Shown here piece after piece: positions 1-64,000 of a stretch of DNA of 64,000 nt (positions are counted from its first letter, which is position 1; each line of letters begins with the position of its first letter). The notes beneath the pieces are model-generated. The model was not told the origin of the DNA, made no database searches, and saw nothing but the letters and a program-made list of their open reading frames with translations. The stretch is taken from the NCBI GenBank assembly GCA_035551475.1, contig DASZMX010000133.1, forward strand, positions 21,205 to 85,204. Direction: 5' to 3'. The stretch is from Verrucomicrobiia bacterium (GTDB taxonomy: Bacteria; Verrucomicrobiota; Verrucomicrobiia; Limisphaerales; Palsa-1400). The translations under genes and the position numbers were made by a program.

Positions 1-568
1 ACAGAGCGTACGTGGCGACGACGATGAGATAACAAACGCCCAGCGGAAATCGGTCAAAGGCCAGCGCGCCGGCGACCGTGCCGCCGAGAATCGCCACCAG
101 GGTCAGCGCCTCGACCATGCCATTGGCTGTGACGAGGCGATCATTCGGCAGAATTTCCGGCAGGATGCCATATTTTGCCGGTGAATAGACGCACGCGCCA
201 ATGCCGACAACAAAATATCCCCACGCCGTCCAGCCCTGACCCGACGTGATGCTGACGGCGGCGAGAGCGGCGCCAATGAGCTTGATGAGATTGCCCCCCA
301 TCAGCCAATGCGTCTTGGCATAACGATCGTTCAGATAGCCGCTCAATGGCGCCAGCAAAACGTACGGAATGAAAATCAGGCTGGTGAAATAAATATTGGC
401 GACACTTTGCGCTTCGGCCGTGATTGAGCCTTCCCGCAGGCGCGTCATCAACGGCCCAAGAATGGCCATCAAAATGAAGTTATCGCCGAACGCGCTCAGG
501 AACTGGCTGGCGAGCAGCAGCGGATAATTGCGGGCGGCGCGGGGCGCAGATGGTTCGCTGGTGATCAC
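1..568 (-). CDS. MFS transporter, LplT-like (N-terminal 189 codons only; gene runs off the window start)
   Basis: Not in the ORF track because it has no stop in the window. My minus-strand translation from GTG at 568 reads VITSEPSAPRAARNYPLLLASQFLSAFGDNFILMAILGP...GACVYSPAKYGILPEILPNDRLVTANG. It is TM-rich and MFS/lysophospholipid-transporter-like, and the frame is open to position 1. Confidence 0.65.
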   Translation of the reverse strand, partial: MITSEPSAPRAARNYPLLLASQFLSAFGDNFILMAILGPLMTRLREGSITAEAQSVANIYFTSLIFIPYVLLAPLSGYLNDRYAKTHWLMGGNLIKLIGAALAAVSITSGQGWTAWGYFVVGIGACVYSPAKYGILPEILPNDRLVTANGMVEALTLVAILGGTVAGALAFDRFPLGVCYLIVVATYAL

Positions 569-579
569 AGCGCCCGGGG

Positions 580-1023
580 CTAGAGCCGCTTCTCGTCGGC
601 GTCGATATAATCCGTGAAGGTGGTTATATCGTCGCGATGGGACAAGCCAGATTCCGCCTTCCTCATTTTGAGGCGGGCGCGGGCGGAATCCTCGTCGTTG
701 CCGCGATTCAGGACGTACTGGTTGAAGGCCGCTTTTTCGGTTTCGGTTTTCTTGACATTTTGCGTAACCCAATCGGCGACTTGTCCATCGGTGATGGTAT
801 TCTTGACGACGGCGATAAAGTTCTCGGCGGTCAAGCCCGCCGTTTTGAGCCAGTGGCCATCGAAGCCTTTCGTGAAATTCTCCTGGTAATCGGCATGGAG
901 CTTTCCGGCCAGGTGCAGGCGGATTTTGTCCACGAATCGAGGAAGATAAACCCAGCCCGCCATCGTTTCGCGCACACTGCGCGGGTAAATGATTTGTTCC
1001 ATACGCTGTATGTAACACGACAT
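580..1023 (-). CDS. DUF5069 domain protein
   Basis: 147-aa ORF. The N-terminal pattern YPRSVRETMAGWVYLPRFVDKIRLH is one I recognise as DUF5069-like. Alternative start at M8 (1002). Confidence 0.55.
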   Translation of the reverse strand: MSCYIQRMEQIIYPRSVRETMAGWVYLPRFVDKIRLHLAGKLHADYQENFTKGFDGHWLKTAGLTAENFIAVVKNTITDGQVADWVTQNVKKTETEKAAFNQYVLNRGNDEDSARARLKMRKAESGLSHRDDITTFTDYIDADEKRL

Positions 1024-1097
1024 TGGCCAATTTCACGGCAAAAAGAACTCGAGCGGTGGAGAAACTTTGACAAAGTGGCAGGGTTTACGGCGCAGGC

Positions 1098-1766
1098 ATG
1101 CGGACTAGATTTAACAAATGGATCGCCGTCCTGGCGCTATTGGGCCTGATGGTCGGGATTTGGCTGGCGCTGCCTCCGAAAACGCCGGCGACGCTCCCGG
1201 TCTGCATTCTGCCTCAGGGAACGACGGCGCAAGGACCGGCGCCGTTGCTGGATCATTTTTTGTATTCCAGATGGAGGTGGCTGGCGAAAGTCACGAGGAT
1301 GATCGTTGGGCCACGGCGGCAAATCGTTCTCGGCATCCAATTCCTTGAATCGTCCGAAACCATGTCCGCCATCGCGCGCGAGTATGCTTTGGGAACGCCG
1401 CTGGCGGAAAGCAATAACGTGGCCGTGTGGATGCCGGCGGCCAGCGCCTGGCCCGGGCCGCGTGGCGCCTTTAAGCTGGTGAGCGCTCCGCGCATCACGA
1501 CCGCGGATCGCCTGGCCGCGATGGTCAGCGCAGGAACTTTCGCCGCCGGATTTTATGCGCATCTCCTCAGCGACACAGTCGATCTCACGGCTCGCGCACA
1601 AGTCACGGGCGCGGAATCATTCGCGGCGACGGTCCGCGCGCGGCTGTCGTATAATCACATATTAGTCTTGCTGGACACGCTCGATCCCGACCACGCCACG
1701 AACCGCACAGTGATGGTGGTTACTGCGGATGAAATCGATGCGAAGGGAAACAAGGTTGCGCATTGA
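1098..1766 (+). CDS. hypothetical membrane-anchored/exported protein
   Basis: 222-aa ORF with an N-terminal hydrophobic segment (WIAVLALLGLMVGIWLAL). No catalytic motif recognised. It sits directly upstream of the sugar cassette. Confidence 0.5.
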   Translation: MRTRFNKWIAVLALLGLMVGIWLALPPKTPATLPVCILPQGTTAQGPAPLLDHFLYSRWRWLAKVTRMIVGPRRQIVLGIQFLESSETMSAIAREYALGTPLAESNNVAVWMPAASAWPGPRGAFKLVSAPRITTADRLAAMVSAGTFAAGFYAHLLSDTVDLTARAQVTGAESFAATVRARLSYNHILVLLDTLDPDHATNRTVMVVTADEIDAKGNKVAH

Positions 1767-1801
1767 ACTTTGGGGCGGCGCCCGCCATACTGCCGCTTCC
1801 A

Positions 1802-2857
1802 ATGAGCATATTGATTACGGGCAACATGGGATATGTCGGTCCGAGTGTGGTGCGTCAATTGCGGCACAGCCGCCCGGAAGAATTATTGATCGGCTACGAC
1901 ACCGGCTACTTTGCCAACGCCATGACGTCGAGCCTGCTGTTTCCTGAATGCCAGTTGACAGCGCAGCTCTTCGGCGACGTGCGCGGGATTCCCGAAGGCG
2001 TCTTTGACGGCGTGGACGCGGTCGTGCAATTGGCGGCGATCTCCAACGACCCGATGGGCAATGCCTATGAAGCGGTGACGCGGGACATCAATCACGATGC
2101 GAGCATCGACATTGCGCAAAAGGCCAAAGCGGCCGGCGTGAAAAGTTTTGTCTTCGCCTCCAGTTGCAGCGTCTATGGCTTCGCGGAGGACGGCGCGCGC
2201 AATGAGAGTTCCGCGGTCAACCCGCTGACGGCTTATGCGCGCAGCAAAGTGGCGACGGAAACAGATTTGCAGACGCTGGCGGATAAGAATTTCAAGGTGA
2301 CCTGCCTGCGTTTTGCCACGGCCTGCGGCATGAGTCCGCGGTTGCGGCTCGATTTGGTTTTGAACGATTTCGTGGCCAGCGCCATCGCGGCGAAGAAAAT
2401 CACCATCCTGAGCGATGGCACGCCGTGGCGCCCCTTGATCAACACCAAGGACATGGCGCGGGCGATTGATTGGGCCGTGGGACGCAATCCGGCGTCCGGC
2501 GGCGAGTATTTGATTGTCAATGCCGGGAGCGACGAATGGAATTATCAGGTCAAGGATTTGGCCGCTGCCGTCCGCCGGCAGATGCCGCACGTCGAAGTTT
2601 CGATCAACCCGGAGGCGCAACCGGACAAGCGCTCCTATCGCGTGGATTTCTCCCTCTTTCGGCAGCTGGCGCCCAAGCATCAGCCCATTCACAGCCTCGA
2701 CGGCACGGTGCGGGAATTGCGCAGCGGCCTGGAGCAGCTTGGATTTGCCGACGCCAATTTTCGGGAATCGCGGCTGATTCGGCTGAAAATGCTCAACGCC
2801 TTGAAAACATCCGGCAGTTTGACGGACGATCTTTACTGGAAACCCATTACGCCCTAG
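1802..2857 (+). CDS. NAD-dependent epimerase/dehydratase (extended SDR)
   Basis: Rossmann motif ILITGNMGYVG at the N-terminus and catalytic YARSK (YxxxK). Start moved to ATG 1802 (M14 of track ORF 1763..2857). Confidence 0.8.
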   Translation: MSILITGNMGYVGPSVVRQLRHSRPEELLIGYDTGYFANAMTSSLLFPECQLTAQLFGDVRGIPEGVFDGVDAVVQLAAISNDPMGNAYEAVTRDINHDASIDIAQKAKAAGVKSFVFASSCSVYGFAEDGARNESSAVNPLTAYARSKVATETDLQTLADKNFKVTCLRFATACGMSPRLRLDLVLNDFVASAIAAKKITILSDGTPWRPLINTKDMARAIDWAVGRNPASGGEYLIVNAGSDEWNYQVKDLAAAVRRQMPHVEVSINPEAQPDKRSYRVDFSLFRQLAPKHQPIHSLDGTVRELRSGLEQLGFADANFRESRLIRLKMLNALKTSGSLTDDLYWKPITP

Positions 2858-2869
2858 CTTCAGCCCGAT

Positions 2870-4300
2870 ATGCAGAATAATCCCGCGGAACTTAAAGCCG
2901 AAATTCTCCGCCTGACCAAAGAATTTTCGCGCCTCACTCACGGCGCCAACCGCCCGGGTTACGAAACGCCGAATGAAGCGGCGCAACGTCCGAAATTTGT
3001 GGCGGGACAAACGACCGTTCCGTACGCGGGCCGAGTGTTTACGGAGGACGAAGTATCCGCGGCGGTTTCGGCCACGTTGGATTTTTGGCTGACGCTGGGG
3101 AAAGAAGGCGAGGCGCTGGAGGATGGGCTGGCGAAATTCCTGGGCGTCAAGAAGAGCGTGCTGTGCAATTCGGGCTCCTCGGCCAACCTGCTGGCGGTGT
3201 CCGCGTTGTCGAGCCCCAAGCTGGGCAACCGCCGCCTGCAACCCGGCGACGAGATCATCACGGTGGCGGCGGGTTTTCCCACCACGGTCGCGCCCATCGT
3301 GCAAAACGGGTTCGTGCCTGTGTTTCTGGACAACGACCCGAACACGCTCAACGCGCGCGTGGATCAGCTGGAGGAAGGCTTCACTCCAGGCAAAACGAAA
3401 GCCGTGATCTTCGCGCACACGCTGGGGAATCCATTCGACCTGTCGGCGGTGACGGCATTCTGCCGGAAACACGAGTTATGGCTGATCGAGGACAACTGTG
3501 ATGCGCTGGGCTGCACTTACGACGGCAAATTCACCGGAACCTTTGGCGATCTTTCCACCCAATCGTTTTATCCGCCGCACCACATGACGCTCGGTGAAGG
3601 CGGCTCAGTCAACATCGTCCAGAGCTTGAAATTCAAGTCCATCGTGGAGAGTTTCCGCGATTGGGGCCGCGATTGCTGGTGCGCCAGCGGCGTGGACAAC
3701 ACCTGCGGCAAGCGCTTTGACTGGCAGTTGGGCGATCTTCCAAAAGGCTACGATCACAAATTCATCTATTCGCATTTCGGCTACAATTTAAAGCCGCTCG
3801 ATGTGCAAGCCGCCATTGGCCGGGTGCAATTGGAGAAATTGCCGCAATTCATCCAGGCGCGCATTGACAATTGGGAATACATGCGGCGCGGGCTGGCCGA
3901 TCTCGAGGAATTTTTCACTTTCATGCTTCCCACCCACGCGACAGCCTGGACGCCTAAAGGGTTCACCTGGGACGCTTCCGGGCATCGTACGGTCTGCTCC
4001 TGGTTTGGTTTCATGTTGCGCGTGAAGCCCGGCGCGCCCTTCAGCAAATTTGAATTTGCCCGGCATTTGGACCAAAGCAAAATTGGCAACCGCATGCTTT
4101 TCGGGGGAAATCTCGTCCGGCAGCCGGTGATGACGCAATTGAAGAAGGACCGCCCGGAATCGTTCCGCGTTGTCGGCGATCTGGCGGGGGCCGACAAAAT
4201 CATGCAGGAAGCGCTCTTCATCGGCGCTTATCCTGGCCTGACGCACAAGATGCTCGACTACGTCATCGACACGATTCATAAATTCTGCCGTTGTTTCTGA
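2870..4300 (+). CDS. RfbH/DdhC (E1)-like PMP-dependent sugar 3-dehydrase, DegT/DnrJ/EryC1 family
   Basis: 476 aa with VPYAGRVF, CNSGSSANLL and ITVAAGFPTT. In SFYPPHHMTLGEGG a His sits where DegT aminotransferases carry the Schiff-base Lys, as in E1-type 3-dehydrases. Confidence 0.8.
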   Translation: MQNNPAELKAEILRLTKEFSRLTHGANRPGYETPNEAAQRPKFVAGQTTVPYAGRVFTEDEVSAAVSATLDFWLTLGKEGEALEDGLAKFLGVKKSVLCNSGSSANLLAVSALSSPKLGNRRLQPGDEIITVAAGFPTTVAPIVQNGFVPVFLDNDPNTLNARVDQLEEGFTPGKTKAVIFAHTLGNPFDLSAVTAFCRKHELWLIEDNCDALGCTYDGKFTGTFGDLSTQSFYPPHHMTLGEGGSVNIVQSLKFKSIVESFRDWGRDCWCASGVDNTCGKRFDWQLGDLPKGYDHKFIYSHFGYNLKPLDVQAAIGRVQLEKLPQFIQARIDNWEYMRRGLADLEEFFTFMLPTHATAWTPKGFTWDASGHRTVCSWFGFMLRVKPGAPFSKFEFARHLDQSKIGNRMLFGGNLVRQPVMTQLKKDRPESFRVVGDLAGADKIMQEALFIGAYPGLTHKMLDYVIDTIHKFCRCF

Positions 4301-4303
4301 GCA

Positions 4304-5341
4304 ATGCCCGGCGCGCTCCCCATCGCGGACTTGGAGCATGTGCTGGCGCAAACCGCGCCGGAATGGGAGCAAATGCGCGGACGCCGCCTGTTTGTGTCGG
4401 GCGGAACGGGTTTTTTCGGGCGGTGGCTTTTGGAAAGTTTCCTTTTGGCCAACGAACGGCTGGACCTCGGCGCCGAGGCTCTCGTCTTGACGCGAGATGC
4501 GGCGGCATTTCTGCATAAAGCGCCGCATTTGGCGGACCGTTCCGCGCTTCGTTTTCACGAGGGAGATGTCCGCGACTTTTCGTTTCCACCGGGAAAATTC
4601 GACGCGATTATTCACGCGGCGACCGAGGCGAGCGCCAAATTAAATGACGAGAATCCGGGGCTCATGCTGGAAACCATCGTGGAAGGCATGAAAACCATGG
4701 TGAAATTCGCCCGGGCCTGCGGCGCCGGGACAATGCTCTTGACAAGTTCCGGAGCAGTCTATGGCGCGCAGCCGCCGGACCTTGAGCGGACGCCGGAGGA
4801 TTTCATGGGCGCGCCTGATGTGTCGGCGGCGAACGCGGCCTACGGCGAGGGAAAACGCGTCAGCGAACTGCTGGGGCAGATCGAGTCACGGCGAGGGTTG
4901 AAAGTGAAAATCGCGCGCTGCTACGCTTTCGTCGGGCCGGGGTTGCCGCTCGACGCGCATTTCGCGGTGGGCAATTTTATCCGGGACGCGCTGGCGGGGC
5001 GCCCAATTGTCATCCAGGGCGACGGCACGCCGGTGCGCTCTTATCTTTATGCGGCGGACCTGGCGGTCTGGTTGTGGAAGATTCTTTTTGCGGGCGCAAG
5101 CGGGCGACCGTATAACGTGGGGTCAGCCGCTCCGGTGTCGATTGCCGAAACCGCGGCGGCAGTGGCCCGCGCGCTGGGCAGTTCCAGCCGCATCATAGTA
5201 AACCAACAGCCGGTCCCGGGCCGAAAGCCAGCCCGCTACGTGCCGGAGACAACCAGGGCCGAGCGGGAGCTGGGCTTGCGGGCTTGGATCGGGCTGGATG
5301 AAGGCATCAGGCGCACGGCGCAATGGAATAAAAATTCATGA
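4304..5341 (+). CDS. NAD-dependent epimerase/dehydratase or sugar ketoreductase (SDR)
   Basis: 345 aa with Rossmann motif VSGGTGFFGRWL and YGEGK (YxxxK). Starts 3 nt after the previous stop. Confidence 0.75.
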   Translation: MPGALPIADLEHVLAQTAPEWEQMRGRRLFVSGGTGFFGRWLLESFLLANERLDLGAEALVLTRDAAAFLHKAPHLADRSALRFHEGDVRDFSFPPGKFDAIIHAATEASAKLNDENPGLMLETIVEGMKTMVKFARACGAGTMLLTSSGAVYGAQPPDLERTPEDFMGAPDVSAANAAYGEGKRVSELLGQIESRRGLKVKIARCYAFVGPGLPLDAHFAVGNFIRDALAGRPIVIQGDGTPVRSYLYAADLAVWLWKILFAGASGRPYNVGSAAPVSIAETAAAVARALGSSSRIIVNQQPVPGRKPARYVPETTRAERELGLRAWIGLDEGIRRTAQWNKNS

Positions 5342-7140
5342 CACGAGTCGCTGATTATATATTTGACTATTTGGTGAAATCCGGCGGCCAGCATGTTTTC
5401 GTGGTCACGGGCGGCGGCGCCATGTTCCTGAATGACGGTCTGGCGCGTTGCGGCGGCTTGCAATACGTCTGCTGCCACCATGAGCAGGCATGCGCGATGG
5501 CCGCAGAGGCTTATGCGCGCATTTCGGGAAAAATGGGCATCGTCAGCGTGACGACCGGGCCCGGGGGCATCAACGCGCTGAACGGCGTATTTGGCGCCTA
5601 CACCGATTCGATTCCCATGCTGGTCATTTCCGGGCAGGTCAAACGCGAAACCTGTCTGGCCGCGTATGATTTGCCCGCGTTGCGCCAGCTGGGCGACCAG
5701 GAGGTGGACATCATTCGCATGGCGCGCGGCATCACCAAATACGCGGTCCTCGTGCAGGACCCGCTCACGATCCGCTATCATTTGGAGCGCGCGGTTTACA
5801 TGGCCACTCATGGACGCCCCGGCCCTTGCTGGCTGGATATTCCAGTGGACGTGCAATCGGCCATGATCGAGCCGGAACGGCAGAAGGGCTACAATCCCAA
5901 GGACGACGAACCGCGCATCGACGGGTGGGCTCTCGCCAAGACCTGTCAAAATATTATCGCGCATGTGCAGCGGGCGGCGCGCCCCGTCATCATGGCGGGC
6001 ACGGGCGTGCGTTTGGCGGGCGCGGTTGATTTATTTGACACTGTTACCAAAAAGCTGGGCATCCCGGTGACGACCGCGTGGACGGCGGTGGATTTGGTGG
6101 CGACGGATAATCCTTTGTTCTGCGGGCGGCCGTGCAGCATTGGCGATCGGTCGGGCAATTTCACCGTGCAAAATTCCGACGTGCTGCTGGTGTTGGGCTC
6201 GCGGTTAAATATCCGGCAGGTGAGTTACAATTGGAAGGATTTCGCGCGGAATGCGTACGTCGTGCAGGTGGATATTGATCCGGCGGAAATGAAAAAGCCC
6301 ACGATCAAGCCGCATCTGGCGGTGGAATCCGATTTGAAGCCTTTTCTGGAGGAATTCAACCGGCAGATTGACGCCGCAGGGGTCAAAGCCAGCCATCACA
6401 GCGGCTGGCTGGCGTGGTGCCGGGAGCGCGTGGCGCGTTATCCGGTGGTGCAGGAGAAACATCGCACGGGCGCCATGATCAATCCTTATCATTTTCTGGA
6501 CGTGCTCATCCGCAAACTTAAGGCCACGGACACCGTGGCGTGTGGCGATGGGTCGGCTTGCGTGATTCCTTTTCAAGTGGCGTACATCAAAAAAGGGCTG
6601 CGTTTATTCTGCAATTCCGGCGACGCCTCGATGGGTTATGACATCCCGGCGGCGGTGGGCGCGGCGTTTGCCGACCGGTCGCGCCGGGTGATTTGTCTGG
6701 CGGGCGATGGCAGCGGCCACTTCAACATTCAGGAACTGCAAACGATCGTCCAGCATCAGCTTCCAATAAAAATATTCGTCCTCAACAACAACGGCTACCT
6801 TTCGATGCGCATGACGCAAGGCGGCTTTTTCAAGGGGAATTTTATTGGCGAAAGCCCGCGCAGCGGCATCTCCTTCCCCGATTACACCAAAGTGGCGCAA
6901 GCTTACGGCCTGCCCGCCAAGCGAATTGAAAAAGGTGATTTCGCCGCGCAGATTGACGAATTTTTGGAGGCAGAAGGCCCGGGCGTCTGCGAAGTTATTT
7001 TGGATCCCGAGCAAGGGTTCGAGCCGAGGTTAAGCTCGAAGCAATTGCCGGACGGGCGAATTGTGACGGCGCCTTATGAGGATATGGCCCCGTTTCTCAG
7101 CCGCGAGGAATTGGCGGAAAATATGTTTGCCGACAAATGA
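5338..7140 (+). CDS. thiamine diphosphate-dependent enzyme (acetolactate synthase large-subunit-like; YerE-like by context)
   Basis: 600 aa. PYR domain HEQACAMAAEAYARISGKMGIVSVTTGPGGINAL and ThDP-binding motif GDGSGHFNIQELQT...VLNNNGY. ATGA overlap with the upstream stop (5338-5341). Confidence 0.8.
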   Translation: MTRVADYIFDYLVKSGGQHVFVVTGGGAMFLNDGLARCGGLQYVCCHHEQACAMAAEAYARISGKMGIVSVTTGPGGINALNGVFGAYTDSIPMLVISGQVKRETCLAAYDLPALRQLGDQEVDIIRMARGITKYAVLVQDPLTIRYHLERAVYMATHGRPGPCWLDIPVDVQSAMIEPERQKGYNPKDDEPRIDGWALAKTCQNIIAHVQRAARPVIMAGTGVRLAGAVDLFDTVTKKLGIPVTTAWTAVDLVATDNPLFCGRPCSIGDRSGNFTVQNSDVLLVLGSRLNIRQVSYNWKDFARNAYVVQVDIDPAEMKKPTIKPHLAVESDLKPFLEEFNRQIDAAGVKASHHSGWLAWCRERVARYPVVQEKHRTGAMINPYHFLDVLIRKLKATDTVACGDGSACVIPFQVAYIKKGLRLFCNSGDASMGYDIPAAVGAAFADRSRRVICLAGDGSGHFNIQELQTIVQHQLPIKIFVLNNNGYLSMRMTQGGFFKGNFIGESPRSGISFPDYTKVAQAYGLPAKRIEKGDFAAQIDEFLEAEGPGVCEVILDPEQGFEPRLSSKQLPDGRIVTAPYEDMAPFLSREELAENMFADK

Positions 7141-7208
7141 CCGCAGGGAGCGGAAACATTTATTCGTGCCATCCGCGGTGTTCGTGATAAATTTAGATTT
7201 TTCCAGAT

Positions 7209-8297
7209 ATGAATCGTGATGATTTTGAAGATTTGTTCGTTCTCGAAATGACGAACAACCACCTCGGCAGCCTGGAGCGCGGGCTGAAGATCGTGGAGCA
7301 GCATGCCAGAATCGTGCGCTTTAATAATGTCCGCGCGGCGATCAAACTCCAATTTCGCGACATCGACACGTTCATCCATAAGGATTTTCGCGAGCGCTCG
7401 GACATCCGTTACATCAAACGTGTGACGGAAACGAAAATGTCGAAGGCGGATTACGAAACGCTCGTTAACGCCATTCGCAAATACGGCTGCATTCCGATGG
7501 CGACGCCGTTCGACGAGAAATCAGTCGATTGGTGCGTGGAGTTCAACATGCCGCTGATCAAGGTGGCGAGCGCCGACAGCAATGATTGGGTCTTGCTGGA
7601 GAAAATTGCGAAAACGAAAAAGCCGGTGCTGGTGTCGATTGGAGGATTGACGCTGAAAGACATGGACGACATGGTGACGTTTTTCGAAAACCGCAACATC
7701 CCGCTGGCGTTGAACCATTGCGTGGCAGCTTATCCGCACGAGGACGCAGAATGCGAGTTGAGCCAGATCGATTTCCTGCGGAACCGCTACCCGAATCACA
7801 CCATCGGCTATTCGTGCCACGAATACCACGATTGGACGTCGTCGATCATGATCGCATACGCGAAAGGCGCACGAACGTTCGAGCGGCATATCGATATCGA
7901 AGAAGACGGCGCGCCGGTGGCAAAGTATTCCTCGTTGCCCGCGCAAATCGACACCTGGTTCAAGGCCTTCAACAAGGCCAAGGAAATGATCGGCAATTCC
8001 GATGCGCATCGCAAAATTCCGTTGGAAAAAGAAACCGCCTATCTGGACACGTATGTGCGCGGCGTTTATGCGAAAACTGATTTGAAGGAAAATCAGCAAT
8101 TGCTCGAAGAAGACATCTACATGGCAATTCCCCTGCGCAAAGGCCAGATTTCGTCGCGCGAGCTGATGCTCGGGCGTTATGGGCACCGGATGCTGAAGGC
8201 GTGCAAAAAAGATGAGCCGATCACCATCGACATGCTGGACACGCCCTACGCCTACGACGAGCGGTTGAAGCAGGACATCCTGAAACGCGGCATTTAA
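7209..8297 (+). CDS. N-acetylneuraminate synthase (NeuB/SpsE) family protein with C-terminal SAF-like domain
   Basis: 362 aa. NeuB-like pattern LEMTNNHLGSLERGLKIVEQHA...IKLQFR, PFDEKSVDWC, IKVASADSNDWVLLEKIAKTKKPVLVSIGG, GYSCHEY, FERHID. Divergent from the canonical SDH/EKH motifs. Confidence 0.7.
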   Translation: MNRDDFEDLFVLEMTNNHLGSLERGLKIVEQHARIVRFNNVRAAIKLQFRDIDTFIHKDFRERSDIRYIKRVTETKMSKADYETLVNAIRKYGCIPMATPFDEKSVDWCVEFNMPLIKVASADSNDWVLLEKIAKTKKPVLVSIGGLTLKDMDDMVTFFENRNIPLALNHCVAAYPHEDAECELSQIDFLRNRYPNHTIGYSCHEYHDWTSSIMIAYAKGARTFERHIDIEEDGAPVAKYSSLPAQIDTWFKAFNKAKEMIGNSDAHRKIPLEKETAYLDTYVRGVYAKTDLKENQQLLEEDIYMAIPLRKGQISSRELMLGRYGHRMLKACKKDEPITIDMLDTPYAYDERLKQDILKRGI

Positions 8298-8303
8298 TAC
8301 ATC

Positions 8304-9137
8304 GTGAGCGCCACCACCGCCCAGCCACCGGCCGAGAAGAAAAGCTTTCTGCATTTTCTGGATTCCCTGCCCCTCTTCCATGTGCTGGTGCGGACGTTGC
8401 GTCTGCGCCAATTGGCGGGCGCAATGCTGCGGATGAAACCGCGCGTGGGAACGCTCCCGAAAAGCGGCGCGCGCTATCGCTGCCGTTATCTGGAAACCAT
8501 TTTGCTGGCGGACGAGTTGTTCAAGCGCAACGTCTATCTGGAGGCGTTGGCCGCGAAACCGATTTCCACGTTTGTGGACCTTGGCTGCAACGTGGGCCTG
8601 TTTCCGGTCTTATTGACAGAGTTAACCGGGCGCCGCGATTTGCGCGGCTTGTTGATCGACGCCAATCCACAAATGGTCGAGGAGGCGACCTGGCACGCGG
8701 CCACGAACGATTTGAAGCAAGTGATCCCGGTGTTCGGCCTGGCCGGCGCGGCCAATGCGGGACAAAGCGTGGATTTCTATTTGCTGCCGTCGAATTTAGG
8801 GTCGTCGCAATTCCCCGTTTATGAGCCCGGCAAGCCGCAAAAAGGCGCGTGGAAAAAAGTGACGGTGCCGTGCGTCGATGTCGAAACCTTGTGGGTGAAG
8901 CAATTTGGCGATGTCCGCTGCGACATTTTGAAGATGGACATCGAGGGCTCGGAAAAAACCTTTTTGGAGACAGACAAGAAATTTCTGCAACGGGTGGACG
9001 CCATCATTCTGGAATGGCACAAGTGGATCGTCACGCGCGAGCAGGTGGAAGCCATGCTCACCGCGCAGGGTTTCAAGCTGGTGCAAGTGCTGGAGGAATT
9101 GGGGCAAACCGGCATCGCCTGGTACCGCCGGTCATGA
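8304..9137 (+). CDS. FkbM-family SAM-dependent methyltransferase
   Basis: 277 aa with FVDLGCNVGLF (SAM-binding glycine motif) and KMDIEGSE, both typical of the FkbM family. GTG start 6 nt after the NeuB-like stop; the exact start is uncertain. Confidence 0.7.
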   Translation: MSATTAQPPAEKKSFLHFLDSLPLFHVLVRTLRLRQLAGAMLRMKPRVGTLPKSGARYRCRYLETILLADELFKRNVYLEALAAKPISTFVDLGCNVGLFPVLLTELTGRRDLRGLLIDANPQMVEEATWHAATNDLKQVIPVFGLAGAANAGQSVDFYLLPSNLGSSQFPVYEPGKPQKGAWKKVTVPCVDVETLWVKQFGDVRCDILKMDIEGSEKTFLETDKKFLQRVDAIILEWHKWIVTREQVEAMLTAQGFKLVQVLEELGQTGIAWYRRS

Positions 9138-10409
9138 TTTCTTTTCGAGATTAGGCAGGAACACTGTCAATACGCCGATCAACGGCAAAAAGGAGCAGAC
9201 CAGAAAGACCACCTTAATGCTGGTGGCGTCGGCCAGCCACCCCAGCACCGCCGAGCCCATCCCGCCCATGCCGAAAGCCAGCCCGAAGAACAAGCCGGCA
9301 ATCATCCCAACTTTTCCCGGAAGCAATTCCTGCGCGTACACCAGGATGGCGGAGAACGCCGACGCCAGGACAAAACCCACCACCACGGAAAGGGCCGCGG
9401 TCCAGTAGAGCGAGACGTGCGGGAGCAGCAGCGTGAAGGGAGCCGCGCCCAAAATCGAGACCCAGATGACATATTTGCGGCCAATGCGGTCGCCCACCGG
9501 TCCGCCCACCAACGTGCCGGCGGCCACGGCAAACAGGAAAACGAAAAGATACATTTGCGCGTGGCGAATCGAGAGATGGAATTTGCTGATCAAGTAAAAC
9601 GTGTAATAACTCGACATGCTGGCCAGGTAAAAAAACTTGGAGAACATCAGCGCGATCAAGACCGCCAATGAAATGGTGACTTGCCGGCGGGTTAGCGCAT
9701 CCGCCGCGTGGCCGCCCTTCCCCTGCCCGCGGCGGTGCAAGCGAAACAAGTTCCGTTGATACCAGCCGCCCACTTTGGTCAGGGTGATTATGCCGCCAAA
9801 GGCGACGATGGAGAACCAAGCCACCCGCGATTGTTCACCGCTGGGCGCGATCACCAGCGCGGCCAGGAGCGGCCCCAGCGAACTGCCGAGATTGCCGCCC
9901 AGTTGGAAAAGAGATTGCGCGAATCCCCGGCGCCGCCCTGCGGCCATGTATGCGACGCGCGACGCCTCTGGGTGAAAAACGGAAGATCCGACGCCAATGA
10001 GCGCCACCGACATGAGAACAAACGCATAACGATTGGCGAGCGACAATAAAATCAATCCGACCAGCGTGCAGCACATGCCCGCCGCCAGCGAATAGGGATG
10101 CGAGCGCCGGTCCGTGTAAAAGCCGACCACCGGCTGCAAAATCGACGCTGTCAACTGGAAGGTCAAGGTGATGAGGCCGATCTGCGCAAATGAGAGATGG
10201 AAGTTTTCTTTGACCAGCGGATAGATGGACGGGATCAGCGATTGAATGATATCGTTGAGCAGGTGGGAAAAACTGATGGCGAGAAGAACACTTAAAACTG
10301 TGTTCTCCGCCGAAATCTCGCTGGTTTTGCCGGCCTTCTCCGCCCATTCCGCTCGCACAGGCCCAGAATAGCGGCTTTGGGCGACGGTGGCAAATGCGGG
10401 AGATTGCAA
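9132..10409 (-). CDS. MFS transporter, Fsr (fosmidomycin resistance)-like
   Basis: 425 aa and polytopic. ISFSHLLNDIIQSLIPSIYPLVKENFHLSFAQIGLITLTFQLTASILQPVVGFYTDRR matches the Fsr-type MFS N-terminal signature. Its convergent 3' end overlaps the FkbM gene by 6 nt. Confidence 0.8.
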   Translation of the reverse strand: MQSPAFATVAQSRYSGPVRAEWAEKAGKTSEISAENTVLSVLLAISFSHLLNDIIQSLIPSIYPLVKENFHLSFAQIGLITLTFQLTASILQPVVGFYTDRRSHPYSLAAGMCCTLVGLILLSLANRYAFVLMSVALIGVGSSVFHPEASRVAYMAAGRRRGFAQSLFQLGGNLGSSLGPLLAALVIAPSGEQSRVAWFSIVAFGGIITLTKVGGWYQRNLFRLHRRGQGKGGHAADALTRRQVTISLAVLIALMFSKFFYLASMSSYYTFYLISKFHLSIRHAQMYLFVFLFAVAAGTLVGGPVGDRIGRKYVIWVSILGAAPFTLLLPHVSLYWTAALSVVVGFVLASAFSAILVYAQELLPGKVGMIAGLFFGLAFGMGGMGSAVLGWLADATSIKVVFLVCSFLPLIGVLTVFLPNLEKKS

Positions 10410-10454
10410 CCGCTATTGACACGCGGGGCGCTTTTCGCTTTTGTCCTGCGAGCA

Positions 10455-11780
10455 GTGAAGAAGTTTTTCAAATCGATCGAAGGCTCCATCGTCGCGCCGC
10501 AGGGATTTCTGACGACGGGGGTTTTTTGCGACATCAAACGCCTCGGCACAGGCAAGGGCTCCAATCGCGGAGCCAAACGCGACCTCGCGCTAATCGTCTC
10601 GGAGGCGCCGGCCGCCGTGGCGGGAACATTCACCACCAATCAGGTGTGCGCCGCGCCGGTGAAATTATGCGCCGCGCGGTTAAAAAGCGGCGTTGGACGC
10701 GCCATCGTGGTGAACTCGGGAAATGCCAATGCCTGCACCGGCGCCCGCGGGAAAAAAGACGCCGAGGCCATGGCGGACCAAACCGCGAAGATTTTGGGGC
10801 TTCCGTCGCGCGAGATATTTGTCGCCTCCACCGGGCGGATCGGCGTGCTGCTGCCCATGCCCAACGTGCAGCGCGGGATCGCGGCGGCCGCCCAGGCGCT
10901 TGGGGCATCGAACGATCACGCCGCGGCAGCGGTCGAGGCCATCATGACGAGCGATACACGGCCCAAGCAAGCGGCCGTGGAATTTACCTTGGGCGGGAAG
11001 ACTGTGCGCATCGGCGGGATGTGCAAAGGCGCGGGCATGATCCAGCCGGGGATGAGCGCCACCGGCGCGCGGCCGGCGCTGCGTTCGCTGCATGCGACCA
11101 TGCTTTGCTTCCTGACGACGGACGCCGCGATCGACGCGCGCACGCTGCAGGTCGCCGTCAACGAGGCGGTCGCACAAAGTTTCAATCGCATTACCGTGGA
11201 CGGCGACATGAGCACCAACGACACGGTTTTAATTCTGGCCAACGGCCGGGCCGGCTGCGCGCCGGTCCGAAAAGGCACAAAGGAAATGGAAGTTTTCCAG
11301 GCGGCGCTGAACCAGGTGACGTTGGAATTGGCGCGCAAAATTGTGCTGGACGGCGAAGGCGTATCGCGCTTCGTGACGGTGCGGCTGACAGGAGCCAGAA
11401 CCCCTGCCGACGCCGAGTCCGCGGCCCGTTCCGTGGCGAACAGCGCCCTGGTGAAAACGAGTTGGCACGGCGGCGATCCGAATTGGGGCCGAATTCTTTG
11501 CGCGCTGGGCTATTCGAGCGCCCATATCGCCGAGGAAAAAATTGACGTGGGTTACAGCCTTCCGGGCGCGCGGCAGGTTTTGTATTCGTTGAAAGGCGGA
11601 CGCCCGACCAACGCGACTTTTGCCGCGTTGTGCAAAGTGGCGGGCGAGAAGGAATTTGACCTGCACATCAATTTGCACATCGGCAAATCAAGCGCGCTGA
11701 TGTATGCGGCGGATTTGACGGAGGAATATGTGGATTTTAACAAAGGCGACGTGACTGATCCGGCGTCGCTGGGCGGCTAA
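10455..11780 (+). CDS. argJ: bifunctional glutamate N-acetyltransferase / amino-acid acetyltransferase
   Basis: IVAPQGFLTTGV N-terminus, TNQVCAAPV, and the autoprocessing site context HATMLCFLTTDA. Start moved to the in-frame GTG at 10455 (V27 of the track ORF); the 10377 start would overlap the divergent MFS gene. Confidence 0.85.
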   Translation: MKKFFKSIEGSIVAPQGFLTTGVFCDIKRLGTGKGSNRGAKRDLALIVSEAPAAVAGTFTTNQVCAAPVKLCAARLKSGVGRAIVVNSGNANACTGARGKKDAEAMADQTAKILGLPSREIFVASTGRIGVLLPMPNVQRGIAAAAQALGASNDHAAAAVEAIMTSDTRPKQAAVEFTLGGKTVRIGGMCKGAGMIQPGMSATGARPALRSLHATMLCFLTTDAAIDARTLQVAVNEAVAQSFNRITVDGDMSTNDTVLILANGRAGCAPVRKGTKEMEVFQAALNQVTLELARKIVLDGEGVSRFVTVRLTGARTPADAESAARSVANSALVKTSWHGGDPNWGRILCALGYSSAHIAEEKIDVGYSLPGARQVLYSLKGGRPTNATFAALCKVAGEKEFDLHINLHIGKSSALMYAADLTEEYVDFNKGDVTDPASLGG

Positions 11781-12626
11781 ATGGAAAAATTAATCGCCAA
11801 AGCGGGCGCCCGGGGCCGGATTTTCGTGGTGAAATACGGCGGCAGTTTCATGGATTCGCCTGATCCAGCGGTGCGCGAAGGAGTGGCGCGGGATGTTGTC
11901 GCATTGCAGGCGGCGGGAATTTTGCCGGTGGTGGTGCATGGCGGCGGCAAAGCCATCACACGCGCCATGGAAGAGGCGGGCGTCAAGGCTAATTTTGTGC
12001 AAGGCATGCGCGTGACGGATGAAAAAACGTCCGCCGTCGTGGAGCGGGTCTTGTCGAACGAAATCAATCCGGAAATAGTCGCCACGATGAAAAAATTGGG
12101 CGGCAAAGCCCAAGGATTTTCGGGGACGGAGATTTTTCGGTGCGAGAAATTGTGGCTGCGCGACAGCGCGGGCGAAAAAGTGGACGTGGGTTACGTGGGT
12201 GACGTCACCGGAGTGGACGCGACCCAGCTGCGCGACACCTTGGCGGGAGGGCTGATACCGGTGATCAGCCCCACAGCGCGAGGCGGTGACGGGAAAATTT
12301 ATAATTGCAACGCAGACGTCGCGGCGGCGCAGGCGGCCATCGCTCTGGGCGCGCATCGGCTGGTGTTCTTGAGTGATGTGCCGGGTTTGCTGCGCGATCC
12401 GCAGGATCCGAAAACATTGATCTCACATTTGGCCGAAAGCGAGGTCATCGAATTAAAACGGGCCGGCATTATTGACCGGGGCATGATTCCAAAGGTTGAC
12501 AGCGCGGTGGCGGCGCGACGGGCGGGGGTAAAAGAGGTTTTATTTCTGGACGGTCGCGTGAGCCATGCGCTGTTGCGGGATATTTTCGCCGATGAAGAAA
12601 CCGGAGGAACAAAAATTGTTTCCTAG
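11781..12626 (+). CDS. argB: acetylglutamate kinase
   Basis: 281 aa with VVKYGGSFM and VVVHGGG motifs (amino-acid kinase family). ATG lies immediately after the argJ stop. Confidence 0.9.
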   Translation: MEKLIAKAGARGRIFVVKYGGSFMDSPDPAVREGVARDVVALQAAGILPVVVHGGGKAITRAMEEAGVKANFVQGMRVTDEKTSAVVERVLSNEINPEIVATMKKLGGKAQGFSGTEIFRCEKLWLRDSAGEKVDVGYVGDVTGVDATQLRDTLAGGLIPVISPTARGGDGKIYNCNADVAAAQAAIALGAHRLVFLSDVPGLLRDPQDPKTLISHLAESEVIELKRAGIIDRGMIPKVDSAVAARRAGVKEVLFLDGRVSHALLRDIFADEETGGTKIVS

Positions 12627-12692
12627 AAGGCGGCGCCGCCTCATGGCAGGATACCGATTCATGAAAAAACCAAACGACGGACGGACACGGGC

Positions 12693-13985
12693 ATGAGAAC
12701 GATTGTCCCCGCCCCGGCCGCGGAAGTTCGCAACGAGCTGCAAACGGTGCGGGAGCTTTTCGAAAAAAATGTCATCCCAACGTACGCGCGCTTTGATCTC
12801 GCGCTGGCGCGGGGCGAAGGCTCCTCGGTCTGGGACATGCACGGCAAACGCTACCTGGATTTTGGCGGCGGCATCGCCGTGTCGGGGTTGGGTCACGCGC
12901 ACCCGGAAGTAACCCAGACGTTAATTGAGCAGTCCCAACGCCTCGTGCACGTTTCGAATCTCTATTATCACGAGCCGCAAGGCCGTTTGGCGCAACGGCT
13001 GGTCAGCTTGATCGGCCCGGGAAAAATGTTTTTCTGCAACAGCGGCGGCGAAGCCAATGAGGGCTTGTTCAAGCTGGCGCGAAAGTTCGGCCATGACGAA
13101 GGGCGTTTCGAAATTTTGACCGCGGAAAATTCCTTCCACGGTCGCACGCTGGCGGCGATTGCGGCGACCGGCCAGCCGAAAGTGAAAAAGGGCTTTGAGC
13201 CGATGGTTCCCGGATTTCGCCATATTCCTTACAACGACCTTGCGGCGGCGCGCGCCGCCCTTTCGCCGGCCACGGCGGCCATCCTGATCGAGGGCGTGCA
13301 AGGCGAAGGCGGAGTTACTGCGGCCACGCCAGAGTATCTGCTTGGATTGCGAAAACTGTGCGATGAAAAAAATTTGCTGCTGCTGATGGACAGTGTGCAA
13401 TGCGGCTATTTTCGGACGGGCCGTTTTCAAAGTTTTCAACGGATTTTGGAGAATACGCCGGGGGCCGATGCGAGGGGATTTTTGCCGGACGGAATCTCGA
13501 TGGCCAAGGCCCTGGGCAACGGTTTTCCGATAGGCGCGTTTTGGGTGCGCCAGCCCCACGCGGATTTGCTGGGAGCGGGCAGCCATGGCACAACGTACGG
13601 CGGATCCCCTCTGGCCTGCGCGGTGGCGCTGAAAGTTTTGGAAATTGCGGAGCGGGACCGGCTGGCCGACAATGCGCGCCAGGTGGGAGCATTTTTGCAG
13701 GAACGATTGCAGCGCGTGGCGAACAAATATCCCAAAGTGGTGCGCGAAGTGCGCGGGCTGGGGCTGATGCTGGGCTTGGAACTGGCGGAAGGCATTCAGG
13801 AATTTGCCGCCAGCGACAAATCGGCGGCCGTGCAATTTATCAATCGCTTGCACGCTGCGGGGCTTTTGGCTATTCCAGCGGGAGCGCGAGTGATCCGGAT
13901 TTTGCCGGCGCTGAACCTGCGCGAAGCGGAGGCGGCGGAAGGCGCAGACATTATTGAAGCAACTGCGGGGAGACTAGCTGCATGA
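12693..13985 (+). CDS. argD: acetylornithine aminotransferase (class III aminotransferase)
   Basis: 430 aa with FCNSGGEANEGLFKLARK, LLLMDSVQCGYFRTGRF and GTTYGGSPLACA, in arg operon context. Confidence 0.85.
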   Translation: MRTIVPAPAAEVRNELQTVRELFEKNVIPTYARFDLALARGEGSSVWDMHGKRYLDFGGGIAVSGLGHAHPEVTQTLIEQSQRLVHVSNLYYHEPQGRLAQRLVSLIGPGKMFFCNSGGEANEGLFKLARKFGHDEGRFEILTAENSFHGRTLAAIAATGQPKVKKGFEPMVPGFRHIPYNDLAAARAALSPATAAILIEGVQGEGGVTAATPEYLLGLRKLCDEKNLLLLMDSVQCGYFRTGRFQSFQRILENTPGADARGFLPDGISMAKALGNGFPIGAFWVRQPHADLLGAGSHGTTYGGSPLACAVALKVLEIAERDRLADNARQVGAFLQERLQRVANKYPKVVREVRGLGLMLGLELAEGIQEFAASDKSAAVQFINRLHAAGLLAIPAGARVIRILPALNLREAEAAEGADIIEATAGRLAA

Positions 13986-14878
13986 AACATTTGTTGAGCT
14001 TGGAAAAATTGCCGCGCGCGGACATGGAGGCGATCCTGTCGGCTTCGGCCATCATGAAGGAGCAACGCGGCCGGCACTCCTTTCAACCGTTGGCGGGGCA
14101 GAATTGGGCGCTGATTTTTTCCAAGGCCTCCACGCGCACGAGGGTGTCGTTTGAAGTGGGCGTGCGGGAGTTGGGCGGACAGACGCTGTTCCTCAGCGCC
14201 AACGATATTCAATTGGGCCGCGGCGAGCCGATCAAGGACACCGCGCGCGTGCTGGGCCGGATGGTGAACGGCGCCATTATCCGCACGTTCGCGCAAAGTG
14301 ATGTGGAGGAATTCGCGAGCTATTCAGGCATTCCAACCGTGAATGCGCTCACGGATGAGGAGCATCCCTGCCAGATTTTGACGGACATTTTCACGTACCA
14401 GGAAAAACGCGGCTCAATCAAAGGGAAACGCGTCGTGTTCATTGGCGACGGCGCCTGCAACGTGCCGGCGTCCTGGATTTTCGCCGCGCAAAAATTGGAT
14501 TTTGAATTGCGCATTGCCGCCCCGAAAAAGTTTCAGCCCACGGCGGAATTTCTCGCCCGCGCCGGCGGCAAAACCATTTGCACCGAAGACGTCCTCGGAG
14601 CGGCCAAGGGCGCCGACCTGCTCTACACCGATGTGTGGGTGTCGATGGGAAAGGAAAGTGAGGCGGCGGAACGGCTGCAATCGCTGGCGGGCTATCAGAT
14701 TAATGAGGCGGCGCTGAAATTGGCCAAGCCCGACGTCCTGGTGATGCACTGCCTCCCAGCCTATCGCGGCAAGGAAATCGATGACGCCACGTTCGAGGCC
14801 AATGCGCCCACGATTTTTGACCAGGCAGAGAACCGGCTCCATTGCCAGAAGGCGATCTTGAACTGGATGGTGTCGTAA
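13982..14878 (+). CDS. argF: ornithine carbamoyltransferase
   Basis: 298 aa with the carbamoyl-phosphate motif SKASTRTRVSFE, HPCQILTD, DVWVSMG and HCLPA. ATGA overlap with the argD stop. Confidence 0.9.
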   Translation: MKHLLSLEKLPRADMEAILSASAIMKEQRGRHSFQPLAGQNWALIFSKASTRTRVSFEVGVRELGGQTLFLSANDIQLGRGEPIKDTARVLGRMVNGAIIRTFAQSDVEEFASYSGIPTVNALTDEEHPCQILTDIFTYQEKRGSIKGKRVVFIGDGACNVPASWIFAAQKLDFELRIAAPKKFQPTAEFLARAGGKTICTEDVLGAAKGADLLYTDVWVSMGKESEAAERLQSLAGYQINEAALKLAKPDVLVMHCLPAYRGKEIDDATFEANAPTIFDQAENRLHCQKAILNWMVS

Positions 14879-14888
14879 AGGCCGCCGC

Positions 14889-15722
14889 CTACTTGGGGGC
14901 GGCAAGTTGGGCTTTCACTTCCGCGATGGATTTGGCGATGGTTTCCTTGTCCGGCGAATACTTTTGCAACTCGGTAAGATCCGCCAGCAATTGCTGCCGG
15001 TTCCCCTCCTCCTTGTCGAGCAAGACCAGCTCGCCGTAAATCTGGTCGCAATCAATCGGGTCGGGTTTATCCCCGCGGGCCTCGTGGCGGTTCCATTTTT
15101 CCAACGCGATATGGAAAAGGTTGCGCGCAGTCCGGGGGTCGTTTTTGACATGCGCGTAAATACGGCCCAGCGCGGTCAGAATGTCCACGTTGTCTGGATT
15201 GGCGCGCAAGCCTTCGCGCAGGAAAGCCTCCGCCTCCTGCGGTTGTTTCAAGCGGGACAGCCAATAGGCGCCGGTGATGTAGCTGTCGGGATCCTGGGGA
15301 TCGAGCGCGGCGGAGAGCTTGAGCCACGGGAGCATCTCGCGCTCGTTCCCCCCAGAGAGATGCGTGTGCTCGGTGGGGTAAAAGTTCCGCCCAAACTTGT
15401 CAATAAAATCTCGTGGCGCCCCCAGGAAATTGCCTTCCTCTTCCTCGTGATGCTCATCATGGCCGGGCTCCTCGGCGGCCATGTGGGAATGGCCGCCGCC
15501 GCGCGGATGGTCGAAGATGCCGGGATAAAAACCGCTGTGAAAATAAGCGTCCGCCTTGGCGAAGAAATGATGCGCAAAGAGGCGGCGGCTGTCGCCCAGC
15601 AGCGACACCAGCAGGCTGGCGGAATTGCCGGCGCTATTATTGACCTCTTGAAAATACGGATCGAGGGTGGTGGCGAGGGTAAAACAGCACACGGCAATAA
15701 GCGCGAGCAAGGCCTTTTTCAT
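14889..15722 (-). CDS. exported TPR-repeat protein with His/Glu-rich segment
   Basis: Start moved to ATG 15722 (MKKALLALIAVCCFTLATT signal/anchor), which forms an ATGA overlap with the permease stop. Contains HPRGGGHSHMAAEEPGHDEHHEEEEG and TPR-like repeats (EAEAFLREGLRANPDNVDILTALGRIYAHVKNDPRTARNLFHIALEKW). Confidence 0.7.
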   Translation of the reverse strand: MKKALLALIAVCCFTLATTLDPYFQEVNNSAGNSASLLVSLLGDSRRLFAHHFFAKADAYFHSGFYPGIFDHPRGGGHSHMAAEEPGHDEHHEEEEGNFLGAPRDFIDKFGRNFYPTEHTHLSGGNEREMLPWLKLSAALDPQDPDSYITGAYWLSRLKQPQEAEAFLREGLRANPDNVDILTALGRIYAHVKNDPRTARNLFHIALEKWNRHEARGDKPDPIDCDQIYGELVLLDKEEGNRQQLLADLTELQKYSPDKETIAKSIAEVKAQLAAPK

Positions 15723-16498
15723 ACCGTGAGGGCTTTGCGGCGAAAGATCCCCCAAGCCAGGGCCAGCAGGAAAACTGAATACAGCGCCCCGTAAAGGGTC
15801 GCCCCCTCCACCGCCAGCGCCGTGACCGGGGCGTGGTTATGGACAATGATCTTGCGGATGTCGAAGAACTCGAGATGCGGAATAAAATAATAAAGCGCGT
15901 AAGTGATCGCGCCTTCAACCCCGCCAATGCCGGCGGCGATGCGATTTAAATATTGGCCGGCGAAAAGCAATCCGATGATGACGATGAAACAAATCGTGGC
16001 GTTGGACGACGGCGCGGTGAAAACAACGGAACCCAGCAGGACCATCGCCGTCACAATGCCGAGGCAAATCCAGTGCAGCCAGACCGCCTGAAAATAAGGC
16101 GTAAACGCCAGGGCATGCTCGCGCGAGCCAATGATGACGCCGTAGAAAAAATAGAACAGGAGCAGGGAAATGCCGCAGGCCAGCCAGCAGCCAACGAATT
16201 TGCCGCCGATTAATTGCGCGCGAGTGACCGGTTTGGCGAGGAGCGGAAAAATCGTGCGGCTTTCCCGCTCGGCGGGGATTTGCCGCGCGGCCGTCGTGAT
16301 GGCAATGACCAGCGAGCAAACCCAGATCAGCAAGAGACAAATCTCCTTGAGGTAGCGGACGATCTGCTCGTCGTTGAAAATGTTGGCGGAGCCAAGGATG
16401 AGGGTAAGCAAGGCGGTCAGGACGAAAAGCACGTAAAAATCCTTGCGGCGATAAAGCTCCTTGATGACGACCCCAGCCAAAGCGAAGACGTTATTCAT
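15719..16498 (-). CDS. ABC-2 type transporter permease
   Basis: Start moved to ATG 16498 (MNNVFALAGVVIKELYRRKDFYVLF), 2 nt after the ATPase stop. About 6 predicted TM segments; ABC-2/NosY-like size and layout. Confidence 0.75.
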   Translation of the reverse strand: MNNVFALAGVVIKELYRRKDFYVLFVLTALLTLILGSANIFNDEQIVRYLKEICLLLIWVCSLVIAITTAARQIPAERESRTIFPLLAKPVTRAQLIGGKFVGCWLACGISLLLFYFFYGVIIGSREHALAFTPYFQAVWLHWICLGIVTAMVLLGSVVFTAPSSNATICFIVIIGLLFAGQYLNRIAAGIGGVEGAITYALYYFIPHLEFFDIRKIIVHNHAPVTALAVEGATLYGALYSVFLLALAWGIFRRKALTV

Positions 16499-16500
16499 TG

Positions 16501-17256
16501 TCAAGATGACGGTTGCGCGGAATAGCCGATGATTTTCAAAAAAATCTGCTCCAGGTTGCACTGGTATTGCTGGAGGAGAGCCTCCACCCTGCCCTCCACG
16601 CGCAGCCTCCCTTCGTGCAGGATGGCGACGCGATCGCAGACGGTTTCGACTTCGCCCAGTTCGTGCGACGAGAAAAAGACCGTTTTGCCCTGATCCTTGA
16701 GACGTTGGATGATCTCGCGCACTTTCATGCGGCCGAGCGGGTCGAGGCCGCTGGTCGGTTCGTCGAGGATCAGGAGGTCGGGATTGTTAATGAGCGCCTG
16801 GGCCAGACCCACGCGTTGCTGCATGCCTTTGGAATACGTTTTAATCAGGCGTTTGCGGGCGCCTTCCAATTCCACCAGCTTCAACACATCCGCAATGCGC
16901 TGCTCCCGTTCGGCGCGGGGGATTTTAAAAATTTTCGCGTAGAAGCGGAGCAATTCCTCGGTATTGAGAAATTTGTAGTAATAAGTCAGCTCCGGAAGGT
17001 AGCCGATTCGCTGGCGGGCGATGGGTTTGCGCACATCGACGCCAAAGATGGAGGCCGAGCCGGACGTCGGATTCACGAACCCCAGCAAGACGTTCATGGT
17101 GGTGGTTTTGCCCGCGCCATTGGGGCCGAGAAAGCCGAAAACCTCGCCTTGCTGAATGCGCAAATTGAGGCCGTCCACCGCGAGCTTGCTCTTCCCACGC
17201 AGGTCGCGGCTGGGGAATTCCACGCGCAAATCGGCAATTTCGAGCACGGCGTTCAC
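16501..17256 (-). CDS. ABC transporter ATP-binding protein
   Basis: Walker A GPNGAGKTTT, signature YSKGMQQR, Walker B LLILDEPTSGLD. Start is ambiguous (TTG 17289, GTG 17256 or GTG 17247); 17256 is given. Confidence 0.85.
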   Translation of the reverse strand: MNAVLEIADLRVEFPSRDLRGKSKLAVDGLNLRIQQGEVFGFLGPNGAGKTTTMNVLLGFVNPTSGSASIFGVDVRKPIARQRIGYLPELTYYYKFLNTEELLRFYAKIFKIPRAEREQRIADVLKLVELEGARKRLIKTYSKGMQQRVGLAQALINNPDLLILDEPTSGLDPLGRMKVREIIQRLKDQGKTVFFSSHELGEVETVCDRVAILHEGRLRVEGRVEALLQQYQCNLEQIFLKIIGYSAQPSS

Positions 17257-17314
17257 ACAGCAAGAATATGACCAATCAACATAATTCAAAGCGCAAAAAG
17301 CCGGAAACCCGGCT

Positions 17315-19474
17315 TTACGTGCAGTAGCTGCTGATGGCCTGGCGCCAGGAAGGGGCCAAGGTTGTTTCGGGGCGCAGCCAAATCTGCCGGTGCATCCAGG
17401 CCATGGAATCGGCGTCCGAAAGAATGATCATTTTTTCATCGGGGCGAAGTTCGTCAAACCCGCGCACGATGAGCTTTTCCGCGATCCATTTGACGTCAGG
17501 CCCGCTGGCGCCGATTTTCGCCAGGGCCTGGGCGGATTCCGGATTGAGCTGGGCTTCGCGCAACATCGAGACGTGGATGGCGTTCAGATATGGATCAACG
17601 ACGCTTTGAATGAGATGCGGAATCTGGGGCCCGGCCGCCTCGTCTTGTTCGGCCAGAGCCAGACGGGTTTGGAGCGCGACCAATTCCGGCGGAGGCGAGG
17701 TTTCCTCCGGAGTCAGGAAGAGGCCGAAATCCTTGGCAATATCGCCCCAGCGGGCGCGGCTGGTGAAAACGCTCAGCGGAATCGCCAGCGCCATGCCCAG
17801 GAACAAGGGCAGAAACCAAAAAAATGTGTTGGGCATAAACCACAAGATGATTCCACCCCACCCCAAACCAATGGCGGTTTGCCACCAATGCTGGCGCAAG
17901 GCATAGGCCCAGGAATTGCCTTCCGCGGTGCGGGTTTGCGTTCCCCAATCAATCGTTTTGCCGCGCAGAATGGTGAAGACGAAACGCGTGTGCCAGAGCA
18001 TTTGCAGCGGCGCGTGCAGCGTGGAAAATGCTGTTTCCGCAATGGTGCCCACAAGAATATGCGCCATGCCGCCAAAAGCCTGCCGACGCTGGTGGTCGAA
18101 GAAGGCGTCAATCACCGCGAGAACGCGCGGCACCAGCAGGACGCCCATGCAAAGGAGGAACACGAGAAAAGCGTGGGCGGCGGCATCGAGATCCAGGTCC
18201 GCCATCCAGCTATGCACGGTGATTTGCGAGAGGCCGATGGCGCTGGTCAAAAGCCACATCCAATAAAACGTGACGAGAAAGGCGAGCCAAAGCGGACTGG
18301 CGAGATACCCGAAAATTCCCTGCACCAAATGGATGCGGCTGATGCCATGCAAACCGCGCGCCCCGAGCACCATCATGTGCTGGAGATTGCCCTGGCACCA
18401 CCGCCGGTCGCGCTTGGCATTCTCAATCATGTCAGGAGGCCCCTCCTCGTAGCTGCCATCCAATTGCCACGCCAGCCACACCTGGGAATTTTCGCGCAGC
18501 AACAAAGCAGCTTCCACAAAATCGTGCGAGAGAATGAAGCCGCCGAAGGGTTTGCGCCCGGGCAATTGCGGCAGCGCGCAAAATTTCATGAACGTCTCGG
18601 TGCGAATAATGGCGTTGTGCCCCCAATAATTCGCAAAACCCTCGGACCAATGGTCGAGCCCGCGAATAAAAATCGGCGTGTAAAACCGATTGGAAAATTG
18701 CTGCATGCGCCCGAACAGCGAGCGCGCGTTGAAAATGCCGGGCACCGTTTGGATGAGGCCGCTGGCGGGATTGGCCTCCATCAAATTCACAAGATTCACG
18801 ATGGTGCGCCCATGCATGACGCTATCGGCGTCGAACGTGATGAAGTAACGGTAGCGCTGGCCCCAAACGCTCAAAAATTCCCGGATATTGCCGGACTTTT
18901 TGCCCTCGTTGTCCACCCGGCGCCGGTAATAAATGCGGCTCATGCCGCCCGTTTTCTGGATGAGTTTTTGCCAGGCCTTTTCCTCCTCGATCCATTTTTC
19001 CGGATCGGTGGAATCGCTCAGGATAAAAAAATCAAAGCGCTCCACCTGCCCCGCGCTTTTCAGGGAATTATAGGTGATGCGCAGGCCCTCGTACACGCGC
19101 GTAATATCTTCGTTGTAGATGGGAAAAAGAATGGCGGTGTTCGCGGCGGGATCGATGGGATCATCCGCTTGAATGGAAGCCGGCCGATGCACCAAATCAA
19201 TGCGGCGCAAAACGAAACCATAAAGCGCGTGCATGAAGCCAATCGCCGCGAAGAAAAAAAGCAGGAAAAATAAAACCAGCAGAATGGTGCGCGAGCCCGA
19301 CCACCCTGTGCGCCACAAAAGATCAGCGAAAAACACCGACACAAAACACGTCAAGAACATCGCCAGGGAATACAAGCTGAACAGACGCAGCCCGCGCACC
19401 ACCGGGGAAGCGGGCGTCAGGATCAGCCGTGAGGCGGCTTCGGCGGCAGGCATGGTCTCCGGCTCCGAAATCAT
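17315..19474 (-). CDS. opgH: glucans biosynthesis glucosyltransferase H (GT2, OpgH/MdoH)
   Basis: ILFPIYNEDITRV, GKKSGNIREF, ITFDADSVM and RDRRWCQGNLQH (QxxRW-type), flanked by multiple TM segments. Start moved to ATG 19474 (MISEPET), 2 nt after the upstream stop. Confidence 0.85.
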   Translation of the reverse strand: MISEPETMPAAEAASRLILTPASPVVRGLRLFSLYSLAMFLTCFVSVFFADLLWRTGWSGSRTILLVLFFLLFFFAAIGFMHALYGFVLRRIDLVHRPASIQADDPIDPAANTAILFPIYNEDITRVYEGLRITYNSLKSAGQVERFDFFILSDSTDPEKWIEEEKAWQKLIQKTGGMSRIYYRRRVDNEGKKSGNIREFLSVWGQRYRYFITFDADSVMHGRTIVNLVNLMEANPASGLIQTVPGIFNARSLFGRMQQFSNRFYTPIFIRGLDHWSEGFANYWGHNAIIRTETFMKFCALPQLPGRKPFGGFILSHDFVEAALLLRENSQVWLAWQLDGSYEEGPPDMIENAKRDRRWCQGNLQHMMVLGARGLHGISRIHLVQGIFGYLASPLWLAFLVTFYWMWLLTSAIGLSQITVHSWMADLDLDAAAHAFLVFLLCMGVLLVPRVLAVIDAFFDHQRRQAFGGMAHILVGTIAETAFSTLHAPLQMLWHTRFVFTILRGKTIDWGTQTRTAEGNSWAYALRQHWWQTAIGLGWGGIILWFMPNTFFWFLPLFLGMALAIPLSVFTSRARWGDIAKDFGLFLTPEETSPPPELVALQTRLALAEQDEAAGPQIPHLIQSVVDPYLNAIHVSMLREAQLNPESAQALAKIGASGPDVKWIAEKLIVRGFDELRPDEKMIILSDADSMAWMHRQIWLRPETTLAPSWRQAISSYCT

Positions 19475-19476
19475 AA

Positions 19477-20046
19477 TCAATGGGTGCGAATGAAAATGAA
19501 AATGAGGATCAGGATAAAGAGCGTCCAAGTGGAGAAAACCGACACTTGCAAAAAGCGGGTCTGAGTCAACTCCACGATGGCGCCCATCGGGCCCAGATCA
19601 AGTGGGCGCGGATCCATGCGCGCGAGCTGAAATTCCGGCCCGGCGCGCAGGTAGGCTTCGCGCATGGCGGTGACGAATTCCTCGGGCCACGGCCCTGGCG
19701 CCAGAAACTGGTCCTGCCAGCGCCCGGGCATGTCAGCGAGGATCAGCGCCAGCCGGCCGCGCGTCGGCAGCATATTCTTGGTTTCGGGCGTGGCGCCGAG
19801 AATCTCCTCAAACCACTTGATGATGAGCCGGTCCATTTCCTCCACGGCCAGCTCGGTCGGGGTCAGGTTGGGCTCGGCCGCGGCGCGTTCCATGGCGCGA
19901 TCAAGCACATGCAAGACGAGCTTGCCGAGAACGACTTTATTGCGCAATTGCAACGCGTAGAAGTAGCGCTCCACCTTTGCATAGGCGGCGTTCCATTCTC
20001 CCAGCGGACGGCCCCCCGCTCCTGCGCTCACGGGCAAGACGCTCAT
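19477..20046 (-). CDS. hypothetical tail-anchored protein encoded between opgG and opgH
   Basis: 189 aa from ATG 20046 (ATGA overlap with the opgG stop at 20043-20046). Soluble helical-looking body with a single C-terminal TM (VFSTWTLFILILIFIFI). No family recognised. Confidence 0.6.
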   Translation of the reverse strand: MSVLPVSAGAGGRPLGEWNAAYAKVERYFYALQLRNKVVLGKLVLHVLDRAMERAAAEPNLTPTELAVEEMDRLIIKWFEEILGATPETKNMLPTRGRLALILADMPGRWQDQFLAPGPWPEEFVTAMREAYLRAGPEFQLARMDPRPLDLGPMGAIVELTQTRFLQVSVFSTWTLFILILIFIFIRTH

Positions 20047-21617
20047 GGCTGATTCAGGAGGTCGGTCCATGTTTCAGTGACGGCTTTGTCGTGGCGCGTC
20101 AAGGTGCAACGGACATCAATGGGATTTTCATCTTTACGATCCAGCTTGAGCATCACGCGCCACGCGCTGGCGCCGGGAATTTTGAGCGCCTGGGTGTCGA
20201 TGATCACGCCGTTGTCGCTGCAACTGGCAATCACTTGCGGCGGATCCGCTTCGGACAAGGCGGCCAGCGCCGGACCGTCAAAATCAATGGCGATCTGGCG
20301 ACGATGGGCCGAAACCGTGTCGCCCCCCACGCGCGTATTGACAACCTTGTTGGTGGAAAGCTTCAAATCGGTTTCGCTGGTCCATTCTTGCGTGTAGCCG
20401 AAACGCAAAGGGCGCAGCGGGAGCGGCATTTGTTTCGGGCTCCAAAAAGCGACGATATTATCCAAGCCTTCGTAGCGGGTGCTCAACTCGACGAGGTTAA
20501 CTTCGCCTTCCCCCCAATTGCCGTGCGGCTGCACCCAAACGCTCGGGACGTGATGGTAAAAATTGAACAAGTCTTCGTAGGCGGCGAGATCGCGATTCCG
20601 CTGGAGCAGGCCAAATCCCACGAGATTCGTCGTGAAAAAGCGCTGGTGGATGAGGCGCGGCGGATTATCCAGCGGGCGCCAAAGCATTTCGCCATTGCCA
20701 AAACTCATGAGCAGCCCGTCGCTGTCATGCACCGCGGAGCGATAGTCGTTGAACCGCGCCTCTGAAGCCGGGCCAAACCAAAACATGCTGGTGAGCGGGG
20801 CCAGGCCAAGCGTGGCGGTGGGCAGGCGATTGGGGTCGGCGGCGTGAATGTTGACGCGTTCGCGCAGAAATAAAACGGCGTCGATGTCCGCCACGGTGGT
20901 TTCGCCAGGACGAATGCGAAACTCATAGGCCCCCGTGCAACTAACGCTGTCCAGCAGCGCGAAAAGGTGGAGCGGGTCGTCCTTGCCTTCGGGTTTGCCG
21001 AGCCACCAATCCGTGAAGATGGGAAATTCCTCCGAGCGATCTGATTCGCCGCAATCCAGCGCCAGGCCGCGCGCGGATTGACCGTAGCGCTGCCCCTTGC
21101 CCAGCAGCCGGTAATAGCTCGCGCCCAGAAAGGCGCCCAACTCATCCATGCGCCCGGGATCATTCAGCGCGCACAAGACCCGAAAACCGGCATAGCCGGT
21201 ATTGGCCGGAACCTGCTGTTTAAAGCGGTGGGCGCCGTAATCAAAAAAATCGGAAACGAACCGGATGTCCTGGACATGGCCGGGCACGAATTCATTCACG
21301 CGCACCGGTTCTTCATACAGATACCCGGGATGGAAAAACTCGACCATGTACGGCGATTTGCCGTCGTTCCACAGCGCGCGTTCCCGGCGGAAGCGAATTT
21401 CACGATAGGCGTCATAATCCAGCTTATCGGCCTTGAGGAATGCCGGGAGATCGGCCCGCGGCGAATGAAACGGGCGCCGGGCGCGATCGAGGGCGGCCTG
21501 GGCGACGTATTCGAGGTTAATATTCGCCGGGCGGATGGTCGCCAGCGTGGCGAGCGCGGTGGAGAAGAAGAGGATTCCCACCCGCAGTTGGAGTGAGCCA
21601 AAGTTGCGTTGATGCAT
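20043..21617 (-). CDS. opgG: periplasmic glucans biosynthesis protein (OpgG/OpgD, MdoG family)
   Basis: C-terminal 524 aa of the 777-aa track ORF, from ATG 21617: signal-like MHQRNFGSLQLRVGILFFSTALATLA, then LDYDAYREIRFRRERALW and FFHPGYLYEEPVRVNEF. The upstream 253 codons are antisense to the ABC ATPase gene and were rejected. Confidence 0.85.
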   Translation of the reverse strand: MHQRNFGSLQLRVGILFFSTALATLATIRPANINLEYVAQAALDRARRPFHSPRADLPAFLKADKLDYDAYREIRFRRERALWNDGKSPYMVEFFHPGYLYEEPVRVNEFVPGHVQDIRFVSDFFDYGAHRFKQQVPANTGYAGFRVLCALNDPGRMDELGAFLGASYYRLLGKGQRYGQSARGLALDCGESDRSEEFPIFTDWWLGKPEGKDDPLHLFALLDSVSCTGAYEFRIRPGETTVADIDAVLFLRERVNIHAADPNRLPTATLGLAPLTSMFWFGPASEARFNDYRSAVHDSDGLLMSFGNGEMLWRPLDNPPRLIHQRFFTTNLVGFGLLQRNRDLAAYEDLFNFYHHVPSVWVQPHGNWGEGEVNLVELSTRYEGLDNIVAFWSPKQMPLPLRPLRFGYTQEWTSETDLKLSTNKVVNTRVGGDTVSAHRRQIAIDFDGPALAALSEADPPQVIASCSDNGVIIDTQALKIPGASAWRVMLKLDRKDENPIDVRCTLTRHDKAVTETWTDLLNQP

Positions 21618-21740
21618 TCGTTGCAATCGTCGGCTGAGTATAAGACAAACCTGGGGTAAAATGCGAGCCTCGTTTGCTTGCCTTTGGATCGGACGCCGTT
21701 TCGACTGTGCAAACCAAGGCAGCGTGCTATTGTCCCGCGC

Positions 21741-22514
21741 ATGGACATACCGCCCCTCGCGCCCGCCATCCCCGCGCCGCTGATCGAGGTCCTTGGATTG
21801 ACAAAGCTCTACGGCGAATTCACCGCCGTGAAAGAATTGTCCTTCGCCGTGCGGCCGGGTGAAGTCATCGGTTTGGTGGGGCCCAATGGCGCCGGCAAAA
21901 CCACCACACTCCGCTGCCTGGCAGGCATCATCCCGCCGTCGCGCGGCGCCGTTAAAATTTGCGGTTTCGATCTCAGCCAGGCCCCCATCGAGGCCAAACG
22001 CCGGCTGGCGTTTTTCCCCGACGAGCCGCGCCTGTTCGAATATCTGACAGTCGAACAGCACCTGGCTTTCACCGCGCGGATTTATGGCGTGGCGGATTGG
22101 AAGGCGCGAAGCGGGCCGTTGCTCCAGGAATTGGAAATCGCAGATAAAGCGGACAAGCTGCCGGGGGAATTGTCGCGCGGCATGAAACAGAAACTGGCGA
22201 TTGCCTGCGGATTCCTGCATGCGCCGGAAGTGATTTTTCTGGATGAGCCGTTGACGGGATTGGATCCGATTGGAATTCGGCGGATGAAAAATTCCATTTT
22301 CCAGCGGGCCCAAAAGGGCGCGGCCATCCTGATCAGCTCGCATCTGCTCCATTTGCTGCAGGAGGTGTGTTCGCATGTGCTGATTTTGAAGCAGGGCGAA
22401 AAGGTGATCGATGGCACGCTCGAGGAAGTGCGCCAGCGCTATTCGGAAGCGGGCGCGGCCGATCTGGAAGAAGTCTTTTTCCGCGCGACCGGGGAAAGCG
22501 AGGCGAAGACGTGA
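21741..22514 (+). CDS. ABC transporter ATP-binding protein
   Basis: Start at ATG 21741 (MDIPPLAP...IEVLGLTKLYGEF). Walker A GPNGAGKTTTLRC, signature LSRGMKQK, Walker B VIFLDEPLTGLD. Confidence 0.85.
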   Translation: MDIPPLAPAIPAPLIEVLGLTKLYGEFTAVKELSFAVRPGEVIGLVGPNGAGKTTTLRCLAGIIPPSRGAVKICGFDLSQAPIEAKRRLAFFPDEPRLFEYLTVEQHLAFTARIYGVADWKARSGPLLQELEIADKADKLPGELSRGMKQKLAIACGFLHAPEVIFLDEPLTGLDPIGIRRMKNSIFQRAQKGAAILISSHLLHLLQEVCSHVLILKQGEKVIDGTLEEVRQRYSEAGAADLEEVFFRATGESEAKT

Positions 22515-24259
22515 TTGCGCAAGCGCTGTTCTTTTATCAATTCCACTCGATCAAGAACCGGCTGACGGCGCGGGTGCGCCGCATGAAAGAACCGCGTTAC
22601 TTGTTCGGCGCGGTGGCGGGAGCGGCGTATTTTTATTGGTTTTTCTTTCGCAATTTCAATCACGGCGACGGGCCGATGCGGCGGGCATTCTTCGGGGGCG
22701 ATCCCGAAATGCTCCAAGGCGTATATGCGCTGATATTGCTGGCGTGGGTTCTGTTGACATGGATTTTTCACCGCACCCGGGCAACCCTGGCCTTTACGGA
22801 ATCAGAGGTGGCATTTTTATTTCCAGCGCCGGTGACACGTGAGCAATTGCTCCATTTCAAACTGTTGCGTTCGCAATTCGCCATTCTTTCCAGTTCGCTT
22901 CTGATGGCTTTTTTGCGCTTCGGCGGAAGCCATTTTTGGATTTCGTGGCTGGGTTGGTGGATCATCCTGGCCACCCTCAACCTTCACATTCTGGGCAGTT
23001 CATTTGCCGTCACGATGTTGATGGATCGCGGCATTTCCAACGCGCGCCGGCGGATCATATCCCTGGCCGTCATCGTGGCGGCGGGCGCGGGCCTGGCTTG
23101 GTGGCTGCGCAATTCATTTCCGGCGCCACCGCTTGTTGAGCCCGGAGCCGATGCGGCAACGATTTTTGCGCACTATGTCAACTACGCGGTTAATTCAGGC
23201 CCCCTGCCCTATCTGCTTTTTCCGTTCAAGCTCCTGAGCGCGCCATTCCTGGCGCGTAACGCAGGCGAATTCATCGCCGCGCTGCCGGGGGCGCTGGCGA
23301 TCATGGGATTGCATTATCTTTGGGTGATGCGGGCCAATGTCGCGTTTGAAGAAGCCTCCGTGGACGCGGCGCGACGAACGGCGGAGCGCGTGGCGGCGAT
23401 TCGCTCGGGCAACTGGCAGGCAGCCAATCCCGCCAAAAAACCAGGCCGCTCGCCTTTTCGCTTGGACGGCGCCGGATTCCCAGCGATGGCGCTGATGTGG
23501 AAGAACGTCATTGCCGCCAGCAACATGATCACCATCCGTTTCTGGATTATGCTGGCATGGCTGACGGTGGTCAGCGGCTTCATTTTCCGGTCGCAAATTC
23601 ACAGCGGAGCCGCGCTGGCGCTTACCTCCATGATCGGATTGCTGCTCGGGTTTTCCGTGGCCATGGGGCCGAGCCTGCTCCGCAATGATTTTCGGCAGGA
23701 TCTGCCGGCGGCCGATCTTCTGAAGAGTTTTCCGCTGGCGGGCTGGGAAGTGGCGCTGGGCGAAGTGCTGGCCCCCGCCGCCATATTAACCGCCGCGCAA
23801 TGGCTGCTGCTCATTCTCGCGCTGGTATGCTGTCCGGGCCAATGGGACAAGCACGCGCTTCCCTTGGGAACCCGGGTGGGCTGCTTCGTGGCGGCTGCCC
23901 TGGTTTTGCCCGCCGTAAATTTCGCCAACTTGATTATTCGCAATACCGCCGCGCTTTTCGTGCCGGCCTGGTTTCAGCTTGGCAAAGACGGCCCGCGCGG
24001 CATTGAAAACACCGGCCAGCAGCTAATACTCGTCCTGGGCCAGACTCTCGCTCTGGCGCTGATGCTGATCGTCCCTGCGATAGCCTTTGCCGTGGTATGG
24101 TTTTCCACGTCGCTGTTCGTCGGCCCGCTCATTGCGCTCGCGTTGGGAGGATTGGCGGCGCTCGCGGCGCTCGGCGGGGAAGCGGCGCTGGGCCTGCGCC
24201 TCATGGGGTCCATGTTCGAACGTCTCGATCTGTCAAAAGAACAATTCTCCGCTGAATAA
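22511..24259 (+). CDS. large polytopic membrane protein, putative ABC-exporter permease partner
   Basis: 582 aa from GTG 22511 (GTGA overlap with the ATPase stop), with more than 10 hydrophobic segments. The N-terminus VIAQALFFYQFHSIKNRLTARVRRMKEPRY resembles the uncharacterised putative-ABC-exporter family. Confidence 0.6.
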   Translation: MIAQALFFYQFHSIKNRLTARVRRMKEPRYLFGAVAGAAYFYWFFFRNFNHGDGPMRRAFFGGDPEMLQGVYALILLAWVLLTWIFHRTRATLAFTESEVAFLFPAPVTREQLLHFKLLRSQFAILSSSLLMAFLRFGGSHFWISWLGWWIILATLNLHILGSSFAVTMLMDRGISNARRRIISLAVIVAAGAGLAWWLRNSFPAPPLVEPGADAATIFAHYVNYAVNSGPLPYLLFPFKLLSAPFLARNAGEFIAALPGALAIMGLHYLWVMRANVAFEEASVDAARRTAERVAAIRSGNWQAANPAKKPGRSPFRLDGAGFPAMALMWKNVIAASNMITIRFWIMLAWLTVVSGFIFRSQIHSGAALALTSMIGLLLGFSVAMGPSLLRNDFRQDLPAADLLKSFPLAGWEVALGEVLAPAAILTAAQWLLLILALVCCPGQWDKHALPLGTRVGCFVAAALVLPAVNFANLIIRNTAALFVPAWFQLGKDGPRGIENTGQQLILVLGQTLALALMLIVPAIAFAVVWFSTSLFVGPLIALALGGLAALAALGGEAALGLRLMGSMFERLDLSKEQFSAE

Positions 24260-24337
24260 TTTCAGGCAAAGCCTCAGCCGCTATCGCCAGCGGCTTGTGA
24301 TTGCCTTTTGCGAAGGGTTGGCGGATTGTCTGGGGCC

Positions 24338-25258
24338 ATGGCAGAAGCACAGAATCCGGCCCCGGCGCCGCTCTCGAAACGGGCGATTTTTTTTCGCCGG
24401 CTGCTCAGTTTTGTCATTCTCTGGACGGTTTTGCTGGGGGCGTTGTTCTCCGGGCAGAAGGTTCTGTCCGACTACGTGTTCATCGTCATCTTGCTGGCGC
24501 TGGCGGCGGCGGGCTTGATTGAGTTTTACGGGATGGTCAACAAGCTGGGCCTGGTCTGTTTTTCCAAATGGGGCATCGGGGCGGGCGCGCTGCTGCTCGG
24601 CGCAACGTTTTGTTATATCTCCGGCGAATTTGGGAAGGCCGCGCCACCCTCGCGCGTGAATGATTTTGAGACCAGCCTCTTCATTCTGTTCGTGTTGGGA
24701 TTGTGCATCAGGCAGTTCCTGGCCAAGCACAACACCGCGGGAATTGTCGCCATTTCCACCACGCTCTTCGGGCTGATGTATATTCCCTGGCTGCTGAACT
24801 TCATCCAAAAAATCAACTTTTTCGGACGCGGCGTGGAAGGAAATTATTATGTTCTCTATTTCGTGCTGGTGACGAAATTCAGCGATTGCGGCGCCTACGC
24901 GGTGGGCTCTCTCATTGGCAAGCACAAGATGATTCCGCGCATCAGCCCCGGCAAAACGTGGGAAGGATTTGGCGGCGCGATCCTGGTTTCGACGGGCGCC
25001 AGCGTGATCTTTTACATCGCGGCGCCGGGGCATTTGTTTGGCATGAAAATGCTGCACGCGCTCATTCTGGGTGTGATCCTCAGCACGGGTGCGGTGATCG
25101 GAGATCTGATCGAATCGCTGTTCAAGCGCGAAGCCGGCCTGAAGGACTCCGGTCATTTATTTCCGGGCATCGGCGGAATCCTCGACTTGCTGGACAGTTT
25201 GCTCTTCAATGCTCCTCTCATGTACCTCTATCTGCGGCATGTCTTAACCAGGCCATGA
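24338..25258 (+). CDS. cdsA: phosphatidate cytidylyltransferase
   Basis: SDCGAYAVGSLIGKHKMIPRISPGKTWEGFGGA signature; polytopic. Start moved to ATG 24338 (the track ORF begins at TTG 24308). Confidence 0.85.
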   Translation: MAEAQNPAPAPLSKRAIFFRRLLSFVILWTVLLGALFSGQKVLSDYVFIVILLALAAAGLIEFYGMVNKLGLVCFSKWGIGAGALLLGATFCYISGEFGKAAPPSRVNDFETSLFILFVLGLCIRQFLAKHNTAGIVAISTTLFGLMYIPWLLNFIQKINFFGRGVEGNYYVLYFVLVTKFSDCGAYAVGSLIGKHKMIPRISPGKTWEGFGGAILVSTGASVIFYIAAPGHLFGMKMLHALILGVILSTGAVIGDLIESLFKREAGLKDSGHLFPGIGGILDLLDSLLFNAPLMYLYLRHVLTRP

Positions 25259-26391
25259 AAAACGTCGTTCTTCTCGGCTCGACCGGCTCCATCGGCGTCA
25301 GCGCCACCAAAGTTGTCGATGATTTGCCCGGACAAATCCGACTTGTCGGGTTGGCTGCGGGCAACAACGCGGAGTTATTGCTTGCGCAAACTCACAAATA
25401 TCAGCCCGATTACATTTCCATTTCCGATCCGGCCAAGGTTGCCGAGCTGGAGCGCACGGTCGGCTTCAAGACCCGGGTCGGTTGCGGCGCGGCGGGATTG
25501 CTCGAATTGGCGACGCTGCCCTCGGCTGACATTGTGCTGATTGCCATCGTGGGCACGGCGGGATTGCAGCCGGCGCTGGCCGCCATCCGAGCCGGCAAGG
25601 ATATTGCCGTCGCCTCCAAGGAAATCCTCGTGATGGCGGGGGAAATCGTGATGCACGAAGCCCGCCGGCACGGTGTGCGCGTGCTGGCGGTGGATAGCGA
25701 GCATTCCGCCATCTTCCAATGCCTCGATGGCAAACCGCCCGCGTCAGTGCGGGCCTTGTGGTTGACAGCTTCGGGCGGCCCATTCCGCCAGACGCCCAAG
25801 GAAGAATTCACCGCCATCACGGTGGAGCGGGCCTTAAAACACCCCTCATGGGTGATGGGCCAGAAAATCACCATTGACTCAGCCACGCTGTTCAACAAAG
25901 GGCTGGAGATGATCGAAGCGCGCTGGCTCTTCGACATTGAGATGGACCGCGTCCGGGTGGTGGTGCATCCGCAAAGCGTGATTCATTCCATGGTGGAATT
26001 TGTGGACGGCTCCATGCTCGCGCAGATGTCCACCCCGGACATGTGTCTGCCCATCCAATACGCGCTCACCTACCCCGAGCGGCGACGCAGCGAGCGTGTG
26101 CAAACCAACTTGGCGCGACTGGGGCAACTGACCTTCGAGGAGCCGGATGAGGCGCGATTCCCGGCGTTGCAACTAGCGCGACGGGCCGGCGAGGTGGGAG
26201 GCACTCTTCCGGCGGTGTTGAACGCCGCGAACGAGGTGGCCGTCAGCGCCTTTGTGCAACGGCGGATTGGTTTTCCGCAAATTAGTGAAGTGGTCGGGTG
26301 TGTGATGGAGCGGCATGAAATCCAGGCGCAGCCGAGTCTGGAGCAAATTCTGGCGGCGGACGCGTGGGCGCGGAAGGAAGCCGCATGTTAA
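25255..26391 (+). CDS. dxr: 1-deoxy-D-xylulose 5-phosphate reductoisomerase
   Basis: MKNVVLLGSTGSIGVSATKVV N-terminus, LAVDSEHSAIFQCL and NKGLEMIEA. Start ATG 25255 forms an ATGA overlap with the cdsA stop. The 562-aa track ORF is an out-of-context N-terminal extension. Confidence 0.9.
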   Translation: MKNVVLLGSTGSIGVSATKVVDDLPGQIRLVGLAAGNNAELLLAQTHKYQPDYISISDPAKVAELERTVGFKTRVGCGAAGLLELATLPSADIVLIAIVGTAGLQPALAAIRAGKDIAVASKEILVMAGEIVMHEARRHGVRVLAVDSEHSAIFQCLDGKPPASVRALWLTASGGPFRQTPKEEFTAITVERALKHPSWVMGQKITIDSATLFNKGLEMIEARWLFDIEMDRVRVVVHPQSVIHSMVEFVDGSMLAQMSTPDMCLPIQYALTYPERRRSERVQTNLARLGQLTFEEPDEARFPALQLARRAGEVGGTLPAVLNAANEVAVSAFVQRRIGFPQISEVVGCVMERHEIQAQPSLEQILAADAWARKEAAC

Positions 26392-26445
26392 ACTGCTTGA
26401 AAACCCGCGAGAGTTCAGGCGAAATCAGCGCGGCTCTTTAGCTCT

Positions 26446-26913
26446 ATGAATCTTGGCGATATTCTGAATCTCGATAACATCATGCCGGAGTTGAAGGCAA
26501 CCAACCGGTGGGAAGCAATTGATGAGACGATCCAAAACCTTGTCAATACCAACAAGATCAAGCCAGAGCATCGGGAGGCCATCATCGCGGTGGTGAAAAA
26601 ACGGGAATCCTCCATGAGCACGGGCATCGGCTTCGGCATCGGCATTCCCCACGCCTCCACCGATCTTATCGGGAACGTCGTGGGCGTCCTCGGGCGTTCG
26701 ACCAAGGGCATTGATTTTGACGCGCTGGACAATCAACCCGTGAACCTGGTGATGCTGTTCCTCGTGCCCCAAGGCCAGTTTCAAAAACACCTGCATACGC
26801 TGGCCAGCATTGCCAAGCTGCTTCACATCAAAGAATTTCGCCAGGAGCTTGAGCAGGCGCCGGACGCCCAGGCAATGTTCGACATCATCAAAAAGTATTC
26901 CACGCCGAAATAG
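26446..26913 (+). CDS. PTS EIIA (fructose/nitrogen-regulatory PtsN type) domain protein
   Basis: 155 aa. ILNLDNIMPELKATNRWEAIDE and the phosphorylatable-His context GIGFGIGIPHAS are typical of EIIA-Ntr. Confidence 0.7.
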   Translation: MNLGDILNLDNIMPELKATNRWEAIDETIQNLVNTNKIKPEHREAIIAVVKKRESSMSTGIGFGIGIPHASTDLIGNVVGVLGRSTKGIDFDALDNQPVNLVMLFLVPQGQFQKHLHTLASIAKLLHIKEFRQELEQAPDAQAMFDIIKKYSTPK

Positions 26914-26935
26914 GCGGGGCTGAAAAATTCCTGCC

Positions 26936-28663
26936 GTGCTTCTTCGCCTTCTCCAGCGCCAATTGCGCCAGGCTGTGTCCGCCGTTCTGCCGGACGCCGA
27001 CCTTGCGTCGGTCCAGATGCGCCCCGCCGCGGAAGCGCGCTTCGGCGATTATCAAAGCAATGCGCTGATGGCGCTGGCCAAAGCGCGCAAGATGAATCCC
27101 CGCCAGCTCGCCACGGAAGTGGTCGCCAAGCTGGACGTGACTGCCTGGTGCGAGCCGGTGGAAATTGCCGGCGCGGGCTTTCTGAATTTTCGCCTGAAAA
27201 CCGAGGCTATCGTGGGAGCTTTGCGCGAGGCGGCCCAAGGCGGCCCTCTCTTTTTTGAAAAGGCAACGGCGCCGCGAACCATTATCGTTGACTTCAGTTC
27301 GCCGAACATCGCCAAGCCGATGCACGTGGGCCACATCCGCTCCACCGTGCTGGGCGATGCGCTGGCGCGCACCCTGCGGTTGCTGGGGCATCGCGTGATC
27401 ACGGACAATCACATCGGCGATTGGGGCACGCAATTTGGCAAATTGCTCGCCGGCTGGAAAACGATTTTGGATCGGGCGGCGTTGCAGGCGGACCCCATCG
27501 GCGAGATGGAGCGGATTTACAAACAGATCAATCAAGCCTGCGAGACGAATCCGGCCACGCTCGAAACGGCGCGCCAGGAGTTAGTGAAGCTCCAGGCGGG
27601 CGACGCCGAAAATCTGGGAATCTGGCGGGAAATGATCGCGTTGTCGGAGAGCCAGTTTGAGCGGATATACACACGGCTCGGCGTGAAGTTTGATTACACC
27701 TTGGGCGAAAGTTTTTACAATCCCCGTCTGCGCTCGACGGTGGACGAACTGGCGCAGAAAGGCATCGCCATCCAAAGCGAGGGCGCCCTGGTGGCGTTTT
27801 TTGCGGGGAACCCGGAACTCAAAGATCACCCGGCGATCGTGCAAAAAAGCGACGGCGGCTTTAATTATGCCACGACCGATCTGGCGACGTTGCAATACCG
27901 CGTGGAAGGCGGATCCTGGGGCGGTGCGCCGGACGAAATTATTTATGTGACAGGCGGTCCGCAGCAGCTTCATTTTAAGCAGGTCTTCGACATCTATCGA
28001 CGCTGGCATCCGGAGGTGCAGGCGCGGCTTGCGCACGTCTGGTTCGGCTCCGTGTTGGGCGAAGACGGCAAGCCTTTCAAGACCCGGTCCGGCGAAACTG
28101 TGCGCCTGGAGGATTTGCTGGACGAGGCGGAGGAGCGGGCGCTGCAAGTCGTGACGCAGAAAAACCCGGATTTATCCGAAAGCGAACGGAAGGAAATCGC
28201 GCGAGTTGTGGGATTGGGCGCGATCAAGTACGCGGATCTCGCGCAAAACCGGCAGAGCGATTACGTTTTTAGCTGGGACAAAATGCTCGCGCTGCAAGGA
28301 AACACGGCTCCCTATTTGTTATATTCCTATACACGGGTCAAAAGCATCTTTCGCAAGGACGGCGAACGGTCCGGCCCGTTGGCGAACTTGGTTTTGTCGG
28401 CGCCGGAAGAATTCGCGCTGGCGCGGCACATGCTGAATTTCGGGCTGGCGCTGGAAGCGACGGCAGAAGAGCACCGCCCCAATTACCTTTGCGCCTACCT
28501 TTTCGAGTTATCCGGACATTTCGCCCGGTTCTACGAGGCGTGTCCGGTGTTGAAGGCGGATGGCGCCGTCAAGCAATCCCGTTTGACCTTGTGTGATTTG
28601 ACCGCGCGTGTCTTGCGGCAGGGTTTGGAGGCCCTGGGCATCGAGACGACCGAGCAAATGTAA
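26936..28663 (+). CDS. argS: arginine--tRNA ligase
   Basis: 575 aa. HIGH-type motif SSPNIAKPMHVGHIRSTVLGD and the C-terminal anticodon-binding domain ending EQM. GTG start. Confidence 0.9.
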   Translation: MLLRLLQRQLRQAVSAVLPDADLASVQMRPAAEARFGDYQSNALMALAKARKMNPRQLATEVVAKLDVTAWCEPVEIAGAGFLNFRLKTEAIVGALREAAQGGPLFFEKATAPRTIIVDFSSPNIAKPMHVGHIRSTVLGDALARTLRLLGHRVITDNHIGDWGTQFGKLLAGWKTILDRAALQADPIGEMERIYKQINQACETNPATLETARQELVKLQAGDAENLGIWREMIALSESQFERIYTRLGVKFDYTLGESFYNPRLRSTVDELAQKGIAIQSEGALVAFFAGNPELKDHPAIVQKSDGGFNYATTDLATLQYRVEGGSWGGAPDEIIYVTGGPQQLHFKQVFDIYRRWHPEVQARLAHVWFGSVLGEDGKPFKTRSGETVRLEDLLDEAEERALQVVTQKNPDLSESERKEIARVVGLGAIKYADLAQNRQSDYVFSWDKMLALQGNTAPYLLYSYTRVKSIFRKDGERSGPLANLVLSAPEEFALARHMLNFGLALEATAEEHRPNYLCAYLFELSGHFARFYEACPVLKADGAVKQSRLTLCDLTARVLRQGLEALGIETTEQM

Positions 28664-28668
28664 CGCGC

Positions 28669-29442
28669 TCAGGCGCCCTCGCCTGCTTTGGATTGCACGG
28701 GATTCTTCAGGATGGCTTTGCCGTATTCGCGGTTCAGTTGCGCGATGAAGTCGAGGCTGATTTCCTTGGGGCAAACAGCTTCGCATGAGCCCGTGACGGT
28801 GCAGGCGCCAAATCCTTCGCTGTCCATCTGGCTGACCATGCTCAGGGCGCGCCGCACACGCTCCGGTTTGCCTTGGGGCAGCGTGGCCAGTTGGGAAACT
28901 TTGGCCGAAACAAACAGCATGGCGGAGGCGTTTTTGCACGCGGCCACACACGCTCCACAGCCAATGCACGCGGCGGCATCCATGGCTTTGTCAGCATCGG
29001 TCTTGGCTACGGGAATGGCATTGCCATCCGGCGTTCCGCCCGTGTTGATGGAAACAAATCCCCCAGCCTGAATGATGCGGTCGAAGGCGCTGCGGTCGGT
29101 GACCAAATCGCGCAGCACAGGAAAAGCGCGGGCCCGCCACGGCTCAATCACAATGGTGTCGCCATCCTTAAAGCGGCGCATATGCAGTTGACAGACCGTC
29201 GTGCCCTTTTGGCCGCCATGCGCCACGCCATTGATCATCATGGAGCAGGTGCCGCAAATGCCTTCCCGGCAATCCGAGTCGAAGGCGATGGGCTCCTCGC
29301 CCTTCGTCATCAGCCCCTCGTTGACGACATCCAGCATTTCGAGAAACGACATGTCGGGGCTGACATCGGGCGCGGCGTAAGTGGCGAGGTGACCGTCGCT
29401 GTCTTTGTCCTTCTGCCGCCAAACTTTTAGAGTAAGGTTCAT
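28669..29442 (-). CDS. sdhB: succinate dehydrogenase/fumarate reductase iron-sulfur subunit
   Basis: Three Cys clusters: [20 protein letters not shown] and [16 protein letters not shown] overlap with the sdhA stop. Confidence 0.9.
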
Positions 29443-31352
29443 TTGTAGCTGCGCGTGCTCATGTGGACCTCCTCATAGACGAGGGGTTCCTTGTTCAAAA
29501 TGGGCGGTTTATCCGAGCCGGCGAATTCCCAGGCCGCGACATAGGAAAAATTCTCGTCGTCGCGCTTGGCTTCGCCTTCCTCGGTTTGAAATTCCGTGCG
29601 GAAATGGCCGCCGCACGATTCGCGCCGATGCAGCGCGTCCTGGCAGGTCAGCTCCGCGAACTCCAGGAAATCGGCGACCCGTCCGGCATGCTCCAAGTTC
29701 TGATTCAACTCGCCGTTTTCGCCGACGACTTTCACGTTTTTCCAAAATTCCTCGCGCAACGCCGGGATTTGCCGCAGCGCTTCCTGCAACCCTTTTTCGT
29801 CCCGGGCCATGCCGCATTTTTCCCACATGATATGGCCCAGCTCCTTGTGAAAGGAATTGACGGTGCGTTTGCCGTTGATTGACAGCAGCCGCTTCGTCAG
29901 CGCCGCGACATCGCCGAGCGCGCGCTGGAATTCCGGCTGGTCGGCTTTCGGCTTCGCCTGCTTGGAGGTGGCGAGGTAATTGGCAATGGTGTAGGGGATG
30001 ACAAAATAACCGTCCGCCAGTCCCTGCATGAGCGCGCTCGCGCCGAGGCGATTGGCGCCGTGATCGGAGAAGTTTGCCTCGCCCAGGACGAAGCAGCCTG
30101 GGATCGTGCTCATCAAATGGTAATCCACCCAGAGCCCGCCCATCGTGTAATGGACCGCGGGATAAATGCGCATCGGCGTCTTGTACCCATTCTCGCCGGT
30201 GATCTTCTCGTACATGTCAAACAAATTGCCGTAACGCTCGCGCACGCCGTTCTCCGTCAACCGCTTGATGGCGTCGGCGAAATCGAGGTAAACCCCTTTG
30301 CCGCCCGGGCCGACTCCCCTGCCCTCGTCGCAGGCTTCCTTGGCCGCGCGAGAAGCAATGTCGCGCGGAGCGAGATTGCCAAAGCTGGGATATTTGCGCT
30401 CCAGGAAATAATCGCGCTCGCTCTCCGAAATTTCCCCCGGCGCGCGCTTGTCACCTTTGGCTTTCGGCGCCCAGACGCGTCCGTCGTTGCGCAGCGATTC
30501 GGACATCAATGTCAATTTCGACTGATGATCCCCGCTGACGGGAATACAGGTCGGATGAATTTGCGTGTAACAAGGGTTCGCGAACGCGGCGCCTTTCTTG
30601 TAGGCGCGCCATGTGGCGGTGACGTTGCACCCCTTGGCGTTGGTGGAGAGGTAAAATACATTGCCGTAGCCGCCAGTTGCCAGCACCACGGCATCCGCCG
30701 CATGGGAAGTGACCTGGCCGGTGACCATGTCGCGCACTATGATCCCCTTGGCATGGCCATTGACGAGCACGAGATCGAGCATCTCGGTGCGCGGAAACAT
30801 TTTGACTTTGCCGGCGCCAATTTGGCGGGACAACGCTTGGTACGCCCCCAGCAGCAATTGCTGGCCGGTCTGGCCGCGCGCATAAAAGGTGCGGGAAACC
30901 TGGGCGCCGCCGAACGAGCGGTTGGCGAGCAACCCGCCGTATTCCCGCGCAAACGGCACGCCTTGCGCCACGCACTGGTCAATAATATTAACACTGACTT
31001 GAGCGAGGCGATAGACGTTGGCTTCACGGGCGCGAAAATCGCCGCCCTTGATGGTGTCGTAAAAAAGCCGGTAAACGCTGTCGCCATCGTTTTGGTAATT
31101 CTTCGCGGCATTGATGCCGCCCTGGGCGGCAATGCTGTGGGCGCGGCGCGGACTGTCCTGGTAGCAAAACGCCTTCACGTTGTAGCCCAATTCGGCCATG
31201 GTGGCCGCGGCCGACGCGCCCGCCAGGCCGGTGCCGACGACAATGATGTCGAATTTGCGTTTGTTCGCCGGGTTGACCAACTTCAGATCAAAGCGATGGC
31301 GATCCCATTTCTGCGCCAGCGGGCCCTCGGGAATTTTGGAGTCCAATTTCAT
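29439..31352 (-). CDS. sdhA: succinate dehydrogenase/fumarate reductase flavoprotein subunit
   Basis: Start moved to ATG 31352 ([10 protein letters not shown]), an ATGA overlap with the sdhC stop. FAD motif [13 protein letters not shown], then [12 protein letters not shown] and HYTMGG. Confidence 0.9.
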
Positions 31353-32053
31353 GAAATCACTTTGAAGAGAATCGCCAGCGGAATAGAGCTGTAGCCGAGC
31401 CAAATCGCCACCGATCCCCACACGGCGGCGCGATCCAGGCACGCGCCATAAGGCCGCTTTTTCCAACCCAGCGACTGAAACATCGCGCTGACCCCGTGGC
31501 TGAGATGCAGGCACAGCAAGCCCACGGCAATCACGTAAAACAAGGCGACGACGGGATTGCTGAAGCCGACAATCATCATGTGATAAACATCGTGCCGGCC
31601 CTCCTTGTCAAAGAATTCGGGATGAGCGTCGAAGTTTTTGCCGGTGAAATTGATGGACTGCACCATCACCGTGTAATGCAGCAAATGGTAAACAATGAAA
31701 AACGCCACGATCACCCCGCTCATGAACATCGTGCGGGAAGCGTAACTGGCGGCGGTCGGCTTCCAATCCGTGTAACTCACCGGGCGCGCGGCGCGATTCT
31801 CGCGCGTCAAACTAATGGCCGACCAAATATGCACAATGATAATGGCGAGCAGAATCAAGCGCACCGGCCAGAGCAATTCCACATTGGTTTGCAGCAGGTT
31901 GCCGTAACGGTTGATTGCCTCCGGCCCGAGGAAGATTTGCAGGTTGCCCGCGAGGTGCCCGATGACGAAAACGAAAAGGGCGGCGCCAGTGCCGGCCATC
32001 AAATATTTTTTGCCCAGCGAAGAACAAAACAGATTGCGGAGAAGATTCGTCAT
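31349..32053 (-). CDS. sdhC: succinate dehydrogenase cytochrome b subunit (b558-type)
   Basis: 234 aa with 5 TM segments and conserved His residues; first gene of the sdhCAB order. Confidence 0.8.
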
Positions 32054-32156
32054 TTGAATACTTTGGCGTCGGGTGCCATGTCTTTCAGATAATCTAATAA
32101 CTCAGGCAATCGAGTCAATGATGTTAAGCAATTATTAGACCGGAGCTTGACCAAGC

Positions 32157-35100
32157 TCAATCCGCCTTATTGCGCGCGGCCGCTTTCAGCATGCGGTAGG
32201 GCTCCGACCACGCGTCAAAGCGGCAGATTGCTTGACTCGCGCACTTGTCGCAGGCGTGCTCATCTCCCTTTTGAAACGGATTCGCCCGGATGGCTCCGGC
32301 GTAAATTTCGCGTCCCATGCGGCGCAGCTGCGCTTCCACATCATCGAGCAATTCCAGAAAGTTCTCGCCGCGCATGGCGTCGGCGTTATTGGCATGAGGC
32401 TGGCCGTCATTTCTAATCCGGTAATTGAATTGCGTCCCTACCGAAGCCCCGCTCGCATCCAGCTTGCGGACATGGGAGAAATCGAACCGGCCGGCATGTT
32501 GAAACGAGAGCAGGCGCGACGCGGCGCGGTTGGTCAGAGCCTCCTGCCGGTTTTGTCCACGCGAGATGACGCCGCGCAGGCTCACATAAAACATCCCCGC
32601 CGGGATTAAACGGCTCACCCCGAAAAGGGCGCGGGAATCCTTCAGTTGCCGCAGCGCGGCTAGGTAAGCGGCCAATTGCAATCGCAAGCCATGCGCCATA
32701 AATGTGGCGTCAAGCTTGCGCTCGCTGGACTTGTAATCCAACACCACCGCGAGGGCTTCTTCAGAATCGGGAAGCCGGGCCAGGTCGATCCTGTCAATAA
32801 TTCCACGAAAGATGAGGCGGCGCCCGTCCCCCAAATCAATTTCCCAGGCGGGCAGCGGACGGTCCTCCCCGCCGAAGGCCAACTCCACGGCGCAGGGATC
32901 GAATTGATATTGCTTCATCCAGGCAATGCTGGCGGCGACGAATTCTCCGAGCGACTCGGCGACCGTGCGCGCCGCAAATCGCGCCTGGGGATGCGACTCC
33001 AGCAGGCCGTCGCGAAAACGCCCCGCCAAGTCCTCCACGATTTGCCGGACGCGCTCCCGGCCTTCATCCGGCGATATGTCGCGCCACTGTTTGTTCTCGG
33101 CGCGCAACTGATCGTGAAAGGCCGCCAGCGCCGCATGCTGAAAGCTGCCGCGTTCGCGCACATCCAATTCAAAAATCTGCCGCTCCTCCGCGCGCAGGCC
33201 GGAGCGCGTGAAAAATTTGAAAGAGCAGGCCGCGTAATCTTCCAACCGGCTGACGGAAGTCTTCAGCGCCGGCCCGTAAAGCTGCCCGGTGAGATCGGCC
33301 AGGGTCTCGGGCTCGCGGCCCGCCATCGACTCCATCTGCTCCCGCAACCGCGCGAAACCAGGCCGCGCGAGCACGGCATCCAAGTTGATGGGGAGCGCTC
33401 CGCTTTGGCTCGCTTCCACCAGATGGTCGGCCAATTCGGCGGCATGCTCCGCCTCGCGCCAATCGGCTCCCGCGAATTTTTCCACCGTGATTTCCGGGAA
33501 AAGCTTTTGCAGGCGCGCAAAAAAAGGCGAGGGGTTGAGCGGCGAATCCGCGGCGTCATGTTCGGCGCAAGTCACGATGAGGCGCTCGTGAGAACGGGTG
33601 CAGGCGATATACGCCAGAAATTGTTCGCGGCCCAGCCACTGCAAACGGGTGGGCCCGGTGTTGATACGCTCCATCCGTAATTCATCCCGATCGCTTTCGC
33701 TGAGCAGCGAAGCCAAACGCGGCGGCGCAGGGAACACGGTTTCGTTCATGCCCAAAACCAAAACGAGTTTTAGCTCCGGATTGCGCGAGCGATCGATGGC
33801 CCCGATCAAAACCTGGTCCAGCGCCGGCGGAATGACGCCGACGGTTAACCCAGTCAACCCGGCTTCGATAATCTGCATCCAATCGCGCAGCGGCAGCGTC
33901 TCCGCGCCAAACGCCAGCGCCAAGTCATCCAGCAAAATGTTCATCTGTTCCCAAACGGTCGCATGGACGCTTTCGCTGGCGCCCCATTCCTCAACGCGGG
34001 CTTCGACACGCAAGTCGCGCCACAATTGACGCAAGGCCTCGGCAATGGTTTCGCCCGTCGGCGGGAAAAGGCCGCCTTCCTGGACCGCGGCGCGAAAACG
34101 GGCAAACGGTGGCATCCATTGCTGCCGCAAGCGTTCGGCTGCCGCGACGGTTTCGTCATCGCCGGGGAGCGGCTTGAACCAAACCTCGCCTTTCCAGCCG
34201 CGCCGCAGCGCCTCATTCTCGAGCCGATCCACCGCGTTCGCGTCGGCGGAAACCAAACCCGATTTTAAAGCCCCAAACCAATCGTTATGCGCCCAGTCAA
34301 ATGCCGTCGCGCGCAACGTGTCGCGGGTTAGCTCCGCCAGCGGATGATGCGAAGCCGACTCGCGTCGATCCAAAAAATAAGGAATGCCATAGCGCGCGAA
34401 CACCCGCGACAAATGCTCGCCGTAGCCTTCCATCTTCCGCACCAGGACGGCAACATCACGATACCGGCCGCCGGACCGCACGAAGCGAAGAATTTCCTGC
34501 GCGGCAAACACCGCTTCCATCTCCGGGTCGGAGCAAACGGCCAGACGCATGGCGGCGGAACCGGCAAACGGAACGGGCGCCGCCCAATGTTGCTCCAAAT
34601 GGCGCAAATCCGGGGTGTGGGCGAAACGCCCCATTATATCGGCGTCCACCAGCGTTTCCTCCGTCACGACCGCTCCCGGAATTTTGCGCAAGCGCAGCCA
34701 GCATTCCTGGCGGGTTTGGTCAATGCCGGTCCAAAGAGAAAGCCATGACGTGTTCGCCTTGGCGGCCACGGGGTCGAGGCAAAAGGCCAGCGTCACGTCC
34801 TGACCGTGAGGCGCCACGGCCGCCAGAAGCGCCACTTCCTGCGCCGACATTTCGGCAAATCCATCCAGCCACAACGCGGCCACGGGGAAGGCGCCGGGCT
34901 CGGTTTTTTCCAGCGCGCGGGTCGCAAGGTCGAGCAAGCATTCTGGATCGTGCACGCGGTGTTGCTCCAGCCACGCCAGGTAATCTTCGAGGAGGAGGCC
35001 AAGATCGTGCAGCTTGCGCCGCAAAGCAGGGTTCAATTCCGTCCGGGCGGCGAGACGCGCGAGGCCGGCGGGAGTGTATTGACGGCGCTGCCATTGGCGC

Positions 35101-35474
35101 AATTCCTGGCTAAGATCCTGCGCAAACCTTGCCAGGCCGCTCTCGCGAAATATTTGCAGATCCTTCCGGCGCGCCAAAATCGCGCGCAAAGCCATAATTC
35201 GGCCCTGCTCCGACAACAGAGCGTCGAGGGGTTGACGTTGTTGCTCGAGAACGAATTGAGCGAGGCGTTCGAAGGAAAGAATCCGCAGCCGCGTGTATCC
35301 GCCCAAGGCTGGGTCGCTCAACAATTGACGTTCCAGTTGAAAAGTCGCCTGCTTGGGCGCAATGAAAATCAGCGGGGCGCCTTCAGGTTCCGCCAGCAGA
35401 AGGCGGCGCGCCTCCGCCAGGCAGGAAAAAGTTTTTCCCGCCCCGGCTCGTCCCAATAGAAAACGCGCGCGCAT
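32157..35474 (-). CDS. AddB/RexB-like helicase-nuclease subunit (PD-(D/E)XK nuclease with Fe-S cluster cysteines)
   Basis: Walker A GRAGAGKT at the N-terminus (start taken at M10, 35474). C-terminal nuclease motif GIIDRID...VLDYKSS. Cys pattern AACSFKF ... CDKCASQAIC (C...CxxCxxxxxC), as in the AddB iron staple. Confidence 0.75.
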   Translation of the reverse strand: MRARFLLGRAGAGKTFSCLAEARRLLLAEPEGAPLIFIAPKQATFQLERQLLSDPALGGYTRLRILSFERLAQFVLEQQRQPLDALLSEQGRIMALRAILARRKDLQIFRESGLARFAQDLSQELRQWQRRQYTPAGLARLAARTELNPALRRKLHDLGLLLEDYLAWLEQHRVHDPECLLDLATRALEKTEPGAFPVAALWLDGFAEMSAQEVALLAAVAPHGQDVTLAFCLDPVAAKANTSWLSLWTGIDQTRQECWLRLRKIPGAVVTEETLVDADIMGRFAHTPDLRHLEQHWAAPVPFAGSAAMRLAVCSDPEMEAVFAAQEILRFVRSGGRYRDVAVLVRKMEGYGEHLSRVFARYGIPYFLDRRESASHHPLAELTRDTLRATAFDWAHNDWFGALKSGLVSADANAVDRLENEALRRGWKGEVWFKPLPGDDETVAAAERLRQQWMPPFARFRAAVQEGGLFPPTGETIAEALRQLWRDLRVEARVEEWGASESVHATVWEQMNILLDDLALAFGAETLPLRDWMQIIEAGLTGLTVGVIPPALDQVLIGAIDRSRNPELKLVLVLGMNETVFPAPPRLASLLSESDRDELRMERINTGPTRLQWLGREQFLAYIACTRSHERLIVTCAEHDAADSPLNPSPFFARLQKLFPEITVEKFAGADWREAEHAAELADHLVEASQSGALPINLDAVLARPGFARLREQMESMAGREPETLADLTGQLYGPALKTSVSRLEDYAACSFKFFTRSGLRAEERQIFELDVRERGSFQHAALAAFHDQLRAENKQWRDISPDEGRERVRQIVEDLAGRFRDGLLESHPQARFAARTVAESLGEFVAASIAWMKQYQFDPCAVELAFGGEDRPLPAWEIDLGDGRRLIFRGIIDRIDLARLPDSEEALAVVLDYKSSERKLDATFMAHGLRLQLAAYLAALRQLKDSRALFGVSRLIPAGMFYVSLRGVISRGQNRQEALTNRAASRLLSFQHAGRFDFSHVRKLDASGASVGTQFNYRIRNDGQPHANNADAMRGENFLELLDDVEAQLRRMGREIYAGAIRANPFQKGDEHACDKCASQAICRFDAWSEPYRMLKAAARNKAD

Positions 35475-35530
35475 GCTTGCGGAGATAGTATCATATCTCA
35501 CCGCCGCGACGTAAGGCGGTTATTGCAAAT

Positions 35531-37273
35531 TTGTGGCCATTGCTTTTTCCAAGCATTCGCTATCATGGCGCCGTGGCAAGCGCGACCAACGAAAACGATC
35601 CGGACAACGGACTGCGCCGTTTCACGCGTGGGCCGGCGCTGGCAATCTTGCTGTTTCTCCTGGTGGCCTGCGTTTTTTTGCCGGCGCTGAAAAATGATTT
35701 CATCGATTACGACGATCCGGCGTTCGTAACTGAAAATTCCATTGCGCAGCAAGGTTGGACTTGGGCGGGCGTGGTGTGGGCGTTCACCGGCGTGGTGCAG
35801 GCCAATTGGCATCCCATCACCTGCCTGTCCCATCTGACAGATTGCGAATTGTTCGGATTAAAACCGTGGGGGCATCACCTGACGAGCGTGCTGCTTCATG
35901 CCCTCAACGCCGCCTTGCTTTTTGTGTTGCTGCGGCAGTGGACTGGATCGACTGGCCGAAGTTTTTTTGTGGCGGCGGCGTTCGGATTGCATCCCTTGCG
36001 GGTGGAATCGGTGGCGTGGGTGGCTGAAAGGAAAGACGTCTTAAGCACGTTTTTCCTGTTCTTGACGCTATTTGCCTATCGCGCGCACACGCAAGGAAAA
36101 CGGTGGGCGTATGCCGCCGCCTTATTTTGTTTCGCGTTGGGCTTGATGTCGAAGGCGATGCTGGTGACGCTGCCGTGCCTTTTGCTGTTGCTGGATTACT
36201 GGCCCTTGCGACGTTGGCAACGCGATCGCGCCGGAGCTTTAATCCGGGAAAAGATTCCGTTCGTCCTCTTGACCGTCGCAGCCTGCATCGTCACGTTGCG
36301 CGTGCAAAGCGGCGCGGGAGCGGTCATATCGGGAGGACGCATCGGCCTCGGCGAGCGCCTTGCCAATGCGGTGTTATCGTGCGGGAAATATCTCGGCAAA
36401 ACATTTTGGCCGCAAGACTTGGCTCTCCCCTACCCTTATCCCAAGGAATGGCCAATGGGAACCCTCATCGCGGCCGGCGTTATTTTGCTTGGCGTGACGA
36501 TCTTCGTAGTGACGCAATGCCGGCGCCGCCCGTCCTCTGCGGTGGGCTGGTTTTGGTTTTTAGGAACGCTGGCGCCGGTGATTGGGTTGGTGCAAGTGGG
36601 CGGTCAGGCGATGGCGGATCGTTATACTTACATTCCTCAAATTGGCCTCTTCATCCTGCTGGCGTGGCTTGTGGAGAAACCGCCTGCCGCGTTGCGCTGG
36701 GCTGCGGCCGCCGCCTTGGTGATTTGCGTTCTCTTGACCCAGCGGCAGTTGAATTATTGGCAAACCACCGGCACGTTGTTTCGGCACACCTTGGAGGTGA
36801 CGGAAAACAATGCGCCCGCGATGACGCTGGTTGCCGCCTCGCTCGACGAAGAAGGCAAGCCGCGCGAGGCTCTCGCCCTGTACGAAAAAGCCCTGGCCAT
36901 AAACCCCGCAATGGATGCGGCGCGGAATAAATACGGCCTGCTCTTGCAGGCCGAGGGGCGCGTCGATGAAGCGGCCGCCCAGTTCGCCTTAGCCGGCAAC
37001 GCGCAACGCGCCCAGAATGCCAATGCCAACGTGGTGGAAAATAATCTGGGCGTCATGTTTGCCAGCAAAGGCCAATTGGACGAGGCAGAGATTCATTTTC
37101 GGCGCGCGCTCCGCCTAAAGCCGGACGATGCCAGCGCCTGGGCGAACTGCGGGCTGTTGAGTTTGGAGCGCGGCCAGACCAACGAAGCCATCGCCAATTA
37201 TCAGAAAGCCGTCGCGCTCGATCCCCATCTTTCACTCGCGCAGGAGCAACTTCGAAAACTGCAGGGGCATTGA
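35531..37273 (+). CDS. polytopic PMT/TMTC-like glycosyltransferase-fold membrane protein with C-terminal TPR repeats
   Basis: 580 aa with FIDYDDPAFVTEN and HPLRVESVAWVAERKDVL motifs, about 10 TM segments, then TPR repeats (ALYEKALAINPAMDAARNKYG..., AIANYQKAVALDPH). TTG start, uncertain. Confidence 0.7.
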   Translation: MWPLLFPSIRYHGAVASATNENDPDNGLRRFTRGPALAILLFLLVACVFLPALKNDFIDYDDPAFVTENSIAQQGWTWAGVVWAFTGVVQANWHPITCLSHLTDCELFGLKPWGHHLTSVLLHALNAALLFVLLRQWTGSTGRSFFVAAAFGLHPLRVESVAWVAERKDVLSTFFLFLTLFAYRAHTQGKRWAYAAALFCFALGLMSKAMLVTLPCLLLLLDYWPLRRWQRDRAGALIREKIPFVLLTVAACIVTLRVQSGAGAVISGGRIGLGERLANAVLSCGKYLGKTFWPQDLALPYPYPKEWPMGTLIAAGVILLGVTIFVVTQCRRRPSSAVGWFWFLGTLAPVIGLVQVGGQAMADRYTYIPQIGLFILLAWLVEKPPAALRWAAAAALVICVLLTQRQLNYWQTTGTLFRHTLEVTENNAPAMTLVAASLDEEGKPREALALYEKALAINPAMDAARNKYGLLLQAEGRVDEAAAQFALAGNAQRAQNANANVVENNLGVMFASKGQLDEAEIHFRRALRLKPDDASAWANCGLLSLERGQTNEAIANYQKAVALDPHLSLAQEQLRKLQGH

Positions 37274-38313
37274 GAACCGTTGCCTCGCCACCTGCCCGCG
37301 GCTACAGTGGATTGGTGATTGATTTGAATGAAGCGGAGTTTGTCACACGCACGCCTTTGCCGCCCGCCACGCGGGATGCGCTGTCGCAGGAAATTATAAA
37401 CCTCAAAAAGCGGCTGAACGCCGTAATTCTTGCGCATAATTACCAGGTTCCCGAAATCCAGGACGTGGCGGATTTTGTGGGCGATTCGTTGGGCCTTTCG
37501 CAGCAGGCCGCCAGAACCGAGGCTGAGGTGATTGTTTTCTGCGGCGTTCATTTCATGGCGGAAACGGCGAAAATTCTGAATCCCAACAAAATTGTCATCC
37601 TGCCCGACAAGGACGCCGGTTGCTCATTGGAAGAAAGCTGCCCCGCGCCGAAATTAAAGGCGCTGCAAGACACCAACCCAAACTTTTACACGATCGCCTA
37701 CATCAATTGCAGCGCGGAGGTGAAGGCCCTGAGTGACGTCATTTGCACCAGCGGCAACGCGGTGAAAATTGTCCAGGCCACGCCGCCGGAGCGCGATATT
37801 TTGTTTGTCCCGGACGAGAATCTCGGCGCCTGGGTGATGGAGCAGACCGGGCGGAAAATGACGTTGTGGCGCGGCAATTGTTATGCGCATGTGGAATTCA
37901 CCCATGCCAGCATCACCCGCCTGCGCCGCGAATTTCCCGACGCTCCGTTGGTGGCGCATCCCGAATGCACGCGCGCGGTGCGCATGCTGGCCAATGAAGT
38001 TTGTTCGACGGAGAAAATGGTTGATTACTGCCGGCGCAGCCCGGCGCCGGTTTTTCTCATTGCCACCGAGGCCGGCATGATTCATCGCCTGCAAAAAGAA
38101 TGCCCGGGCAAACGGTTTGTGCCGGCGCCCACGGAAAATTGCCGCTGCAACGAATGCCGGTTCATGAAGATGAACACGCTGGAAAAACTGCGCGATTGCA
38201 TGGAGCGCCTGGAGCCGCGCATTGAGTTAAGCCCGGAGATTATTTCACGCGCGCGGGCGCCCATTGAGCGGATGCTGCAAATTTCCGCGCAGCCGCTGGC
38301 CAACGCCGGCTGA
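37270..38313 (+). CDS. nadA: quinolinate synthase
   Basis: LKKRLNAVILAHNYQVPEIQDVADFVGDS, FCGVHFMAETAKIL, and conserved Cys residues. The true start is probably internal (for example GTG 37315). Confidence 0.85.
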   Translation: MRTVASPPARGYSGLVIDLNEAEFVTRTPLPPATRDALSQEIINLKKRLNAVILAHNYQVPEIQDVADFVGDSLGLSQQAARTEAEVIVFCGVHFMAETAKILNPNKIVILPDKDAGCSLEESCPAPKLKALQDTNPNFYTIAYINCSAEVKALSDVICTSGNAVKIVQATPPERDILFVPDENLGAWVMEQTGRKMTLWRGNCYAHVEFTHASITRLRREFPDAPLVAHPECTRAVRMLANEVCSTEKMVDYCRRSPAPVFLIATEAGMIHRLQKECPGKRFVPAPTENCRCNECRFMKMNTLEKLRDCMERLEPRIELSPEIISRARAPIERMLQISAQPLANAG

Positions 38314-38318
38314 GCCCG

Positions 38319-38789
38319 TCAATACAACATTTTGTCCGGTTTTCCGCGCCACTCGCCAAAAACCTGGAGCGCTTCGTCGCGCAACAACTGCGTCATCGGC
38401 ACCGTTCGGTCTTCGAGCGCGCGCGGCAGTTGCTCGTAAAACGTCGCGTCGTCAAACCCGATGGCGGCGGCGTCATGCCGGGTGTTCGCGTAAAAAATTC
38501 GCCGCACGCGCGACCAATAAATCGCGGCCAGACACATGGGGCACGGCTCGCAGCTCGTGTAAATATCACAATCGTCGAGGCGAAACGACCCGAGCGTGGC
38601 GCAAGCGCGCCGGATGGCATTGACCTCGGCGTGAGCCGTGGGGTCATTGGTCGATACGACTTCATTCCAACCGCGCGCAATAATCTTATCGTCAAGCACA
38701 ATGATCGCGCCAAAGGGGCCGCCGGCATTGCTTTGCATGCCTTGCCGCGACAAACGCACAGCCTCTGCCATGAAATCGTTATGATTCAT
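38319..38789 (-). CDS. CDA-fold nucleoside deaminase (guanine deaminase GuaD-like / TadA-like)
   Basis: 156 aa with zinc motifs HAEVNAI and CEPCPMC; overall GuaD-like layout. Confidence 0.75.
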   Translation of the reverse strand: MNHNDFMAEAVRLSRQGMQSNAGGPFGAIIVLDDKIIARGWNEVVSTNDPTAHAEVNAIRRACATLGSFRLDDCDIYTSCEPCPMCLAAIYWSRVRRIFYANTRHDAAAIGFDDATFYEQLPRALEDRTVPMTQLLRDEALQVFGEWRGKPDKMLY

Positions 38790-38791
38790 TT

Positions 38792-40048
38792 CTATTTTGC
38801 GAGATGGGCCACGCGCCCCGCCAAAACGTTGCGTTGTTGTTGCAGGGCCTGACGCCCCGCGTCGCCCGTCGCAGGCAAGGCTTGCAGCATTTGATCGATC
38901 AGGGAGATCCGCTGATTGATTTGCTCGGCGGACAAACTGGGATCGGCGTGCAATGCGAAATCCTGATTGCCGTCAGCCACGTGAAAGCTTTGGAAACTCG
39001 AAATGCCCGGCGGCGCTTCCTGGCCGATCTGATATTGCCCGCCGCCCATAAAGGGCGCCATGCGTTGGACCAGCCAGTCGGGAAGTTGATTGTTTTTCGC
39101 CAATTCCAGCAGCGTGCTGCGCGCCTGCGGGTTATCAGCCGCCAATTCCGAGAGGGCTTCGGCGCCCGGATTTTGCGTGCTGCCCGCGGCGCCCTGCGCC
39201 ATTTGGATGAGACCATTGAGGCCGCTGCCGTCGGGAAGTTGCGCCAGGGCGATGGCGGAATAATAAGGCCACTTCGTGGCGTATTGCGTGAGATCTGCGG
39301 TGACGTCCACGCCGGCGGCGGCTTGACTGGCGAGAATTTGAAAAAGCGGCCCAACGTCCACGCCACCCAATTGGCCTTGCGCCGCCACAGAAAGTTGCTG
39401 GCGCGCGGCGCCGAGAATCGATTCCTGATATTGCGGATCCATCACCTTCGAAAGCGCGGCGAGGTCCGTGGGATAAGGCGTGGTTTGCAAAATCTGCGTC
39501 AAAGCGTCATTGGCTTCCGGTCCGCCGATTTGCGACAAGGCATCAATCAGTCCCGCCCGCAACGTCGGATAACCCAACGGATTGTGGCCGCCGGACGAGG
39601 GATAAGCGACATCCTGGTTCTTCGCCAGAAATTCTTTGATGATCGGCGTCGAAGCCGGGCCCGCGCGCACCAGATCTTGCAAGGCCTGCTTCCAGGCCTG
39701 GGCCTGCGCATCGGTCACAGGCGTGGCTGGATCAAGCGTTGCCATGCCGGCCAGCGATTGTTTTGGGTCAGGAGGAGGCGGCGCGGCCACGGGAATGGGA
39801 GCCTGCATCGGAGCCGCCGAGACCGGCGCCGCAGTCTGGTCGGCTGCCGCCGGCGCCGCCGAAGTTTCCGGCGCCGAAACTGGCGTGGGCGCAGTGACCG
39901 GCGGCGGCGACGATGGCGCCGAGCCCTGGGATTTTTTATACGCGACAGCGGCGCCGATGACAACCACCGCCGCGATGATCGCGATGACGACGGGCGAAAA
40001 ACTCCGCGGCGCAACCGGTTGTTGGGAAGATTTGCTCACCTGCGCCAC
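38792..40048 (-). CDS. hypothetical membrane-anchored protein with Pro/Ala-rich linker and HEAT-like helical repeats
   Basis: 418 aa. N-terminal TM (VVIAIIAAVVVIGAAVAY), an approximately 70-aa P/A/S-rich low-complexity tract, then helical repeats (LIDALSQIGGPEANDALTQILQ). Its stop lies 2 nt before the deaminase start. The opposite-strand 427-aa ORF is Arg-rich junk. Confidence 0.55.
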   Translation of the reverse strand: MAQVSKSSQQPVAPRSFSPVVIAIIAAVVVIGAAVAYKKSQGSAPSSPPPVTAPTPVSAPETSAAPAAADQTAAPVSAAPMQAPIPVAAPPPPDPKQSLAGMATLDPATPVTDAQAQAWKQALQDLVRAGPASTPIIKEFLAKNQDVAYPSSGGHNPLGYPTLRAGLIDALSQIGGPEANDALTQILQTTPYPTDLAALSKVMDPQYQESILGAARQQLSVAAQGQLGGVDVGPLFQILASQAAAGVDVTADLTQYATKWPYYSAIALAQLPDGSGLNGLIQMAQGAAGSTQNPGAEALSELAADNPQARSTLLELAKNNQLPDWLVQRMAPFMGGGQYQIGQEAPPGISSFQSFHVADGNQDFALHADPSLSAEQINQRISLIDQMLQALPATGDAGRQALQQQRNVLAGRVAHLAK

Positions 40049-40096
40049 TTTTACCGGGCTTGTCTCCGCAATGCAAGCCGCCCATAATCGCGCGCG

Positions 40097-40513
40097 ATGA
40101 ACACAAGTGTATTTCCAGCCCGGCGATTGCTGGGAGCGGTGGGATTGATCGTGGCGGCGATCCTCTTACTGGCCTTGATTTACAATAATATTTTGACCGC
40201 CCGGGCCCCGCAAATGACGCCGGGCAACGCGGTGCATATTATCGAAGCTGCCCGGGCTTACACCCATGATTTGCGCGCCGCGCACCAGCCGATTCCGTTG
40301 ACGATCGATTTAACGAATCTGGTCGCGCTCAAATATCTTCAAGCAGCCGACGCCGCACCCTTCAACGGCCTGCAAGCCACGCTTTCCCTCGTCGCGACCA
40401 ACCCTGCCGCGTCTTCAGTGTTGATGCGCGTGCGCAACCCGGACGGCAGCGCCACGCTTCTTCTCACCGACGGCACCTCCCGCGAGACGCCCGCCGGCCA
40501 GCCGGCTCAGTAA
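40097..40513 (+). CDS. hypothetical small membrane-anchored protein
   Basis: 138 aa with an N-terminal TM ([19 protein letters not shown]). No recognised motif. Divergent from 38792..40048. Confidence 0.45.
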
Positions 40514-41532
40514 GCCGCCTGGACGCCTTTGACGGAACGCTTTTTCATCCACGGCATCAAACCGCGCAGGCGTTCGCCGACTTTTTCGATGGAATGCTTT
40601 TCGCCGGCCTTCAACAAGGCATTATACTTTTTGTAGCCGCCGTTGTATTCGTTGACCCAGCCCTTGGCGAATTTGCCGGATTGAATCTCTTTCAACGCCG
40701 CTTTCATCCGCTTCTTCACGCTCGCGTCGATGATCTTCGGGCCCACGCTCACGTCGCCCCACTTGGCGGTTTCGGAAATGGAGAAGCGCATGCCGCTGAT
40801 GCCCGCTTCGTTCATCAAATCAACGATGAGTTTCAACTCGTGCAAACATTCGAAATACGCCATCTCGGGCTGATACCCGGCCTCGATCAGCGTTTCGTAC
40901 CCGGCAATAATCAACGCCGAGGCGCCGCCGCAAAGCACGGTTTGCTCGCCGAATAGATCGGTTTCGGTCTCTTCCTTGAAGGTGGTTTGAATGACCCCGG
41001 CGCGCGTGCCGCCAATGCCCTTGGCCCAGGCGAGCGCAATTTGCTTGGATTTCTTGCTGGGATCCTGGAAAACCGCGATCAACGCCGGCACGCCTTTGCC
41101 CTCGACGAATTGGCGGCGGACAATGTGTCCGGGTCCTTTGGGGGCGACCAGGATGACGTTCACGTTCTTCGGCGGCACGATGGTTTTGAAATGAATCGAA
41201 AAACCATGCGAGAACAACAACGTCTTGCCGGCGGACAGGTTGGGCGCGATGTCCTTTTCGTAAGCCTTGGCCTGCTTAGTGTCGGGCAAAGCGACAAAAA
41301 TGACATCCGCGCGGCGCACTGCTTCGCCGGTGGAGAAGACTTCAAAGCCCTTGGACTCGGCGACGGGCTTGGATTTGCTGCCCTCGTACAAGCCGATGAT
41401 GACATTGCACCCGCTGTCTTTGAGATTAAGCGCGTGCGCGTGGCCTTGCGAACCGAAGCCGAGGACGGCAAGCGTCTTGTTCTGCAAATTCTTCAGGTCG
41501 GCGTCGTTATCCGAATAAACTTTAGCTGGCAT
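40507..41532 (-). CDS. ilvC: ketol-acid reductoisomerase
   Basis: 341 aa; [21 protein letters not shown] motif; class I KARI length. Confidence 0.9.
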
Positions 41533-41558
41533 ATATAATATGGAGTTGTGCCTGGGAT

Positions 41559-42032
41559 TTATTTTCGGGCCAGGGCGATCTTTCCCGTCCGGGTCAATTC
41601 TGTGACCCCGAAACCTTCCATCAAATGGAGGAATTTTTCGATCTTGCTTTCGTTCCCGGTGATTTCGATGGTCAGGCTCTTGGCTTGGACATCGACGATT
41701 TTGGCCCGGAAAATATCAGTGATCTGCATGATTTCAGCGCGCGCCCGGGCGTCCACGCCCACCCGCACCATCACCAGCTCGCGGTCAATGAAATCCGACT
41801 CGCGAAAATCGTGGACTTCCAGGACATTGACCAGCTTGTTCAACTGTTTGACAATCTGGTCCAGGGTGGCGTCATCGCCCACCGTGACGATGGTCATGCG
41901 CGAGACATTGGCGTCCTGCGTGGGCGCCACGTTCAGGGTGTCAATATTATAGCCGCGGCCGCTGAACAGCCCGGCAATGCGCGTCAACGCGCCAAACTTG
42001 TTTTCCACCAGCACCGATATGGTATGTCGCAT
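41559..42032 (-). CDS. ilvN: acetolactate synthase small (regulatory) subunit
   Basis: ACT domain [33 protein letters not shown]. Start taken at ATG 42032 (the track ORF starts at TTG 42041, inside the terminator U-tract). Confidence 0.85.
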
Positions 42033-42039
42033 ATAGAGC

Positions 42040-42069
42040 AAAAAACCCGCGTCCCAGAGGAACGGCGGG
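42040..42069 (-). terminator. intrinsic terminator / attenuator immediately upstream of ilvN
   Basis: Minus-strand sequence CCCGC-C-GTTCC tct GGGAC-GCGGG followed by TTTTTTG: a 10-bp GC-rich stem with one bulged C, a 3-nt loop and a U6 tract. It lies 7 nt before the ilvN ATG and 33 nt after the leader ORF stop. Confidence 0.65.
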
Positions 42070-42102
42070 CGACCTGTGAATCAGACAATGTCCCAGGCCG
42101 CG

Positions 42103-42156
42103 TCAGTCGAGGACGACGACGCGAACAACTGCGGCCAGGCTGATCCAGTAATTCAT
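42103..42156 (-). CDS. candidate Val-rich ilv leader peptide (17 aa)
   Basis: My translation is ATG AAT TAC TGG ATC AGC CTG GCC GCA GTT GTT CGC GTC GTC GTC CTC GAC TGA = MNYWISLAAVVRVVVLD*. Five Val codons fall within seven positions, followed by the terminator at 42040-42069. Too short for the ORF track. Confidence 0.5.
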   Translation of the reverse strand: MNYWISLAAVVRVVVLD

Positions 42157-42207
42157 TCGCGCTGAAACTAGCAACCGCACGACGCTAGGTCAACCATCAT
42201 TTTCGCG

Positions 42208-43698
42208 TCAGGCGCGCTTTCCGAAAAGCCGGTTAATCTTCGCTTTGACAGAGGAATCCATTTGGATGAGCGGCGGCCAGGCGCGCTTGAAACCTTCGCC
42301 GGGAAGTTTCTTGGTGGCGTCGATGCCCATTTTGCTGCCGACCGCGAACTCCGTTGTGGCGTGGTCCAGGACATCGGCGGGGCCCTTGGTGAAAATAGTG
42401 TCACGCGACGGCTCAGTGGTTGCGCCAATGCGGAAAAGCACCTGGCTGGTGTTGTGCACATCCACATCCTCGTCCACCACCACAATATATTTGGTGAACA
42501 TCATTTGGCCCATGCCCCACAGCCCGTGCATGATCTTGAACGCTTGCATGGGATACGTTTTTCGAATGCTGACAAAGACCAGATTGTGAAAGACGCCTTC
42601 CGCCGGAAGCGCCAAATCCACCAGCTCCGGGAAATTCATTTTGAAGATCGGCAGAAAAAGTTTAACGCTCGCGGCGCCAATATGGAAATCCTCCATCGGC
42701 GGAATGCCGACAATCGTGGCCGGATAAACTGCGTCCGCCCGGTGTGTAATGGCTGTCAAATGAAAGGTCGGATATAGATCGGCCAGGGAGTAATATCCGG
42801 TGTGATCGCCAAACGGGCCTTCCGTGCGCAACGGCTCCGTGGGATCGACATATCCCTCCAGGACGAAATCCGCGTCGGCGGGAACTTCCAGGTCGTTGGT
42901 CACGCACTTGACCAGCTCAACGGATTTCTTGCGCAGGTAACCAGCCAGCAAAAATTCGTCCAATCCGTCGGGCAGCGGCGCCGTGGCGCAGAAAGTGAAA
43001 ACGGGGTCGCCGCCGAGAAAGACGCTGACGGGCATGCGCTGCCCGGTTTCGTAATAGCGTTTGCCGTGGCGCGCGGCCACTTTGTGCAATTGCCAGTGCA
43101 TGCCGGTGGATTGCCCGTCGTAAACCTGCATGCGGTACATCCCGACGTTGCGCGCGCCCGTGTCCGGATCCTTGGTGACCACACAGGGCAGCGTGATGAA
43201 ACGACCGGCGTCGTCCGGCCAGCATTTAAGGATCGGCATCTCGGCAAGCGTCGGGCACGCCTCGGCCGCTCCCCTGCCCGGTTGATCGAGACGGATTACC
43301 TTTTCCTGACAGGCGCCGCGATTGACCATCTTGGGCCGGGCATGGCGCAACTCAAGGGCCGTGCCCAGCAACTTGATGGCTTCGCCAAAACTTTCCGGCG
43401 GCTTGGCTTTAATGATCGCGCCCAATTCCGCCGCGGCCGCCTCCACCGTATCAGCGCCCAAACTCATGGCCATGCGCCGCGATGATCCGAGGGCATTGAT
43501 CGCCAGGGGAAAAGGTGAGGGCCGTCCGTTAATGGTCGGATGTTCGATCAGCAACGCCTTGCCGCCGCCCGGCAGCTTCATCTCGCGGTCGGCCAGTTCA
43601 GTGATTTCCAACTCCGTCGCGAGCGGTTGCGCAATGCGCTTCAGATCGCCCGCTTTTTCCAGGGCTTGCACAAAATCGCGAAACGAATGAAACGCCAT
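42208..43698 (-). CDS. UbiD-family (prenyl-FMN-dependent) decarboxylase
   Basis: 496 aa. N-terminal FRDFVQALEKAGDLKRI, then GMYRMQVYDGQSTGMHWQLHK and FGDHTGYYS, typical of UbiD/menaquinone-pathway decarboxylases. Confidence 0.85.
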   Translation of the reverse strand: MAFHSFRDFVQALEKAGDLKRIAQPLATELEITELADREMKLPGGGKALLIEHPTINGRPSPFPLAINALGSSRRMAMSLGADTVEAAAAELGAIIKAKPPESFGEAIKLLGTALELRHARPKMVNRGACQEKVIRLDQPGRGAAEACPTLAEMPILKCWPDDAGRFITLPCVVTKDPDTGARNVGMYRMQVYDGQSTGMHWQLHKVAARHGKRYYETGQRMPVSVFLGGDPVFTFCATAPLPDGLDEFLLAGYLRKKSVELVKCVTNDLEVPADADFVLEGYVDPTEPLRTEGPFGDHTGYYSLADLYPTFHLTAITHRADAVYPATIVGIPPMEDFHIGAASVKLFLPIFKMNFPELVDLALPAEGVFHNLVFVSIRKTYPMQAFKIMHGLWGMGQMMFTKYIVVVDEDVDVHNTSQVLFRIGATTEPSRDTIFTKGPADVLDHATTEFAVGSKMGIDATKKLPGEGFKRAWPPLIQMDSSVKAKINRLFGKRA

Positions 43699-43832
43699 GC
43701 GCGTATTAAAGAGTTCCCGCGCCCAAGTTCAAAGTTCAAAGCGCTGGCAGGAAATCACCTACCGGCGCGGCTGAGAACCCCGGAGAATGTTTCCGGTTGG
43801 CGCCGCGAAGCCCGTGGATGAGGGTTGAAAAA

Positions 43833-44960
43833 ATGTTATCACCGAATTCGGACTTGAACATTAAAGACGGGCCGCAGATGGCCCGCCTCGCGCAGTTACG
43901 CTACGTCTCGCACACCGAGGCGGGCATTCGGCGGCAAAAGGCCGGCGCTGCTTTTAAATATTTCGGTAAGGATGGCAAACTCATCGATGATCCAGCTTGC
44001 TTGCGGCGCATCAAGGCGCTGGCTATTCCTCCGGCGTGGCGCAACGTCTGGATCTGCCCCTTGGAAAACGGCCATTTGCAAGCCACCGGGCGCGATGATC
44101 GCGGGCGCAAGCAGTATCGCTATCACCGGCGCTGGCGCGAAGTGAAAGATGACACCAAATACAATCGCATGCTCGCGTTCGCCCAGGCGCTGCCGAAAAT
44201 TCGCCGGCGCGCGGCGCGGGATTTGCGCCCGCATGGCTTGCCCAAGAACAAGGTCATGGCCACGGTGGTGCGCCTGTTGGAGTCAAGTTTGATTCGCGTG
44301 GGCAATGATGAATACGCCCACGACAATCATTCTTACGGCCTGACGACCATGCAGAACCGCCACGCGCGCATCCATGGCGCCACGATTCAATTCCATTTTC
44401 GCGGGAAAAGCGGCAAGGAACACACGGTGGAGATCCACGACGCGCGCCTCGCAAAAATCGTGCGCGCATGCCGGGACATTCCGGGGCAGGATTTATTCCA
44501 ATACCTCGACGACGATGGCCAGCGGCATCATGTTCGCTCCGAGGATGTCAACGAATACCTGCGCGAAATCAGCGGCGCCGATTTCACCGCCAAGGATTTC
44601 CGCACCTGGGCGGGCACCATTCTGGCCGGCATGGCTTTGCGGGAATTCCAAAAATTTGATTCGCAGGCGCAGGCCAAAAAAAACCTGGTGCAGGCCATTG
44701 AATCCGTGGCGCGCCGGCTCGGCAACACTCCGGCAATCTGCCGGAAATGCTATATTCACCCCGAAATCCTGGACGGTTATTTGCAAGGCGCGACGGTCGC
44801 CACCGTGCGGCGCCGAGCCGAATCGGAATTGCGCTCGAATCTGCACCAATTACGCCCCGAAGAAGCAGCGGTCGTAGCCTTCCTCGAAAAACGCCTCGCT
44901 CGCCAAAAGGAGCCGCTGGAGAAAACGCTTAAGCGCAGCTTGCGTCAGCTCAAAGGTTAA
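43833..44960 (+). CDS. DNA topoisomerase IB (poxvirus-like bacterial type)
   Basis: LRYVSHTEAGIRRQKAGAAFKYF, IPPAWRNVWICP, GRDDRGRKQYRYH, FRGKSGKEH, and active-site Tyr context ICRKCYIHPEILDGY. Start is uncertain (TTG 43797, ATG 43833 or ATG 43878). Confidence 0.8.
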   Translation: MLSPNSDLNIKDGPQMARLAQLRYVSHTEAGIRRQKAGAAFKYFGKDGKLIDDPACLRRIKALAIPPAWRNVWICPLENGHLQATGRDDRGRKQYRYHRRWREVKDDTKYNRMLAFAQALPKIRRRAARDLRPHGLPKNKVMATVVRLLESSLIRVGNDEYAHDNHSYGLTTMQNRHARIHGATIQFHFRGKSGKEHTVEIHDARLAKIVRACRDIPGQDLFQYLDDDGQRHHVRSEDVNEYLREISGADFTAKDFRTWAGTILAGMALREFQKFDSQAQAKKNLVQAIESVARRLGNTPAICRKCYIHPEILDGYLQGATVATVRRRAESELRSNLHQLRPEEAAVVAFLEKRLARQKEPLEKTLKRSLRQLKG

Positions 44961-45164
44961 GCGCATCGGGCGGTTCCAGCTTGCGCGCCAGAAGAATCAA
45001 TACCGCTCGCGTGATGTCCTCCGCGGTTTGCGCAGCGCATGTTTGTCGTCGCGCTACTGGGTAAATACGAGAGTCGCAAACGCGCTCTCCGACCAGCGCA
45101 AGCTTCGACCTACCTCGGAAATAAATCTCCTCGCCAGCGCCGGTGAAATTTCCAATGCTGCGCG

Positions 45165-45818
45165 ATGCCCAAGTGGGTCAAATTCATCATTGCCCTCGCG
45201 TTGCTGCCGGTCTGCCTGGCGACCGCGCAAACGGTGTGGCAGGTCTTTGTCTTGGGCAGCGCCTCGGACCGGGTGTGGCTGCCCATGCTCGCGGGCGCCG
45301 CGGCGTGGATTGTCATTTTTCTGCTGTTGCCCAAACCGATGTGGATTTATGTGCTGGGCCACGAACTGACCCACGCGGTCTGGACCTGGGTATGCGGCGG
45401 CCAGGTGAAAAGGCTCAAAGCCACCTCGGAAGGCGGCCATGTGCTTACCACCAAAAGCAATTTTGCCATCGCCCTCGCGCCGTATTTTTTCCCGTTTTAC
45501 GCCGTGCTGGTGGTGTTGGTGTTTCTCGTGGGCGATTTGATCTGGTCATGGCGGGGCGTGTATCTTCCATGGTTTCACTTCTTTTTGGGCGCGGCCTATG
45601 CGTTTCACCTGACGCTGACCTTCGAGATCCTGAAAGTCCGGCAGACGGACATCACGAGTCAAGGCTATTTATTTTCGAGCGTCGTGATCTTTTTGGGCAA
45701 TGCGCTCGTGCTGATTCTCGGCATTCCCCTGCTGACGGGGCACGATCTTTTTCACGCGCTGGGGCGCTGGCTGACGAACAACCATGAGATGTTCCACCGC
45801 GTCGCGCGGCTGATCTAG
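45165..45818 (+). CDS. polytopic membrane protein with HExxH motif (putative M50/DUF3267-like zinc metalloprotease)
   Basis: 217 aa with about 6 TM segments. HELTHAVW sits at the end of TM2-3; no other family signature recognised. Confidence 0.5.
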   Translation: MPKWVKFIIALALLPVCLATAQTVWQVFVLGSASDRVWLPMLAGAAAWIVIFLLLPKPMWIYVLGHELTHAVWTWVCGGQVKRLKATSEGGHVLTTKSNFAIALAPYFFPFYAVLVVLVFLVGDLIWSWRGVYLPWFHFFLGAAYAFHLTLTFEILKVRQTDITSQGYLFSSVVIFLGNALVLILGIPLLTGHDLFHALGRWLTNNHEMFHRVARLI

Positions 45819-46783
45819 CAGGTTACTTCCAAAAATTTGGCCGCGCCGTCAGCGCGCACCGAGGCGGCGCCGGAATCCGCCGGGACAAGGCAAAACTGTC
45901 CGGCGGCCAACTCCACTGCGCCTCCCGGCGCGGCGACCCGCACCGCCCCGGAGACGACGCCGATAATTTCCATGCGTCCGGCCGGCAAGGGCAGCGTTTC
46001 CGCCCCGCCCAATTCCCGCAGGCTCACAGTAAAGAGTTTATCCTGCACCAGCGGGCGCACCCGTCCCGGATGGCCGGGTTCCGAGTTCGCGGGAAGAAGT
46101 CCCGGCTCGAAATCTTGAAAATCGATGCTGGCCAGCGATTGCGCCACATGCAGGTCGCGCGGCCGGCCTGCGGCATCCACGCGATTCCAGTCAAACACAC
46201 GATACGTCGTGTCCGAATTTTGCTGGATCTCGAAAATGACAATATCCGCCCCCAACGCATGGACGCGCCCACTGGGCAAAAACATCGCGTCGCCCGCGCA
46301 CACCGGGATGCGATGAAAGCAGTCGGCCACGGTTTGGCTGGCCAGTTTGCGCTCGAATTCCGCCCGATCCACGCCGCGCTGCAGGCCGACATACAACTCC
46401 GCTTTTGGCCCCGCCTGCGCGATATACCACATTTCCGTTTTTGGTTCTCCGCCCAATTCGGCGGCTTTTTGCGCCGGCGGATGAACCTGGAGAGATAGCG
46501 TTTGCTGAGCGTCAATAATTTTAACCAGCAGCGGAAAACGGATGGCAGCGGGCCGATCCGCGCCCAGCATCGCGGCATGGTTGTCGCGCATGACATCACC
46601 CAGGGTGCGGCCTTGCAGCGGGCCGTTGGCGATCACGCTTTCGTCGCCGGGGCGGTCGCTGATTTCCCACGATTCGCCGATCGGTTTTCCGGGGGGCAAC
46701 GATTTGCCGTAAAGGGTTGCCAGATTGCGCCCTCCCCAAATGCGTTCCTTCAAAATGGGCTTGAAAATGAGCGGGTATAGCAT
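45815..46783 (-). CDS. manA: type I phosphomannose isomerase (mannose-6-phosphate isomerase)
   Basis: MLYPLIFKPILKERIWGGRNL N-terminus, GESWEISD, LSLQVHP; cupin fold. Confidence 0.8.
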   Translation of the reverse strand: MLYPLIFKPILKERIWGGRNLATLYGKSLPPGKPIGESWEISDRPGDESVIANGPLQGRTLGDVMRDNHAAMLGADRPAAIRFPLLVKIIDAQQTLSLQVHPPAQKAAELGGEPKTEMWYIAQAGPKAELYVGLQRGVDRAEFERKLASQTVADCFHRIPVCAGDAMFLPSGRVHALGADIVIFEIQQNSDTTYRVFDWNRVDAAGRPRDLHVAQSLASIDFQDFEPGLLPANSEPGHPGRVRPLVQDKLFTVSLRELGGAETLPLPAGRMEIIGVVSGAVRVAAPGGAVELAAGQFCLVPADSGAASVRADGAAKFLEVTC

Positions 46784-46789
46784 GCGTTT

Positions 46790-47809
46790 CTAACTCCCGT
46801 TGGCGTGGCCGTTGACCGCCGGCTCCGCGTTTTTCTCGACGGGGGGCTTCGGCTCCAGAAAGTGGCCGTAACTCCGAAATTTTTGGTAGCGGGCGCGCAG
46901 CCGCTCAGCGCCGGAGAGCTTCTTCAACTCATCAAGATTGCGCACCAACGCCTCCCGCAGCGCGTCGCTCGCGCCTTCCAGGCTGTTGTGCGCGCCGCCC
47001 AGCGGTTCAGGCACGATTTCGTCCACCAGTTTTAGATCGCGCAATTCGCGGGCGGTGATGCGCAGAGCCGCGGCCGCTTTTGGCGCCGCGGCGCGGTCTT
47101 TCCACAAAATGGCGGCGCATCCCTCCGGGCTGATCACCGAATAATAGGCATTCTCCAAAATCAGCACGCGATCCGCCACGCCAATTCCCAGCGCGCCGCC
47201 GGATCCGCCTTCCCCGATCACCGCCGCGATGATCGGCGTTTCCAGCAGCATCATTTCGCGCAGGTTCACGGCGATGGCCTCGGCGATGTGCCGTTCCTCG
47301 GCGCCGATGCCGGGATAAGCGCCGGCGGTGTCAATCAAAGTGATAATAGGGACGCAAAATTTGTCCGCCAATTTCATCAGGCGCATCGCCTTGCGGTAGC
47401 CTTCCGGGTGAGCCGAGCCGAAGTTCCGCCGGATTTTCTCCTTGGTGTCGCGCCCTTTTTGCGTGCCGAGAACGAGGACCTTGTGCGCGCCCAATTCGGC
47501 GAATCCCCCGACGATCGCATGATCATCGGCGAAAAGACGGTCGCCGTGCAGCTCGGTGAAATTTTTAAAAACGGAGCCCGCATAATCCAAAGTGAAGGGC
47601 CGCAACGGATGACGGGCGATCTGCACCCGCTCCCAAGGTGTGAGGTTGGCAAAAACCTGGCGGCGGGTTTCGGCGATTTTTTTCTCAATGGCGGCAACTT
47701 CCTGCTCGAAGCTGATGCCCATGGCGTGCGTTTCCGGATGCTTTCTCAGTTCCTCCAGCTTGCGTTGCAACTCAACAATCGGCTTCTCAAAATCAAGCTG
47801 ATGCTTCAT
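46790..47809 (-). CDS. accA: acetyl-CoA carboxylase carboxyltransferase alpha subunit
   Basis: Start moved to ATG 47809 (MKHQLDFEKPIVELQRKLEEL). RHPLRPFTLDY, FGSAHPEGYRKA and IGEGGSGGALG motifs. Confidence 0.9.
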   Translation of the reverse strand: MKHQLDFEKPIVELQRKLEELRKHPETHAMGISFEQEVAAIEKKIAETRRQVFANLTPWERVQIARHPLRPFTLDYAGSVFKNFTELHGDRLFADDHAIVGGFAELGAHKVLVLGTQKGRDTKEKIRRNFGSAHPEGYRKAMRLMKLADKFCVPIITLIDTAGAYPGIGAEERHIAEAIAVNLREMMLLETPIIAAVIGEGGSGGALGIGVADRVLILENAYYSVISPEGCAAILWKDRAAAPKAAAALRITARELRDLKLVDEIVPEPLGGAHNSLEGASDALREALVRNLDELKKLSGAERLRARYQKFRSYGHFLEPKPPVEKNAEPAVNGHANGS

Positions 47810-47858
47810 TAGGCCGGAAATGTACAATCCGCCGCCGCCCGCGCGCAACGGGAATTTT

Positions 47859-48572
47859 TCAAGTCAACGGCACGCTGGAAAAAATCTTGGTGTCCTGCCG
47901 GCATTCCAAAATACGCCCGAACGGCGTGCGCGCGCCCGTTTTTAGAGACTGGCGCAGCGCTTCCTCCTTGCCTTCGCCCGCCACGAGCGCCCAGACATTT
48001 TTGGCTGCGCAAATCGCCGCGTACGTCAACGTGATGCGGCGCGGCGGCGGCTTGGGCGAATTGTCCACATAGACGTAAGGTTCGCGCGAGTTTTCCACTT
48101 CAGGCGTCGCATTCGGCATCAGCGACGCGGTGTGTCCGTCGGGGCCAATTCCCAGTAAAACCAAATCCAGCACGGGCAAGCCATCTGGTCCCGCCGGAGC
48201 GACCCGGCGCAATTCGGCGTTCGCCGTTTCCACGGCGGCGGCCCCCGATTCCCCGCGCACACGATGAATATGATCCAGCGCCACCGCCAGGGGTTGAAAG
48301 AGATTCTCGTCCGCCGCCCGGAAATTGCTCTCGGCGTCATCAGCCGGCACACAACGCTCATCCACCCAAAAGAAATGCGCGTGGCTTAAACTGATTTTCT
48401 GGCGGCGCGATTCCTCGGCCACGGCGGCAAAAAAAGCGGGGGCGATGCGCCCGCCGGACAGCGCCACTGTATGCAATTTGCCTGATTTGGCGGCTAATTG
48501 GAGCCATTCCCGCGCCACGGCATGGGCCAATTCTGCGTCGTCGTGGAAAAATCTGAATTCACAATTCTTCAT
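47859..48572 (-). CDS. pgl: 6-phosphogluconolactonase
   Basis: Start moved to ATG 48572 (MKNCEFRFF). ALSGGRIAP and LLGIGPDGHTASL motifs. Confidence 0.85.
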   Translation of the reverse strand: MKNCEFRFFHDDAELAHAVAREWLQLAAKSGKLHTVALSGGRIAPAFFAAVAEESRRQKISLSHAHFFWVDERCVPADDAESNFRAADENLFQPLAVALDHIHRVRGESGAAAVETANAELRRVAPAGPDGLPVLDLVLLGIGPDGHTASLMPNATPEVENSREPYVYVDNSPKPPPRRITLTYAAICAAKNVWALVAGEGKEEALRQSLKTGARTPFGRILECRQDTKIFSSVPLT

Positions 48573-48765
48573 AGATGCTTCGCCCAGAAAACCTAAACGC
48601 ATTGCGTGGAATTGGCGACGGTAATTTCCCCTACCCTGCGATAAGCTGTTCTACTCGTTGCTCATATAAAGCTACGATAGACGATTGGCGGAGATGAGCT
48701 ACAAAGGTTACATAGAGCAAACGGCCACCCTCCTTGGCTGAGTTGTCTCCACAACAAACGAAACT

Positions 48766-51700
48766 ATGCAACGAAAAGCAATCGCTGGCGTTCTCACCGC
48801 CGCACTCACATTCGTCGCTGGACTCACCGTCCAGGCCCAGTCACCTTATTCTCAGGCCGTCACCAGCCTCAATCCGGTTGGTTACTGGCCTTTGAACGAA
48901 ACCGTCCAGCCGCCACAGCCCTTTGCGCAAAGTCTCGTGGCCAGCAATCTCGGCTCCTTGGGCGCCGCAGGCTCCGGATACTACGGAGCTTGGTATCAGC
49001 CCTCCGGCAACACTTGGTATCTTACCAATAACATCATGCAAGTTCCGGCGGTCACCGCCCCGTTCGACAACAGTGTCGCAATGGTCTGCGGCGGACCTGG
49101 CCAATATGTCATCGTCCCGCGCAACACCAATGGCGTCGCCAACCCGGCAATTACGCTAAATCCGCCGTTCTCCATCGAAACCTGGCTGAAAATCGGACGC
49201 ACCACCAGCGCGCTGGGCGACATCGTCAGCCAGGGCGGCTTCGCCAACCTGAACACCGGCGGTTCCAATCCCACCAACCAATTTTACGGCGGCCCCTCGG
49301 TCGGCGCCTGGGCGGGCGTCGAACTCGGGCAATACCAGGATTACATTTTCCTGATTTGCCAGGCCACCAACGCCCAGAGCAAAGCCAATGAACTCGATTC
49401 CAGCGCCTACAATGCCGGAAAGGGATTTCATGTCGGCGATTGGGTGCACATTGTCGCCACTTTCGACGGCACGAAGGAAACCCTCTACACGAATGGCGTC
49501 CTTTGCGCGTCGAAAAATATCGGCAATAACGGCGCCGGCATCAAATACGTCCCCGATCCCACCACGCCGCTCATGATCGGATCCGGCAGCGAGGTTTCGG
49601 TTTCCTATGGCACTCCCTATGTCGGGGATATGCATGACGTGGCCATTTATCCGACGGCGCTGACTGCTTCCAGCGTCCTGACGCACTATCAAACCGCCTA
49701 CGGCACGAATGGAACTTATGGCAGCAGCTATCCGACGGCTGTTCTCGCGGACAACCCTTCTCTCTATTACCGCCTGAATGATCCGCAAACTGCGACCAAC
49801 GCCGGTTACAACAGCGCCTCCTTCCCGGTGGCCAATAACTACGGTGTCATCGGCGCCGCCGGCAACGGCGTGTATCAGCCCGGCACGACGCCGGGTGTCG
49901 CCGGCGCTCCGTATTCCGGCTTCGGCGCGAACAACCGCGCGGTGGCGATCAACGGTTGGTTCGGCGCGGTGGATGTCGGCGGCGGCAATTTGCCGGCCGA
50001 GCTGAATCCCACCAACACCTCGCCATTGACGGTCGTGAGCTGGTTCCGCGGCAACCCCGCCGATTCCCCGGCCCGTTTCCAGGAAATCGTCGGGCACGGC
50101 GACAACTCCTACCGCTTGGCCTTGAGCCAGACGGCGGCGGATAATCATTTCAATCCTGGCCCCGGGCCGGAACTCGGATTCACCGATCCGCTCGACGTTC
50201 GCACCAATGGTTGGGCCTTGAACGATGGCGCCTGGCACATGGTCGCGGGCGTATCCGACGGCACCAACGATTATCTCTACCTCGACGGCGTGCTCGCCAA
50301 GAGCGGAACGAAAGCCGGCGGCATCAACATCGTCGGCTCGCCGACCGATTTGTTGCTGGGCGGCGATTCGCAATATACCTACGCCAGCACAGGCACCTAC
50401 AATTCCATCCGCAACTTCGATGGCGAAGTGGGCCAGGTGGCTTTCTGGACGAACGCGCTCTCGATGACGCAAATCCAAACCTTGTTCAACGCGGCGCAAG
50501 TTCCGCCCTTGATTCACCTGCAACCTGCGGGCGTCACCAATAATCAAGGTCAATCCGTGAGCCTGACCACGAAGTTCACGGGCTCAAGCCTGACCTATCA
50601 ATGGTATATCAATAACGCGCCATTTGGCGGGCAGACCAATGCCACCCTGTCCTTGAACCCGGCGAACTTCACTAATAGCGGCAGCTATTATGTGATCGCC
50701 TCCAATCCCTACGGCAACGCCACCAGCGCCGTGGTGAACGTGCAAATCTTCGGCCCACCGACTATCCAGGCCCAGTCGCAAGCCAACCTGCAAATCTTCG
50801 CAGGCGTCAACCCCACACTATTCATCAACGCGGGCGGCCCCTCTCTCCAATACCAATGGACGAGCAATGGCATCGCGATTGCCGGCGCCACCGGCCCGAC
50901 TTACACGATCAACAACGCGCAAGTCTCGGCTACCTACAACGTGACCGTCTATAACTTCGCGGGCACCAACATGGGATCGCCGGTTTCACTGACCGTCGTG
51001 CCGCAGCCTACCGCTCCTTATCCGCAGGCCGTCCTGGCCGACGGCCCGATTGCCTACTATCGCCTGGATGAAACCAGCGGCACAACGGCGTTCGATATGG
51101 TTGGTGGTTACAATGGCATTTACACGAACGTGGCCCTGGCCTCGGACACCAGCTACAGCGCTGGCGGCGGCACGGCTAACTCGGATCCCAATGAGCTCGC
51201 CCCTGAATTCGGGACGCTTACCTCCAGCAATAGCTATGTCGGCTGGATTCCCACCAACCTCGATTTCGCCGTGCCGAATGGCGGCAATGGCGAATTCTCC
51301 GTGGAATTGTGGGGCTATGAATTCCTCGACTTCACCGACTCCGGTCTGGTGGCGCTCGGTTACGGCAACGGCGGCGAGGAGTTCGCCCTCGATCTCGGCG
51401 CCACGGGCCACGCCCTGCGCTTCTACGTGCGCAACGCCGCTGGAACTTCCTTCGGCGCGGCCAGCACTTATGTGCCCAACACGGGTTGGCATCATATCGC
51501 CGCCGTGTGCGATGAGGCCGCCGGTCATACCTACCTGTATGTGGACGGCGTAGTGGTCGCCACGGGCACGATTCCGGCGGGTTCCGGCATTCTGTCGGAA
51601 AAGTCTCCGCTCTCCATCGGCGCCCGCCAATCCGGCCAGTTCACGGCGTTCGACGATCAGTTTATCGGCAACCTCAGCCAGGTCGCCCTTTATAAAAAGG

Positions 51701-53487
51701 CGCTGACCCAGAGCGAAGTGATTGCGCATTATGACGCGGTGGGCATCGCTCCCACGGCGCAAATCGTGCCCGACAACTTGAACACCAACCAAGGCGCCAA
51801 TGTGACCTTCACGGTGTCAACTACAGGGACCGGCCCGTTTTCGTATCAGTGGGCGGACAACAGCGGCAATCCTGTCGGAACGAATGGCCCGGCGCTAACG
51901 CTCTTGAATGTGCAAGGCAGCCAGGCTGGCCAATATTCGGTGACGGTGACTGGCGCCGATGGTTCCACCACCGCCTACGCCAACCTCCAGGTTGGCCAAG
52001 GGCCGCCGGCCATCGTGACGGACATCAGTCCGTTGACTCAGACTGTGGAGTTATATTCCGGCCTGTCCCGGGTTAGCTTCAGCGTCGGAGCGTCGGGCAC
52101 CGCGCCGTTCTCCTATCAATGGTATCAGAATGGGCAAAAAATCAACGGCGCCACGAGCAATACCTACACCTTCAATGCGCTCGCGGGTACCAACACTTAC
52201 TATGTGGCCGTCACTAATTCCCAGAGCGGCGGCGTGCCTACACTAAGCAGCACCGCGACGGTGATTGGCATTGCGCCGCCGATGTTGAATCCGGCGAGCT
52301 ACGCGCATCGTCTCAAGATCACGTTCCCCGGCTACCTCGGGTCGCCGCTGACGAACTTCCCGGCCTTGGTGACGCTGAGTCCGAGCATTCCCGGCTTCTC
52401 CTATGGCGACTTTAGCGCGGGCAACGGCGCTGATCTCCGCTTCACGGACGAATCCGGCACGGCGGAATTGCCCTATGAAATTGACGAATGGAATCCGGCG
52501 GGCGCCTCAAAGGTCTGGGTGCAAATCCCGCTTCTCAACGGATCCAACATCTGGGCCTACTGGGGCAACTCGGCTGACACCAACGCGCAAGCCTGGAGCA
52601 CCGATGGCAGCGTCTGGACGCCGGAAGGATACCAGATCGTTTATCACTTGAAGGAAGGCGCGCTGCCGTTCGCCGACAGCACCGGCCAGCATCCGGCCAC
52701 CAACGGTCCGGCGCCAACGGCCGGCACGGGCATCGTCGGTCGGGGCGGCCTCTTCAATGCCTCCTACATCTCGCCCGGCGCGGTCACCTTGAGCAATCAG
52801 TTCACCACCTACGCGTGGATCAACCTGCCGGCCAATACCACCCAGATTCAAACCATCTGGGCGAATGCGGTGGGCGGGTTCGGTGGCAATGGTTTCGCCC
52901 TCTTTGTGGATAGCTACAATACGGGCGACCTCAGCATTCATGCCGCGAACGGCAATGGCGCGGGCGGCGGCGAAGAGCCCCAATCCTCAGCCGGCACAGT
53001 GACGACCGGCCAATGGCATCAAGTGGCGGCCACCTGGGATCAACCGGATAATTCCGTGGTGGTCTATCTCGACAACCAATTGGTCTTGTCGAACACGGTG
53101 GTGCAAAACTTCGCCCTTACCAACACCCTGGAACTCGGCTCATTTGTGGATGGAGCCTTCGCGTTCCACGGCAGCATGGACGAAGCGCGCATCCAGTTTG
53201 GCATCGCTTCGCAGGCGTGGATTGCGGCGACCTATGCGAACATCGCGAACAACGCAAGCTTCATCAGCTACGGCGTAGGCCCGACCCTCACCATCGTTCC
53301 GTCCGGCAATGGATATCAAATCTCCTGGTCGGCCGCGGATGGCCCTCTGCAATTGATCACGACGACAAGTTTGACGCCGCCGATCGATTGGACGCCGGTC
53401 ACCACCACGCCGACATTGACGAATGGCCAATATGTCGTGCAAGTGCAAGCGGAAGCTGGAACCAGCCACTTCTTCGCCTTGCAGTAG
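48766..53487 (+). CDS. giant secreted multidomain protein: 4 LamG (concanavalin A-like lectin) domains, 4 Ig-like domains, DUF2341, conserved C-terminal beta domain
   Basis: 1573 aa with signal peptide [26 protein letters not shown]. LamG starts [24 protein letters not shown] and [13 protein letters not shown], with ends such as [17 protein letters not shown]. Ig-like repeats carry LTYQW/LQYQW/FSYQW/FSYQW. DUF2341-like [22 protein letters not shown]...DLRFTDESG...LPYEIDEWN. Ends ...HFFALQ. Confidence 0.8.
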
Positions 53488-53502
53488 GATCATGATACAA
53501 TC

Positions 53503-53538
53503 GCGGGCGCCGGCCCAAACCGGCGCCCGCGCTTTTCG
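53503..53538 (+). terminator. intrinsic terminator-like hairpin between the giant LamG gene and the pseudopilin gene
   Basis: Perfect 11-bp GC stem GCGGGCGCCGG / CCGGCGCCCGC (53503-53513 and 53520-53530), loop CCCAAA, followed by GCTTTTCG. It lies 16 nt after the stop at 53487. Confidence 0.65.
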
Positions 53539-53551
53539 TAGGAGTCATAAA

Positions 53552-54496
53552 ATGAACTTAGGAAACGGCAAATACAACCAACGCCGCGGCTTCACCTTAA
53601 TCGAGTTGCTGGTCGTCATCGCGATTATTGCCATTCTCGCGGCCATGCTGCTGCCCGCCTTGGCGCTCGCCAAACAAAAGGCGCAAGCCGTCAAGTGCAT
53701 GAGCAACACCAAGCAGATGATGCTGGCGTACAAAATGTACTCCGATGATTTCCAGGGAAAGCTCGTCCCCAACAACGAGTCCAAGACCGCCTCAGACACC
53801 GCGGTGGATCTCACTAAACAGACGCCTGGCTGGGTTTCCGGCTGGCTGGATTACGCGGACGCGCAGGGCGACGATACGAACATTGACTATCTAATCAATC
53901 CGCAATACGCCGCTCTCGGGCCGTACGTGAAAAATTCCGCTCTCTTCAGGTGCCCGGCCGACCAAAGCCGGGACGTCAATGGCCAATCGCGCGTGCGCAG
54001 CTACTCCATGAGCCAGGCGGTTGGGCCCAATGTTCTCGGATCGAAAGGCCCGGATTCCGCCGGCAGCTATCAGGGTGGCTGGCTCACCGGAGCCCCGAAC
54101 TCTCCGCAGAACACCTACAATGTGTACATCAAAGAAACAGACGTCGGACGGCCCGCCCCTTCCAGTTTGTTTGTGTTTCTCGATGAACATCCGGACAGCA
54201 TCAACGACGGCTCTTTCGCCGTGGAAATGCCGAACAGCGTCAAGAATACGCTCTGGATTGACCTCCCGGCCAAATATCATGGCAATGCCTGCTGCTTCTC
54301 CTTTTTTGATGGCCACTCCGTCATTCACCATTGGGTGCAGCCCAAAAATATTCCCGAGATCACCAATCAGCCGAAGGATCCCAACAACCCGATTTACGAG
54401 GCGGGCGATCCCGACATCTTGTGGCTGGCGGGTCACGCTTCCGCCAAGCCGGATGGCACCGTGCCGTTTCCGCTGCCTCCCAATTATAATTTCTGA
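53552..54496 (+). CDS. prepilin-type N-terminal cleavage/methylation domain protein (DUF1559-like pseudopilin)
   Basis: Start at ATG 53552, preceded by GGAG at 53541. [39 protein letters not shown] is the canonical G|FTLIE type IV pilin-like leader. The C-terminal FFDGHSV motif is typical of the pseudopilin-like family expanded in Planctomycetes/Verrucomicrobia. Confidence 0.85.
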
Positions 54497-57225
54497 TGTT
54501 ACGCCAGGCAATTTTCGGTTTCATAAGTTGGATCATGGTTTCAGGCGCAGTGGCGGCTCCACTGGCCACGCCCCAAGTCGATGCCTATGACGTCCGGGTC
54601 GGGACGGAGACCTTCTCGCCCCTTTACAAGTTCACCACCAACACCGCTCTGGTGGAAACCGCCAACGTCATTCAAGGCTTGGGCAGCGACGTGATCAAAT
54701 TCTATTTAGGCAGCGACACCACCAAGCAATCCGGCCTGTCACTAACCTCCAAGATCACCAACCTCGTCACGCTGGCCCGCGATGAGCCATCCTACCGCAA
54801 AGTATTCGACATGCCGTTTCGGAATTTTGTGTTTTGGGCCTATCCGTTTTCCAATCCGGATGCGCCTTTTCAGAACGGCTACACGACCGCGGAGGCAAAT
54901 AATGATTATCGTGAAATTTATGATCTTACTCGGTACTTGCTGACCAATTATAACGGCTCAGGCAAGACGTTTTACCTCGGTCATTGGGAAGGCGATGGCT
55001 ATTTTGCGCCTTGGTCCACCAATCCCACGCCCACCGCCATCCAAGGCATGATCGGCTGGCTCAATAACCGCCAAAAAGCGGTGGACGACGCCAAGCGCGC
55101 CACGCCGTTCCACGACGTGATGGTTTATAATTACGCCGAATGCAACCGCGTGCGCGATGCCATGGTAAATCCGCCCACGAGCAATGAGCGCGTGATCAAC
55201 ATGGTCATTCCTTACGTGACCAATCTCGATTACGTGTCCTATTCATCTTATGACGCCCAGAACCTAAGCCTGGCCAACATGACAGCCACGCTGGATTACA
55301 TCGAGGCGCGTATTCCCACCAACAAAGCTTCCGTCATTCCGGGCGAGCGCCTCTTTATCGGCGAATACGGGTTCGCCAATTCCGGGAACAACACCGCCCA
55401 ACAGGAGCCTCTCACTCGCTCCTATATCCAGCGGCTGTTAAACTACGGCTCCAAAGGATTTCGCTTCATTCTATTTTGGGAGGTCTATAACAACGAGCCC
55501 GGCCTAAGCTTTGAATTGATCGACTCCAACAACGTCGCGGTGCCCAATTATTTTCTGCATCAGCGCTTCATCAATCAAGCGCGCCTTCTGACGGCCCGGT
55601 TCAATGAGACCAACGGCCGGCTCCCCAACGACGCCGAATACGTCGGGCTGGTGACGCCGACGTTGAATCAACCTTTTCCGGCGCCAATCAGCCTCTCCAT
55701 GTCGAGCCTCGGCTCGACGGTATGGAACGCCTCCACCGCATCCATCACCGGCAGCCTCGTGCAGGGAATTTATGGCGACGATCAGGCGGTAGTCCGAGCC
55801 TTTTGGGGCCGGCAGAACGGGGGCAACAATGCGTCCGCCTGGGAAAACAGCGCGCTGCTTGGCGTCAATACCAACTTCAACGCAACGGCGTTTTCCACGG
55901 TCATCACCAATCTCGCACCAGGCGGAAATTATTTCTTCACGTTCGAGGCCAGCAACGCGACCACGACGGCGTGGGCCCCCGTAAAACCACTTTCCACGGC
56001 TGGGCTGAATCCGCCGGATTTCTCGCATCGCCTCAAAATCACCTTTCCCGGTTTCCAAGGCTCCGCTCCATTGACCAATTTCCCGGCGCTGGTGTCTTTC
56101 AGCGCGAACACGCCCGGATTTTCCTATGGCCAATTCGCGTCACCTACCGGCGGCGACTTGCGTTTTGCGGACAGCGGCGGATTGACCGAGTTGCCGTATG
56201 AAATGAATCAATGGAACCCGGCCGGGACCTCCACCATCTGGGTGTTGCTGCCATCGCTGGCCAGCGCGACGGATTCGATCTGGGCTTACTGGGGAAATCC
56301 CGCCGCGACCAATCCACCCGCTTACACCACGAACGGCGCGGTCTGGCAGCCCAATCACATTGCCGTGTGGCACCTCGAGCAGGGCGGCTTTCCCTATCTT
56401 GACAGCGCTGGCCATTATCCGATCGCGGGCGGCGTCGCGCCGGCGGGCACGGCGGGATGGATTGGCGAGGGCCAATCGTTCAACAGCGATTATTTGGACG
56501 CAGGCGCCGTGAACCTGGGCAACACCTTCACGCTCTCCGCTTGGTTTTATCTGCCGCCTGGCGTCGCGAACATTCAAACTCTTTTCGCCAACAAACACGG
56601 CGGTTGGAACACCGACGGGGTCTCGCTCTACGTTGACACCTACAACACCTCAGATCGCGCGGTTCTCCTCGAAACGGGCGACGGCACTGGAGGCGTCACC
56701 GCTCAATCGCCTTCGGGCGCCATTAGCGATGGCCATTGGCATTTCGTCGCCGCCACCGTGGATCGCGTCAATGGCGTCGGCCAAATCTACGTGGATGGCG
56801 TCAATCAAACCCAGAGCAATCCCGTGCAGGTAAATTTCGCCAACCAAGCCGATCTCAACCTGGGGCGTTTCACGGACGCCAGCTTTCCGTTTCGCGGCTT
56901 GATGGACGAGGTCCGCATCACGGCGGGCCTGGCCACGCCAGACTGGATTCAGGCGGCCTGGATGAACACGGCCTCGAACGCGACCTTTGCGGCCTTCTCG
57001 GCCATCAATCCGCAACCGTCCCTGCTCCTGCTTTCTTCCGCGGCCGGCGCCACAGTGACCTGGCCTGCCGATACGGGCGTGTACGAGCTTTTTTCCGCCA
57101 CCAACCTCGCTCCGCCCGTGACGTGGGAAGCTGACACAAACACGCCGCAATTAATAAACGGCCAGTGGCAACTCTCGCTTTCCAGCACGGATGCCACCCG
57201 CTTCTATCGCTTGCAGGCGCGCTAA
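54496..57225 (+). CDS. secreted protein: unclassified glycosidase-like N-domain + beta-sandwich + DUF2341 + LamG + conserved C-terminal domain
   Basis: 909 aa with signal peptide [23 protein letters not shown]-domain carries FYLGHWEGDGYF and LFIGEYGFANSG (two conserved Glu about 130 aa apart, GH clan A-like). DUF2341-like [23 protein letters not shown]...DLRFADSGG...LPYEMNQWN. LamG end FRGLMDEVRITAG. Ends ...RFYRLQAR. The ATG overlaps the pseudopilin stop (TGATG). Confidence 0.75.
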   Translation: MLRQAIFGFISWIMVSGAVAAPLATPQVDAYDVRVGTETFSPLYKFTTNTALVETANVIQGLGSDVIKFYLGSDTTKQSGLSLTSKITNLVTLARDEPSYRKVFDMPFRNFVFWAYPFSNPDAPFQNGYTTAEANNDYREIYDLTRYLLTNYNGSGKTFYLGHWEGDGYFAPWSTNPTPTAIQGMIGWLNNRQKAVDDAKRATPFHDVMVYNYAECNRVRDAMVNPPTSNERVINMVIPYVTNLDYVSYSSYDAQNLSLANMTATLDYIEARIPTNKASVIPGERLFIGEYGFANSGNNTAQQEPLTRSYIQRLLNYGSKGFRFILFWEVYNNEPGLSFELIDSNNVAVPNYFLHQRFINQARLLTARFNETNGRLPNDAEYVGLVTPTLNQPFPAPISLSMSSLGSTVWNASTASITGSLVQGIYGDDQAVVRAFWGRQNGGNNASAWENSALLGVNTNFNATAFSTVITNLAPGGNYFFTFEASNATTTAWAPVKPLSTAGLNPPDFSHRLKITFPGFQGSAPLTNFPALVSFSANTPGFSYGQFASPTGGDLRFADSGGLTELPYEMNQWNPAGTSTIWVLLPSLASATDSIWAYWGNPAATNPPAYTTNGAVWQPNHIAVWHLEQGGFPYLDSAGHYPIAGGVAPAGTAGWIGEGQSFNSDYLDAGAVNLGNTFTLSAWFYLPPGVANIQTLFANKHGGWNTDGVSLYVDTYNTSDRAVLLETGDGTGGVTAQSPSGAISDGHWHFVAATVDRVNGVGQIYVDGVNQTQSNPVQVNFANQADLNLGRFTDASFPFRGLMDEVRITAGLATPDWIQAAWMNTASNATFAAFSAINPQPSLLLLSSAAGATVTWPADTGVYELFSATNLAPPVTWEADTNTPQLINGQWQLSLSSTDATRFYRLQAR

Positions 57226-57234
57226 AGCCCCCGG

Positions 57235-59709
57235 TTGACGGGAACGCCGCGCGGACTTAGAATTGACACGATCAAAACGCATCGTCAGCTCATACCGCTT
57301 CTAACCGTATGGCTTCTCGCTGGGGCCACAACTGCGCGCGCTGTTCCGCAATTGTCGCAACTCAATGCCGGGCAACTTTGGCAGCGGCTGGAATTCAACG
57401 CCCTGGGCGTTCCAACTTTTGGGAATCCATTCGACCCTGCCAGCATCGCCGTCGATGCGACGTTCACACTGCCCTCCGGGCGCAAGATCACCACGCCGGC
57501 GTTCTGGTATCAGGAATATCAGCGCACTCCCTCCGGCGCTGCTGAAGCTGACACACCGGTTGGCTTTCCGACGTGGCGGATTCGTTTTACCCCGCCGGAA
57601 GCGGGCGCCTATTCCTTAACCGTGGTGGTGCAAACAAACGGCCACTTTTCCAGCTCCACGCAAGCTGCCTTCTCCGTGCCCACTAACGCGCCGAACATCC
57701 GCCATGGCTACGCGGGTCTCGCGCCGGGCCATCAGTATTTCCAAACCGGCGACGGCCAACCACTGCGCTTAATCGGCGAGAACGTCTGCTGGTACGACAA
57801 CAGCACTTACGATTACGATAAATGGTTTTCCCACATGACCAACGCCGGGGAGAATTACGCCCGCATCTGGATGTGCCCGTGGGCGTTTGGCTTCGAAGAC
57901 ACCGCCACGTCCCGCACGAATTATGCCCAGCAACCAGCATGGCAGTTGGACACAGTCCTGCAGGAAGCGGAACAGCGCGGCATCTACATATTGCTCTGCC
58001 TCGATTATCACGGGATGTTCGCCACGCAGCCGGACTATTGGGGCGGGAATAATCTCTGGCCGCAGAATCCCTACAACGCGGCCAACGGCGGTCCGTGCGC
58101 CGACCCGAATAGCTTTTTTACCAATACCGTCGCCGCCAATATTTATCAGAAGCGCCTGCGTTATCTGGCGGCTCGATACGGCTATAGCCAGAACCTTCTC
58201 GCCTGGGAATTGTTCAATGAAATCGACAACGATTACGCCTATCTCAATCCGTCGGACGTGGCGTCGTGGCACGCCACCATGGGCGCATGGTTGCACACGA
58301 ATGACCCCTTTGGCCATCTCGTCACCACCAGCTTGACCGGGAGCAGCGACCGTCCGGAAATTTGGTCGCTGCCACAATTGGACTTTGCCGCCTACCATTC
58401 TTACGCGGAGGCGAGTCCATCCACGAAACTTTCCGCCATTGCGCAATCTTTTTGGCAGCGTTACGGCAAGCCGGTGATGATCGGCGAATTCGGGACCGAT
58501 TCCACTGGTTGGGCGCGCGCCAACGACCCTCTTCTGCGCGGCTATCGACAGGGGATTTGGGGTGGCGCATTAGGCGGCTCCGTGGGAACGGCAATGTCGT
58601 GGTGGTGGCAAAATATTGATAGTGAAAACGATTATCCCGACTACACGGCTTTGAGCGCCATCTTGAGCCGCACCGGCTGGGGCGTGGGCGCATGGACGAA
58701 CATCATCTTCCAAACCGCCGGCGGAGCGCCGCCCACGGTCGGCGCGTTGATTCCGGGCGGCCAGCCTTTCAATGTGACGCTGCCTCTTAGCGCCGGCTGG
58801 GGCGTCATGGATTCCGGCGCCTTGGCGGTGGCAGACAACCAAGCCGGTGGCTACTCTGCGCCGGTTTTGAATGCATTCGTGCACGGTATTTGGCACGCCG
58901 ATTTGAAAACGCCTTTTCAACTCAACGCCTGGCTCACGAATAATGCGCGTCTCGTCCTGCATTTGAATTCCGTTTCCACCGGCTCAATTATGGCGGTGAA
59001 CGTCGATGGCAAACAGGTGTTCAGCACGAACCTCGTCGATCTGGACGGCACGTACAATGTCGATGAAGAATACAACACGGATATTCCCGTAAACCTTCCC
59101 AGCGGCCAGCACACCATCAACGTCACCAACCTCGGCAATGATTGGTTCTGCCTGGATTGGGTGCGGCTGGAAAATGTGTTGCCTGCGGCCTACGCCGCGG
59201 GCTGGGCGCCTTCACCCGCTTCCATTGGGTTGCGGGGCGCGCACGAATCATTGCTGTACGTCGTCGCGCCCGGCGTGTCGTTTCCCGCCAATGCGACCAC
59301 GACCAACCTGCCCTTGCAACATACCACCTCGATCACGCTCACCAATTGGCCGGATGGAAAGTTCGTTGCCGAATGGAAGGACCCCGCTACGGCGCGTTCG
59401 CTCGGCATTGTTCAGGCCGCGGCGGCTCACGGCGGCCTCACGCTGCCCCTGCCCGATTTTACGGAAGACGTCGCGGGCATTGTTTACTCGCCTCCGCAAT
59501 TGGCGCCGTTTTCCAGCGCGAGCGCGGGCGGCTTTCAATTCTCCTTTCACTCGGAAACTGGCGGCCAATATGAAATTCAAACCTCCTCCAATTTATGGGG
59601 CTGGACGCCATGGCTCAACGTGACGAACACCAACGCCGCCATGCAGGTGACGGCGCCATTCTGGCCCGCGACGCCTGGCGCGTTCTTCCGCGCGCAGAAA
59701 ATTCAATGA
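57235..59709 (+). CDS. secreted DUF5060 + GH5-type (clan GH-A) glycoside hydrolase with C-terminal beta-sandwich modules and conserved C-terminal domain
   Basis: 824 aa with signal LIPLLTVWLLAGATTARA. DUF5060-like N-domain (FTLPSGRKITTPAFWYQEY...WRIRFTPPEAGAYSL). Catalytic motifs NLLAWELFNEIDN (acid/base NE) and PVMIGEFGTD (nucleophile E). Ends ...GAFFRAQKIQ. TTG start, uncertain. Confidence 0.75.
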   Translation: MTGTPRGLRIDTIKTHRQLIPLLTVWLLAGATTARAVPQLSQLNAGQLWQRLEFNALGVPTFGNPFDPASIAVDATFTLPSGRKITTPAFWYQEYQRTPSGAAEADTPVGFPTWRIRFTPPEAGAYSLTVVVQTNGHFSSSTQAAFSVPTNAPNIRHGYAGLAPGHQYFQTGDGQPLRLIGENVCWYDNSTYDYDKWFSHMTNAGENYARIWMCPWAFGFEDTATSRTNYAQQPAWQLDTVLQEAEQRGIYILLCLDYHGMFATQPDYWGGNNLWPQNPYNAANGGPCADPNSFFTNTVAANIYQKRLRYLAARYGYSQNLLAWELFNEIDNDYAYLNPSDVASWHATMGAWLHTNDPFGHLVTTSLTGSSDRPEIWSLPQLDFAAYHSYAEASPSTKLSAIAQSFWQRYGKPVMIGEFGTDSTGWARANDPLLRGYRQGIWGGALGGSVGTAMSWWWQNIDSENDYPDYTALSAILSRTGWGVGAWTNIIFQTAGGAPPTVGALIPGGQPFNVTLPLSAGWGVMDSGALAVADNQAGGYSAPVLNAFVHGIWHADLKTPFQLNAWLTNNARLVLHLNSVSTGSIMAVNVDGKQVFSTNLVDLDGTYNVDEEYNTDIPVNLPSGQHTINVTNLGNDWFCLDWVRLENVLPAAYAAGWAPSPASIGLRGAHESLLYVVAPGVSFPANATTTNLPLQHTTSITLTNWPDGKFVAEWKDPATARSLGIVQAAAAHGGLTLPLPDFTEDVAGIVYSPPQLAPFSSASAGGFQFSFHSETGGQYEIQTSSNLWGWTPWLNVTNTNAAMQVTAPFWPATPGAFFRAQKIQ

Positions 59710-59743
59710 TGCGCCGCGCCGTCCAAGGCGCTACGGTTTTCCC

Positions 59744-62638
59744 ATGATACGCTGGTTCGCCGCCCTTTGCCTTGCGGCTTGCGCCTGCTGTCAAGCGCTT
59801 TCCGCGCAGCCGCTCTACACGCTCGTGGCTGGGGTGGACCAATTTGAAGGGTCGTCTGCGGCGTGGGGCCTTCTGCAAACCAACGGCTTTGTCGTGGCCG
59901 AACCTTCCTTCAATGACTTCTCCGAGGCTTACGCCAGTTCGCCGTTGCCCGTCTTTATCACACCTGATTCCGCCTGGGACGCCTACGTCAGGATTGTGCA
60001 ATTTGGCCTCAACCGCGCCCGGTTGGCGGAGGCCCCGCGCCTCGCGGCGTTCTCTCATCAATTGTGGTCGGCCGCGCGCGCAAAGTCCCAGAGTGAAGGG
60101 CCGGATTTTGCGGTGCTCGCGTCCTATGCCGCCATCGGCTTGGGATTGCAGGACGAAAATTTTGCCGACGATTTGCCCAAGGGAGAAAAACACATTATCG
60201 AAGCGCTGCGGGCCGGCGCCGGGACGGTCGAACCCGGCCTCGGCGGAGCGCTGGCAGCCGCTGCCTTCCGGGCGCCCGCCCAAATCGCCGGCGATAATCA
60301 GTTGGCCGGCTGCTTCGCCGCTCGGCAATGGTATGGCACAGTGGTCTTCCGCTTGTCGGATGCCCGCGAAACGCGTCTCGCCCTCGATTTGGCGTGGCTC
60401 ATTCAAAGCGACCCCGCCCTCTTTCAGGCGTGGGGCGCCTTAACGGCCCGCGACGAGGCGCTGTGCGGCCCAGCGACGGATGGCGATGTTGTCAACTATC
60501 TGGCCATCGCGAAAGGCTTTGACCCGTCCGATCCGCATCAGCCCCTGGAAAGTTGGCGCAATGCGCTGCAAAAAAAACTGCCCGACCCACAGGTCAATGA
60601 CCAATTCCTCCCCGCCGATGACAAAACGCATTTTGCCTCGCTGATCAAGGGCTTCCGCCTCTTGCCCCCGCGCCCGTGGCTGAATGATTTGCACGCCACG
60701 AATGAGTTCACCAATTCCCTCGCGGGCCAGTCTTTGGCGCTCCTCTCGCATTTGCGTGATCCGTTGCCCAACTCCGCCCCGCCAGCCCTTCGCACGCCCG
60801 CCTGGCTTGACCTGCAACGCTGGACGGCGTTGGGCGCCTGGGCGGATTGGCCGCGCACATGGGATCTTCCCGGCAAGACCAATGCCGAAACGAAGGAACC
60901 TGACAGTCGGCCCCCAGGAGTGGTGGCGCCATATCCGCATTTTTTTGCCGGCCTGGCTCAAGCCTGCCGGCGCGCCGCCAGCGCGCTGCACGACCCTGCA
61001 TTTGACACTTTGGCGCATGATTACGCCGTGGTGTGTGATCGGCTGGCGGAGCTTGCGAAAAAACAGTTGGCCGCGATCGCGCTGAATGCGGATGACCTCC
61101 GTTGGATTCGTGACTATGGCGCCACCCTGCAAAAATTCCACCTAAGCTCAGAAACCGACGCCAGCGACTTCCCGGTCATTGCCCGCCTCTCTTCCGATCC
61201 AACCGACGATCAAAGCGCCTACACTTGGGACGCGCCGCCCGAGGCCTTGTACATCATCCTGCCAACGGCGGCGCGCGTGCAGCTCTATCGCGGCGCGATC
61301 TTCAGCTTTCGCCACGCCGCGCGGCCTGCGTCCGCGGTGGGGCCAGGAGCCGAACCGCCGGCTCCGCCCGACTTCACTCGCGCCTTCCGCGCCAAAAAAA
61401 CTCTGACGGATTTGTTTTCCGATTTGGCCGATGACACGCGCGAGCGCGACCCGGATATGCCGGCCATTGTCCAGGAATTGCAAAATCGCATCGCGGACTC
61501 CGACGTGCCCGACTTAATTCGGCTGCTTGCCGGTCTCGAGGAGCCCTCGACCGCCTATGCCATTTCATTGGCTGGCTTGATGGGGAAAATGAATTGGAAA
61601 CCGTGGCAAGCCAATTTGTTGCACGTGATGGAAACCAACGAGGCTGCCCTCCCATCCATCGCTGCGATCTTGCAGGATCATCCCGAAGCCGTCGACGCTG
61701 ATTACCTCTGCGCCAATTTCGCCCGGCAGCCGGCGGCGGCGCGCGTGGTTTATTGCCGCTTATTGCGCAAACAAAATCCCACGCCAGAAATTGCGGCCCT
61801 CCTCTGCCGCGCCACGCGCGACGAGAATGAGGACGTCCGCTGGTGCGCTATTTTGGGCGTCCGCGAGTTGCAGTTGACAAACTCGGCCGCGCGGGAAGCC
61901 CTGCTGAAATGCGCCTCTGACACCAACGCCTATGTCGCCGCCGCGGCGATTCGCGCCTTGTCGAAGCTAAATCTCCGCGACACGGCTCCTCTGCTCCTGG
62001 ACCTTCTCCAGCAACGTCGCGCGCTGCCGGCGCCGGCCCCGCATCCGATGGATGAGGCGGTTGTGGCGCGCCGCATGTTGCTCACCGGCGAGGATCCGGA
62101 CGATCTCGAACAGCGTTCCATCCTGATTTCGCAACGCGCACCCGCGCTCCTCCGGCGCGGCGAAATCGGCGCGGCTCCCCAGGATGAGTTGGCCCAGGCG
62201 CTGGGACATTTCCAATACCCGCCCGCCACCGAGCTGCTGTTCAGCCTGCTCGACGGCCCGTTCGCGGCTTCGGCGGTGAAGGCTCTGGACCAATTGGCGC
62301 CGGAGCGCATCCGAAATCAATTGCTTGACACCGCCTGTGACATGAAACGCCCGGCTGCGGAACGCGATGTTGCCTTGCGATTGCTGATGCAGACGGCGCC
62401 TTCCTCTGCCACGGCGCGTCGTCTGGCCCCGTTATTGGATGACAATACCGAGGTGGAATTGGACCAGGCGAATCGTCCGGGAAGCCGCCGGTTCGTCTGG
62501 AAGGTTTCCGACCGCGCCGCTTCCACCGTGGCGCATTTGCTCGGCAAAACGCCGCCGCGTTTCAATCCGGTGTTCGCCGCGCCCGCGAATGCAGGCCCCG
62601 AACAAGCCCGGCAATGGCTGAAAGAAGCGGCGCCGTGA
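59744..62638 (+). CDS. secreted DUF3160-like protein fused to C-terminal HEAT/ARM-like repeats
   Basis: 964 aa with signal MIRWFAALCLAACACCQALSA. DUF3160-like elements LLQTNGFVVAEPSF...PVFITPDSAWDAY, VVAPYPHFFAGL and VQLYRGAIFSFRH. C-terminal HEAT-like repeats (DENEDVRWCAILGVRELQ, DTNAYVAAAAIRALSKL, FAASAVKALDQL). Confidence 0.6.
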   Translation: MIRWFAALCLAACACCQALSAQPLYTLVAGVDQFEGSSAAWGLLQTNGFVVAEPSFNDFSEAYASSPLPVFITPDSAWDAYVRIVQFGLNRARLAEAPRLAAFSHQLWSAARAKSQSEGPDFAVLASYAAIGLGLQDENFADDLPKGEKHIIEALRAGAGTVEPGLGGALAAAAFRAPAQIAGDNQLAGCFAARQWYGTVVFRLSDARETRLALDLAWLIQSDPALFQAWGALTARDEALCGPATDGDVVNYLAIAKGFDPSDPHQPLESWRNALQKKLPDPQVNDQFLPADDKTHFASLIKGFRLLPPRPWLNDLHATNEFTNSLAGQSLALLSHLRDPLPNSAPPALRTPAWLDLQRWTALGAWADWPRTWDLPGKTNAETKEPDSRPPGVVAPYPHFFAGLAQACRRAASALHDPAFDTLAHDYAVVCDRLAELAKKQLAAIALNADDLRWIRDYGATLQKFHLSSETDASDFPVIARLSSDPTDDQSAYTWDAPPEALYIILPTAARVQLYRGAIFSFRHAARPASAVGPGAEPPAPPDFTRAFRAKKTLTDLFSDLADDTRERDPDMPAIVQELQNRIADSDVPDLIRLLAGLEEPSTAYAISLAGLMGKMNWKPWQANLLHVMETNEAALPSIAAILQDHPEAVDADYLCANFARQPAAARVVYCRLLRKQNPTPEIAALLCRATRDENEDVRWCAILGVRELQLTNSAAREALLKCASDTNAYVAAAAIRALSKLNLRDTAPLLLDLLQQRRALPAPAPHPMDEAVVARRMLLTGEDPDDLEQRSILISQRAPALLRRGEIGAAPQDELAQALGHFQYPPATELLFSLLDGPFAASAVKALDQLAPERIRNQLLDTACDMKRPAAERDVALRLLMQTAPSSATARRLAPLLDDNTEVELDQANRPGSRRFVWKVSDRAASTVAHLLGKTPPRFNPVFAAPANAGPEQARQWLKEAAP

Positions 62639-63598
62639 CTATTGGCCGTAATCCTGCCAAATCCAGCGCAGGATGTCCGGCATGATGGCGCCGCCGTGAT
62701 TATCAGAATGCTGGCCGCCGCCCCACACATGATTGATTTTATAGCGCGGGCCGGGGTCATTGCGGCGATCGGCATCCGTGTTGGCGAAATTGAGCGCCGC
62801 CAAAATCTGCTGGTTGGCCAGAAACCAATTTCCGAAACCATTATCAAGGTCATGCGAGCCGTCCTGGAGAAAAATGCTCAACGGACGGATGACGTTCTTG
62901 CGGATCAAGGTCGGATAAATTTCGCCGCCTGAAATCATCGGCTCGCCATTGGTGGCCGGGCGATAACCGATCGACGTAAAACTGCCAATGCAGCTAATGA
63001 CCTTGCGAAATTGGTCGGGCCGATGCCAGGCCGCCGTAAACGCGCAAATGGCGCCACTGCTCGTGCCGCCGATTGCCCGCCCGGCGGGATCCTTGGTGAT
63101 GTTATATTTTTTCGTCATTTCCGGCAGCATCTCGTCCACCAGAAAACGGCTATAGCGGTCGCTTACCGAATCGTATTCGAAAGAGCGATTGTTCGGATTC
63201 CCGCCTGGCCCCTCGCGATACGTGTCCCCCTTCGCGCCGGGGGTGATGAACAGGCCAATCGTCACGGGCATTTCCTTTTTCGCGATCAGATTTTCCATCA
63301 CCTGCGGAATATGCAGCGACCCTTTTTCGGATGTGGCCCTTTGACCGTCTTGAAAGACCAGCAAACACGCCGGTTTGGCCGCGTCATATTGGGCCGGCAC
63401 ATAAACCCAGTATTCCCGCACCGTATTGGAGAAAATCTCGCTATGTAACAGCATGGGACCTTCCAAATGCCCTTTGGGAACGCCCGCTTGCGGCAGGGAA
63501 TCCGGGCCTAATTCATACTTGACAATTTGATTGGTGTCCGCCGCAACCGCGACGCCCGCTGTCGCCAGCAAGGCGCAGATGAAGGAAAATATTTTCAT
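62639..63598 (-). CDS. secreted esterase-family alpha/beta hydrolase (enterochelin-esterase/CE1-like)
   Basis: 319 aa with signal MKIFSFICALLATAGVAVA. YWVYVPAQYDAAKPACLLVFQDG and the nucleophile elbow GGTSSGA. Confidence 0.75.
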   Translation of the reverse strand: MKIFSFICALLATAGVAVAADTNQIVKYELGPDSLPQAGVPKGHLEGPMLLHSEIFSNTVREYWVYVPAQYDAAKPACLLVFQDGQRATSEKGSLHIPQVMENLIAKKEMPVTIGLFITPGAKGDTYREGPGGNPNNRSFEYDSVSDRYSRFLVDEMLPEMTKKYNITKDPAGRAIGGTSSGAICAFTAAWHRPDQFRKVISCIGSFTSIGYRPATNGEPMISGGEIYPTLIRKNVIRPLSIFLQDGSHDLDNGFGNWFLANQQILAALNFANTDADRRNDPGPRYKINHVWGGGQHSDNHGGAIMPDILRWIWQDYGQ

Positions 63599-63686
63599 GG
63601 GTGCGACCGAATTAAACGCCCCGCCCCGGAATGCGCAAGAACTTTTGCCTTTGCAGTTCGGGAGTTTGCCCTACCTTGAAATCAAC

Positions 63687-64000
63687 ATGCGTATCACACC
63701 TTTTTTGCCCGCCGTCGCGTGCGCCGCGTTGCTTGCGGGTTGCGGAACGTCGTCCGAAACTCCCCAGAAACCCGCCGCCGCTGCCCCGCCCGCTCCCACC
63801 AGCCTCGTCGATTTCCAGAAACTGGCCGCCGCGCATCACGCCATCATCAGCGTGCCGAATTTTGAGGCGTCCACGAACGCCATTGCGGCCGCGGTCAAAT
63901 CCACCATCCACGATGCGGAGTCGGCCTTGGATGCCATTGGCAAGCTCACGCCGGCGGCCGCGAATTTTCAAAATACCGCCGTCGCTTTGGATGACGTCAA
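63687..64000 (+). CDS. lipoprotein, N-terminal fragment (possibly an M3-family oligopeptidase); continues past the window end
   Basis: Not in the ORF track (no stop in the window). My translation from ATG 63687 reads MRITPFLPAVACAALLAGCGTSSE..., with lipobox LLAGC. ...LTPAAANFQNTAVALDDV resembles the N-terminal region of thimet/Dcp-type M3 peptidases; the family call is weak. Confidence 0.55.
   Translation, partial: MRITPFLPAVACAALLAGCGTSSETPQKPAAAAPPAPTSLVDFQKLAAAHHAIISVPNFEASTNAIAAAVKSTIHDAESALDAIGKLTPAAANFQNTAVALDDV

Follow-up and report, generated by a model that had tools for sequence, protein, structure and literature searches.

A six-gene cassette combining an RfbH-type 3-dehydrase, a YerE-like ThDP enzyme and a NeuB-like synthase, with a proposed role in long-branched 3,6-dideoxy sugar synthesis

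The DNA that we analysed is a 64-kb window from a Verrucomicrobiia bacterium in which six intact, co-directional genes on the + strand occupy positions 1802-9137. An extended SDR of the epimerase family (SDR1, 1802-2857, 351 aa) is followed by a PMP/[2Fe-2S]-type 3-dehydrase orthologous to RfbH/DdhC/AscC (E1, 2870-4300, 476 aa), a second extended SDR (SDR2, 4304-5341, 345 aa) and, directly downstream, a YerE/JanthE-like ThDP carboligase (5338-7140, 600 aa). The last two genes encode a NeuB-like synthase of the PEP-dependent, aldehyde-condensing type (7209-8297, 362 aa) and an FkbM methyltransferase of a SAM-dependent family (8304-9137, 277 aa, GTG start). Successive genes are joined by gaps of 12 nt and 3 nt, an ATGA overlap, and gaps of 68 nt and 6 nt; these junctions were identical to those given in an earlier note on this DNA, and profile matches upheld its six family assignments. 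The JGI gene calls for the source contig had the same starts. The ATGA overlap suggests that translation of SDR2 and the ThDP enzyme is coupled. The 68-nt spacer (7141-7208, no strand assigned) is AT-rich at its 3' end, and a search of it revealed no promoter- or terminator-like site. In two related loci, L083 and L091, FabG and AroB-like genes (~1.8 kb) lie at this position, between the ThDP and NeuB-like genes.

E1 matched the DegT family (1.4e-72), passed the NCBIfam RfbH equivalog NF011936 (640 bits, cutoff 423) and aligned with Yersinia E1 (PDB 3bcx) at 5.6e-137. The earlier note had proposed that a histidine replaces the aminotransferase lysine; this residue, His237, is the counterpart of Yersinia E1 His220, which is mutated in PDB 3bb8 (H220K). 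The alignment also showed that all four [2Fe-2S] cysteines are kept (Cys210, Cys269, Cys271 and Cys279, equivalent to Yersinia C193, C251, C253 and C261). These features indicate that E1 is a true RfbH/DdhC-type dehydrase rather than one of the ordinary aminotransferases. SDR1 (Pfam Epimerase, 1e-33; closest solved structure 6vo6 at only 70 bits) has the active-site motif SSCSVYG...YxxxK, whereas CDP-glucose 4,6-dehydratases have T[ST]DKCYEN. A homologue of SDR1 (39%) lies between RfbF and E1 in locus L016, where no canonical RfbG was seen. The role of SDR1 is uncertain; it may be a nucleotide-sugar C4-oxidoreductase, an epimerase or a reductase. SDR2 (Pfam Epimerase, 1e-31) is ruled out as a dehydratase by its motif, SSGAVYG. 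In most related loci its homologue adjoins the ThDP gene, and SDR351 of the JanthE locus matches SDR2 at 30% identity (E 3e-36). We propose that SDR2 is a ketoreductase acting on the side chain or C4 region, in a YerF-like role.

The ThDP enzyme contains three of three TPP domains (Pfam) and the GDG...NN motif. It scored under every AHAS equivalog cutoff, for example 319 bits against 538 for TIGR00118, and its best solved relative was JanthE (8rph, 410 bits), compared with 235 bits for AHAS and 228 bits for PpYerE (5ahk). JanthE is a YerE-like lyase that accepts ketones (PMC12188165, PMC12247030). No ilvN partner was found for this gene in the 64-kb window, where ilvC lies 33 kb off on the opposite strand. 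By these comparisons the ThDP enzyme falls outside IlvB and other non-sugar enzymes, and it appears to be a YerE-like lyase nearest to JanthE. Together with the RfbH-type E1, this bears out the yersiniose-type YerE/YerF logic that had been suggested for the locus. Counting against a branched-sugar reading, JanthE and the window enzyme are only ~36% identical, and plant AHAS is at least as close to the window enzyme as PpYerE.

The NeuB-like protein matched Pfam NeuB (135 bits, cutoff 22) and was far under the equivalog cutoffs for NeuB (116 versus 400 bits) and PseI (115 versus 340 bits). Its best solved relative is 3g8r, an uncharacterised protein of Chromobacterium violaceum (5e-63, 216 bits). 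Equivalents of NmNeuB (N. meningitidis) E25, K53, Q55, K129, S132, S154, H215, E234 and H236, which are the metal, PEP and catalytic residues, are all kept, with His204 and His227 as metal ligands; NmNeuB Asn184 is replaced by Ala173. The predicted product is a 3-deoxy-2-ulosonic (gamma-hydroxy-alpha-keto) acid formed from PEP and an aldehyde. General family membership and the database names ('acetolactate synthase large subunit', 'N-acetylneuraminate synthase', 'SpsE') would instead suggest that the ThDP enzyme is an acetolactate synthase working in branched-chain amino acid synthesis and that the NeuB-like protein makes sialic, pseudaminic or legionaminic acid. We consider this highly improbable in view of the equivalog scores of both proteins and the placement of the ilv genes. 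Moreover, neither CMP-sugar synthetase (NeuA) nor NeuC, PseB/C/F/G/H or LegB/C was found either in the window or in the recurrent gene families annotated for related loci.

The earlier note had also judged the NeuB-like gene to be low in GC. This was the case both locally (36.7% at 7201-7260) and for the whole gene (52.7%, compared with 59.1% for the window). GC3 is 72.2%, within the 66-76% of the other genes measured, and the dip is confined to codon positions 1 and 2 (52% and 34%). A foreign origin was rejected as the source of the low GC because GC3 equals that of the neighbours; amino-acid composition accounts for it instead.

The cassette is no isolated oddity: related clusters are present in hundreds of bacterial species, in which the NeuB-like/ThDP pair recurs. 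A one-genome-per-species collection contained 573 NeuB-like relatives; among the best 80 of these, identity was 64-86% and the loci span phyla. Polynucleobacter sp. JS-Safj-400b-B2 and Verrucomicrobia bacterium IMCC26134 are carriers of the NeuB-like gene that have been cultured. Neighbourhoods were counted in 48 fully flanked related loci from many phyla. A ThDP gene lies within 6 kb of the NeuB-like gene in 46 of these loci, E1 is present in 31 and RfbF in 31, and E1, SDR2 and ThDP are repeatedly found in that order in different phyla. In L083, an 88% relative, RfbF (339 bits, cutoff 300) and CDP-glucose 4,6-dehydratase (477 bits, cutoff 278) directly precede E1. In the 64-kb window, tblastn with related-locus representatives and Pfam scans of the remaining large ORFs revealed no RfbF, CDP-glucose 4,6-dehydratase, E3-like reductase, ArnC-like GT2, GtrA, HAD, AroB-like, NeuA-like or Wzx/Wzy gene, in agreement with the absences claimed earlier. 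The lack of a glycosyltransferase or flippase thus holds for the window; it is peculiar to this trimmed locus and no general trait, as relatives have RfbF, RfbG, ArnC-like GT2, GtrA and GT-C genes. Because RfbF, RfbG, E3 and a glycosyltransferase are missing, the pathway cannot be closed from the window sequence.

The methyltransferase matched TIGR01444 (57 bits, cutoff 38) and Pfam Methyltransf_21. Its adjacency to the NeuB-like gene and the 6-nt junction are kept in L086, L087 and L090 (87-88% identity); FkbM homologues of 52-70% identity do not adjoin a NeuB-like gene. Methyltransferases of the Methyltransf_23 type occur in 10 of the 48 related loci and those of the FkbM type in 6. We propose that FkbM methylates either the NeuB-derived branch or the sugar as a tailoring step.

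The sister lineage L086 has the same gene order, keeping the trimmed arrangement E1, SDR2, ThDP, NeuB-like, FkbM, and its NeuB-like protein is 91% identical. Pairwise dN/dS between the window and L086 was 0.03-0.11 for the five genes with estimable dS (0.043 for E1, 0.027 for NeuB-like and 0.068 for FkbM), with synonymous sites saturated. SDR1 was left out because the L086 fragment is 104 aa (74% amino acid identity) and its dS is not estimable. The shared order and this pattern of substitution indicate that the genes are real and functional and that their order is conserved under purifying selection. Relative to loci with 83-88% NeuB identity, the window is without the two genes that open the pathway, the FabG/AroB-like pair and a transferase of any kind, which would fit a decaying remnant of a fuller cluster that had lost RfbF, RfbG, FabG, AroB-like and GT2 and no longer made a product. 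However, the ORFs are intact, the catalytic residues are kept, the junctions are tight, and the identical trimmed order persists in an independent lineage at low dN/dS. We therefore regard decay as very unlikely.

On balance, we think it somewhat probable that the six genes form a single operon-like cassette that carries out the late steps in acyl-branched 3,6-dideoxyhexose synthesis. The product would most likely be a long-branched 3,6-dideoxy sugar of the yersiniose/erwiniose/caryophyllose kind, with the NeuB-like enzyme probably supplying the branch instead of the usual aldolase. In the published scheme for such sugars, a YerE-like enzyme acts on CDP-4-keto-3,6-dideoxyglucose and an aldolase-made gamma-hydroxy-alpha-keto acid, and a reductase follows; the Rhodopseudomonas palustris version also has a SAM methyltransferase (PMC9306805). 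The earlier note had set NeuB chemistry in contrast to that of branched sugars. This contrast falls away, as 3-deoxy-2-ulosonic acids are gamma-hydroxy-alpha-keto acids, the required donor class (PMC9306805), so that one pathway would account for both chemistries.

In the proposed pathway, E1 would remove the 3-OH of a CDP-4-keto-6-deoxyhexose provided by genes outside the window, with SDR1 possibly helping to make or adjust the keto sugar. The NeuB-family synthase would condense PEP with an aldehyde to give the 3-deoxy-2-ulosonic acid, which the YerE/JanthE-like ThDP enzyme would decarboxylate; its transfer of the resulting acyl-anion equivalent to the CDP-sugar, at the C4 ketone, would leave a tertiary alcohol and a branch. 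SDR2 would then reduce the new side-chain ketone, and FkbM would methylate a hydroxyl. The NeuB-like enzyme would stand in place of a pyruvate aldolase (ErwI, MMAR_2331, MygI, or the BphI-like protein at the JanthE locus). No homologue of the BphI/BphJ aldolase pair was found in ~90 NeuB-type loci; NeuB-like clusters and the aldolase module are mutually exclusive. Starting from the observed gene identities, catalytic residues, conserved order and genomic linkage, we infer which substrates are used, in what sequence the steps occur, what SDR1, SDR2 and FkbM do and where the product ends up. We found no paper describing the combination of NeuB-like and YerE-like enzymes; the in-silico survey of Krug et al. 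2024 (Angew e202403535) lay outside our coverage.

The locus could also consist of two independent modules side by side, SDR1/E1/SDR2 making an ordinary 3,6-dideoxyhexose of the abequose, paratose or ascarylose type and ThDP/NeuB-like/FkbM making a separate ulosonic-acid-derived product. E1 and an SDR reductase suffice for simple 3,6-dideoxyhexoses. Moreover, 17 of the 48 loci have the ThDP and NeuB-like genes, with or without FabG and AroB-like, and no E1 within 10 kb, and in L090 the NeuB-like/FkbM pair adjoins PTS genes, with neither ThDP nor E1 nearby; both findings count against the branched-sugar reading. We nevertheless consider separate modules unlikely, given the SDR2/ThDP overlap, the recurrent E1, SDR2, ThDP order, and a nearest characterised ThDP relative that is of the ketone-accepting, sugar-branching type with E1 directly upstream at its own locus. 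In addition, no NeuA/KdsB-like activator was seen in the window or in the annotated recurrent families of related loci.

An AroB-like gene adjoins the NeuB-like gene in 32 of the 48 loci, which also counts against the branched-sugar reading. Its product matched TIGR04425, 'sugar phosphate phospholyase (cyclizing)' (410 bits, cutoff 400), and keeps the dehydroquinate-synthase Zn and phosphate motifs intact. True cyclisation by this enzyme would destroy the alpha-keto acid and argue for another order of steps. The NeuB-like product might then be the acceptor, cyclised to a dehydroquinate-like ketone to which the ThDP enzyme adds a small acyl group (e.g. from pyruvate), giving a branched cyclitol or acid while E1 feeds a separate sugar. 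YerE-like enzymes do accept cyclic ketones (PMC12247030), and in many loci a self-contained block is made up of ThDP, FabG, AroB-like and NeuB-like. However, the window and L086 lack AroB-like and FabG, yet E1, SDR2, ThDP and NeuB-like are under purifying selection; this cassette thus has no cluster-encoded cyclase to make a cyclic ketone. Neither AroB-like nor HAD is present in 12 of the 48 loci, and a CDP-keto sugar is the acceptor suggested by the scaffold common to NeuB-like clusters and the JanthE/erwiniose-type locus. An acceptor role for the NeuB-like product is therefore quite doubtful here, and we retain it as the predicted donor.

Several known systems resemble parts of this cassette. 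The related loci that pair NeuB-like with the AroB-related enzyme, though not the window itself, recall the DAHP synthase/3-dehydroquinate synthase pair of the shikimate pathway, but their condensing enzyme is of the NeuB rather than the DAHP-synthase family and a CDP-sugar/ThDP cluster surrounds the pair. NeuB/PseI/LegI synthases share the TIM-barrel NeuB fold and the conserved metal ligands, PEP and catalytic residues; here, linkage to a ThDP lyase replaces NeuA/NeuC-type partners. As in yersiniose A synthesis (YerE/YerF, Yersinia pseudotuberculosis), CDP-4-keto-3,6-dideoxyglucose from E1 is the presumed acceptor, and ThDP-dependent branching at C4 followed by reduction is proposed. YerE of that pathway uses pyruvate, and no donor-making enzyme is needed.

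The JanthE locus of Janthinobacterium sp. HH01 (L088) encodes RfbF, RfbG, E1 (49% identical to the window E1), JanthE, an SDR, BphJ-like, a BphI-like aldolase, SDR351 and GT2. It shares with NeuB-like clusters the scaffold of RfbF, RfbG, E1, ThDP gene, SDR and SDR2-type SDR. The differences are the BphJ/BphI-type dehydrogenase/aldolase pair and GT2, which L088 has, and the NeuB-like gene, which it lacks. The GDG motif of the window enzyme corresponds to CDG in JanthE, an enzyme to which PMC12188165 assigns no physiological substrates. Acyl-branched clusters have been described for erwiniose (ErwE/F/I/J, Pectobacterium atrosepticum), caryophyllose (MMAR_2331-2333, Mycobacterium marinum), gastriose (MyGE/MygF/MygI) and the 'ropiose' of R. 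palustris (PMC9306805). The window differs from these clusters in its lack of RfbF, RfbG, E3 and a glycosyltransferase. Common to both are a CDP-sugar route via E1, a YerE-like ThDP enzyme adjoining an SDR reductase, a dedicated maker of a gamma-hydroxy-alpha-keto acid (predicted here) and, optionally, a SAM methyltransferase, as in R. palustris. Whereas the donor in those clusters is made by a pyruvate aldolase that is HpcH/citrate-lyase-like or BphI-like, we propose that a PEP-dependent synthase of the NeuB family makes it here.

The cassette consists of six co-directional ORFs on the plus strand. Two extended SDR genes, SDR1 (1802-2857) and SDR2 (4304-5341), lie on either side of E1 (2870-4300), a DegT-family RfbH equivalog. 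They are followed by a ThDP enzyme (5338-7140) with TPP_enzyme_N, M and C domains, a NeuB-like protein (7209-8297) assigned to the NeuB family by Pfam, and an FkbM-family methyltransferase (8304-9137) recognized by both TIGR01444 and PF05050. The junctions of 12 nt, 3 nt, an ATGA overlap, 68 nt and 6 nt are as the earlier note had claimed, and all six of its family assignments were borne out by family scans. When 500-10600 was scanned for promoters and terminators, one promoter-like site was found where 3.8 were expected, and 19 terminator-like sites where 14.8 were, with none of either kind at a gene junction. The note had also listed several expected genes as missing, and none of CDP-glucose synthase (RfbF), CDP-glucose 4,6-dehydratase (RfbG), the E3 reductase (AscD), CMP-sugar synthetase or Wzx/Wzy is encoded in the 64 kb; ArnC-like GT2 and GtrA were likewise not found within the 64-kb window.

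The genes flanking the cassette are unrelated to it. On the 5′ side are genes for an MFS protein, a DUF5069 protein and a 222-aa protein without a family match. On the 3′ side, a convergent MFS gene comes before argJ, argB, argD and argF; the farther flanks are housekeeping (opgGH, dxr, argS, sdhABC, addB, nadA, ilvC, ubiD and accA). The 222-aa protein (1098-1766) was left out of the cassette, as it has no family match and no homologue in the 80 best genome loci carrying NeuB-like relatives. Its only homologue (38%) sits about 8 kb from the NeuB-like gene in the related loci L083-L085, and it is unrelated to the 228-aa gene that follows FkbM in another relative, the contig L090. FkbM and the convergent MFS gene (9132-10358, minus strand) share 6 nt at their stop codons, an arrangement kept in the related loci L086 and L087 and not in L090.

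Several other features of the window were recorded. An opgH/opgG-like pair (17315-22376, minus strand) encodes a 737-aa GT2 membrane glucosyltransferase and a 777-aa protein whose MdoG domain is preceded by some 290 aa of N-terminal sequence; the pair adjoins an ABC-2 transporter and a TPR protein. The dxr mechanical ORF (24703-26391, plus strand) is 562 aa long with Dxr domains beginning at residue 188, such that the true start is probably internal, or else there is an unexplained N-terminal extension. A bacterial type IB topoisomerase with a Topoisom_I core and a Top1B_N_bact domain is encoded at 43797-44960 (plus strand), and four very large ORFs (1573, 909, 824 and 964 aa) with a prepilin-type N-methylation/DUF1559 protein among them lie at 48766-62638 and 53423-54496 (plus strand).

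E1 scores above the curated equivalog cutoff (NF011936, 639.7 bits vs 423) and matches the structure of Yersinia E1 (PDB 3bcx) at 5.6e-137. The proposed replacement of the aminotransferase lysine by histidine was upheld: His237 aligns with H220 of Yersinia E1, in the column set by the H220K mutant (3bb8). Moreover, the [2Fe-2S] motif C-X57-C-X1-C-X7-C is kept, with Cys210, Cys269, Cys271 and Cys279 corresponding to C193, C251, C253 and C261. From the equivalog score and His237, the product of 2870-4300 is an RfbH-type 3-dehydrase. No dedicated E3 partner and no upstream RfbF or RfbG is present in the 64-kb window. RfbF and RfbG were found in relatives of the cassette, and an E3-like FNR protein was found in only 4 of the 48 fully flanked related loci.

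The three-domain ThDP decarboxylase fold, the GDG...NN motif and the catalytic Glu are all found in the window ThDP enzyme, the alignment of which contains GDGSGHFN...NNNGY and HHEQA. Assignment as a biosynthetic acetolactate synthase (IlvB) was rejected on the basis of TIGR00118 (319 bits vs a cutoff of 538), and the protein also fell under the cutoff of all other ALS models; ilvN is absent, and ilvC lies at 40507-41532 on the minus strand. By pairwise bit score, the closest solved relative by a wide margin is JanthE (8rph, 410), followed by plant AHAS (235) and PpYerE (5ahk, 228). JanthE, from Janthinobacterium sp. HH01, is a YerE-like lyase that couples α-keto acids to ketones and whose physiological substrates are unknown (PMC12188165, PMC12247030). 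The window protein is a candidate YerE-like lyase that would ligate an α-keto acid donor onto CDP-4-keto-3,6-dideoxyglucose.

The JanthE locus (L088, in which JanthE is P0121) encodes RfbF, RfbG, E1, JanthE, an SDR, a BphJ-like acylating aldehyde dehydrogenase, a BphI-like 4-hydroxy-2-oxovalerate aldolase, a second SDR and a GT2. The window order of E1, SDR2 and ThDP enzyme recurs in many loci, and in the JanthE locus the ThDP gene also lies beside E1 and an SDR. The window E1 is 49% identical to that of the JanthE locus, and SDR2 is 30% identical (E 3e-36) to its second SDR (SDR351), a family present in 52 NeuB-type loci. Homologues of the BphI-like and BphJ-like proteins were found neither in the window nor in any of about 90 NeuB-type loci; the NeuB-like synthase and the aldolase are thus mutually exclusive in the loci compared.

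The NeuB-like protein matches PF03102 at 135 bits (cutoff 22). In an alignment with NmNeuB it keeps both metal-binding His residues along with those for PEP and catalysis, with E13, K46, Q48, K118, S121, S143, H204, E225 and H227 corresponding to E25, K53, Q55, K129, S132, S154, H215, E234 and H236. Its candidacy as a sialic or pseudaminic acid synthase proper was rejected from the scores against TIGR03569 (116 bits vs 400) and TIGR03586 (115 vs 340), and no NeuA/NeuC or Pse/Leg partners occur in the window, nor do any appear among the recurrent families annotated for the related loci. Taking the annotations literally, the cassette would combine an AHAS with a sialic acid synthase; since both proteins fall below the respective equivalog cutoffs (AHAS and NeuB/PseI), we regard this reading as extremely improbable.

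The low GC content remarked on in the earlier note was confirmed by computation: 7201-7260 is 36.7% GC, and the NeuB-like gene as a whole is 52.7% vs 59.1% for the window. Its GC3 of 72.2% compares with 71-75% for the other five cassette genes and 66-76% for a wider set of window genes, and the dip sits in codon positions 1 and 2 (52% and 34%). Foreign origin of the gene was rejected because its GC3 (0.722) matches the neighbouring genes and only the first two positions show the dip. The low GC stems from the amino-acid make-up of a highly conserved protein and is not a foreign codon signature. A search of a plasmid collection with the NeuB-like protein gave no match.

Long-branched 3,6-dideoxyhexoses are made in a scheme, described by Steitz et al., in which a YerE-like enzyme joins a C4 to C8 γ-hydroxy-α-keto acid to CDP-4-keto-3,6-dideoxyglucose; this donor comes from a cluster-encoded pyruvate aldolase, reduction follows ligation, and the R. 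palustris cluster includes a SAM methyltransferase gene as well (PMC9306805). The trio of E1, YerE-like ThDP enzyme and NAD(P)H reductase of this scheme is present in the window. NeuB-family enzymes form a 3-deoxy-2-ulosonic acid by condensing PEP and an aldehyde, and this product is chemically a 4-hydroxy-2-oxo acid of the same donor class. The earlier note had set NeuB chemistry against sugar branching, an opposition that does not hold, as 3-deoxy-2-ulosonic acids belong to the donor class of the Steitz scheme (PMC9306805). On balance, and with only slightly better than even confidence, we favour as the simplest reading a branched-sugar cassette in which the NeuB-like protein would replace the aldolase as donor supplier. 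It keeps the NmNeuB residues, scores far below the equivalog cutoffs and has no NeuA/NeuC-type partners; we infer the substrates, step order and product. E1 would prepare the acceptor sugar, the NeuB-like protein would supply the donor acid from PEP and an aldehyde, and the ThDP enzyme would form the C-C bond. SDR2, whose gene overlaps the ThDP gene and whose family also occurs in the JanthE locus, would then reduce the side-chain ketone, and FkbM would methylate.

The earlier note knew of no described pathway with both chemistries and a methyltransferase in one cassette. The cassette is no isolated oddity: relatives with the NeuB-like/ThDP pair occur across many phyla. The NeuB-like protein has thousands of relatives, the best 120 of which are 72-100% identical. 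A one-genome-per-species scan yielded 573 encoded relatives, the best 80 being 64-86% identical and carrying the labels Verrucomicrobiota, Planctomycetota, Acidobacteriota, Chloroflexota, Nitrospirota, Gemmatimonadota, Myxococcota, Bacteroidota, Spirochaetota, Omnitrophota, Bacillota and Beta/Gammaproteobacteria, although MAG labels may be imperfect. Cultured carriers exist among these 80, which include the isolate Polynucleobacter sp. JS-Safj-400b-B2 and the complete genomes of Verrucomicrobia bacterium IMCC26134 (CP011265) and two Arenicellales (nBUS_45/48). The NeuB-like protein is the most conserved member in the 80 loci. ThDP genes are mostly 46-75% identical to that of the window, with four loci carrying a divergent type (31-35%), E1 is mostly 45-80% with two loci at 32-33%, and SDR2-type proteins are mostly 40-64%. 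This pattern of sequence identity is suggestive of horizontal spread and of a substrate and product that stay fixed.

ORFs of the related loci were clustered and the recurrent families annotated. The recurring order is RfbF, CDP-glucose 4,6-dehydratase, E1, SDR2-type SDR, ThDP enzyme and FabG-type SDR, followed by an AroB-related enzyme, the NeuB-like protein, an ArnC/GtrB/PgfS-like GT2 and GtrA. Occasional members are GT-C/GT87 proteins, HAD phosphatases, Methyltransf_23 or FkbM-type methyltransferases, the E3-like FNR protein and NUDIX proteins. Counts were made over the 48 loci in which the NeuB-like gene is flanked on either side by 6 kb or more. Because a ThDP gene lies within 6 kb of the NeuB-like gene in 46 of the 48, this pair constitutes the invariant core; AroB-like plus FabG genes are present in 32 loci, E1 and RfbF in 31 each and GT2 in 29, whereas 12 loci resemble the window in having neither AroB-like nor HAD genes. 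That two modules simply lie side by side would accord with the 17 of 48 loci that have no E1 within 10 kb and with L090, in which the NeuB-like gene is apart from a ThDP gene; we consider this unlikely.

The AroB-related enzyme scores 410 bits against TIGR04425 (‘putative sugar phosphate phospholyase, cyclizing’; cutoff 400). Together with the FabG-type SDR it is encoded between the ThDP and NeuB-like genes (for example L083:8190-9928 and L091:7649-9551) in 32 of the 48 related loci and not in the window. The pairing of NeuB-like and AroB-like genes in these relatives mirrors that of DAHP synthase and DHQ synthase, and by this analogy suggests a terminal phosphate on the NeuB-like product. In other loci (L022, L027, L034, L037, L044, L050, L052, L062, L064 and L074) a HAD phosphatase from either of two sequence clusters adjoins the NeuB-like gene in place of FabG and AroB-like genes, and none of the fully flanked loci has both. 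This arrangement recalls KdsA/KdsC, in which the phosphatase removes phosphate. If the AroB-like enzyme cyclised the NeuB product, the α-keto acid would be lost and the ThDP enzyme might instead take the cyclic ketone as acceptor. Although the enzyme keeps the dehydroquinate-synthase Zn and phosphate motifs, it is absent from the window, which this reading fits poorly; we judge it quite unlikely.

The donor-supply reading can be extended, more tentatively and at a level that we consider doubtful, to a NeuB-like/ThDP route to long C4-branched sugars in many phyla, with a shikimate-like mini-route making the branch. From PEP, the NeuB-like protein would make a DAHP-like 3-deoxy-heptulosonate phosphate, from which the AroB-like enzyme would eliminate phosphate only, and FabG would reduce the 6-ketone to give 3,7-dideoxyheptulosonate. 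ThDP ligation and reduction would then give the CHOH-CH2-CHOH-CHOH-CHOH-CH3 chain of caryophyllose (chain structure from PMC9092360). Were the AroB-like enzyme to cyclise after ligation instead, a carbocyclic branch would result. The window cassette, without AroB-like and FabG and with FkbM, would produce a new, O-methylated and non-deoxygenated version of the branch, and the sugar would then be delivered via an ArnC-like GT2, GtrA and a GT-C enzyme. The window itself encodes a GT-C type protein with a PMT_2 domain and C-terminal TPR repeats (35531-37273, plus strand), 26 kb from the cassette, for which no homology to GT87 or GT-C proteins of the related loci was detected. Polyprenyl-phosphate sugars are the substrates of GT-C enzymes of the PMT_2 kind, and the GT2, GtrA and GT87 genes of the related loci imply this same route of delivery.

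The window locus is an incomplete, lineage-specific version of the pathway. Relatives with 83-88% NeuB identity (L083-L085, L006, L007 and L091) have FabG and AroB-like genes between the ThDP and NeuB-like genes, and L083 starts with true RfbF (339 bits vs 300) and RfbG (477 vs 278). In the window lineage SDR1 precedes E1, replacing RfbF and RfbG, a 68-nt spacer occupies the FabG/AroB-like site, and FkbM follows the NeuB-like gene. Searching the window by tblastn with FabG and AroB-like representatives gave no match anywhere, and the spacer has no obvious similarity to that of L086. The sister loci L086 and L087 (NeuB 91%, FkbM 88% identical) keep the trimmed order, convergent MFS gene included, and dN/dS is 0.03-0.11 for the five genes with estimable dS, values obtained with saturated dS. 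This shared order and the dN/dS estimates argue that trimming is not decay; that the cassette is a decaying remnant, as its missing genes could imply, is contradicted by purifying selection and is very improbable.

FkbM scores 57.2 bits against TIGR01444 (cutoff 37.7) and 44.9 against PF05050 (22.7), and had no match in PDB by sequence. A general partnership with the NeuB-like protein was rejected, as homologues of 52-70% identity sit in unrelated contexts and never beside NeuB-like genes. Because only the 87-88% identical orthologues adjoin one, FkbM is a recent, lineage-specific recruit. On the 8-kb contig L090 (60-4868), NeuB-like and FkbM genes (91% and 87% identical, respectively) come directly after genes for PTS EIIB and a fused PTS EI/HPr/EIIA; the contig carries neither a ThDP nor an E1 gene. 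Neither SDR is the missing 4,6-dehydratase: the motifs are SSCSVYG in SDR1 and SSGAVYG in SDR2 vs T[ST]DKCYEN in RfbG, and TIGR02622 gave no match for SDR1 and 18 bits for SDR2. The best solved match of SDR1 is weak (6vo6, 70 bits). The related locus L016 (1823-5221) has the order RfbF, SDR1-like protein (39% identical to window SDR1), E1, and no canonical CDP-glucose 4,6-dehydratase was seen within it. As a lead from this gene order, SDR1 may act on the sugar before E1, supplying or modifying the keto sugar.

Caryophyllose, erwiniose and gastriose are long-branched higher-carbon sugars that occur as rare surface antigens. In a literature search that excluded the 2024 survey by Krug, reportedly an in-silico study of more than 200 YerE-like clusters, no paper was found linking NeuB-family/SpsE proteins with YerE-like, RfbH or AroB-like enzymes. 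The pathway logic is known, while the PEP-dependent supplier, the breadth of phyla and the sugar products are new as far as checked. If our reading is correct, a NeuB-type supplier would open a second entry to the branches, one that is thermodynamically irreversible, the sialic-acid-synthase family would have wider roles, and pairs of NeuB-like protein and YerE-like lyase could serve in biocatalysis of chiral tertiary alcohols. The presence of the module in Verrucomicrobiota, Planctomycetota, Acidobacteriota, Chloroflexota, Nitrospirota, Betaproteobacteria and others leads us to predict that abundant bacteria of soil and freshwater have undiscovered envelope sugars. The biosynthesis of long-branched sugars was rationalised only in 2022, with aldolase-supplied branches alone, and the JanthE locus has the erwiniose-type layout described there (PMC9306805). 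Clusters of that scheme include genes for CDP-4-keto-3,6-dideoxyglucose supply and a glycosyltransferase, which the window lacks even though RfbF and GT2 are common among its relatives. Finally, where those clusters carry a pyruvate aldolase, the window, without BphI/BphJ, has a NeuB-family synthase in that place.

Follow-up and report, generated by a model that had tools for sequence, protein, structure and literature searches.

Three genes on the minus strand of the window, a term used here for the whole stretch of 64,000 nucleotides of verrucomicrobial DNA that was analysed, form the subject of this report. The first, opgG (20043..21560), encodes a protein of about 505 residues with a signal peptide, which matches Pfam family PF04349 (MdoG) over residues 16-499 with an E value of 5e-160. 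The last, opgH (17315..19474), encodes a GT2 glucans biosynthesis glucosyltransferase of 719 residues (NCBIfam NF003958, E 7.5e-232; Pfam GT2). Between them lies gene X (19477..20046), which encodes a 189-residue tail-anchored protein of an unnamed family, with a translation that ends ...VFSTWTLFILILIFIFIRTH*. That an extra open reading frame (ORF) separates opgG from opgH had been proposed from inspection of the sequence (the ‘original prediction’), and both the frame and the identities of its two neighbours were confirmed.

The gene junctions are likewise as first described. At the upstream junction (20043..20046, minus strand) the ATG of X (20046-20044) shares bases with the TGA of opgG (20045-20043) in an ATGA tetranucleotide, a geometry typical of translational coupling; at the downstream junction (19474..19479, minus strand) the TGA of X (19479-19477) is followed by the two nucleotides TT and then by the opgH ATG at 19474. 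The start of X is ambiguous between 20046 and 20070, because an in-frame ATG at the latter position would give a protein of 197 residues (MDRPPESAMSV...) with an N-terminus that, in an alignment, resembles the ‘MDLSLESAL...’ of relatives from the 8 loci where X and opgG share 28 nt. The NCBI annotation of an identical protein (P0001, from a Verrucomicrobiae metagenome-assembled genome, or MAG) gives a length of 189 residues.

The frame that represents opgG in the list of ORFs, 777 residues long, is an over-extension to 22376; the OpgG domain and its signal peptide begin near 21560. The DNA in this region is GC-rich, and long spurious ORFs are numerous on either strand; one of them, of 190 residues, runs antisense to X (19480-20052). 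Scans for promoters and terminators returned counts that did not exceed those in shuffled sequence, with none at the gene junctions. An ABC-2 transporter encoded downstream of opgH was considered as a further part of the system and rejected, because its adjacency to opgH is not conserved in relatives.

A conserved family of hypothetical proteins

A word-indexed search returned 1,961 homologues of X at E<=1e-3, about 190-206 residues in length and all annotated as ‘hypothetical’, and when 1.84 billion cluster representatives (clustered at 50% identity) were searched exhaustively with an HMM, 416 clusters matched, of which 260 had E<=1e-10. When each GTDB species was represented by a single genome, relatives were found in 290 genomes, nearly all of them MAGs of Verrucomicrobiota/Limisphaerales; a few odd taxon labels among these genomes look like mis-binning. 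The most divergent members come from metagenome contigs, and the one named cluster among them is again from Verrucomicrobiota. A profile search with diverse members had only the same close relatives among the 120 best matches listed. Comparison with curated collections of families gave a best E value of 0.26 against Pfam and nothing against NCBIfam, in keeping with the original prediction, in which the protein was called unknown.

Two blocks of the protein are conserved down to about 25% identity, the first of the form RGRLALLLAD.P..WQ..FL.P.P.P.EF..AMR..YL and the second of the form AGP.FQ.S.M.PRP.DLGP, and the hydrophobic C-terminus is retained in the same way. Gene X is a genuine conserved gene family, as proposed, and not a chance ORF. 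The opposing explanation, that X is a chance or decaying frame without a functional product in a GC-rich intergenic or overlapping region, draws on the abundance of long spurious frames in DNA of this composition, the antisense frame described above among them. Against it stand the conservation of amino acids down to about 25% identity, the retention of the motifs and of the C-terminal transmembrane (TM) helix across 416 clusters, a confidently predicted fold and a position kept across more than 80 loci; the explanation is effectively refuted, and we assign it a practically negligible probability.

Anatomy and predicted fold of X

A single C-terminal hydrophobic helix (mean Kyte-Doolittle value 2.38) is present in each of 88 diverse members of the family, and the second-best hydrophobic window in any of them is at most 1.22; because the next-best window never exceeds that value, X can be said to possess neither a signal peptide nor a second TM helix. 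In the window the helix corresponds to residues 164-188 (19483..19557, minus strand), is modelled by AlphaFold2 as a helix with a pLDDT of 96, and is followed by 1 residue; the median number of residues beyond the 19-residue hydrophobic core is 2 across the 88 members. The earlier description of X as a protein tail-anchored by a single helix at its extreme C-terminus, with no signal peptide and no other TM segment, is therefore borne out in 88 of 88 members.

The remainder of the protein is divided between a folded domain and a conserved motif. Residues 11-135 (19642..20016, minus strand) form a compact, all-helical domain, predicted to be cytoplasmic and modelled as a block with pLDDT values of 91-98, in which the conserved residues are W18, A21, Y28, A67, W78, R98 and L115. 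Residues 136-152 (19591..19641, minus strand; GPEFQLARMDPRPLDLG) constitute, by translation and alignment, the most conserved linear motif of the protein, and lie next to the membrane. Among close relatives the motif, AGPxFQxSxMxPRPxDLG, shows little or no variation, and its residues P137 and M144 are found in at least 90% of the 88 diverse members.

The AlphaFold2 model of the monomer, computed from an alignment of 88 sequences, has a mean pLDDT of 89 and a pTM of 0.69, and replaced a first model from a shallower alignment that had reached a pLDDT of 69.5. Residues from about 140 to 160, and the motif with them, are predicted with less confidence (pLDDT 60-73). That the most conserved segment of the protein is also the least confidently modelled is a pattern expected of a segment that becomes ordered on a partner, and may point to such a partner. 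When the model was compared by Foldseek with 350,542 PDB chains, no solved relative was recovered (best E 1.7, TM-score at most 0.29). Matches to DOCK DHR2 domains in a search of PDB sequences by profile (best E 0.019) were treated as chance.

The N-terminus and the bulk of X are predicted to be cytoplasmic, mainly because a domain of 165 residues carries no export signal; the bias of charge flanking the TM helix is weak (+0.84 versus +0.57).

Linkage to opgG and opgH

The neighbourhood of X was examined in 80 genome loci, which were searched by tblastn with the OpgG, X and OpgH proteins of the window, and conservation of gene order proved strong. The opgG gene lies immediately upstream of X in 79 of the 80 loci (the remaining one has no upstream DNA) and opgH immediately downstream in 71. 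Junctions are nearly always overlapping or separated by at most 5 nt: the overlap of opgG with X is 16 nt in 38 loci, 4 nt in 21 and 28 nt in 8, and opgH begins 3 nt after X in 30 loci, and elsewhere 1 to 5 nt after it or within overlaps of 1-29 nt. The same order persists in divergent loci in which X has fallen to 39% (L081), 34% (L083) and 26% (L086) identity; the junctions overlap in each of the first two, and in the third the three genes are followed by one for a GH3 glycosidase.

The exceptions are instructive. In one locus (L085) a 23S-rRNA-IVP gene is inserted between opgG and X, and in another (L084) X and opgH are found without opgG. Six loci (L007, L026, L028, L041, L042 and L048) have opgG and X with no match to opgH in several kb of downstream DNA; in two of these (L007 and L028) the ORFs were examined one by one. 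Because the exceptions include both opgG-X without opgH and X-opgH without opgG, X is linked to the osmoregulated periplasmic glucan (OPG) system as a whole and not strictly to OpgH. Beyond the three genes the neighbourhoods differ, and the divergent loci that were inspected have no regulator, sigma factor or division gene near X in common. No natural fusion of X to OpgH was found; the unusually long members of the family (P0122, P0175, P0185, P0198, P0235 and P0261) are frameshifted read-throughs of opgG, X and opgH in error-prone assemblies. The suggestion that X is a candidate accessory subunit for OPG synthesis is well founded, given that the gene is conserved, tail-anchored, syntenic and of no known family or fold.

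These arrangements bear upon the possibility that X works mainly with OpgG, for example as a membrane dock or assembly factor that, by means of its TM helix and short periplasmic tail, would place the periplasmic glucanase or transglycosylase at the exit of OpgH. The start of X overlaps the 3' end of opgG in nearly all loci, the pair is retained in several loci with no opgH match in several kb downstream, and some of those loci carry a divergent copy of OpgG (52-55% identity), which would fit a joint duplication of the two genes; moreover, PMC10514313 argues for a cofactor of OpgG other than OpgH. However, a primary partnership with OpgG is made less likely by the topology of X, since the chain ends some 2-6 residues beyond the TM helix and almost nothing of the protein would reach the periplasm, and there is no signal peptide by which a domain of 165 residues could be exported. 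The locus with X and opgH but no opgG, and the match of the X motif to a cytoplasmic part of OpgH and not to OpgG, also weigh against such a partnership, which we regard as quite improbable.

Genes between opgG and opgH in other lineages

The original prediction took opgG and opgH to be neighbours in the OPG operons that have been characterised. This is correct for Escherichia coli, and the two genes also directly overlap or abut in Azospirillum, Cupriavidus, Mitsuaria, Bradyrhizobium and Sphingomonas; the generalization is nevertheless incomplete, as Rhodobacter (Cereibacter) sphaeroides has an opgGIH-opgC operon with a third gene between opgG and opgH (Cogez 2002, Eur J Biochem 269:2473, as cited in PMC10514313). 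By the account in that article, loss of opgH in E. coli is complemented by the opgI and opgH genes of R. sphaeroides acting jointly. OpgI and X are alike in the place of their genes, which stand within the operon between opgG and opgH; in more than 80 loci X occupies that position on the same strand, and its codons overlap or abut those of its neighbours.

As proxies for OpgI in a test of homology, two small ORFs at the corresponding position in other genomes were used. On Sulfitobacter plasmids the order is opgG, an ORF of 56 residues, mdoH and opgC, with a 4-nt overlap, and 13 plasmids have the small ORF in conserved form; in Qingshengfaniella an unannotated ORF of 66 residues shares with it the sequence ‘PLAMP(R/K)Q’. 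Neither was matched significantly by the X profile (hhalign Prob 0.2% for the Sulfitobacter ORF; below 0 bits for both in hmmsearch, and 0.4 bits in a control). Unlike X, these ORFs of 56-66 residues have no TM helix and no detectable similarity to it over their whole length; they share with it at most the ‘PLAMP(R/K)Q’ sequence, which resembles the ‘SxMxPRP’ of X by eye.

A longer ORF in the corresponding position was encountered in Leptospira, where plasmids carry a tail-anchored ORF of 122-129 residues between an opgD/G-like gene and mdoH, again with overlapping or abutting codons (L. biflexa p74, WP_012476875, 129 residues; L. kobayashii, WP_135354946, 122 residues). These proteins resemble X in position, in having a helical N-terminal part and a TM helix at the extreme C-terminus, and, in L. 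kobayashii, in a motif of the form LTSMVPRNLDF, and they differ in being about 60 residues shorter and in belonging to a different phylum. A comparison by hhalign gave two co-linear local matches, each with a Prob of about 20% and an E value of about 1e-3, and the X profile scored the L. kobayashii ORF at 14 bits and the L. biflexa ORF at 2 bits. A search for the family of the Leptospira protein yielded only 3 sequences, too few for a strong profile. The evidence for homology between X and the Leptospira ORFs is at most suggestive.

A motif with a likeness in the N-terminal extension of OpgH

Alignment of the OpgH of the window with that of E. coli (BLASTP; residues 62-703 against 191-820, 36% identity) demonstrates that the verrucomicrobial enzyme is without the N-terminal extension of about 130 residues that is found in E. 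coli OpgH, and that it retains the C-terminal extension. Both extensions are present in the OpgH proteins of Cupriavidus (868 residues) and E. coli (847 residues), which have no gene between opgG and opgH. PMC11389396 reports that the N- and C-terminal extensions of the E. coli protein combine to form an additional cytoplasmic domain.

The X profile matches residues 123-158 of Cupriavidus metallidurans OpgH (GPEPQRASMVPRQW; VDTGPEPQRASMVPRQW...) with 12.5-12.8 bits, and across the X and motif HMMs the Cupriavidus protein scores 12.5-17 bits. By hhalign with the deeper profile, X (residues 104-163) aligns with Cupriavidus OpgH (residues 92-158) over 65 columns, with a Prob of 62% and an E value of 7.7e-5. 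The corresponding segment of E. coli OpgH (MPEAKRSSMFPDPW) is picked out by the same method, without significance (Prob 3.5%). The similarity of X to the N-terminal extension of OpgH is thus short and appears moderate, clearer in Cupriavidus than in E. coli. The earlier statement that X has no recognisable motif did not survive this comparison, because X carries a recognisable motif, and one that appears to recur in the N-terminal extension of long-form OpgH.

As a control, an HMM of the motif alone was run against all six-frame ORFs 80 residues or longer, 6,318 in number, from the window and from the loci collected up to that stage; 88 ORFs that scored above 40 bits were taken to be X genes and set aside. 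The three highest scores among the remainder were those of C. metallidurans OpgH (15.1 bits), the intervening ORF of L. kobayashii (14.1 bits) and C. campinensis OpgH (10.7 bits), with the best unrelated ORF at 9.5 bits and the rest at 6.5 bits or below. The E. coli and Mitsuaria OpgH proteins (the latter at 5.5 bits), the L. biflexa ORF and the Sulfitobacter ORF fell within the noise, and their likeness to X is by eye only. Because Cupriavidus and L. kobayashii rank at the top of this control, the resemblance of the motif, though short, does not appear to be random.

The likeness between X and the N-terminal extension of OpgH also extends to their placement: the extension is cytoplasmic and membrane-proximal, with a TM helix some tens of residues beyond the motif-like segment, and in X the motif is predicted to be cytoplasmic and lies 12-20 residues ahead of the TM helix. 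There are differences as well. The extension is fused to OpgH, whereas X is read in another frame as an ORF of its own, with its own stop codon; the extension has no counterpart of the helical domain of X (residues 11-100), and X alone has an extra TM helix. An origin of X as a simple fission product of OpgH was rejected, because equivalents of both N-terminal TM helices of E. coli OpgH (TM1 and TM2) are already present in the OpgH of the window, which leaves the helix of X as an additional one.

When these lineages are set side by side, a pattern is seen. In the lineages compared, an OpgH that has a C-terminal extension either bears the motif in cis, within its N-terminal extension (E. coli, Cupriavidus), or is accompanied by a separate tail-anchored protein encoded upstream (Verrucomicrobiota, Leptospira). 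The alphaproteobacterial OpgH proteins without a C-terminal extension are accompanied either by no such protein (Azospirillum, Bradyrhizobium, Sphingomonas) or by a small ORF (Sulfitobacter). The pattern of cis and trans arrangements is a correlation in a small sample.

The resemblance to the extension of OpgH also raises the possibility that X is a regulatory or moonlighting adaptor and not a structural subunit, which would couple OPG synthesis, UDP-glucose status or osmolarity to some other process, for example cell division or envelope stress signalling. In E. coli the N-terminal extension of OpgH is credited with regulation and inhibition of FtsZ (PMC11389396), and the helical domain of X, which is well conserved and absent from the extensions of OpgH, suggests an additional function or partner. 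On the other hand, the similarity of X to the N-terminal domain of E. coli OpgH, the protein for which such regulation is described, is not significant, X bears no similarity to any known regulatory fold, and its neighbourhoods have no regulator, sigma factor or division gene in common; we consider a role of this kind unlikely.

A possible third component of the glucan synthase

The reading that we favour, although by a narrow judgement, is that X is a tail-anchored third component of the periplasmic-glucan synthase in the inner membrane, which would supply in trans the module that is otherwise found in the N-terminal extension of OpgH. By such a mechanism, X would be produced from one transcript with OpgG and OpgH, with coupled translation, and would insert beside OpgH by its C-terminal helix, with its helical domain (about 135 residues) and its motif facing the cytoplasm. 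It would most likely dock on the cytoplasmic or membrane face of OpgH through the motif and the TM helix, and would thereby present the motif, and probably the helical domain as well, to the cytoplasmic face of the synthase. Verrucomicrobial X may thus provide in trans what the long-form OpgH of Cupriavidus and E. coli carries in cis at its N-terminus, and the role of the module could be structural, regulatory (in response to osmolarity, UDP-glucose or division) or in priming. The PDB copy that was searched holds no structure of OpgH. X is predicted to bind OpgH and to face the cytoplasm, and it may influence how glucan is made or how that process is controlled.

The points counted in favour of a partnership with OpgH are the shared motif, the complementary extensions, the synteny and the precedent of opgI (as given in PMC10514313). 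Counted against it are the short and moderate similarity to the extension of OpgH, the weak bias of charge around the TM helix, the existence of short OpgH proteins without any intervening gene in Azospirillum, Bradyrhizobium and Sphingomonas, the six loci with opgG and X that have no match to opgH, the lack of a natural fusion between X and OpgH, and the additional TM helix of X. While X itself represents a new protein family, the role that is proposed for it has known precedent, both in OpgI and in the N-terminal extension of OpgH.

Many Gram-negative bacteria depend on the synthesis of OPGs for virulence and for homeostasis of the envelope. A verrucomicrobial protein that bears a motif placed elsewhere within the N-terminus of OpgH would offer a concrete and testable way to approach one of the functional elements of the synthase, and a family of about 2,000 ‘hypothetical’ sequences acquires both a biological context and a confidently predicted fold without a solved relative. 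The priming and regulation of OpgH and its coupling to OpgG are still described as unclear (PMC10514313).

A broader and more speculative proposal, to which we would give distinctly less than an even chance, is that X, the Leptospira ORFs, the ORFs at the OpgI position in Rhodobacterales and the N-terminal extension of beta- and gammaproteobacterial OpgH are all forms of one ancient module, and that its short membrane-proximal core, ‘[SA]-M-x-P-[RK]’, is essential to every OpgH-type beta-1,2-glucan synthase. The motif might then act, for example, in channel gating, priming or osmotic control, and would be supplied in cis or in trans according to phylum. The opgI gene of R. sphaeroides is reportedly required for synthesis of the glucan backbone; if the proposal were true it would explain that need and would define a previously unrecognised and universally required part of the OPG synthase, and X may help to account for this long-unexplained requirement.

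A parallel for a synthase partner with a single C-terminal TM helix is found in bacterial cellulose synthase (BcsA-BcsB), in which BcsB accompanies a processive GT2 enzyme. No similarity of X to BcsB in sequence or fold was found by the profile search of the PDB or by Foldseek. BcsB and X are alike in being encoded beside a membrane-embedded GT2 glucan synthase and in having one TM helix at the C-terminus; BcsB is exported, with its bulk in the periplasm, but X lacks a signal peptide and most of it is predicted to be cytoplasmic.

Reading frames and ABC genes around the operon

The mechanical opgG reading frame in the window spans 777 aa (20043-22376, minus strand), and the OpgG domain and its signal peptide start near 21560, well inside it; the first 270 codons, which overlap a divergent ABC gene, do not belong to OpgG. 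Around gene X, which encodes the tail-anchored protein between opgG and opgH, the sequence is GC-rich and holds many comparably long open reading frames on both strands. The 190-aa antisense frame that mirrors gene X (19480-20052, plus strand) and the similar long frames are non-genes.

Upstream of opgG, and divergent from it, lie genes for an ABC ATPase and for a membrane protein of the 'putative ABC exporter' type (PF16962; 21678-24259, plus strand). In 25 related loci the DNA upstream of opgG holds an ATPase match of about 34-38% identity, so the ABC neighbour on this side may be semi-conserved. Downstream of opgH, on the same strand, a second set of genes (14889-17289, minus strand) begins just 25 nt or so past the opgH stop; it encodes an ABC ATPase (PF00005) together with an ABC-2 permease and a TPR protein. 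In tblastn searches of the related loci this permease and TPR protein found no match, and this ATPase found matches only upstream of opgG.

Comparable arrangements in other bacteria

Two Leptospira plasmids carry a hypothetical tail-anchored protein, of 129 aa in L. biflexa p74 (L092:3342-3731) and 122 aa in L. kobayashii pE30-1 (L094:3450-3818), that may represent a counterpart of X in another phylum. Both frames are flanked by an opgD/G-like gene and mdoH, with each junction overlapping or abutting, and in both 'SMVP(R/K)' precedes the TM helix.

Among the Rhodobacterales, small frames lie between opgG and mdoH in Sulfitobacter sp. D7 p1SUD7 (56 aa; L089:4756-4926), where the frame is kept on 13 Sulfitobacter plasmids, and, unannotated, in Qingshengfaniella (L090:4552-4752). 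The order opgG, small frame, mdoH, opgC matches the opgGIH-opgC operon of Rhodobacter. Both small frames share the motif 'PLAMP(R/K)Q', which in Sphingomonas and Bradyrhizobium is located within OpgH itself, at its N-terminus.

In one divergent X locus, a gene of the 23S rRNA intervening-sequence protein family (PF05635; L085:6601-6960) splits opgG from X. A GH3 glycosidase gene adjoins opgH in another (L086:4515-6785) and, in convergent orientation, in Sphingomonas (L098:4567-6843); its product could be a partner that degrades beta-1,2-glucooligosaccharide.

Ten contigs with a typical verrucomicrobial opgG-X-opgH arrangement (L003, L014, L022, L034, L038, L040, L047, L063, L065 and L080) bear non-verrucomicrobial labels, including Bifidobacteriaceae, Saccharimonadales, Sulfotelmatobacter and Methylomirabilota, which are probably errors of MAG binning or labelling.

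Follow-up and report, generated by a model that had tools for sequence, protein, structure and literature searches.

Does the short Val-rich open reading frame (ORF) that precedes ilvN and ilvC in a Verrucomicrobiota genome control these genes by ribosome-mediated attenuation, and if so, which part of the RNA would act as the antiterminator? Leader-peptide attenuation is a textbook mechanism, whose classical paradigm was reportedly set out by Yanofsky in 1981 (cited in PMC4007540). To our knowledge, its experimental record is almost confined to Proteobacteria, Actinobacteria and a few Firmicutes. The window, meaning the whole stretch of DNA that we analysed, is 64,000 nucleotides long and comes from an uncultured, metagenomic Verrucomicrobiota bacterium (JGI 3300036800). 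An earlier note on this DNA had proposed Val-codon attenuation in a non-proteobacterial lineage. That proposal was borne out in silico: we found a conserved Val-rich ORF, a terminator linked to ilvN, three conserved helices (A, B and T) and a predicted switch at a boundary GC dinucleotide that depends on the position of the ribosome. We consider it likely that the element is a valine-specific, ribosome-mediated transcription attenuator of ilvN–ilvC, built from three consecutive hairpins that share end nucleotides.

All features of the locus are read on the minus strand, on which the coordinates given in the earlier note proved exact. The mini-ORF (42156–42103) starts 51 nt 3′ of the stop codon (TGA, 42210–42208) of a UbiD-family gene, and the terminator (CCCGCCGTTCCTCTGGGACGCGGGTTTTTT, 42069–42040) starts 33 nt after the mini-ORF stop and ends 7 nt before the ilvN ATG (42032). 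Profile scores agreed with the proposed gene identities. The gene 5′ of the leader scored 581 bits with TIGR03701 (cut-off 496) and encodes a menaquinone decarboxylase of the futalosine type, a member of the UbiD family. The first gene under putative control, ilvN (41559–42032), encodes the small subunit of acetohydroxyacid synthase (AHAS), which is its valine-binding regulatory subunit (Pfam ACT_AHAS_ss and ALS_ss_C; NCBIfam equivalog NF008864, 219.8 bits against 119). The second, ilvC (40507–41532), lies 26 nt 3′ of ilvN and encodes ketol-acid reductoisomerase (KARI; 525 bits against 336). Among 80 related loci, at least 66 also have a KARI gene 3′ of ilvN, and no gene for a thiamine pyrophosphate (TPP) enzyme, as ilvB would be, was found within 3 kb of ilvN in any of the 80.

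The arrangement recurs 5′ of ilvN in 19 other species-level Verrucomicrobiota genomes of the Limisphaerales type, so that the module is present in 20 of 81 sequences; the upstream gene varies. The order of its parts is TTGACC-N14-TTGYTAGYYT, a gap of 6–10 nt, ATG or GTG, an ORF of 15–20 codons, a stop codon, CGCGRCC, a hairpin and an intrinsic terminator. In all 20 modules, the distance between promoter motif and start codon is nearly constant and CGCGRCC directly follows the stop codon. Two features expected of an attenuator were found in every one of these sequences: a short, conserved, in-frame ORF directly 5′ of an amino acid operon and, as predicted in silico, an intrinsic terminator between this ORF and the first gene. 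The mini-ORF and its Val run are not peculiar to the window, as frame, length and Val run are kept in the 19 other species. With this recurrence 5′ of ilvN, the module is more than a chance feature.

At its 5′ end, the module has a promoter-like region (42165–42203) that consists of an A-rich tract (AAAATGATGG, 42203–42194), a −35 element (TTGACC, 42193–42188), a 17-nt spacer and the hexamer TAGTTT (42170–42165), which forms part of an extended −10 element (TGC-TAGTTT, 42173–42165). The motif TTGACN-N13-15-TTGNTANNNT was present within 260 nt 5′ of ilvN in 62 of 80 sequences, leader-less loci included, and G3, A4 and C5 of the −35 element are invariant in the module alignment. The sigma70-like promoter proposed earlier at 42193–42165 thus stands with regard to its coordinates and is widespread in relatives, but a scan with the E. 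coli consensus did not call it, because the −10 hexamer matches TATAAT at only three of six positions. The leader's start codon lies 6–10 nt past the best-matching −10-like hexamer in 19 of the 20 sequences (7–8 nt in 14 of the 20, and 8 nt in the window), which leaves no room for a Shine–Dalgarno sequence. The exception is L027, in which the distance is 5 nt and the hexamer is a poor match. The leader ORF is probably leaderless, or preceded by about 2 nt or less; we infer leaderless initiation solely from the near-constant spacing between the −10 element and the start codon.

Downstream of this region, the RNA is predicted to form three conserved helices. Helix A (42100–42122) corresponds to the 1:2 helix, or anti-antiterminator, of an attenuator and may serve as a pause hairpin. 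In the minimum free energy fold, its 5′ arm GCGUCGUCG (42122–42114), which consists of Val codons, pairs across the leader stop codon with CGAC (42109–42106) and GACGC (42104–42100), and folded alone it has an energy of −14.4 kcal/mol (z = −3.2). The 1:2 helix containing the regulatory codons, another feature by which attenuators are recognized, thus has its counterpart in predicted helix A. A different 1:2 hairpin had been proposed in which codons 7–9 of the leader form one arm. The complementarity between CCTGGCCGC and GCGGCCTGG does exist in the window, at eight of nine positions, but it is not conserved: pairing of codons 7–9 with GCGGCCUGG is possible in 51% of cells across the 20 sequences, on a par with shifted controls (36–49%), and we rejected it.

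Helix B (42069–42101), formed by GCGGCCUG (42101–42094) and CAGGUCGC (42076–42069), has the consensus GCGRCCNG:CNGGYCGC around a variable inner stem-loop. Its outer six pairs are paired in 95–100% of cells, its fourth pair is G–U in 11 sequences, A–U in 6 and G–C in 3 but never A–C, and its energy is −14.7 kcal/mol when complete and −8.9 kcal/mol without the two outer pairs. The intrinsic terminator, helix T (42040–42070), reads (G)CCCGC-C-GUUCC, loop ucu, GGGAC-GCGGG(U), followed by U6 (42045–42040). Its stem core, CCCG/CGGG, is invariant, and its energy falls from −15.9 kcal/mol for the full stem to −10.6 kcal/mol without the two basal pairs. Across the 20 sequences, 83% of cells are paired in A, 73% in B and 92% in T, compared with 32–42% for shifted controls of the whole structure. 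The RNAalifold consensus consists of full B and a short T, with the outer pairs of B present as G–C in 20 of 20 sequences and C–G in 19 of 20. The compensatory changes sought in the homologous regions did not appear, as no base pair showed a two-sided change in the 20 sequences; the helix cores are almost invariant, and the support for the structure is therefore one of conservation and energy, not covariation.

We also considered a long 2:3 antiterminator, in which GACGCGG after the stop codon, a sequence identical to the 3′ arm of T in the window, would pair with the 5′ arm of T (CCGC(C)GUU). RNAfold never predicted this pairing under any ribosome mask. Moreover, in relatives the 3′ arm of T varies together with its 5′ arm (GACGCGG, GAGGCGG, GAUGCGG or CAGGCGG), whereas the post-stop ACGCGR is constant, and we rejected this candidate.

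Helices B and T abut and overlap by a single dinucleotide, the GC at 42069–42070 (GGUCGC|CCGC), which closes either helix B, through G42101 and C42100, or the base of the terminator, through G42046 and U42045. These alternative pairs are possible in 19–20 of the 20 sequences. In folds constrained by a modelled ribosome, full helix B formed only in the stalled state, in which it took the boundary GC from T. The pairing probability of the basal C–G pair of T was about 0.95 with no ribosome or with a ribosome at the stop codon, and about 0.1 when the A site lay within this run of Val codons. Correspondingly, the probability of the B boundary pair rose from 0 to 0.9 upon a modelled stall in the Val run. 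Of 15 sequences evaluated, all 14 typical ones showed the modelled switch, and L027 did not. The stall positions that freed B were Val codons in 55% of cases, compared with 17% elsewhere (Fisher p = 2e-12), and this result was stable for footprints extending 6, 9 or 11 nt beyond the A-site codon. An alternative fold is thus available in the form of conserved helix B, the formation of which depends on ribosome position in the model. Helix B is our candidate for the 2:3 antiterminator that had been missing from the initial proposal.

These results suggest how the attenuator could work. Transcription would begin at the leader ATG or no more than about 2 nt from it, and a ribosome would load without a Shine–Dalgarno sequence. 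If the leader were not translated, or if the ribosome had departed, helix A would pair the Val codons with GAC-UGA-CGC and sequester the GCG of B; B would then be short and T complete, and transcription would end 7 nt before ilvN. If Val-tRNA were plentiful, the ribosome would reach the UGA and its footprint would hide the 5′ arm of B (GCGGCCUG), so that T would again form fully and terminate transcription. If Val-tRNA were scarce, the ribosome would stall at V-V-R-V-V-V, with A melted and GCGGCCUG exposed. Full B would then form first and capture the GC at 42070/42069, and T would lose two basal pairs beside the U-tract. RNA polymerase could then continue past the weakened terminator into ilvN–ilvC. 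Loss of just two basal pairs of T would, we infer, give useful read-through, and the element would be expected to respond to valine in vivo.

The output step invites the most serious alternative, namely that the element is a leader-peptide attenuator in which the terminator is overridden by something other than helix B and the boundary GC. T, which in the clade of the window ends 4–7 nt from the ilvN ATG, could instead mask this start for translation, Rho or an RNase could act on the untranslated leader, or an antiterminator could involve non-canonical or tertiary contacts. Every constrained fold retained a 9-bp terminator (−10.6 kcal/mol) followed by G-U6, and B and T share only 2 nt. For the full-length RNA, the two states have almost equal energies, so that strong antitermination is not predicted by thermodynamics alone; with an overlap of only 2 nt, the case for antitermination is one of analogy with C. 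glutamicum (PMC11857589). Furthermore, in six sequences, the window included, the U-tract lies 4–7 nt before the ilvN ATG and no Shine–Dalgarno sequence is visible before ilvN, which speaks for this alternative. However, T lies 13–96 nt from ilvN in the other 14 sequences, so masking of the start codon cannot be a general output. The boundary pairs of B are possible in 19–20 of the 20 sequences, the Val run lies at precisely the place at which a stall would free B, and an equally small overlap is supported experimentally in C. glutamicum (PMC11857589), where single mutations at the foot of the terminator stem raised ilvB and ilvN transcription several-fold and AHAS activity 6.5-fold. The C. 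glutamicum mutation G110A locks the switch ON. We regard an output that bypasses helix B as unlikely, although worth keeping in view.

The attenuator reading further requires that the leader is translated. The leader ORF (42103–42156; ATG at 42156, stop codon at 42105–42103) has 17 codons followed by TGA, reads ATG AAT TAC TGG ATC AGC CTG GCC GCA GTT GTT CGC GTC GTC GTC CTC GAC TGA and encodes MNYWISLAAVVRVVVLD. Its regulatory Val run (42112–42129) comprises codons 10–15, GTT GTT CGC GTC GTC GTC (V V R V V V). The five Val codons claimed earlier are indeed there, but they fall within six consecutive codons, not seven. Val makes up 34% of the residues in the leader peptides, compared with 6.1% in the genes of the window, and Leu (12%) and Ile (3%) are not enriched; the cluster of cognate codons expected in the leader of an attenuator is thus present for Val. 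Val occupies positions −5, −4 and −3 from the stop codon in 18, 19 and 16 of the 20 sequences, respectively. The rare codon GTA accounts for 27% of leader Val codons, as against 1.9% of the Val codons of ilvN at these loci.

Could the element instead be a cis-regulatory RNA that is structured but untranslated, for instance a riboswitch or a leader bound by a protein, in which the GUC repeats are kept only for helix A and the ORF is incidental? The Val codons do form the 5′ arm of helix A, and part of their conservation could therefore reflect selection on the RNA; the central GTC recurs almost unchanged (18 of 20), and many positions of the alignment are invariant. However, the ORF varies in length only in multiples of three (45, 48, 51, 54 or 60 nt in the 20 sequences), and its ATG or GTG stays at almost the same distance from the −10 element throughout. 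In the flanking Val codons, third positions show synonymous variation (GTC in 8, GTA in 8 and GTG in 2 sequences at −5; GTT in 6, GTC in 5 and GTA in 5 at −3), and the enrichment in Val reaches beyond helix A, to −8 and −7. Although variable in sequence, the ORF's 5′ half is free of stop codons, compared with 48 stop codons in the +1 frame across the 20 sequences. Nor did any curated covariance model for a riboswitch, T-box or other cis-regulatory RNA match: a scan with the Rfam 15 families gave zero matches at E ≤ 10 in 41000–43500 and zero at the gathering score over the 64 kb. The element is accordingly no detectable member of any Rfam family. An untranslated RNA is very unlikely, and the codon-level patterns indicate that the leader is translated and Val specific.

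A function for the 17-residue peptide itself beyond Val-tRNA sensing, for instance as a small membrane peptide acting in trans, appears highly improbable. The leader peptides are hydrophobic, and rhizobial peTrpL provides a precedent for a leader peptide that acts in trans (PMC7298713). However, conservation is limited to the Val run and the terminal Asp, the N-terminal half being free to vary, and the module is always joined to a terminator before ilvN; such a function would in any case supplement attenuation, not replace it.

Finally, we can set aside the idea that the hairpin and U-tract are a plain terminator of the UbiD-family gene and the mini-ORF a chance intergenic ORF, because, although the terminator lies on the same strand 139 nt downstream of the UbiD stop, a conserved promoter-like motif separates that stop from the ORF, and synteny contradicts the idea: the ORF and terminator precede ilvN in 19 other species, no UbiD gene was found upstream of ilvN within the 3 kb examined at related loci, and several relatives have an upstream gene of opposite orientation (at L007, L008 and L029 at least, this is the sole long upstream ORF). 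The terminator thus belongs to ilvN and not to ubiD.

Close relatives carry intact, decayed or absent versions of the module, which suggests cassette-like gain and loss between a fixed promoter and ilvN. Some loci speak against the attenuator reading: in L019, the terminator is kept directly after the promoter but the leader ORF is absent, and the leaders of L012 and L077 are non-Val. As a test independent of the ORF, we also searched metagenomes with the structure-only pattern ACGCGRCCN{14,44}GGYCGCCCG; all 80 loci returned were chance matches within coding DNA of high GC content, and a terminator or leader was present at none of them. This pattern is therefore too unspecific.

Among known systems, the nearest in logic is the near-leaderless ilvBNC attenuator of Corynebacterium (IlvL, ilvB-II motif), rather than the enterobacterial leaders; our comparison draws on PMC11857589 and PMC10272879, and on Morbach et al. 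2000 as cited there. In C. glutamicum, transcription of ilvBNC starts 1 nt before the leader ATG, and the antiterminator and terminator overlap only in a boundary GCC (PMC11857589). The C. glutamicum attenuator and the window element share a short leader ORF (15–17 codons; 45, 48 or 51 nt, in each case divisible by 3) with consecutive Val codons, and a transcription start that coincides with the leader's first codon or lies about 1 nt from it, as mapped in C. glutamicum and deduced here. Both have three hairpins that act as anti-antiterminator, antiterminator and terminator (predicted here), in both the antiterminator adjoins the terminator, with a boundary GC(C) at the foot of the terminator as the sole object of competition (again predicted here), and both precede AHAS and KARI genes. 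They differ in phylum (Verrucomicrobiota compared with Actinomycetota) and in position, as the ilvB-II motif lies upstream of ilvB and the window element precedes ilvN–ilvC. The window leader is enriched in Val only, whereas Corynebacterium leaders are enriched in Ile, Leu and Val together, and the distance from terminator to first gene is 4–96 nt in the family of the window element but about 150–180 nt in Corynebacterium. No sequence relationship between the two was detected, as judged solely by the absence of Rfam matches. The C. glutamicum attenuator has been studied experimentally, whereas the window element is known from in silico work alone.

The earlier note had likened the element to the enterobacterial ilvBN and ilvGMEDA leaders. 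The general logic is indeed shared: as in ilvBN (ivbL), ilvGMEDA (ilvL) and the trp and his operons, codons for the end product lie in a short upstream ORF, ribosome position would select between alternative folds, and an intrinsic terminator precedes the first structural gene. However, the Corynebacterium element is closer. The classical 2:3 and 3:4 helices share a long stretch of segment 3, compared with 2 nt here; classical leader ORFs have a Shine–Dalgarno sequence and a 5′ untranslated region, whereas the window leader is apparently leaderless; and classical leaders are multivalent (Val and Leu, or Ile, Val and Leu), whereas the window leader is Val-only.

Comparative genomics has yielded further candidate attenuators with upstream ORFs, the ilvB-OMG motif (various phyla) and the Leptospira ilvB motif, all representatives of the latter having at least three consecutive Val codons (PMC10272879). 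Like the window element, both lie outside Proteobacteria and Actinobacteria and combine a predicted upstream ORF rich in codons for branched-chain amino acids with a terminator before AHAS genes. The gene associated with these two motifs is ilvB, and their leaders are also rich in Thr and other branched-chain amino acids, whereas the window element is associated with ilvN and is Val-only. Leaderless leader peptides are found elsewhere, with 14 predicted in Deinococcus deserti (PMC4007540) and polycysteine leaderless small-ORF attenuators in mycobacteria (bioRxiv 10.1101/834739). These cases share with the window element a small ORF at or 1 nt from the transcript 5′ end and an AUG or GUG start at that end. 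Their starts were mapped, whereas ours is deduced from the 6–10 nt spacing (7–8 nt in 14 of 20), and they involve other amino acids, target genes and phyla. In the literature on attenuators or leaderless mRNAs in Verrucomicrobia, we found nothing relevant.

Taken together, these comparisons allow a broader reading, which we advance tentatively as a possibility that falls a little short of an even chance. The element would represent the first leader-peptide attenuator family in Verrucomicrobiota (PVC group) and an apparently independent invention of the fast attenuator of the Corynebacterium type, with a leaderless upstream ORF, three abutting hairpins and control of the terminator through a boundary GC. 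It would be Val-only, wired to ilvN and KARI and not to the catalytic subunit, and it would come and go as a cassette while the promoter on one side and ilvN on the other stay in place. If this is true, leader-peptide attenuation extends to the PVC group, and a second, unrelated near-leaderless attenuator exists in which two or three boundary nucleotides are all that the antiterminator and the terminator compete for. Minimal-overlap switching would then be a design that recurs, rather than a peculiarity of corynebacteria, and a second case of it would support the idea that a terminator can be regulated merely by removal of its basal pairs. The element also suggests that AHAS activity may be tuned through the valine-sensing small subunit and KARI, with the catalytic subunit encoded elsewhere.

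For annotation, 'hypothetical protein' would be inappropriate for the 17-codon ORF, and our covariance model, R1, could be used to annotate the element in metagenome-assembled genomes of Verrucomicrobiota. In the 64-kb window, R1 gave one match and found no second copy of the module, such as one before another branched-chain amino acid gene. The sole TPP enzyme of the window (5338–7140) was considered as ilvB and rejected, as it scored below every AHAS cut-off (319 against 538 bits for the large subunit). A 545-nt gap before argS, considered as a further leader, turned out to encode an unlisted protein of about 155 residues.

Read along the minus strand, the region between a UbiD-family decarboxylase gene of the menaquinone pathway (TIGR03701) and the genes for the acetolactate synthase (AHAS) small subunit IlvN and the ketol-acid reductoisomerase (KARI) IlvC, all assigned with Pfam and NCBIfam, contains a compact set of signals. 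The UbiD-family stop codon TGA (42210–42208) is followed by TTGACC (42193–42188) as a putative −35 element and, after a 17-nt spacer, by TAGTTT (42170–42165) as a −10 element, preceded by TGC as an extended −10. The ATG of a leader ORF lies 8 nt past TAGTTT, at 42156; this ORF encodes MNYWISLAAVVRVVVLD and has its stop at 42105–42103. The terminator-like sequence CCCGCCGTTCCTCTGGGACGCGGGTTTTTT (42069–42040) begins 33 nt past the leader stop, and the ilvN ATG (42032) lies 7 nt beyond its end. All coordinates in the earlier note were correct on a minus-strand reading, and the leader (ATG AAT TAC TGG ATC AGC CTG GCC GCA GTT GTT CGC GTC GTC GTC CTC GAC TGA) is denser in Val than the five in seven codons reported there, with five in six. 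An E. coli-consensus scan listed the hairpin and U-tract as terminator-like but called no promoter, since TAGTTT and TATAAT agree at just three of six positions. Rfam gave no match for the leader region at E ≤ 10. At the gathering score it gave none across the 64-kb window either, so that tRNAs, riboswitches and other known RNAs are all absent, a slightly unusual finding for a stretch this long.

We scanned one genome per species for IlvN, which yielded 80 loci (73–85% identity), nearly all labelled Verrucomicrobiota, Limisphaerales or subdivision 3, and inspected the 260 nt upstream of ilvN in these loci. One module was common to the window and 19 of the 80 loci, so that the mini-ORF and its Val run are conserved in 19 further species. 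It consists of a promoter-like TTGACC-N14-TTGYTAGYYT; a gap of 6–10 nt (7–8 nt in 14 of 20) before ATG or GTG; an ORF of 15–20 codons whose terminal Val run usually precedes Asp and the stop; CGCGRCC immediately 3′ of that stop; a hairpin closed by GGYCGC; and CCCGC...GCGGG with a U-run. The 20 sequences are mutually related, and six form a tight clade with the window.

The variation among these sequences argues against the module being an untranslated structured RNA. The start codon lies at a near-constant distance from the promoter motif, the stop is fixed relative to CGCGRCC, and the ORF measures 45, 48, 51 (14 of 20), 54 or 60 nt, every change being a multiple of three; the +1 frame across the same stretch contains 48 stops in the 20 sequences. 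The leader peptides are 34% Val (108/318, initiator excluded), compared with 6.1% in nine genes of the window, and neither Leu (12%) nor Ile (3%) is enriched. Val occupies positions −5, −4 and −3 from the stop in 18, 19 and 16 of the 20 sequences, and the N-terminal half of the peptides is freely variable. The Val codons themselves vary synonymously, both at −5 (GTC 8, GTA 8, GTG 2) and at −3 (GTT 6, GTC 5, GTA 5). Val also occupies positions −8 (13 of 20) and −7 (11 of 20), which lie outside the conserved helix, and all four Val codons are used at each. A chance ORF in a spacer is countered by the same patterns of frame, length and Val codons. Judged from these alignments, the leader ORF is translated and Val-specific. 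Its Val codons avoid the common GTG (8% versus 56% in ilvN at those loci) and over-use the rare GTA (27% versus 1.9%); the window's own leader has GTT twice and GTC three times (run 42112–42129). This skew could reflect sensitivity to rare codons or minor tRNAs, pairing constraints in the first leader hairpin (helix A), or both.

The earlier note had allowed that the element might be just the terminator of the ubiD-family gene, a reading that fails because no UbiD gene lies within 3 kb of ilvN in any of the 80 related loci, the upstream neighbours of the module vary, and three loci (L007, L008 and L029) have their sole long upstream ORF on the other strand. This assigns the module to ilvN–ilvC; a KARI gene lies 3′ of ilvN in at least 66 of the 80 loci. 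About 45 further loci keep the promoter-like motif and have no leader, which supports the motif as the ilvN promoter, and in most of these the −10 element is 23–27 nt from the ilvN ATG. Across the loci, the putative attenuator behaves as a cassette that has been gained or lost between the promoter and ilvN. In L003, L052, L058 and about 40 others without the leader, a very small conserved hairpin, CCGUUUC..(G)AAACGG with UUUU after it, abuts the ilvN ATG within its last ~60 nt of upstream sequence; this hairpin could be what is left of a terminator, or else a distinct translational element. With a covariance model derived from the module sequences, we found exactly one copy in the 64-kb window and weaker, partly decayed copies in six loci (L012, L019, L021, L041, L050 and L077), that in L050 being cut by the contig end. 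The L021 copy (2673–2780) has lost the stop (ORF MKHWINILTVVVVTAWLGLGH) and the 3′ arm of the terminator; in L019 (2171–2289) the terminator directly follows the promoter and the leader ORF is absent; and in L012 (2879–2991) an intact terminator follows a non-Val leader (MSEWFHILRWSA).

The minimum-energy fold of the window leader has three consecutive hairpins. Helix A pairs the Val codons GCGUCGUCG (42122–42114) with CGAC and GACGC, spanning the stop codon (−14.4 kcal/mol, z = −3.2). Helix B pairs GCGGCCUG (42101–42094), just past the stop, with CAGGUCGC (42076–42069), at −14.7 kcal/mol in full and −8.9 kcal/mol minus its two outer pairs. The terminator T runs from 42070 to 42045, followed by U6, at −15.9 kcal/mol in full and −10.6 kcal/mol minus its two basal pairs. 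Competition between A and B is for GCG, and between B and T for GC at 42070/42069 only. Across the 20 sequences the three helices are paired in 82% of alignment cells (A 83%; B 73%, with its outer six pairs at 95–100%; T 92%), compared with 32–42% when partners are shifted by 1–3 columns. RNAalifold independently returned a consensus of full B and short T, with the boundary pairs G-C in 20/20 and C-G in 19/20. No pair in this alignment shows two-sided compensatory changes, because the helix cores are almost invariant, and true covariation is weak. The clearest example is B's fourth pair (G-U 11, A-U 6, G-C 3, A-C never), and structural support for the helices rests on conservation, not covariation. 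The 1:2 helix proposed in the earlier note, between codons 7–9 and GCGGCCUGG, is unconserved, its cells being paired in 51%, like the shifted controls.

In the classical scheme, A would be the anti-antiterminator (1:2), B the antiterminator (2:3) and T the terminator (3:4); here the 2:3 and 3:4 helices overlap by two nucleotides only. We modelled the ribosome as a hard mask over its footprint when folding each leader. T was still predicted under every mask, although with a ribosome in the Val run B gained two pairs and T lost two basal pairs. Because the U-tract forms part of the RNA:DNA hybrid when termination occurs, we also computed base-pair probabilities with it removed. For T, the basal C-G pair had P ~0.95 without a ribosome or with one at the stop codon; this fell to ~0.1 when the A site was placed on the codon that opens the last Val run, and the boundary pair of B then rose from P 0 to ~0.9. 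This basal-pair switch was seen in each of 14 typical sequences among 15 evaluated, L027 being the exception. When the A site was scanned over every codon of the 20 sequences, the terminator base was lost across a stretch of about five codons that overlaps the Val run in most sequences. Codons whose stall frees B were 55% Val, compared with 17% elsewhere (Fisher p = 2e-12), and the bias was similar with footprints of 6, 9 and 11 nt past the A-site codon. A ribosome at the stop codon fully covers the 5′ arm of B. As to the mutually exclusive structures that the earlier note proposed to look for, the masked folds predict a ribosome-dependent exchange at the B/T boundary, but T persists and the overlap is only 2 nt.

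In the full RNA, short B with full T (about −24.8 kcal/mol) and full B with short T (about −25.3 kcal/mol) are nearly isoenergetic, and thermodynamic modelling alone gives no verdict that a 2-nt overlap suffices. The strongest argument that it does is an experimental precedent from the ilvBNC attenuator of Corynebacterium glutamicum, which has the same architecture. Transcription there starts one nucleotide 5′ of the leader ATG. The leader is MTIIRLVVVTARRLP; valine control is lost when its three Val residues are replaced, and an ATG-to-AGG change lowers expression by 80% (PMC11857589). Mutational analysis there supports three hairpins, with the antiterminator next to the terminator and a boundary GCC as the only sequence they contest. 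When single bases at the foot of the terminator are substituted, as in G110A and similar mutants, transcription of ilvB/ilvN increases several-fold, AHAS activity 6.5-fold and the output of valine about tenfold (PMC11857589). Given this shared architecture, B acting through the boundary GC is most likely the antitermination mechanism. More speculatively, a stable helix joined to the 5′ arm of T without a linker may also keep the terminator stem from being completed inside the RNA exit channel.

Should the conserved motif be the promoter, an assignment based on motif conservation, the 6–10 nt between the −10 hexamer and the start codon leave no room for a Shine-Dalgarno sequence, and the transcript would start at the leader start codon or at most ~2 nt before it. 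Documented cases of leaderless leader peptides come from C. glutamicum (PMC11857589), Deinococcus deserti (PMC4007540) and mycobacteria (bioRxiv 10.1101/834739), and GTG starts, found in 4 of our 20 leaders, are tolerated in those systems too. In the clade of the window (42040–42032 in the window; L002 and L005–L008), the U-tract ends 4–7 nt before the ilvN ATG, with no Shine-Dalgarno sequence visible between them. A terminator hairpin re-formed in read-through transcripts, inside the footprint of the initiating ribosome, could add translational control.

Attenuation of ilv genes by leader peptides is well known, as in E. coli ilvBN and ilvGMEDA. Others include the Corynebacterium ilvB-II motif, the ilvB-OMG motif of various phyla and the Leptospira ilvB motif, with at least three Val codons (PMC10272879). 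By analogy, the verrucomicrobial element would function like these, most like the corynebacterial one. It differs from known ilv attenuators in having no detectable Rfam family membership and a Val-only leader, in preceding ilvN–ilvC with ilvB elsewhere, and in its polymorphism of presence, absence and decay among close relatives. A literature search found no reports of attenuation in Verrucomicrobiota. The proposal of a ribosome-mediated Val attenuator of ilvN–ilvC is supported in silico, in uncultured genomes; to a specialist the element is neat and unsurprising.

The catalytic AHAS subunit gene is unlinked from ilvN–ilvC in the window and in all 80 loci, none of which has a TPP-dependent enzyme within 3 kb of ilvN. 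The only such enzyme in the window (5338–7140, plus strand) scores 319 bits, below the 538-bit cut-off for biosynthetic AHAS large subunits, and was therefore rejected as ilvB. In 14 loci (L007, L008, L013, L020, L021, L027 and others; three carry the leader), the KARI after ilvN is 33–40% identical to IlvC of the window, compared with 75–93% in the rest, which suggests that a KARI of another class occupies this position. Twelve contigs (L002, L019, L031, L033, L044, L047, L053, L055, L064, L066, L075 and L077) are labelled Baltobacteraceae, Bryobacteraceae, Bifidobacteriaceae, Akkermansia muciniphila, Methylomirabilota and similar. Their IlvN is 75–85% identical to that of Verrucomicrobiota loci, several share the same promoter or leader, and these MAG contigs are probably mis-binned or mislabelled. 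Finally, the 545-nt dxr–argS gap was rejected as intergenic: a protein of ~155 residues (MNLGDILNLDNIMPELKATNRWEAIDE...) is encoded at 26447–26914 (plus strand), which may resemble a PTS EIIA/PtsN-type regulator. In the listed dxr ORF (562 aa from GTG), the Pfam domains begin at residue 188, and its 5′ end has therefore probably been over-extended.
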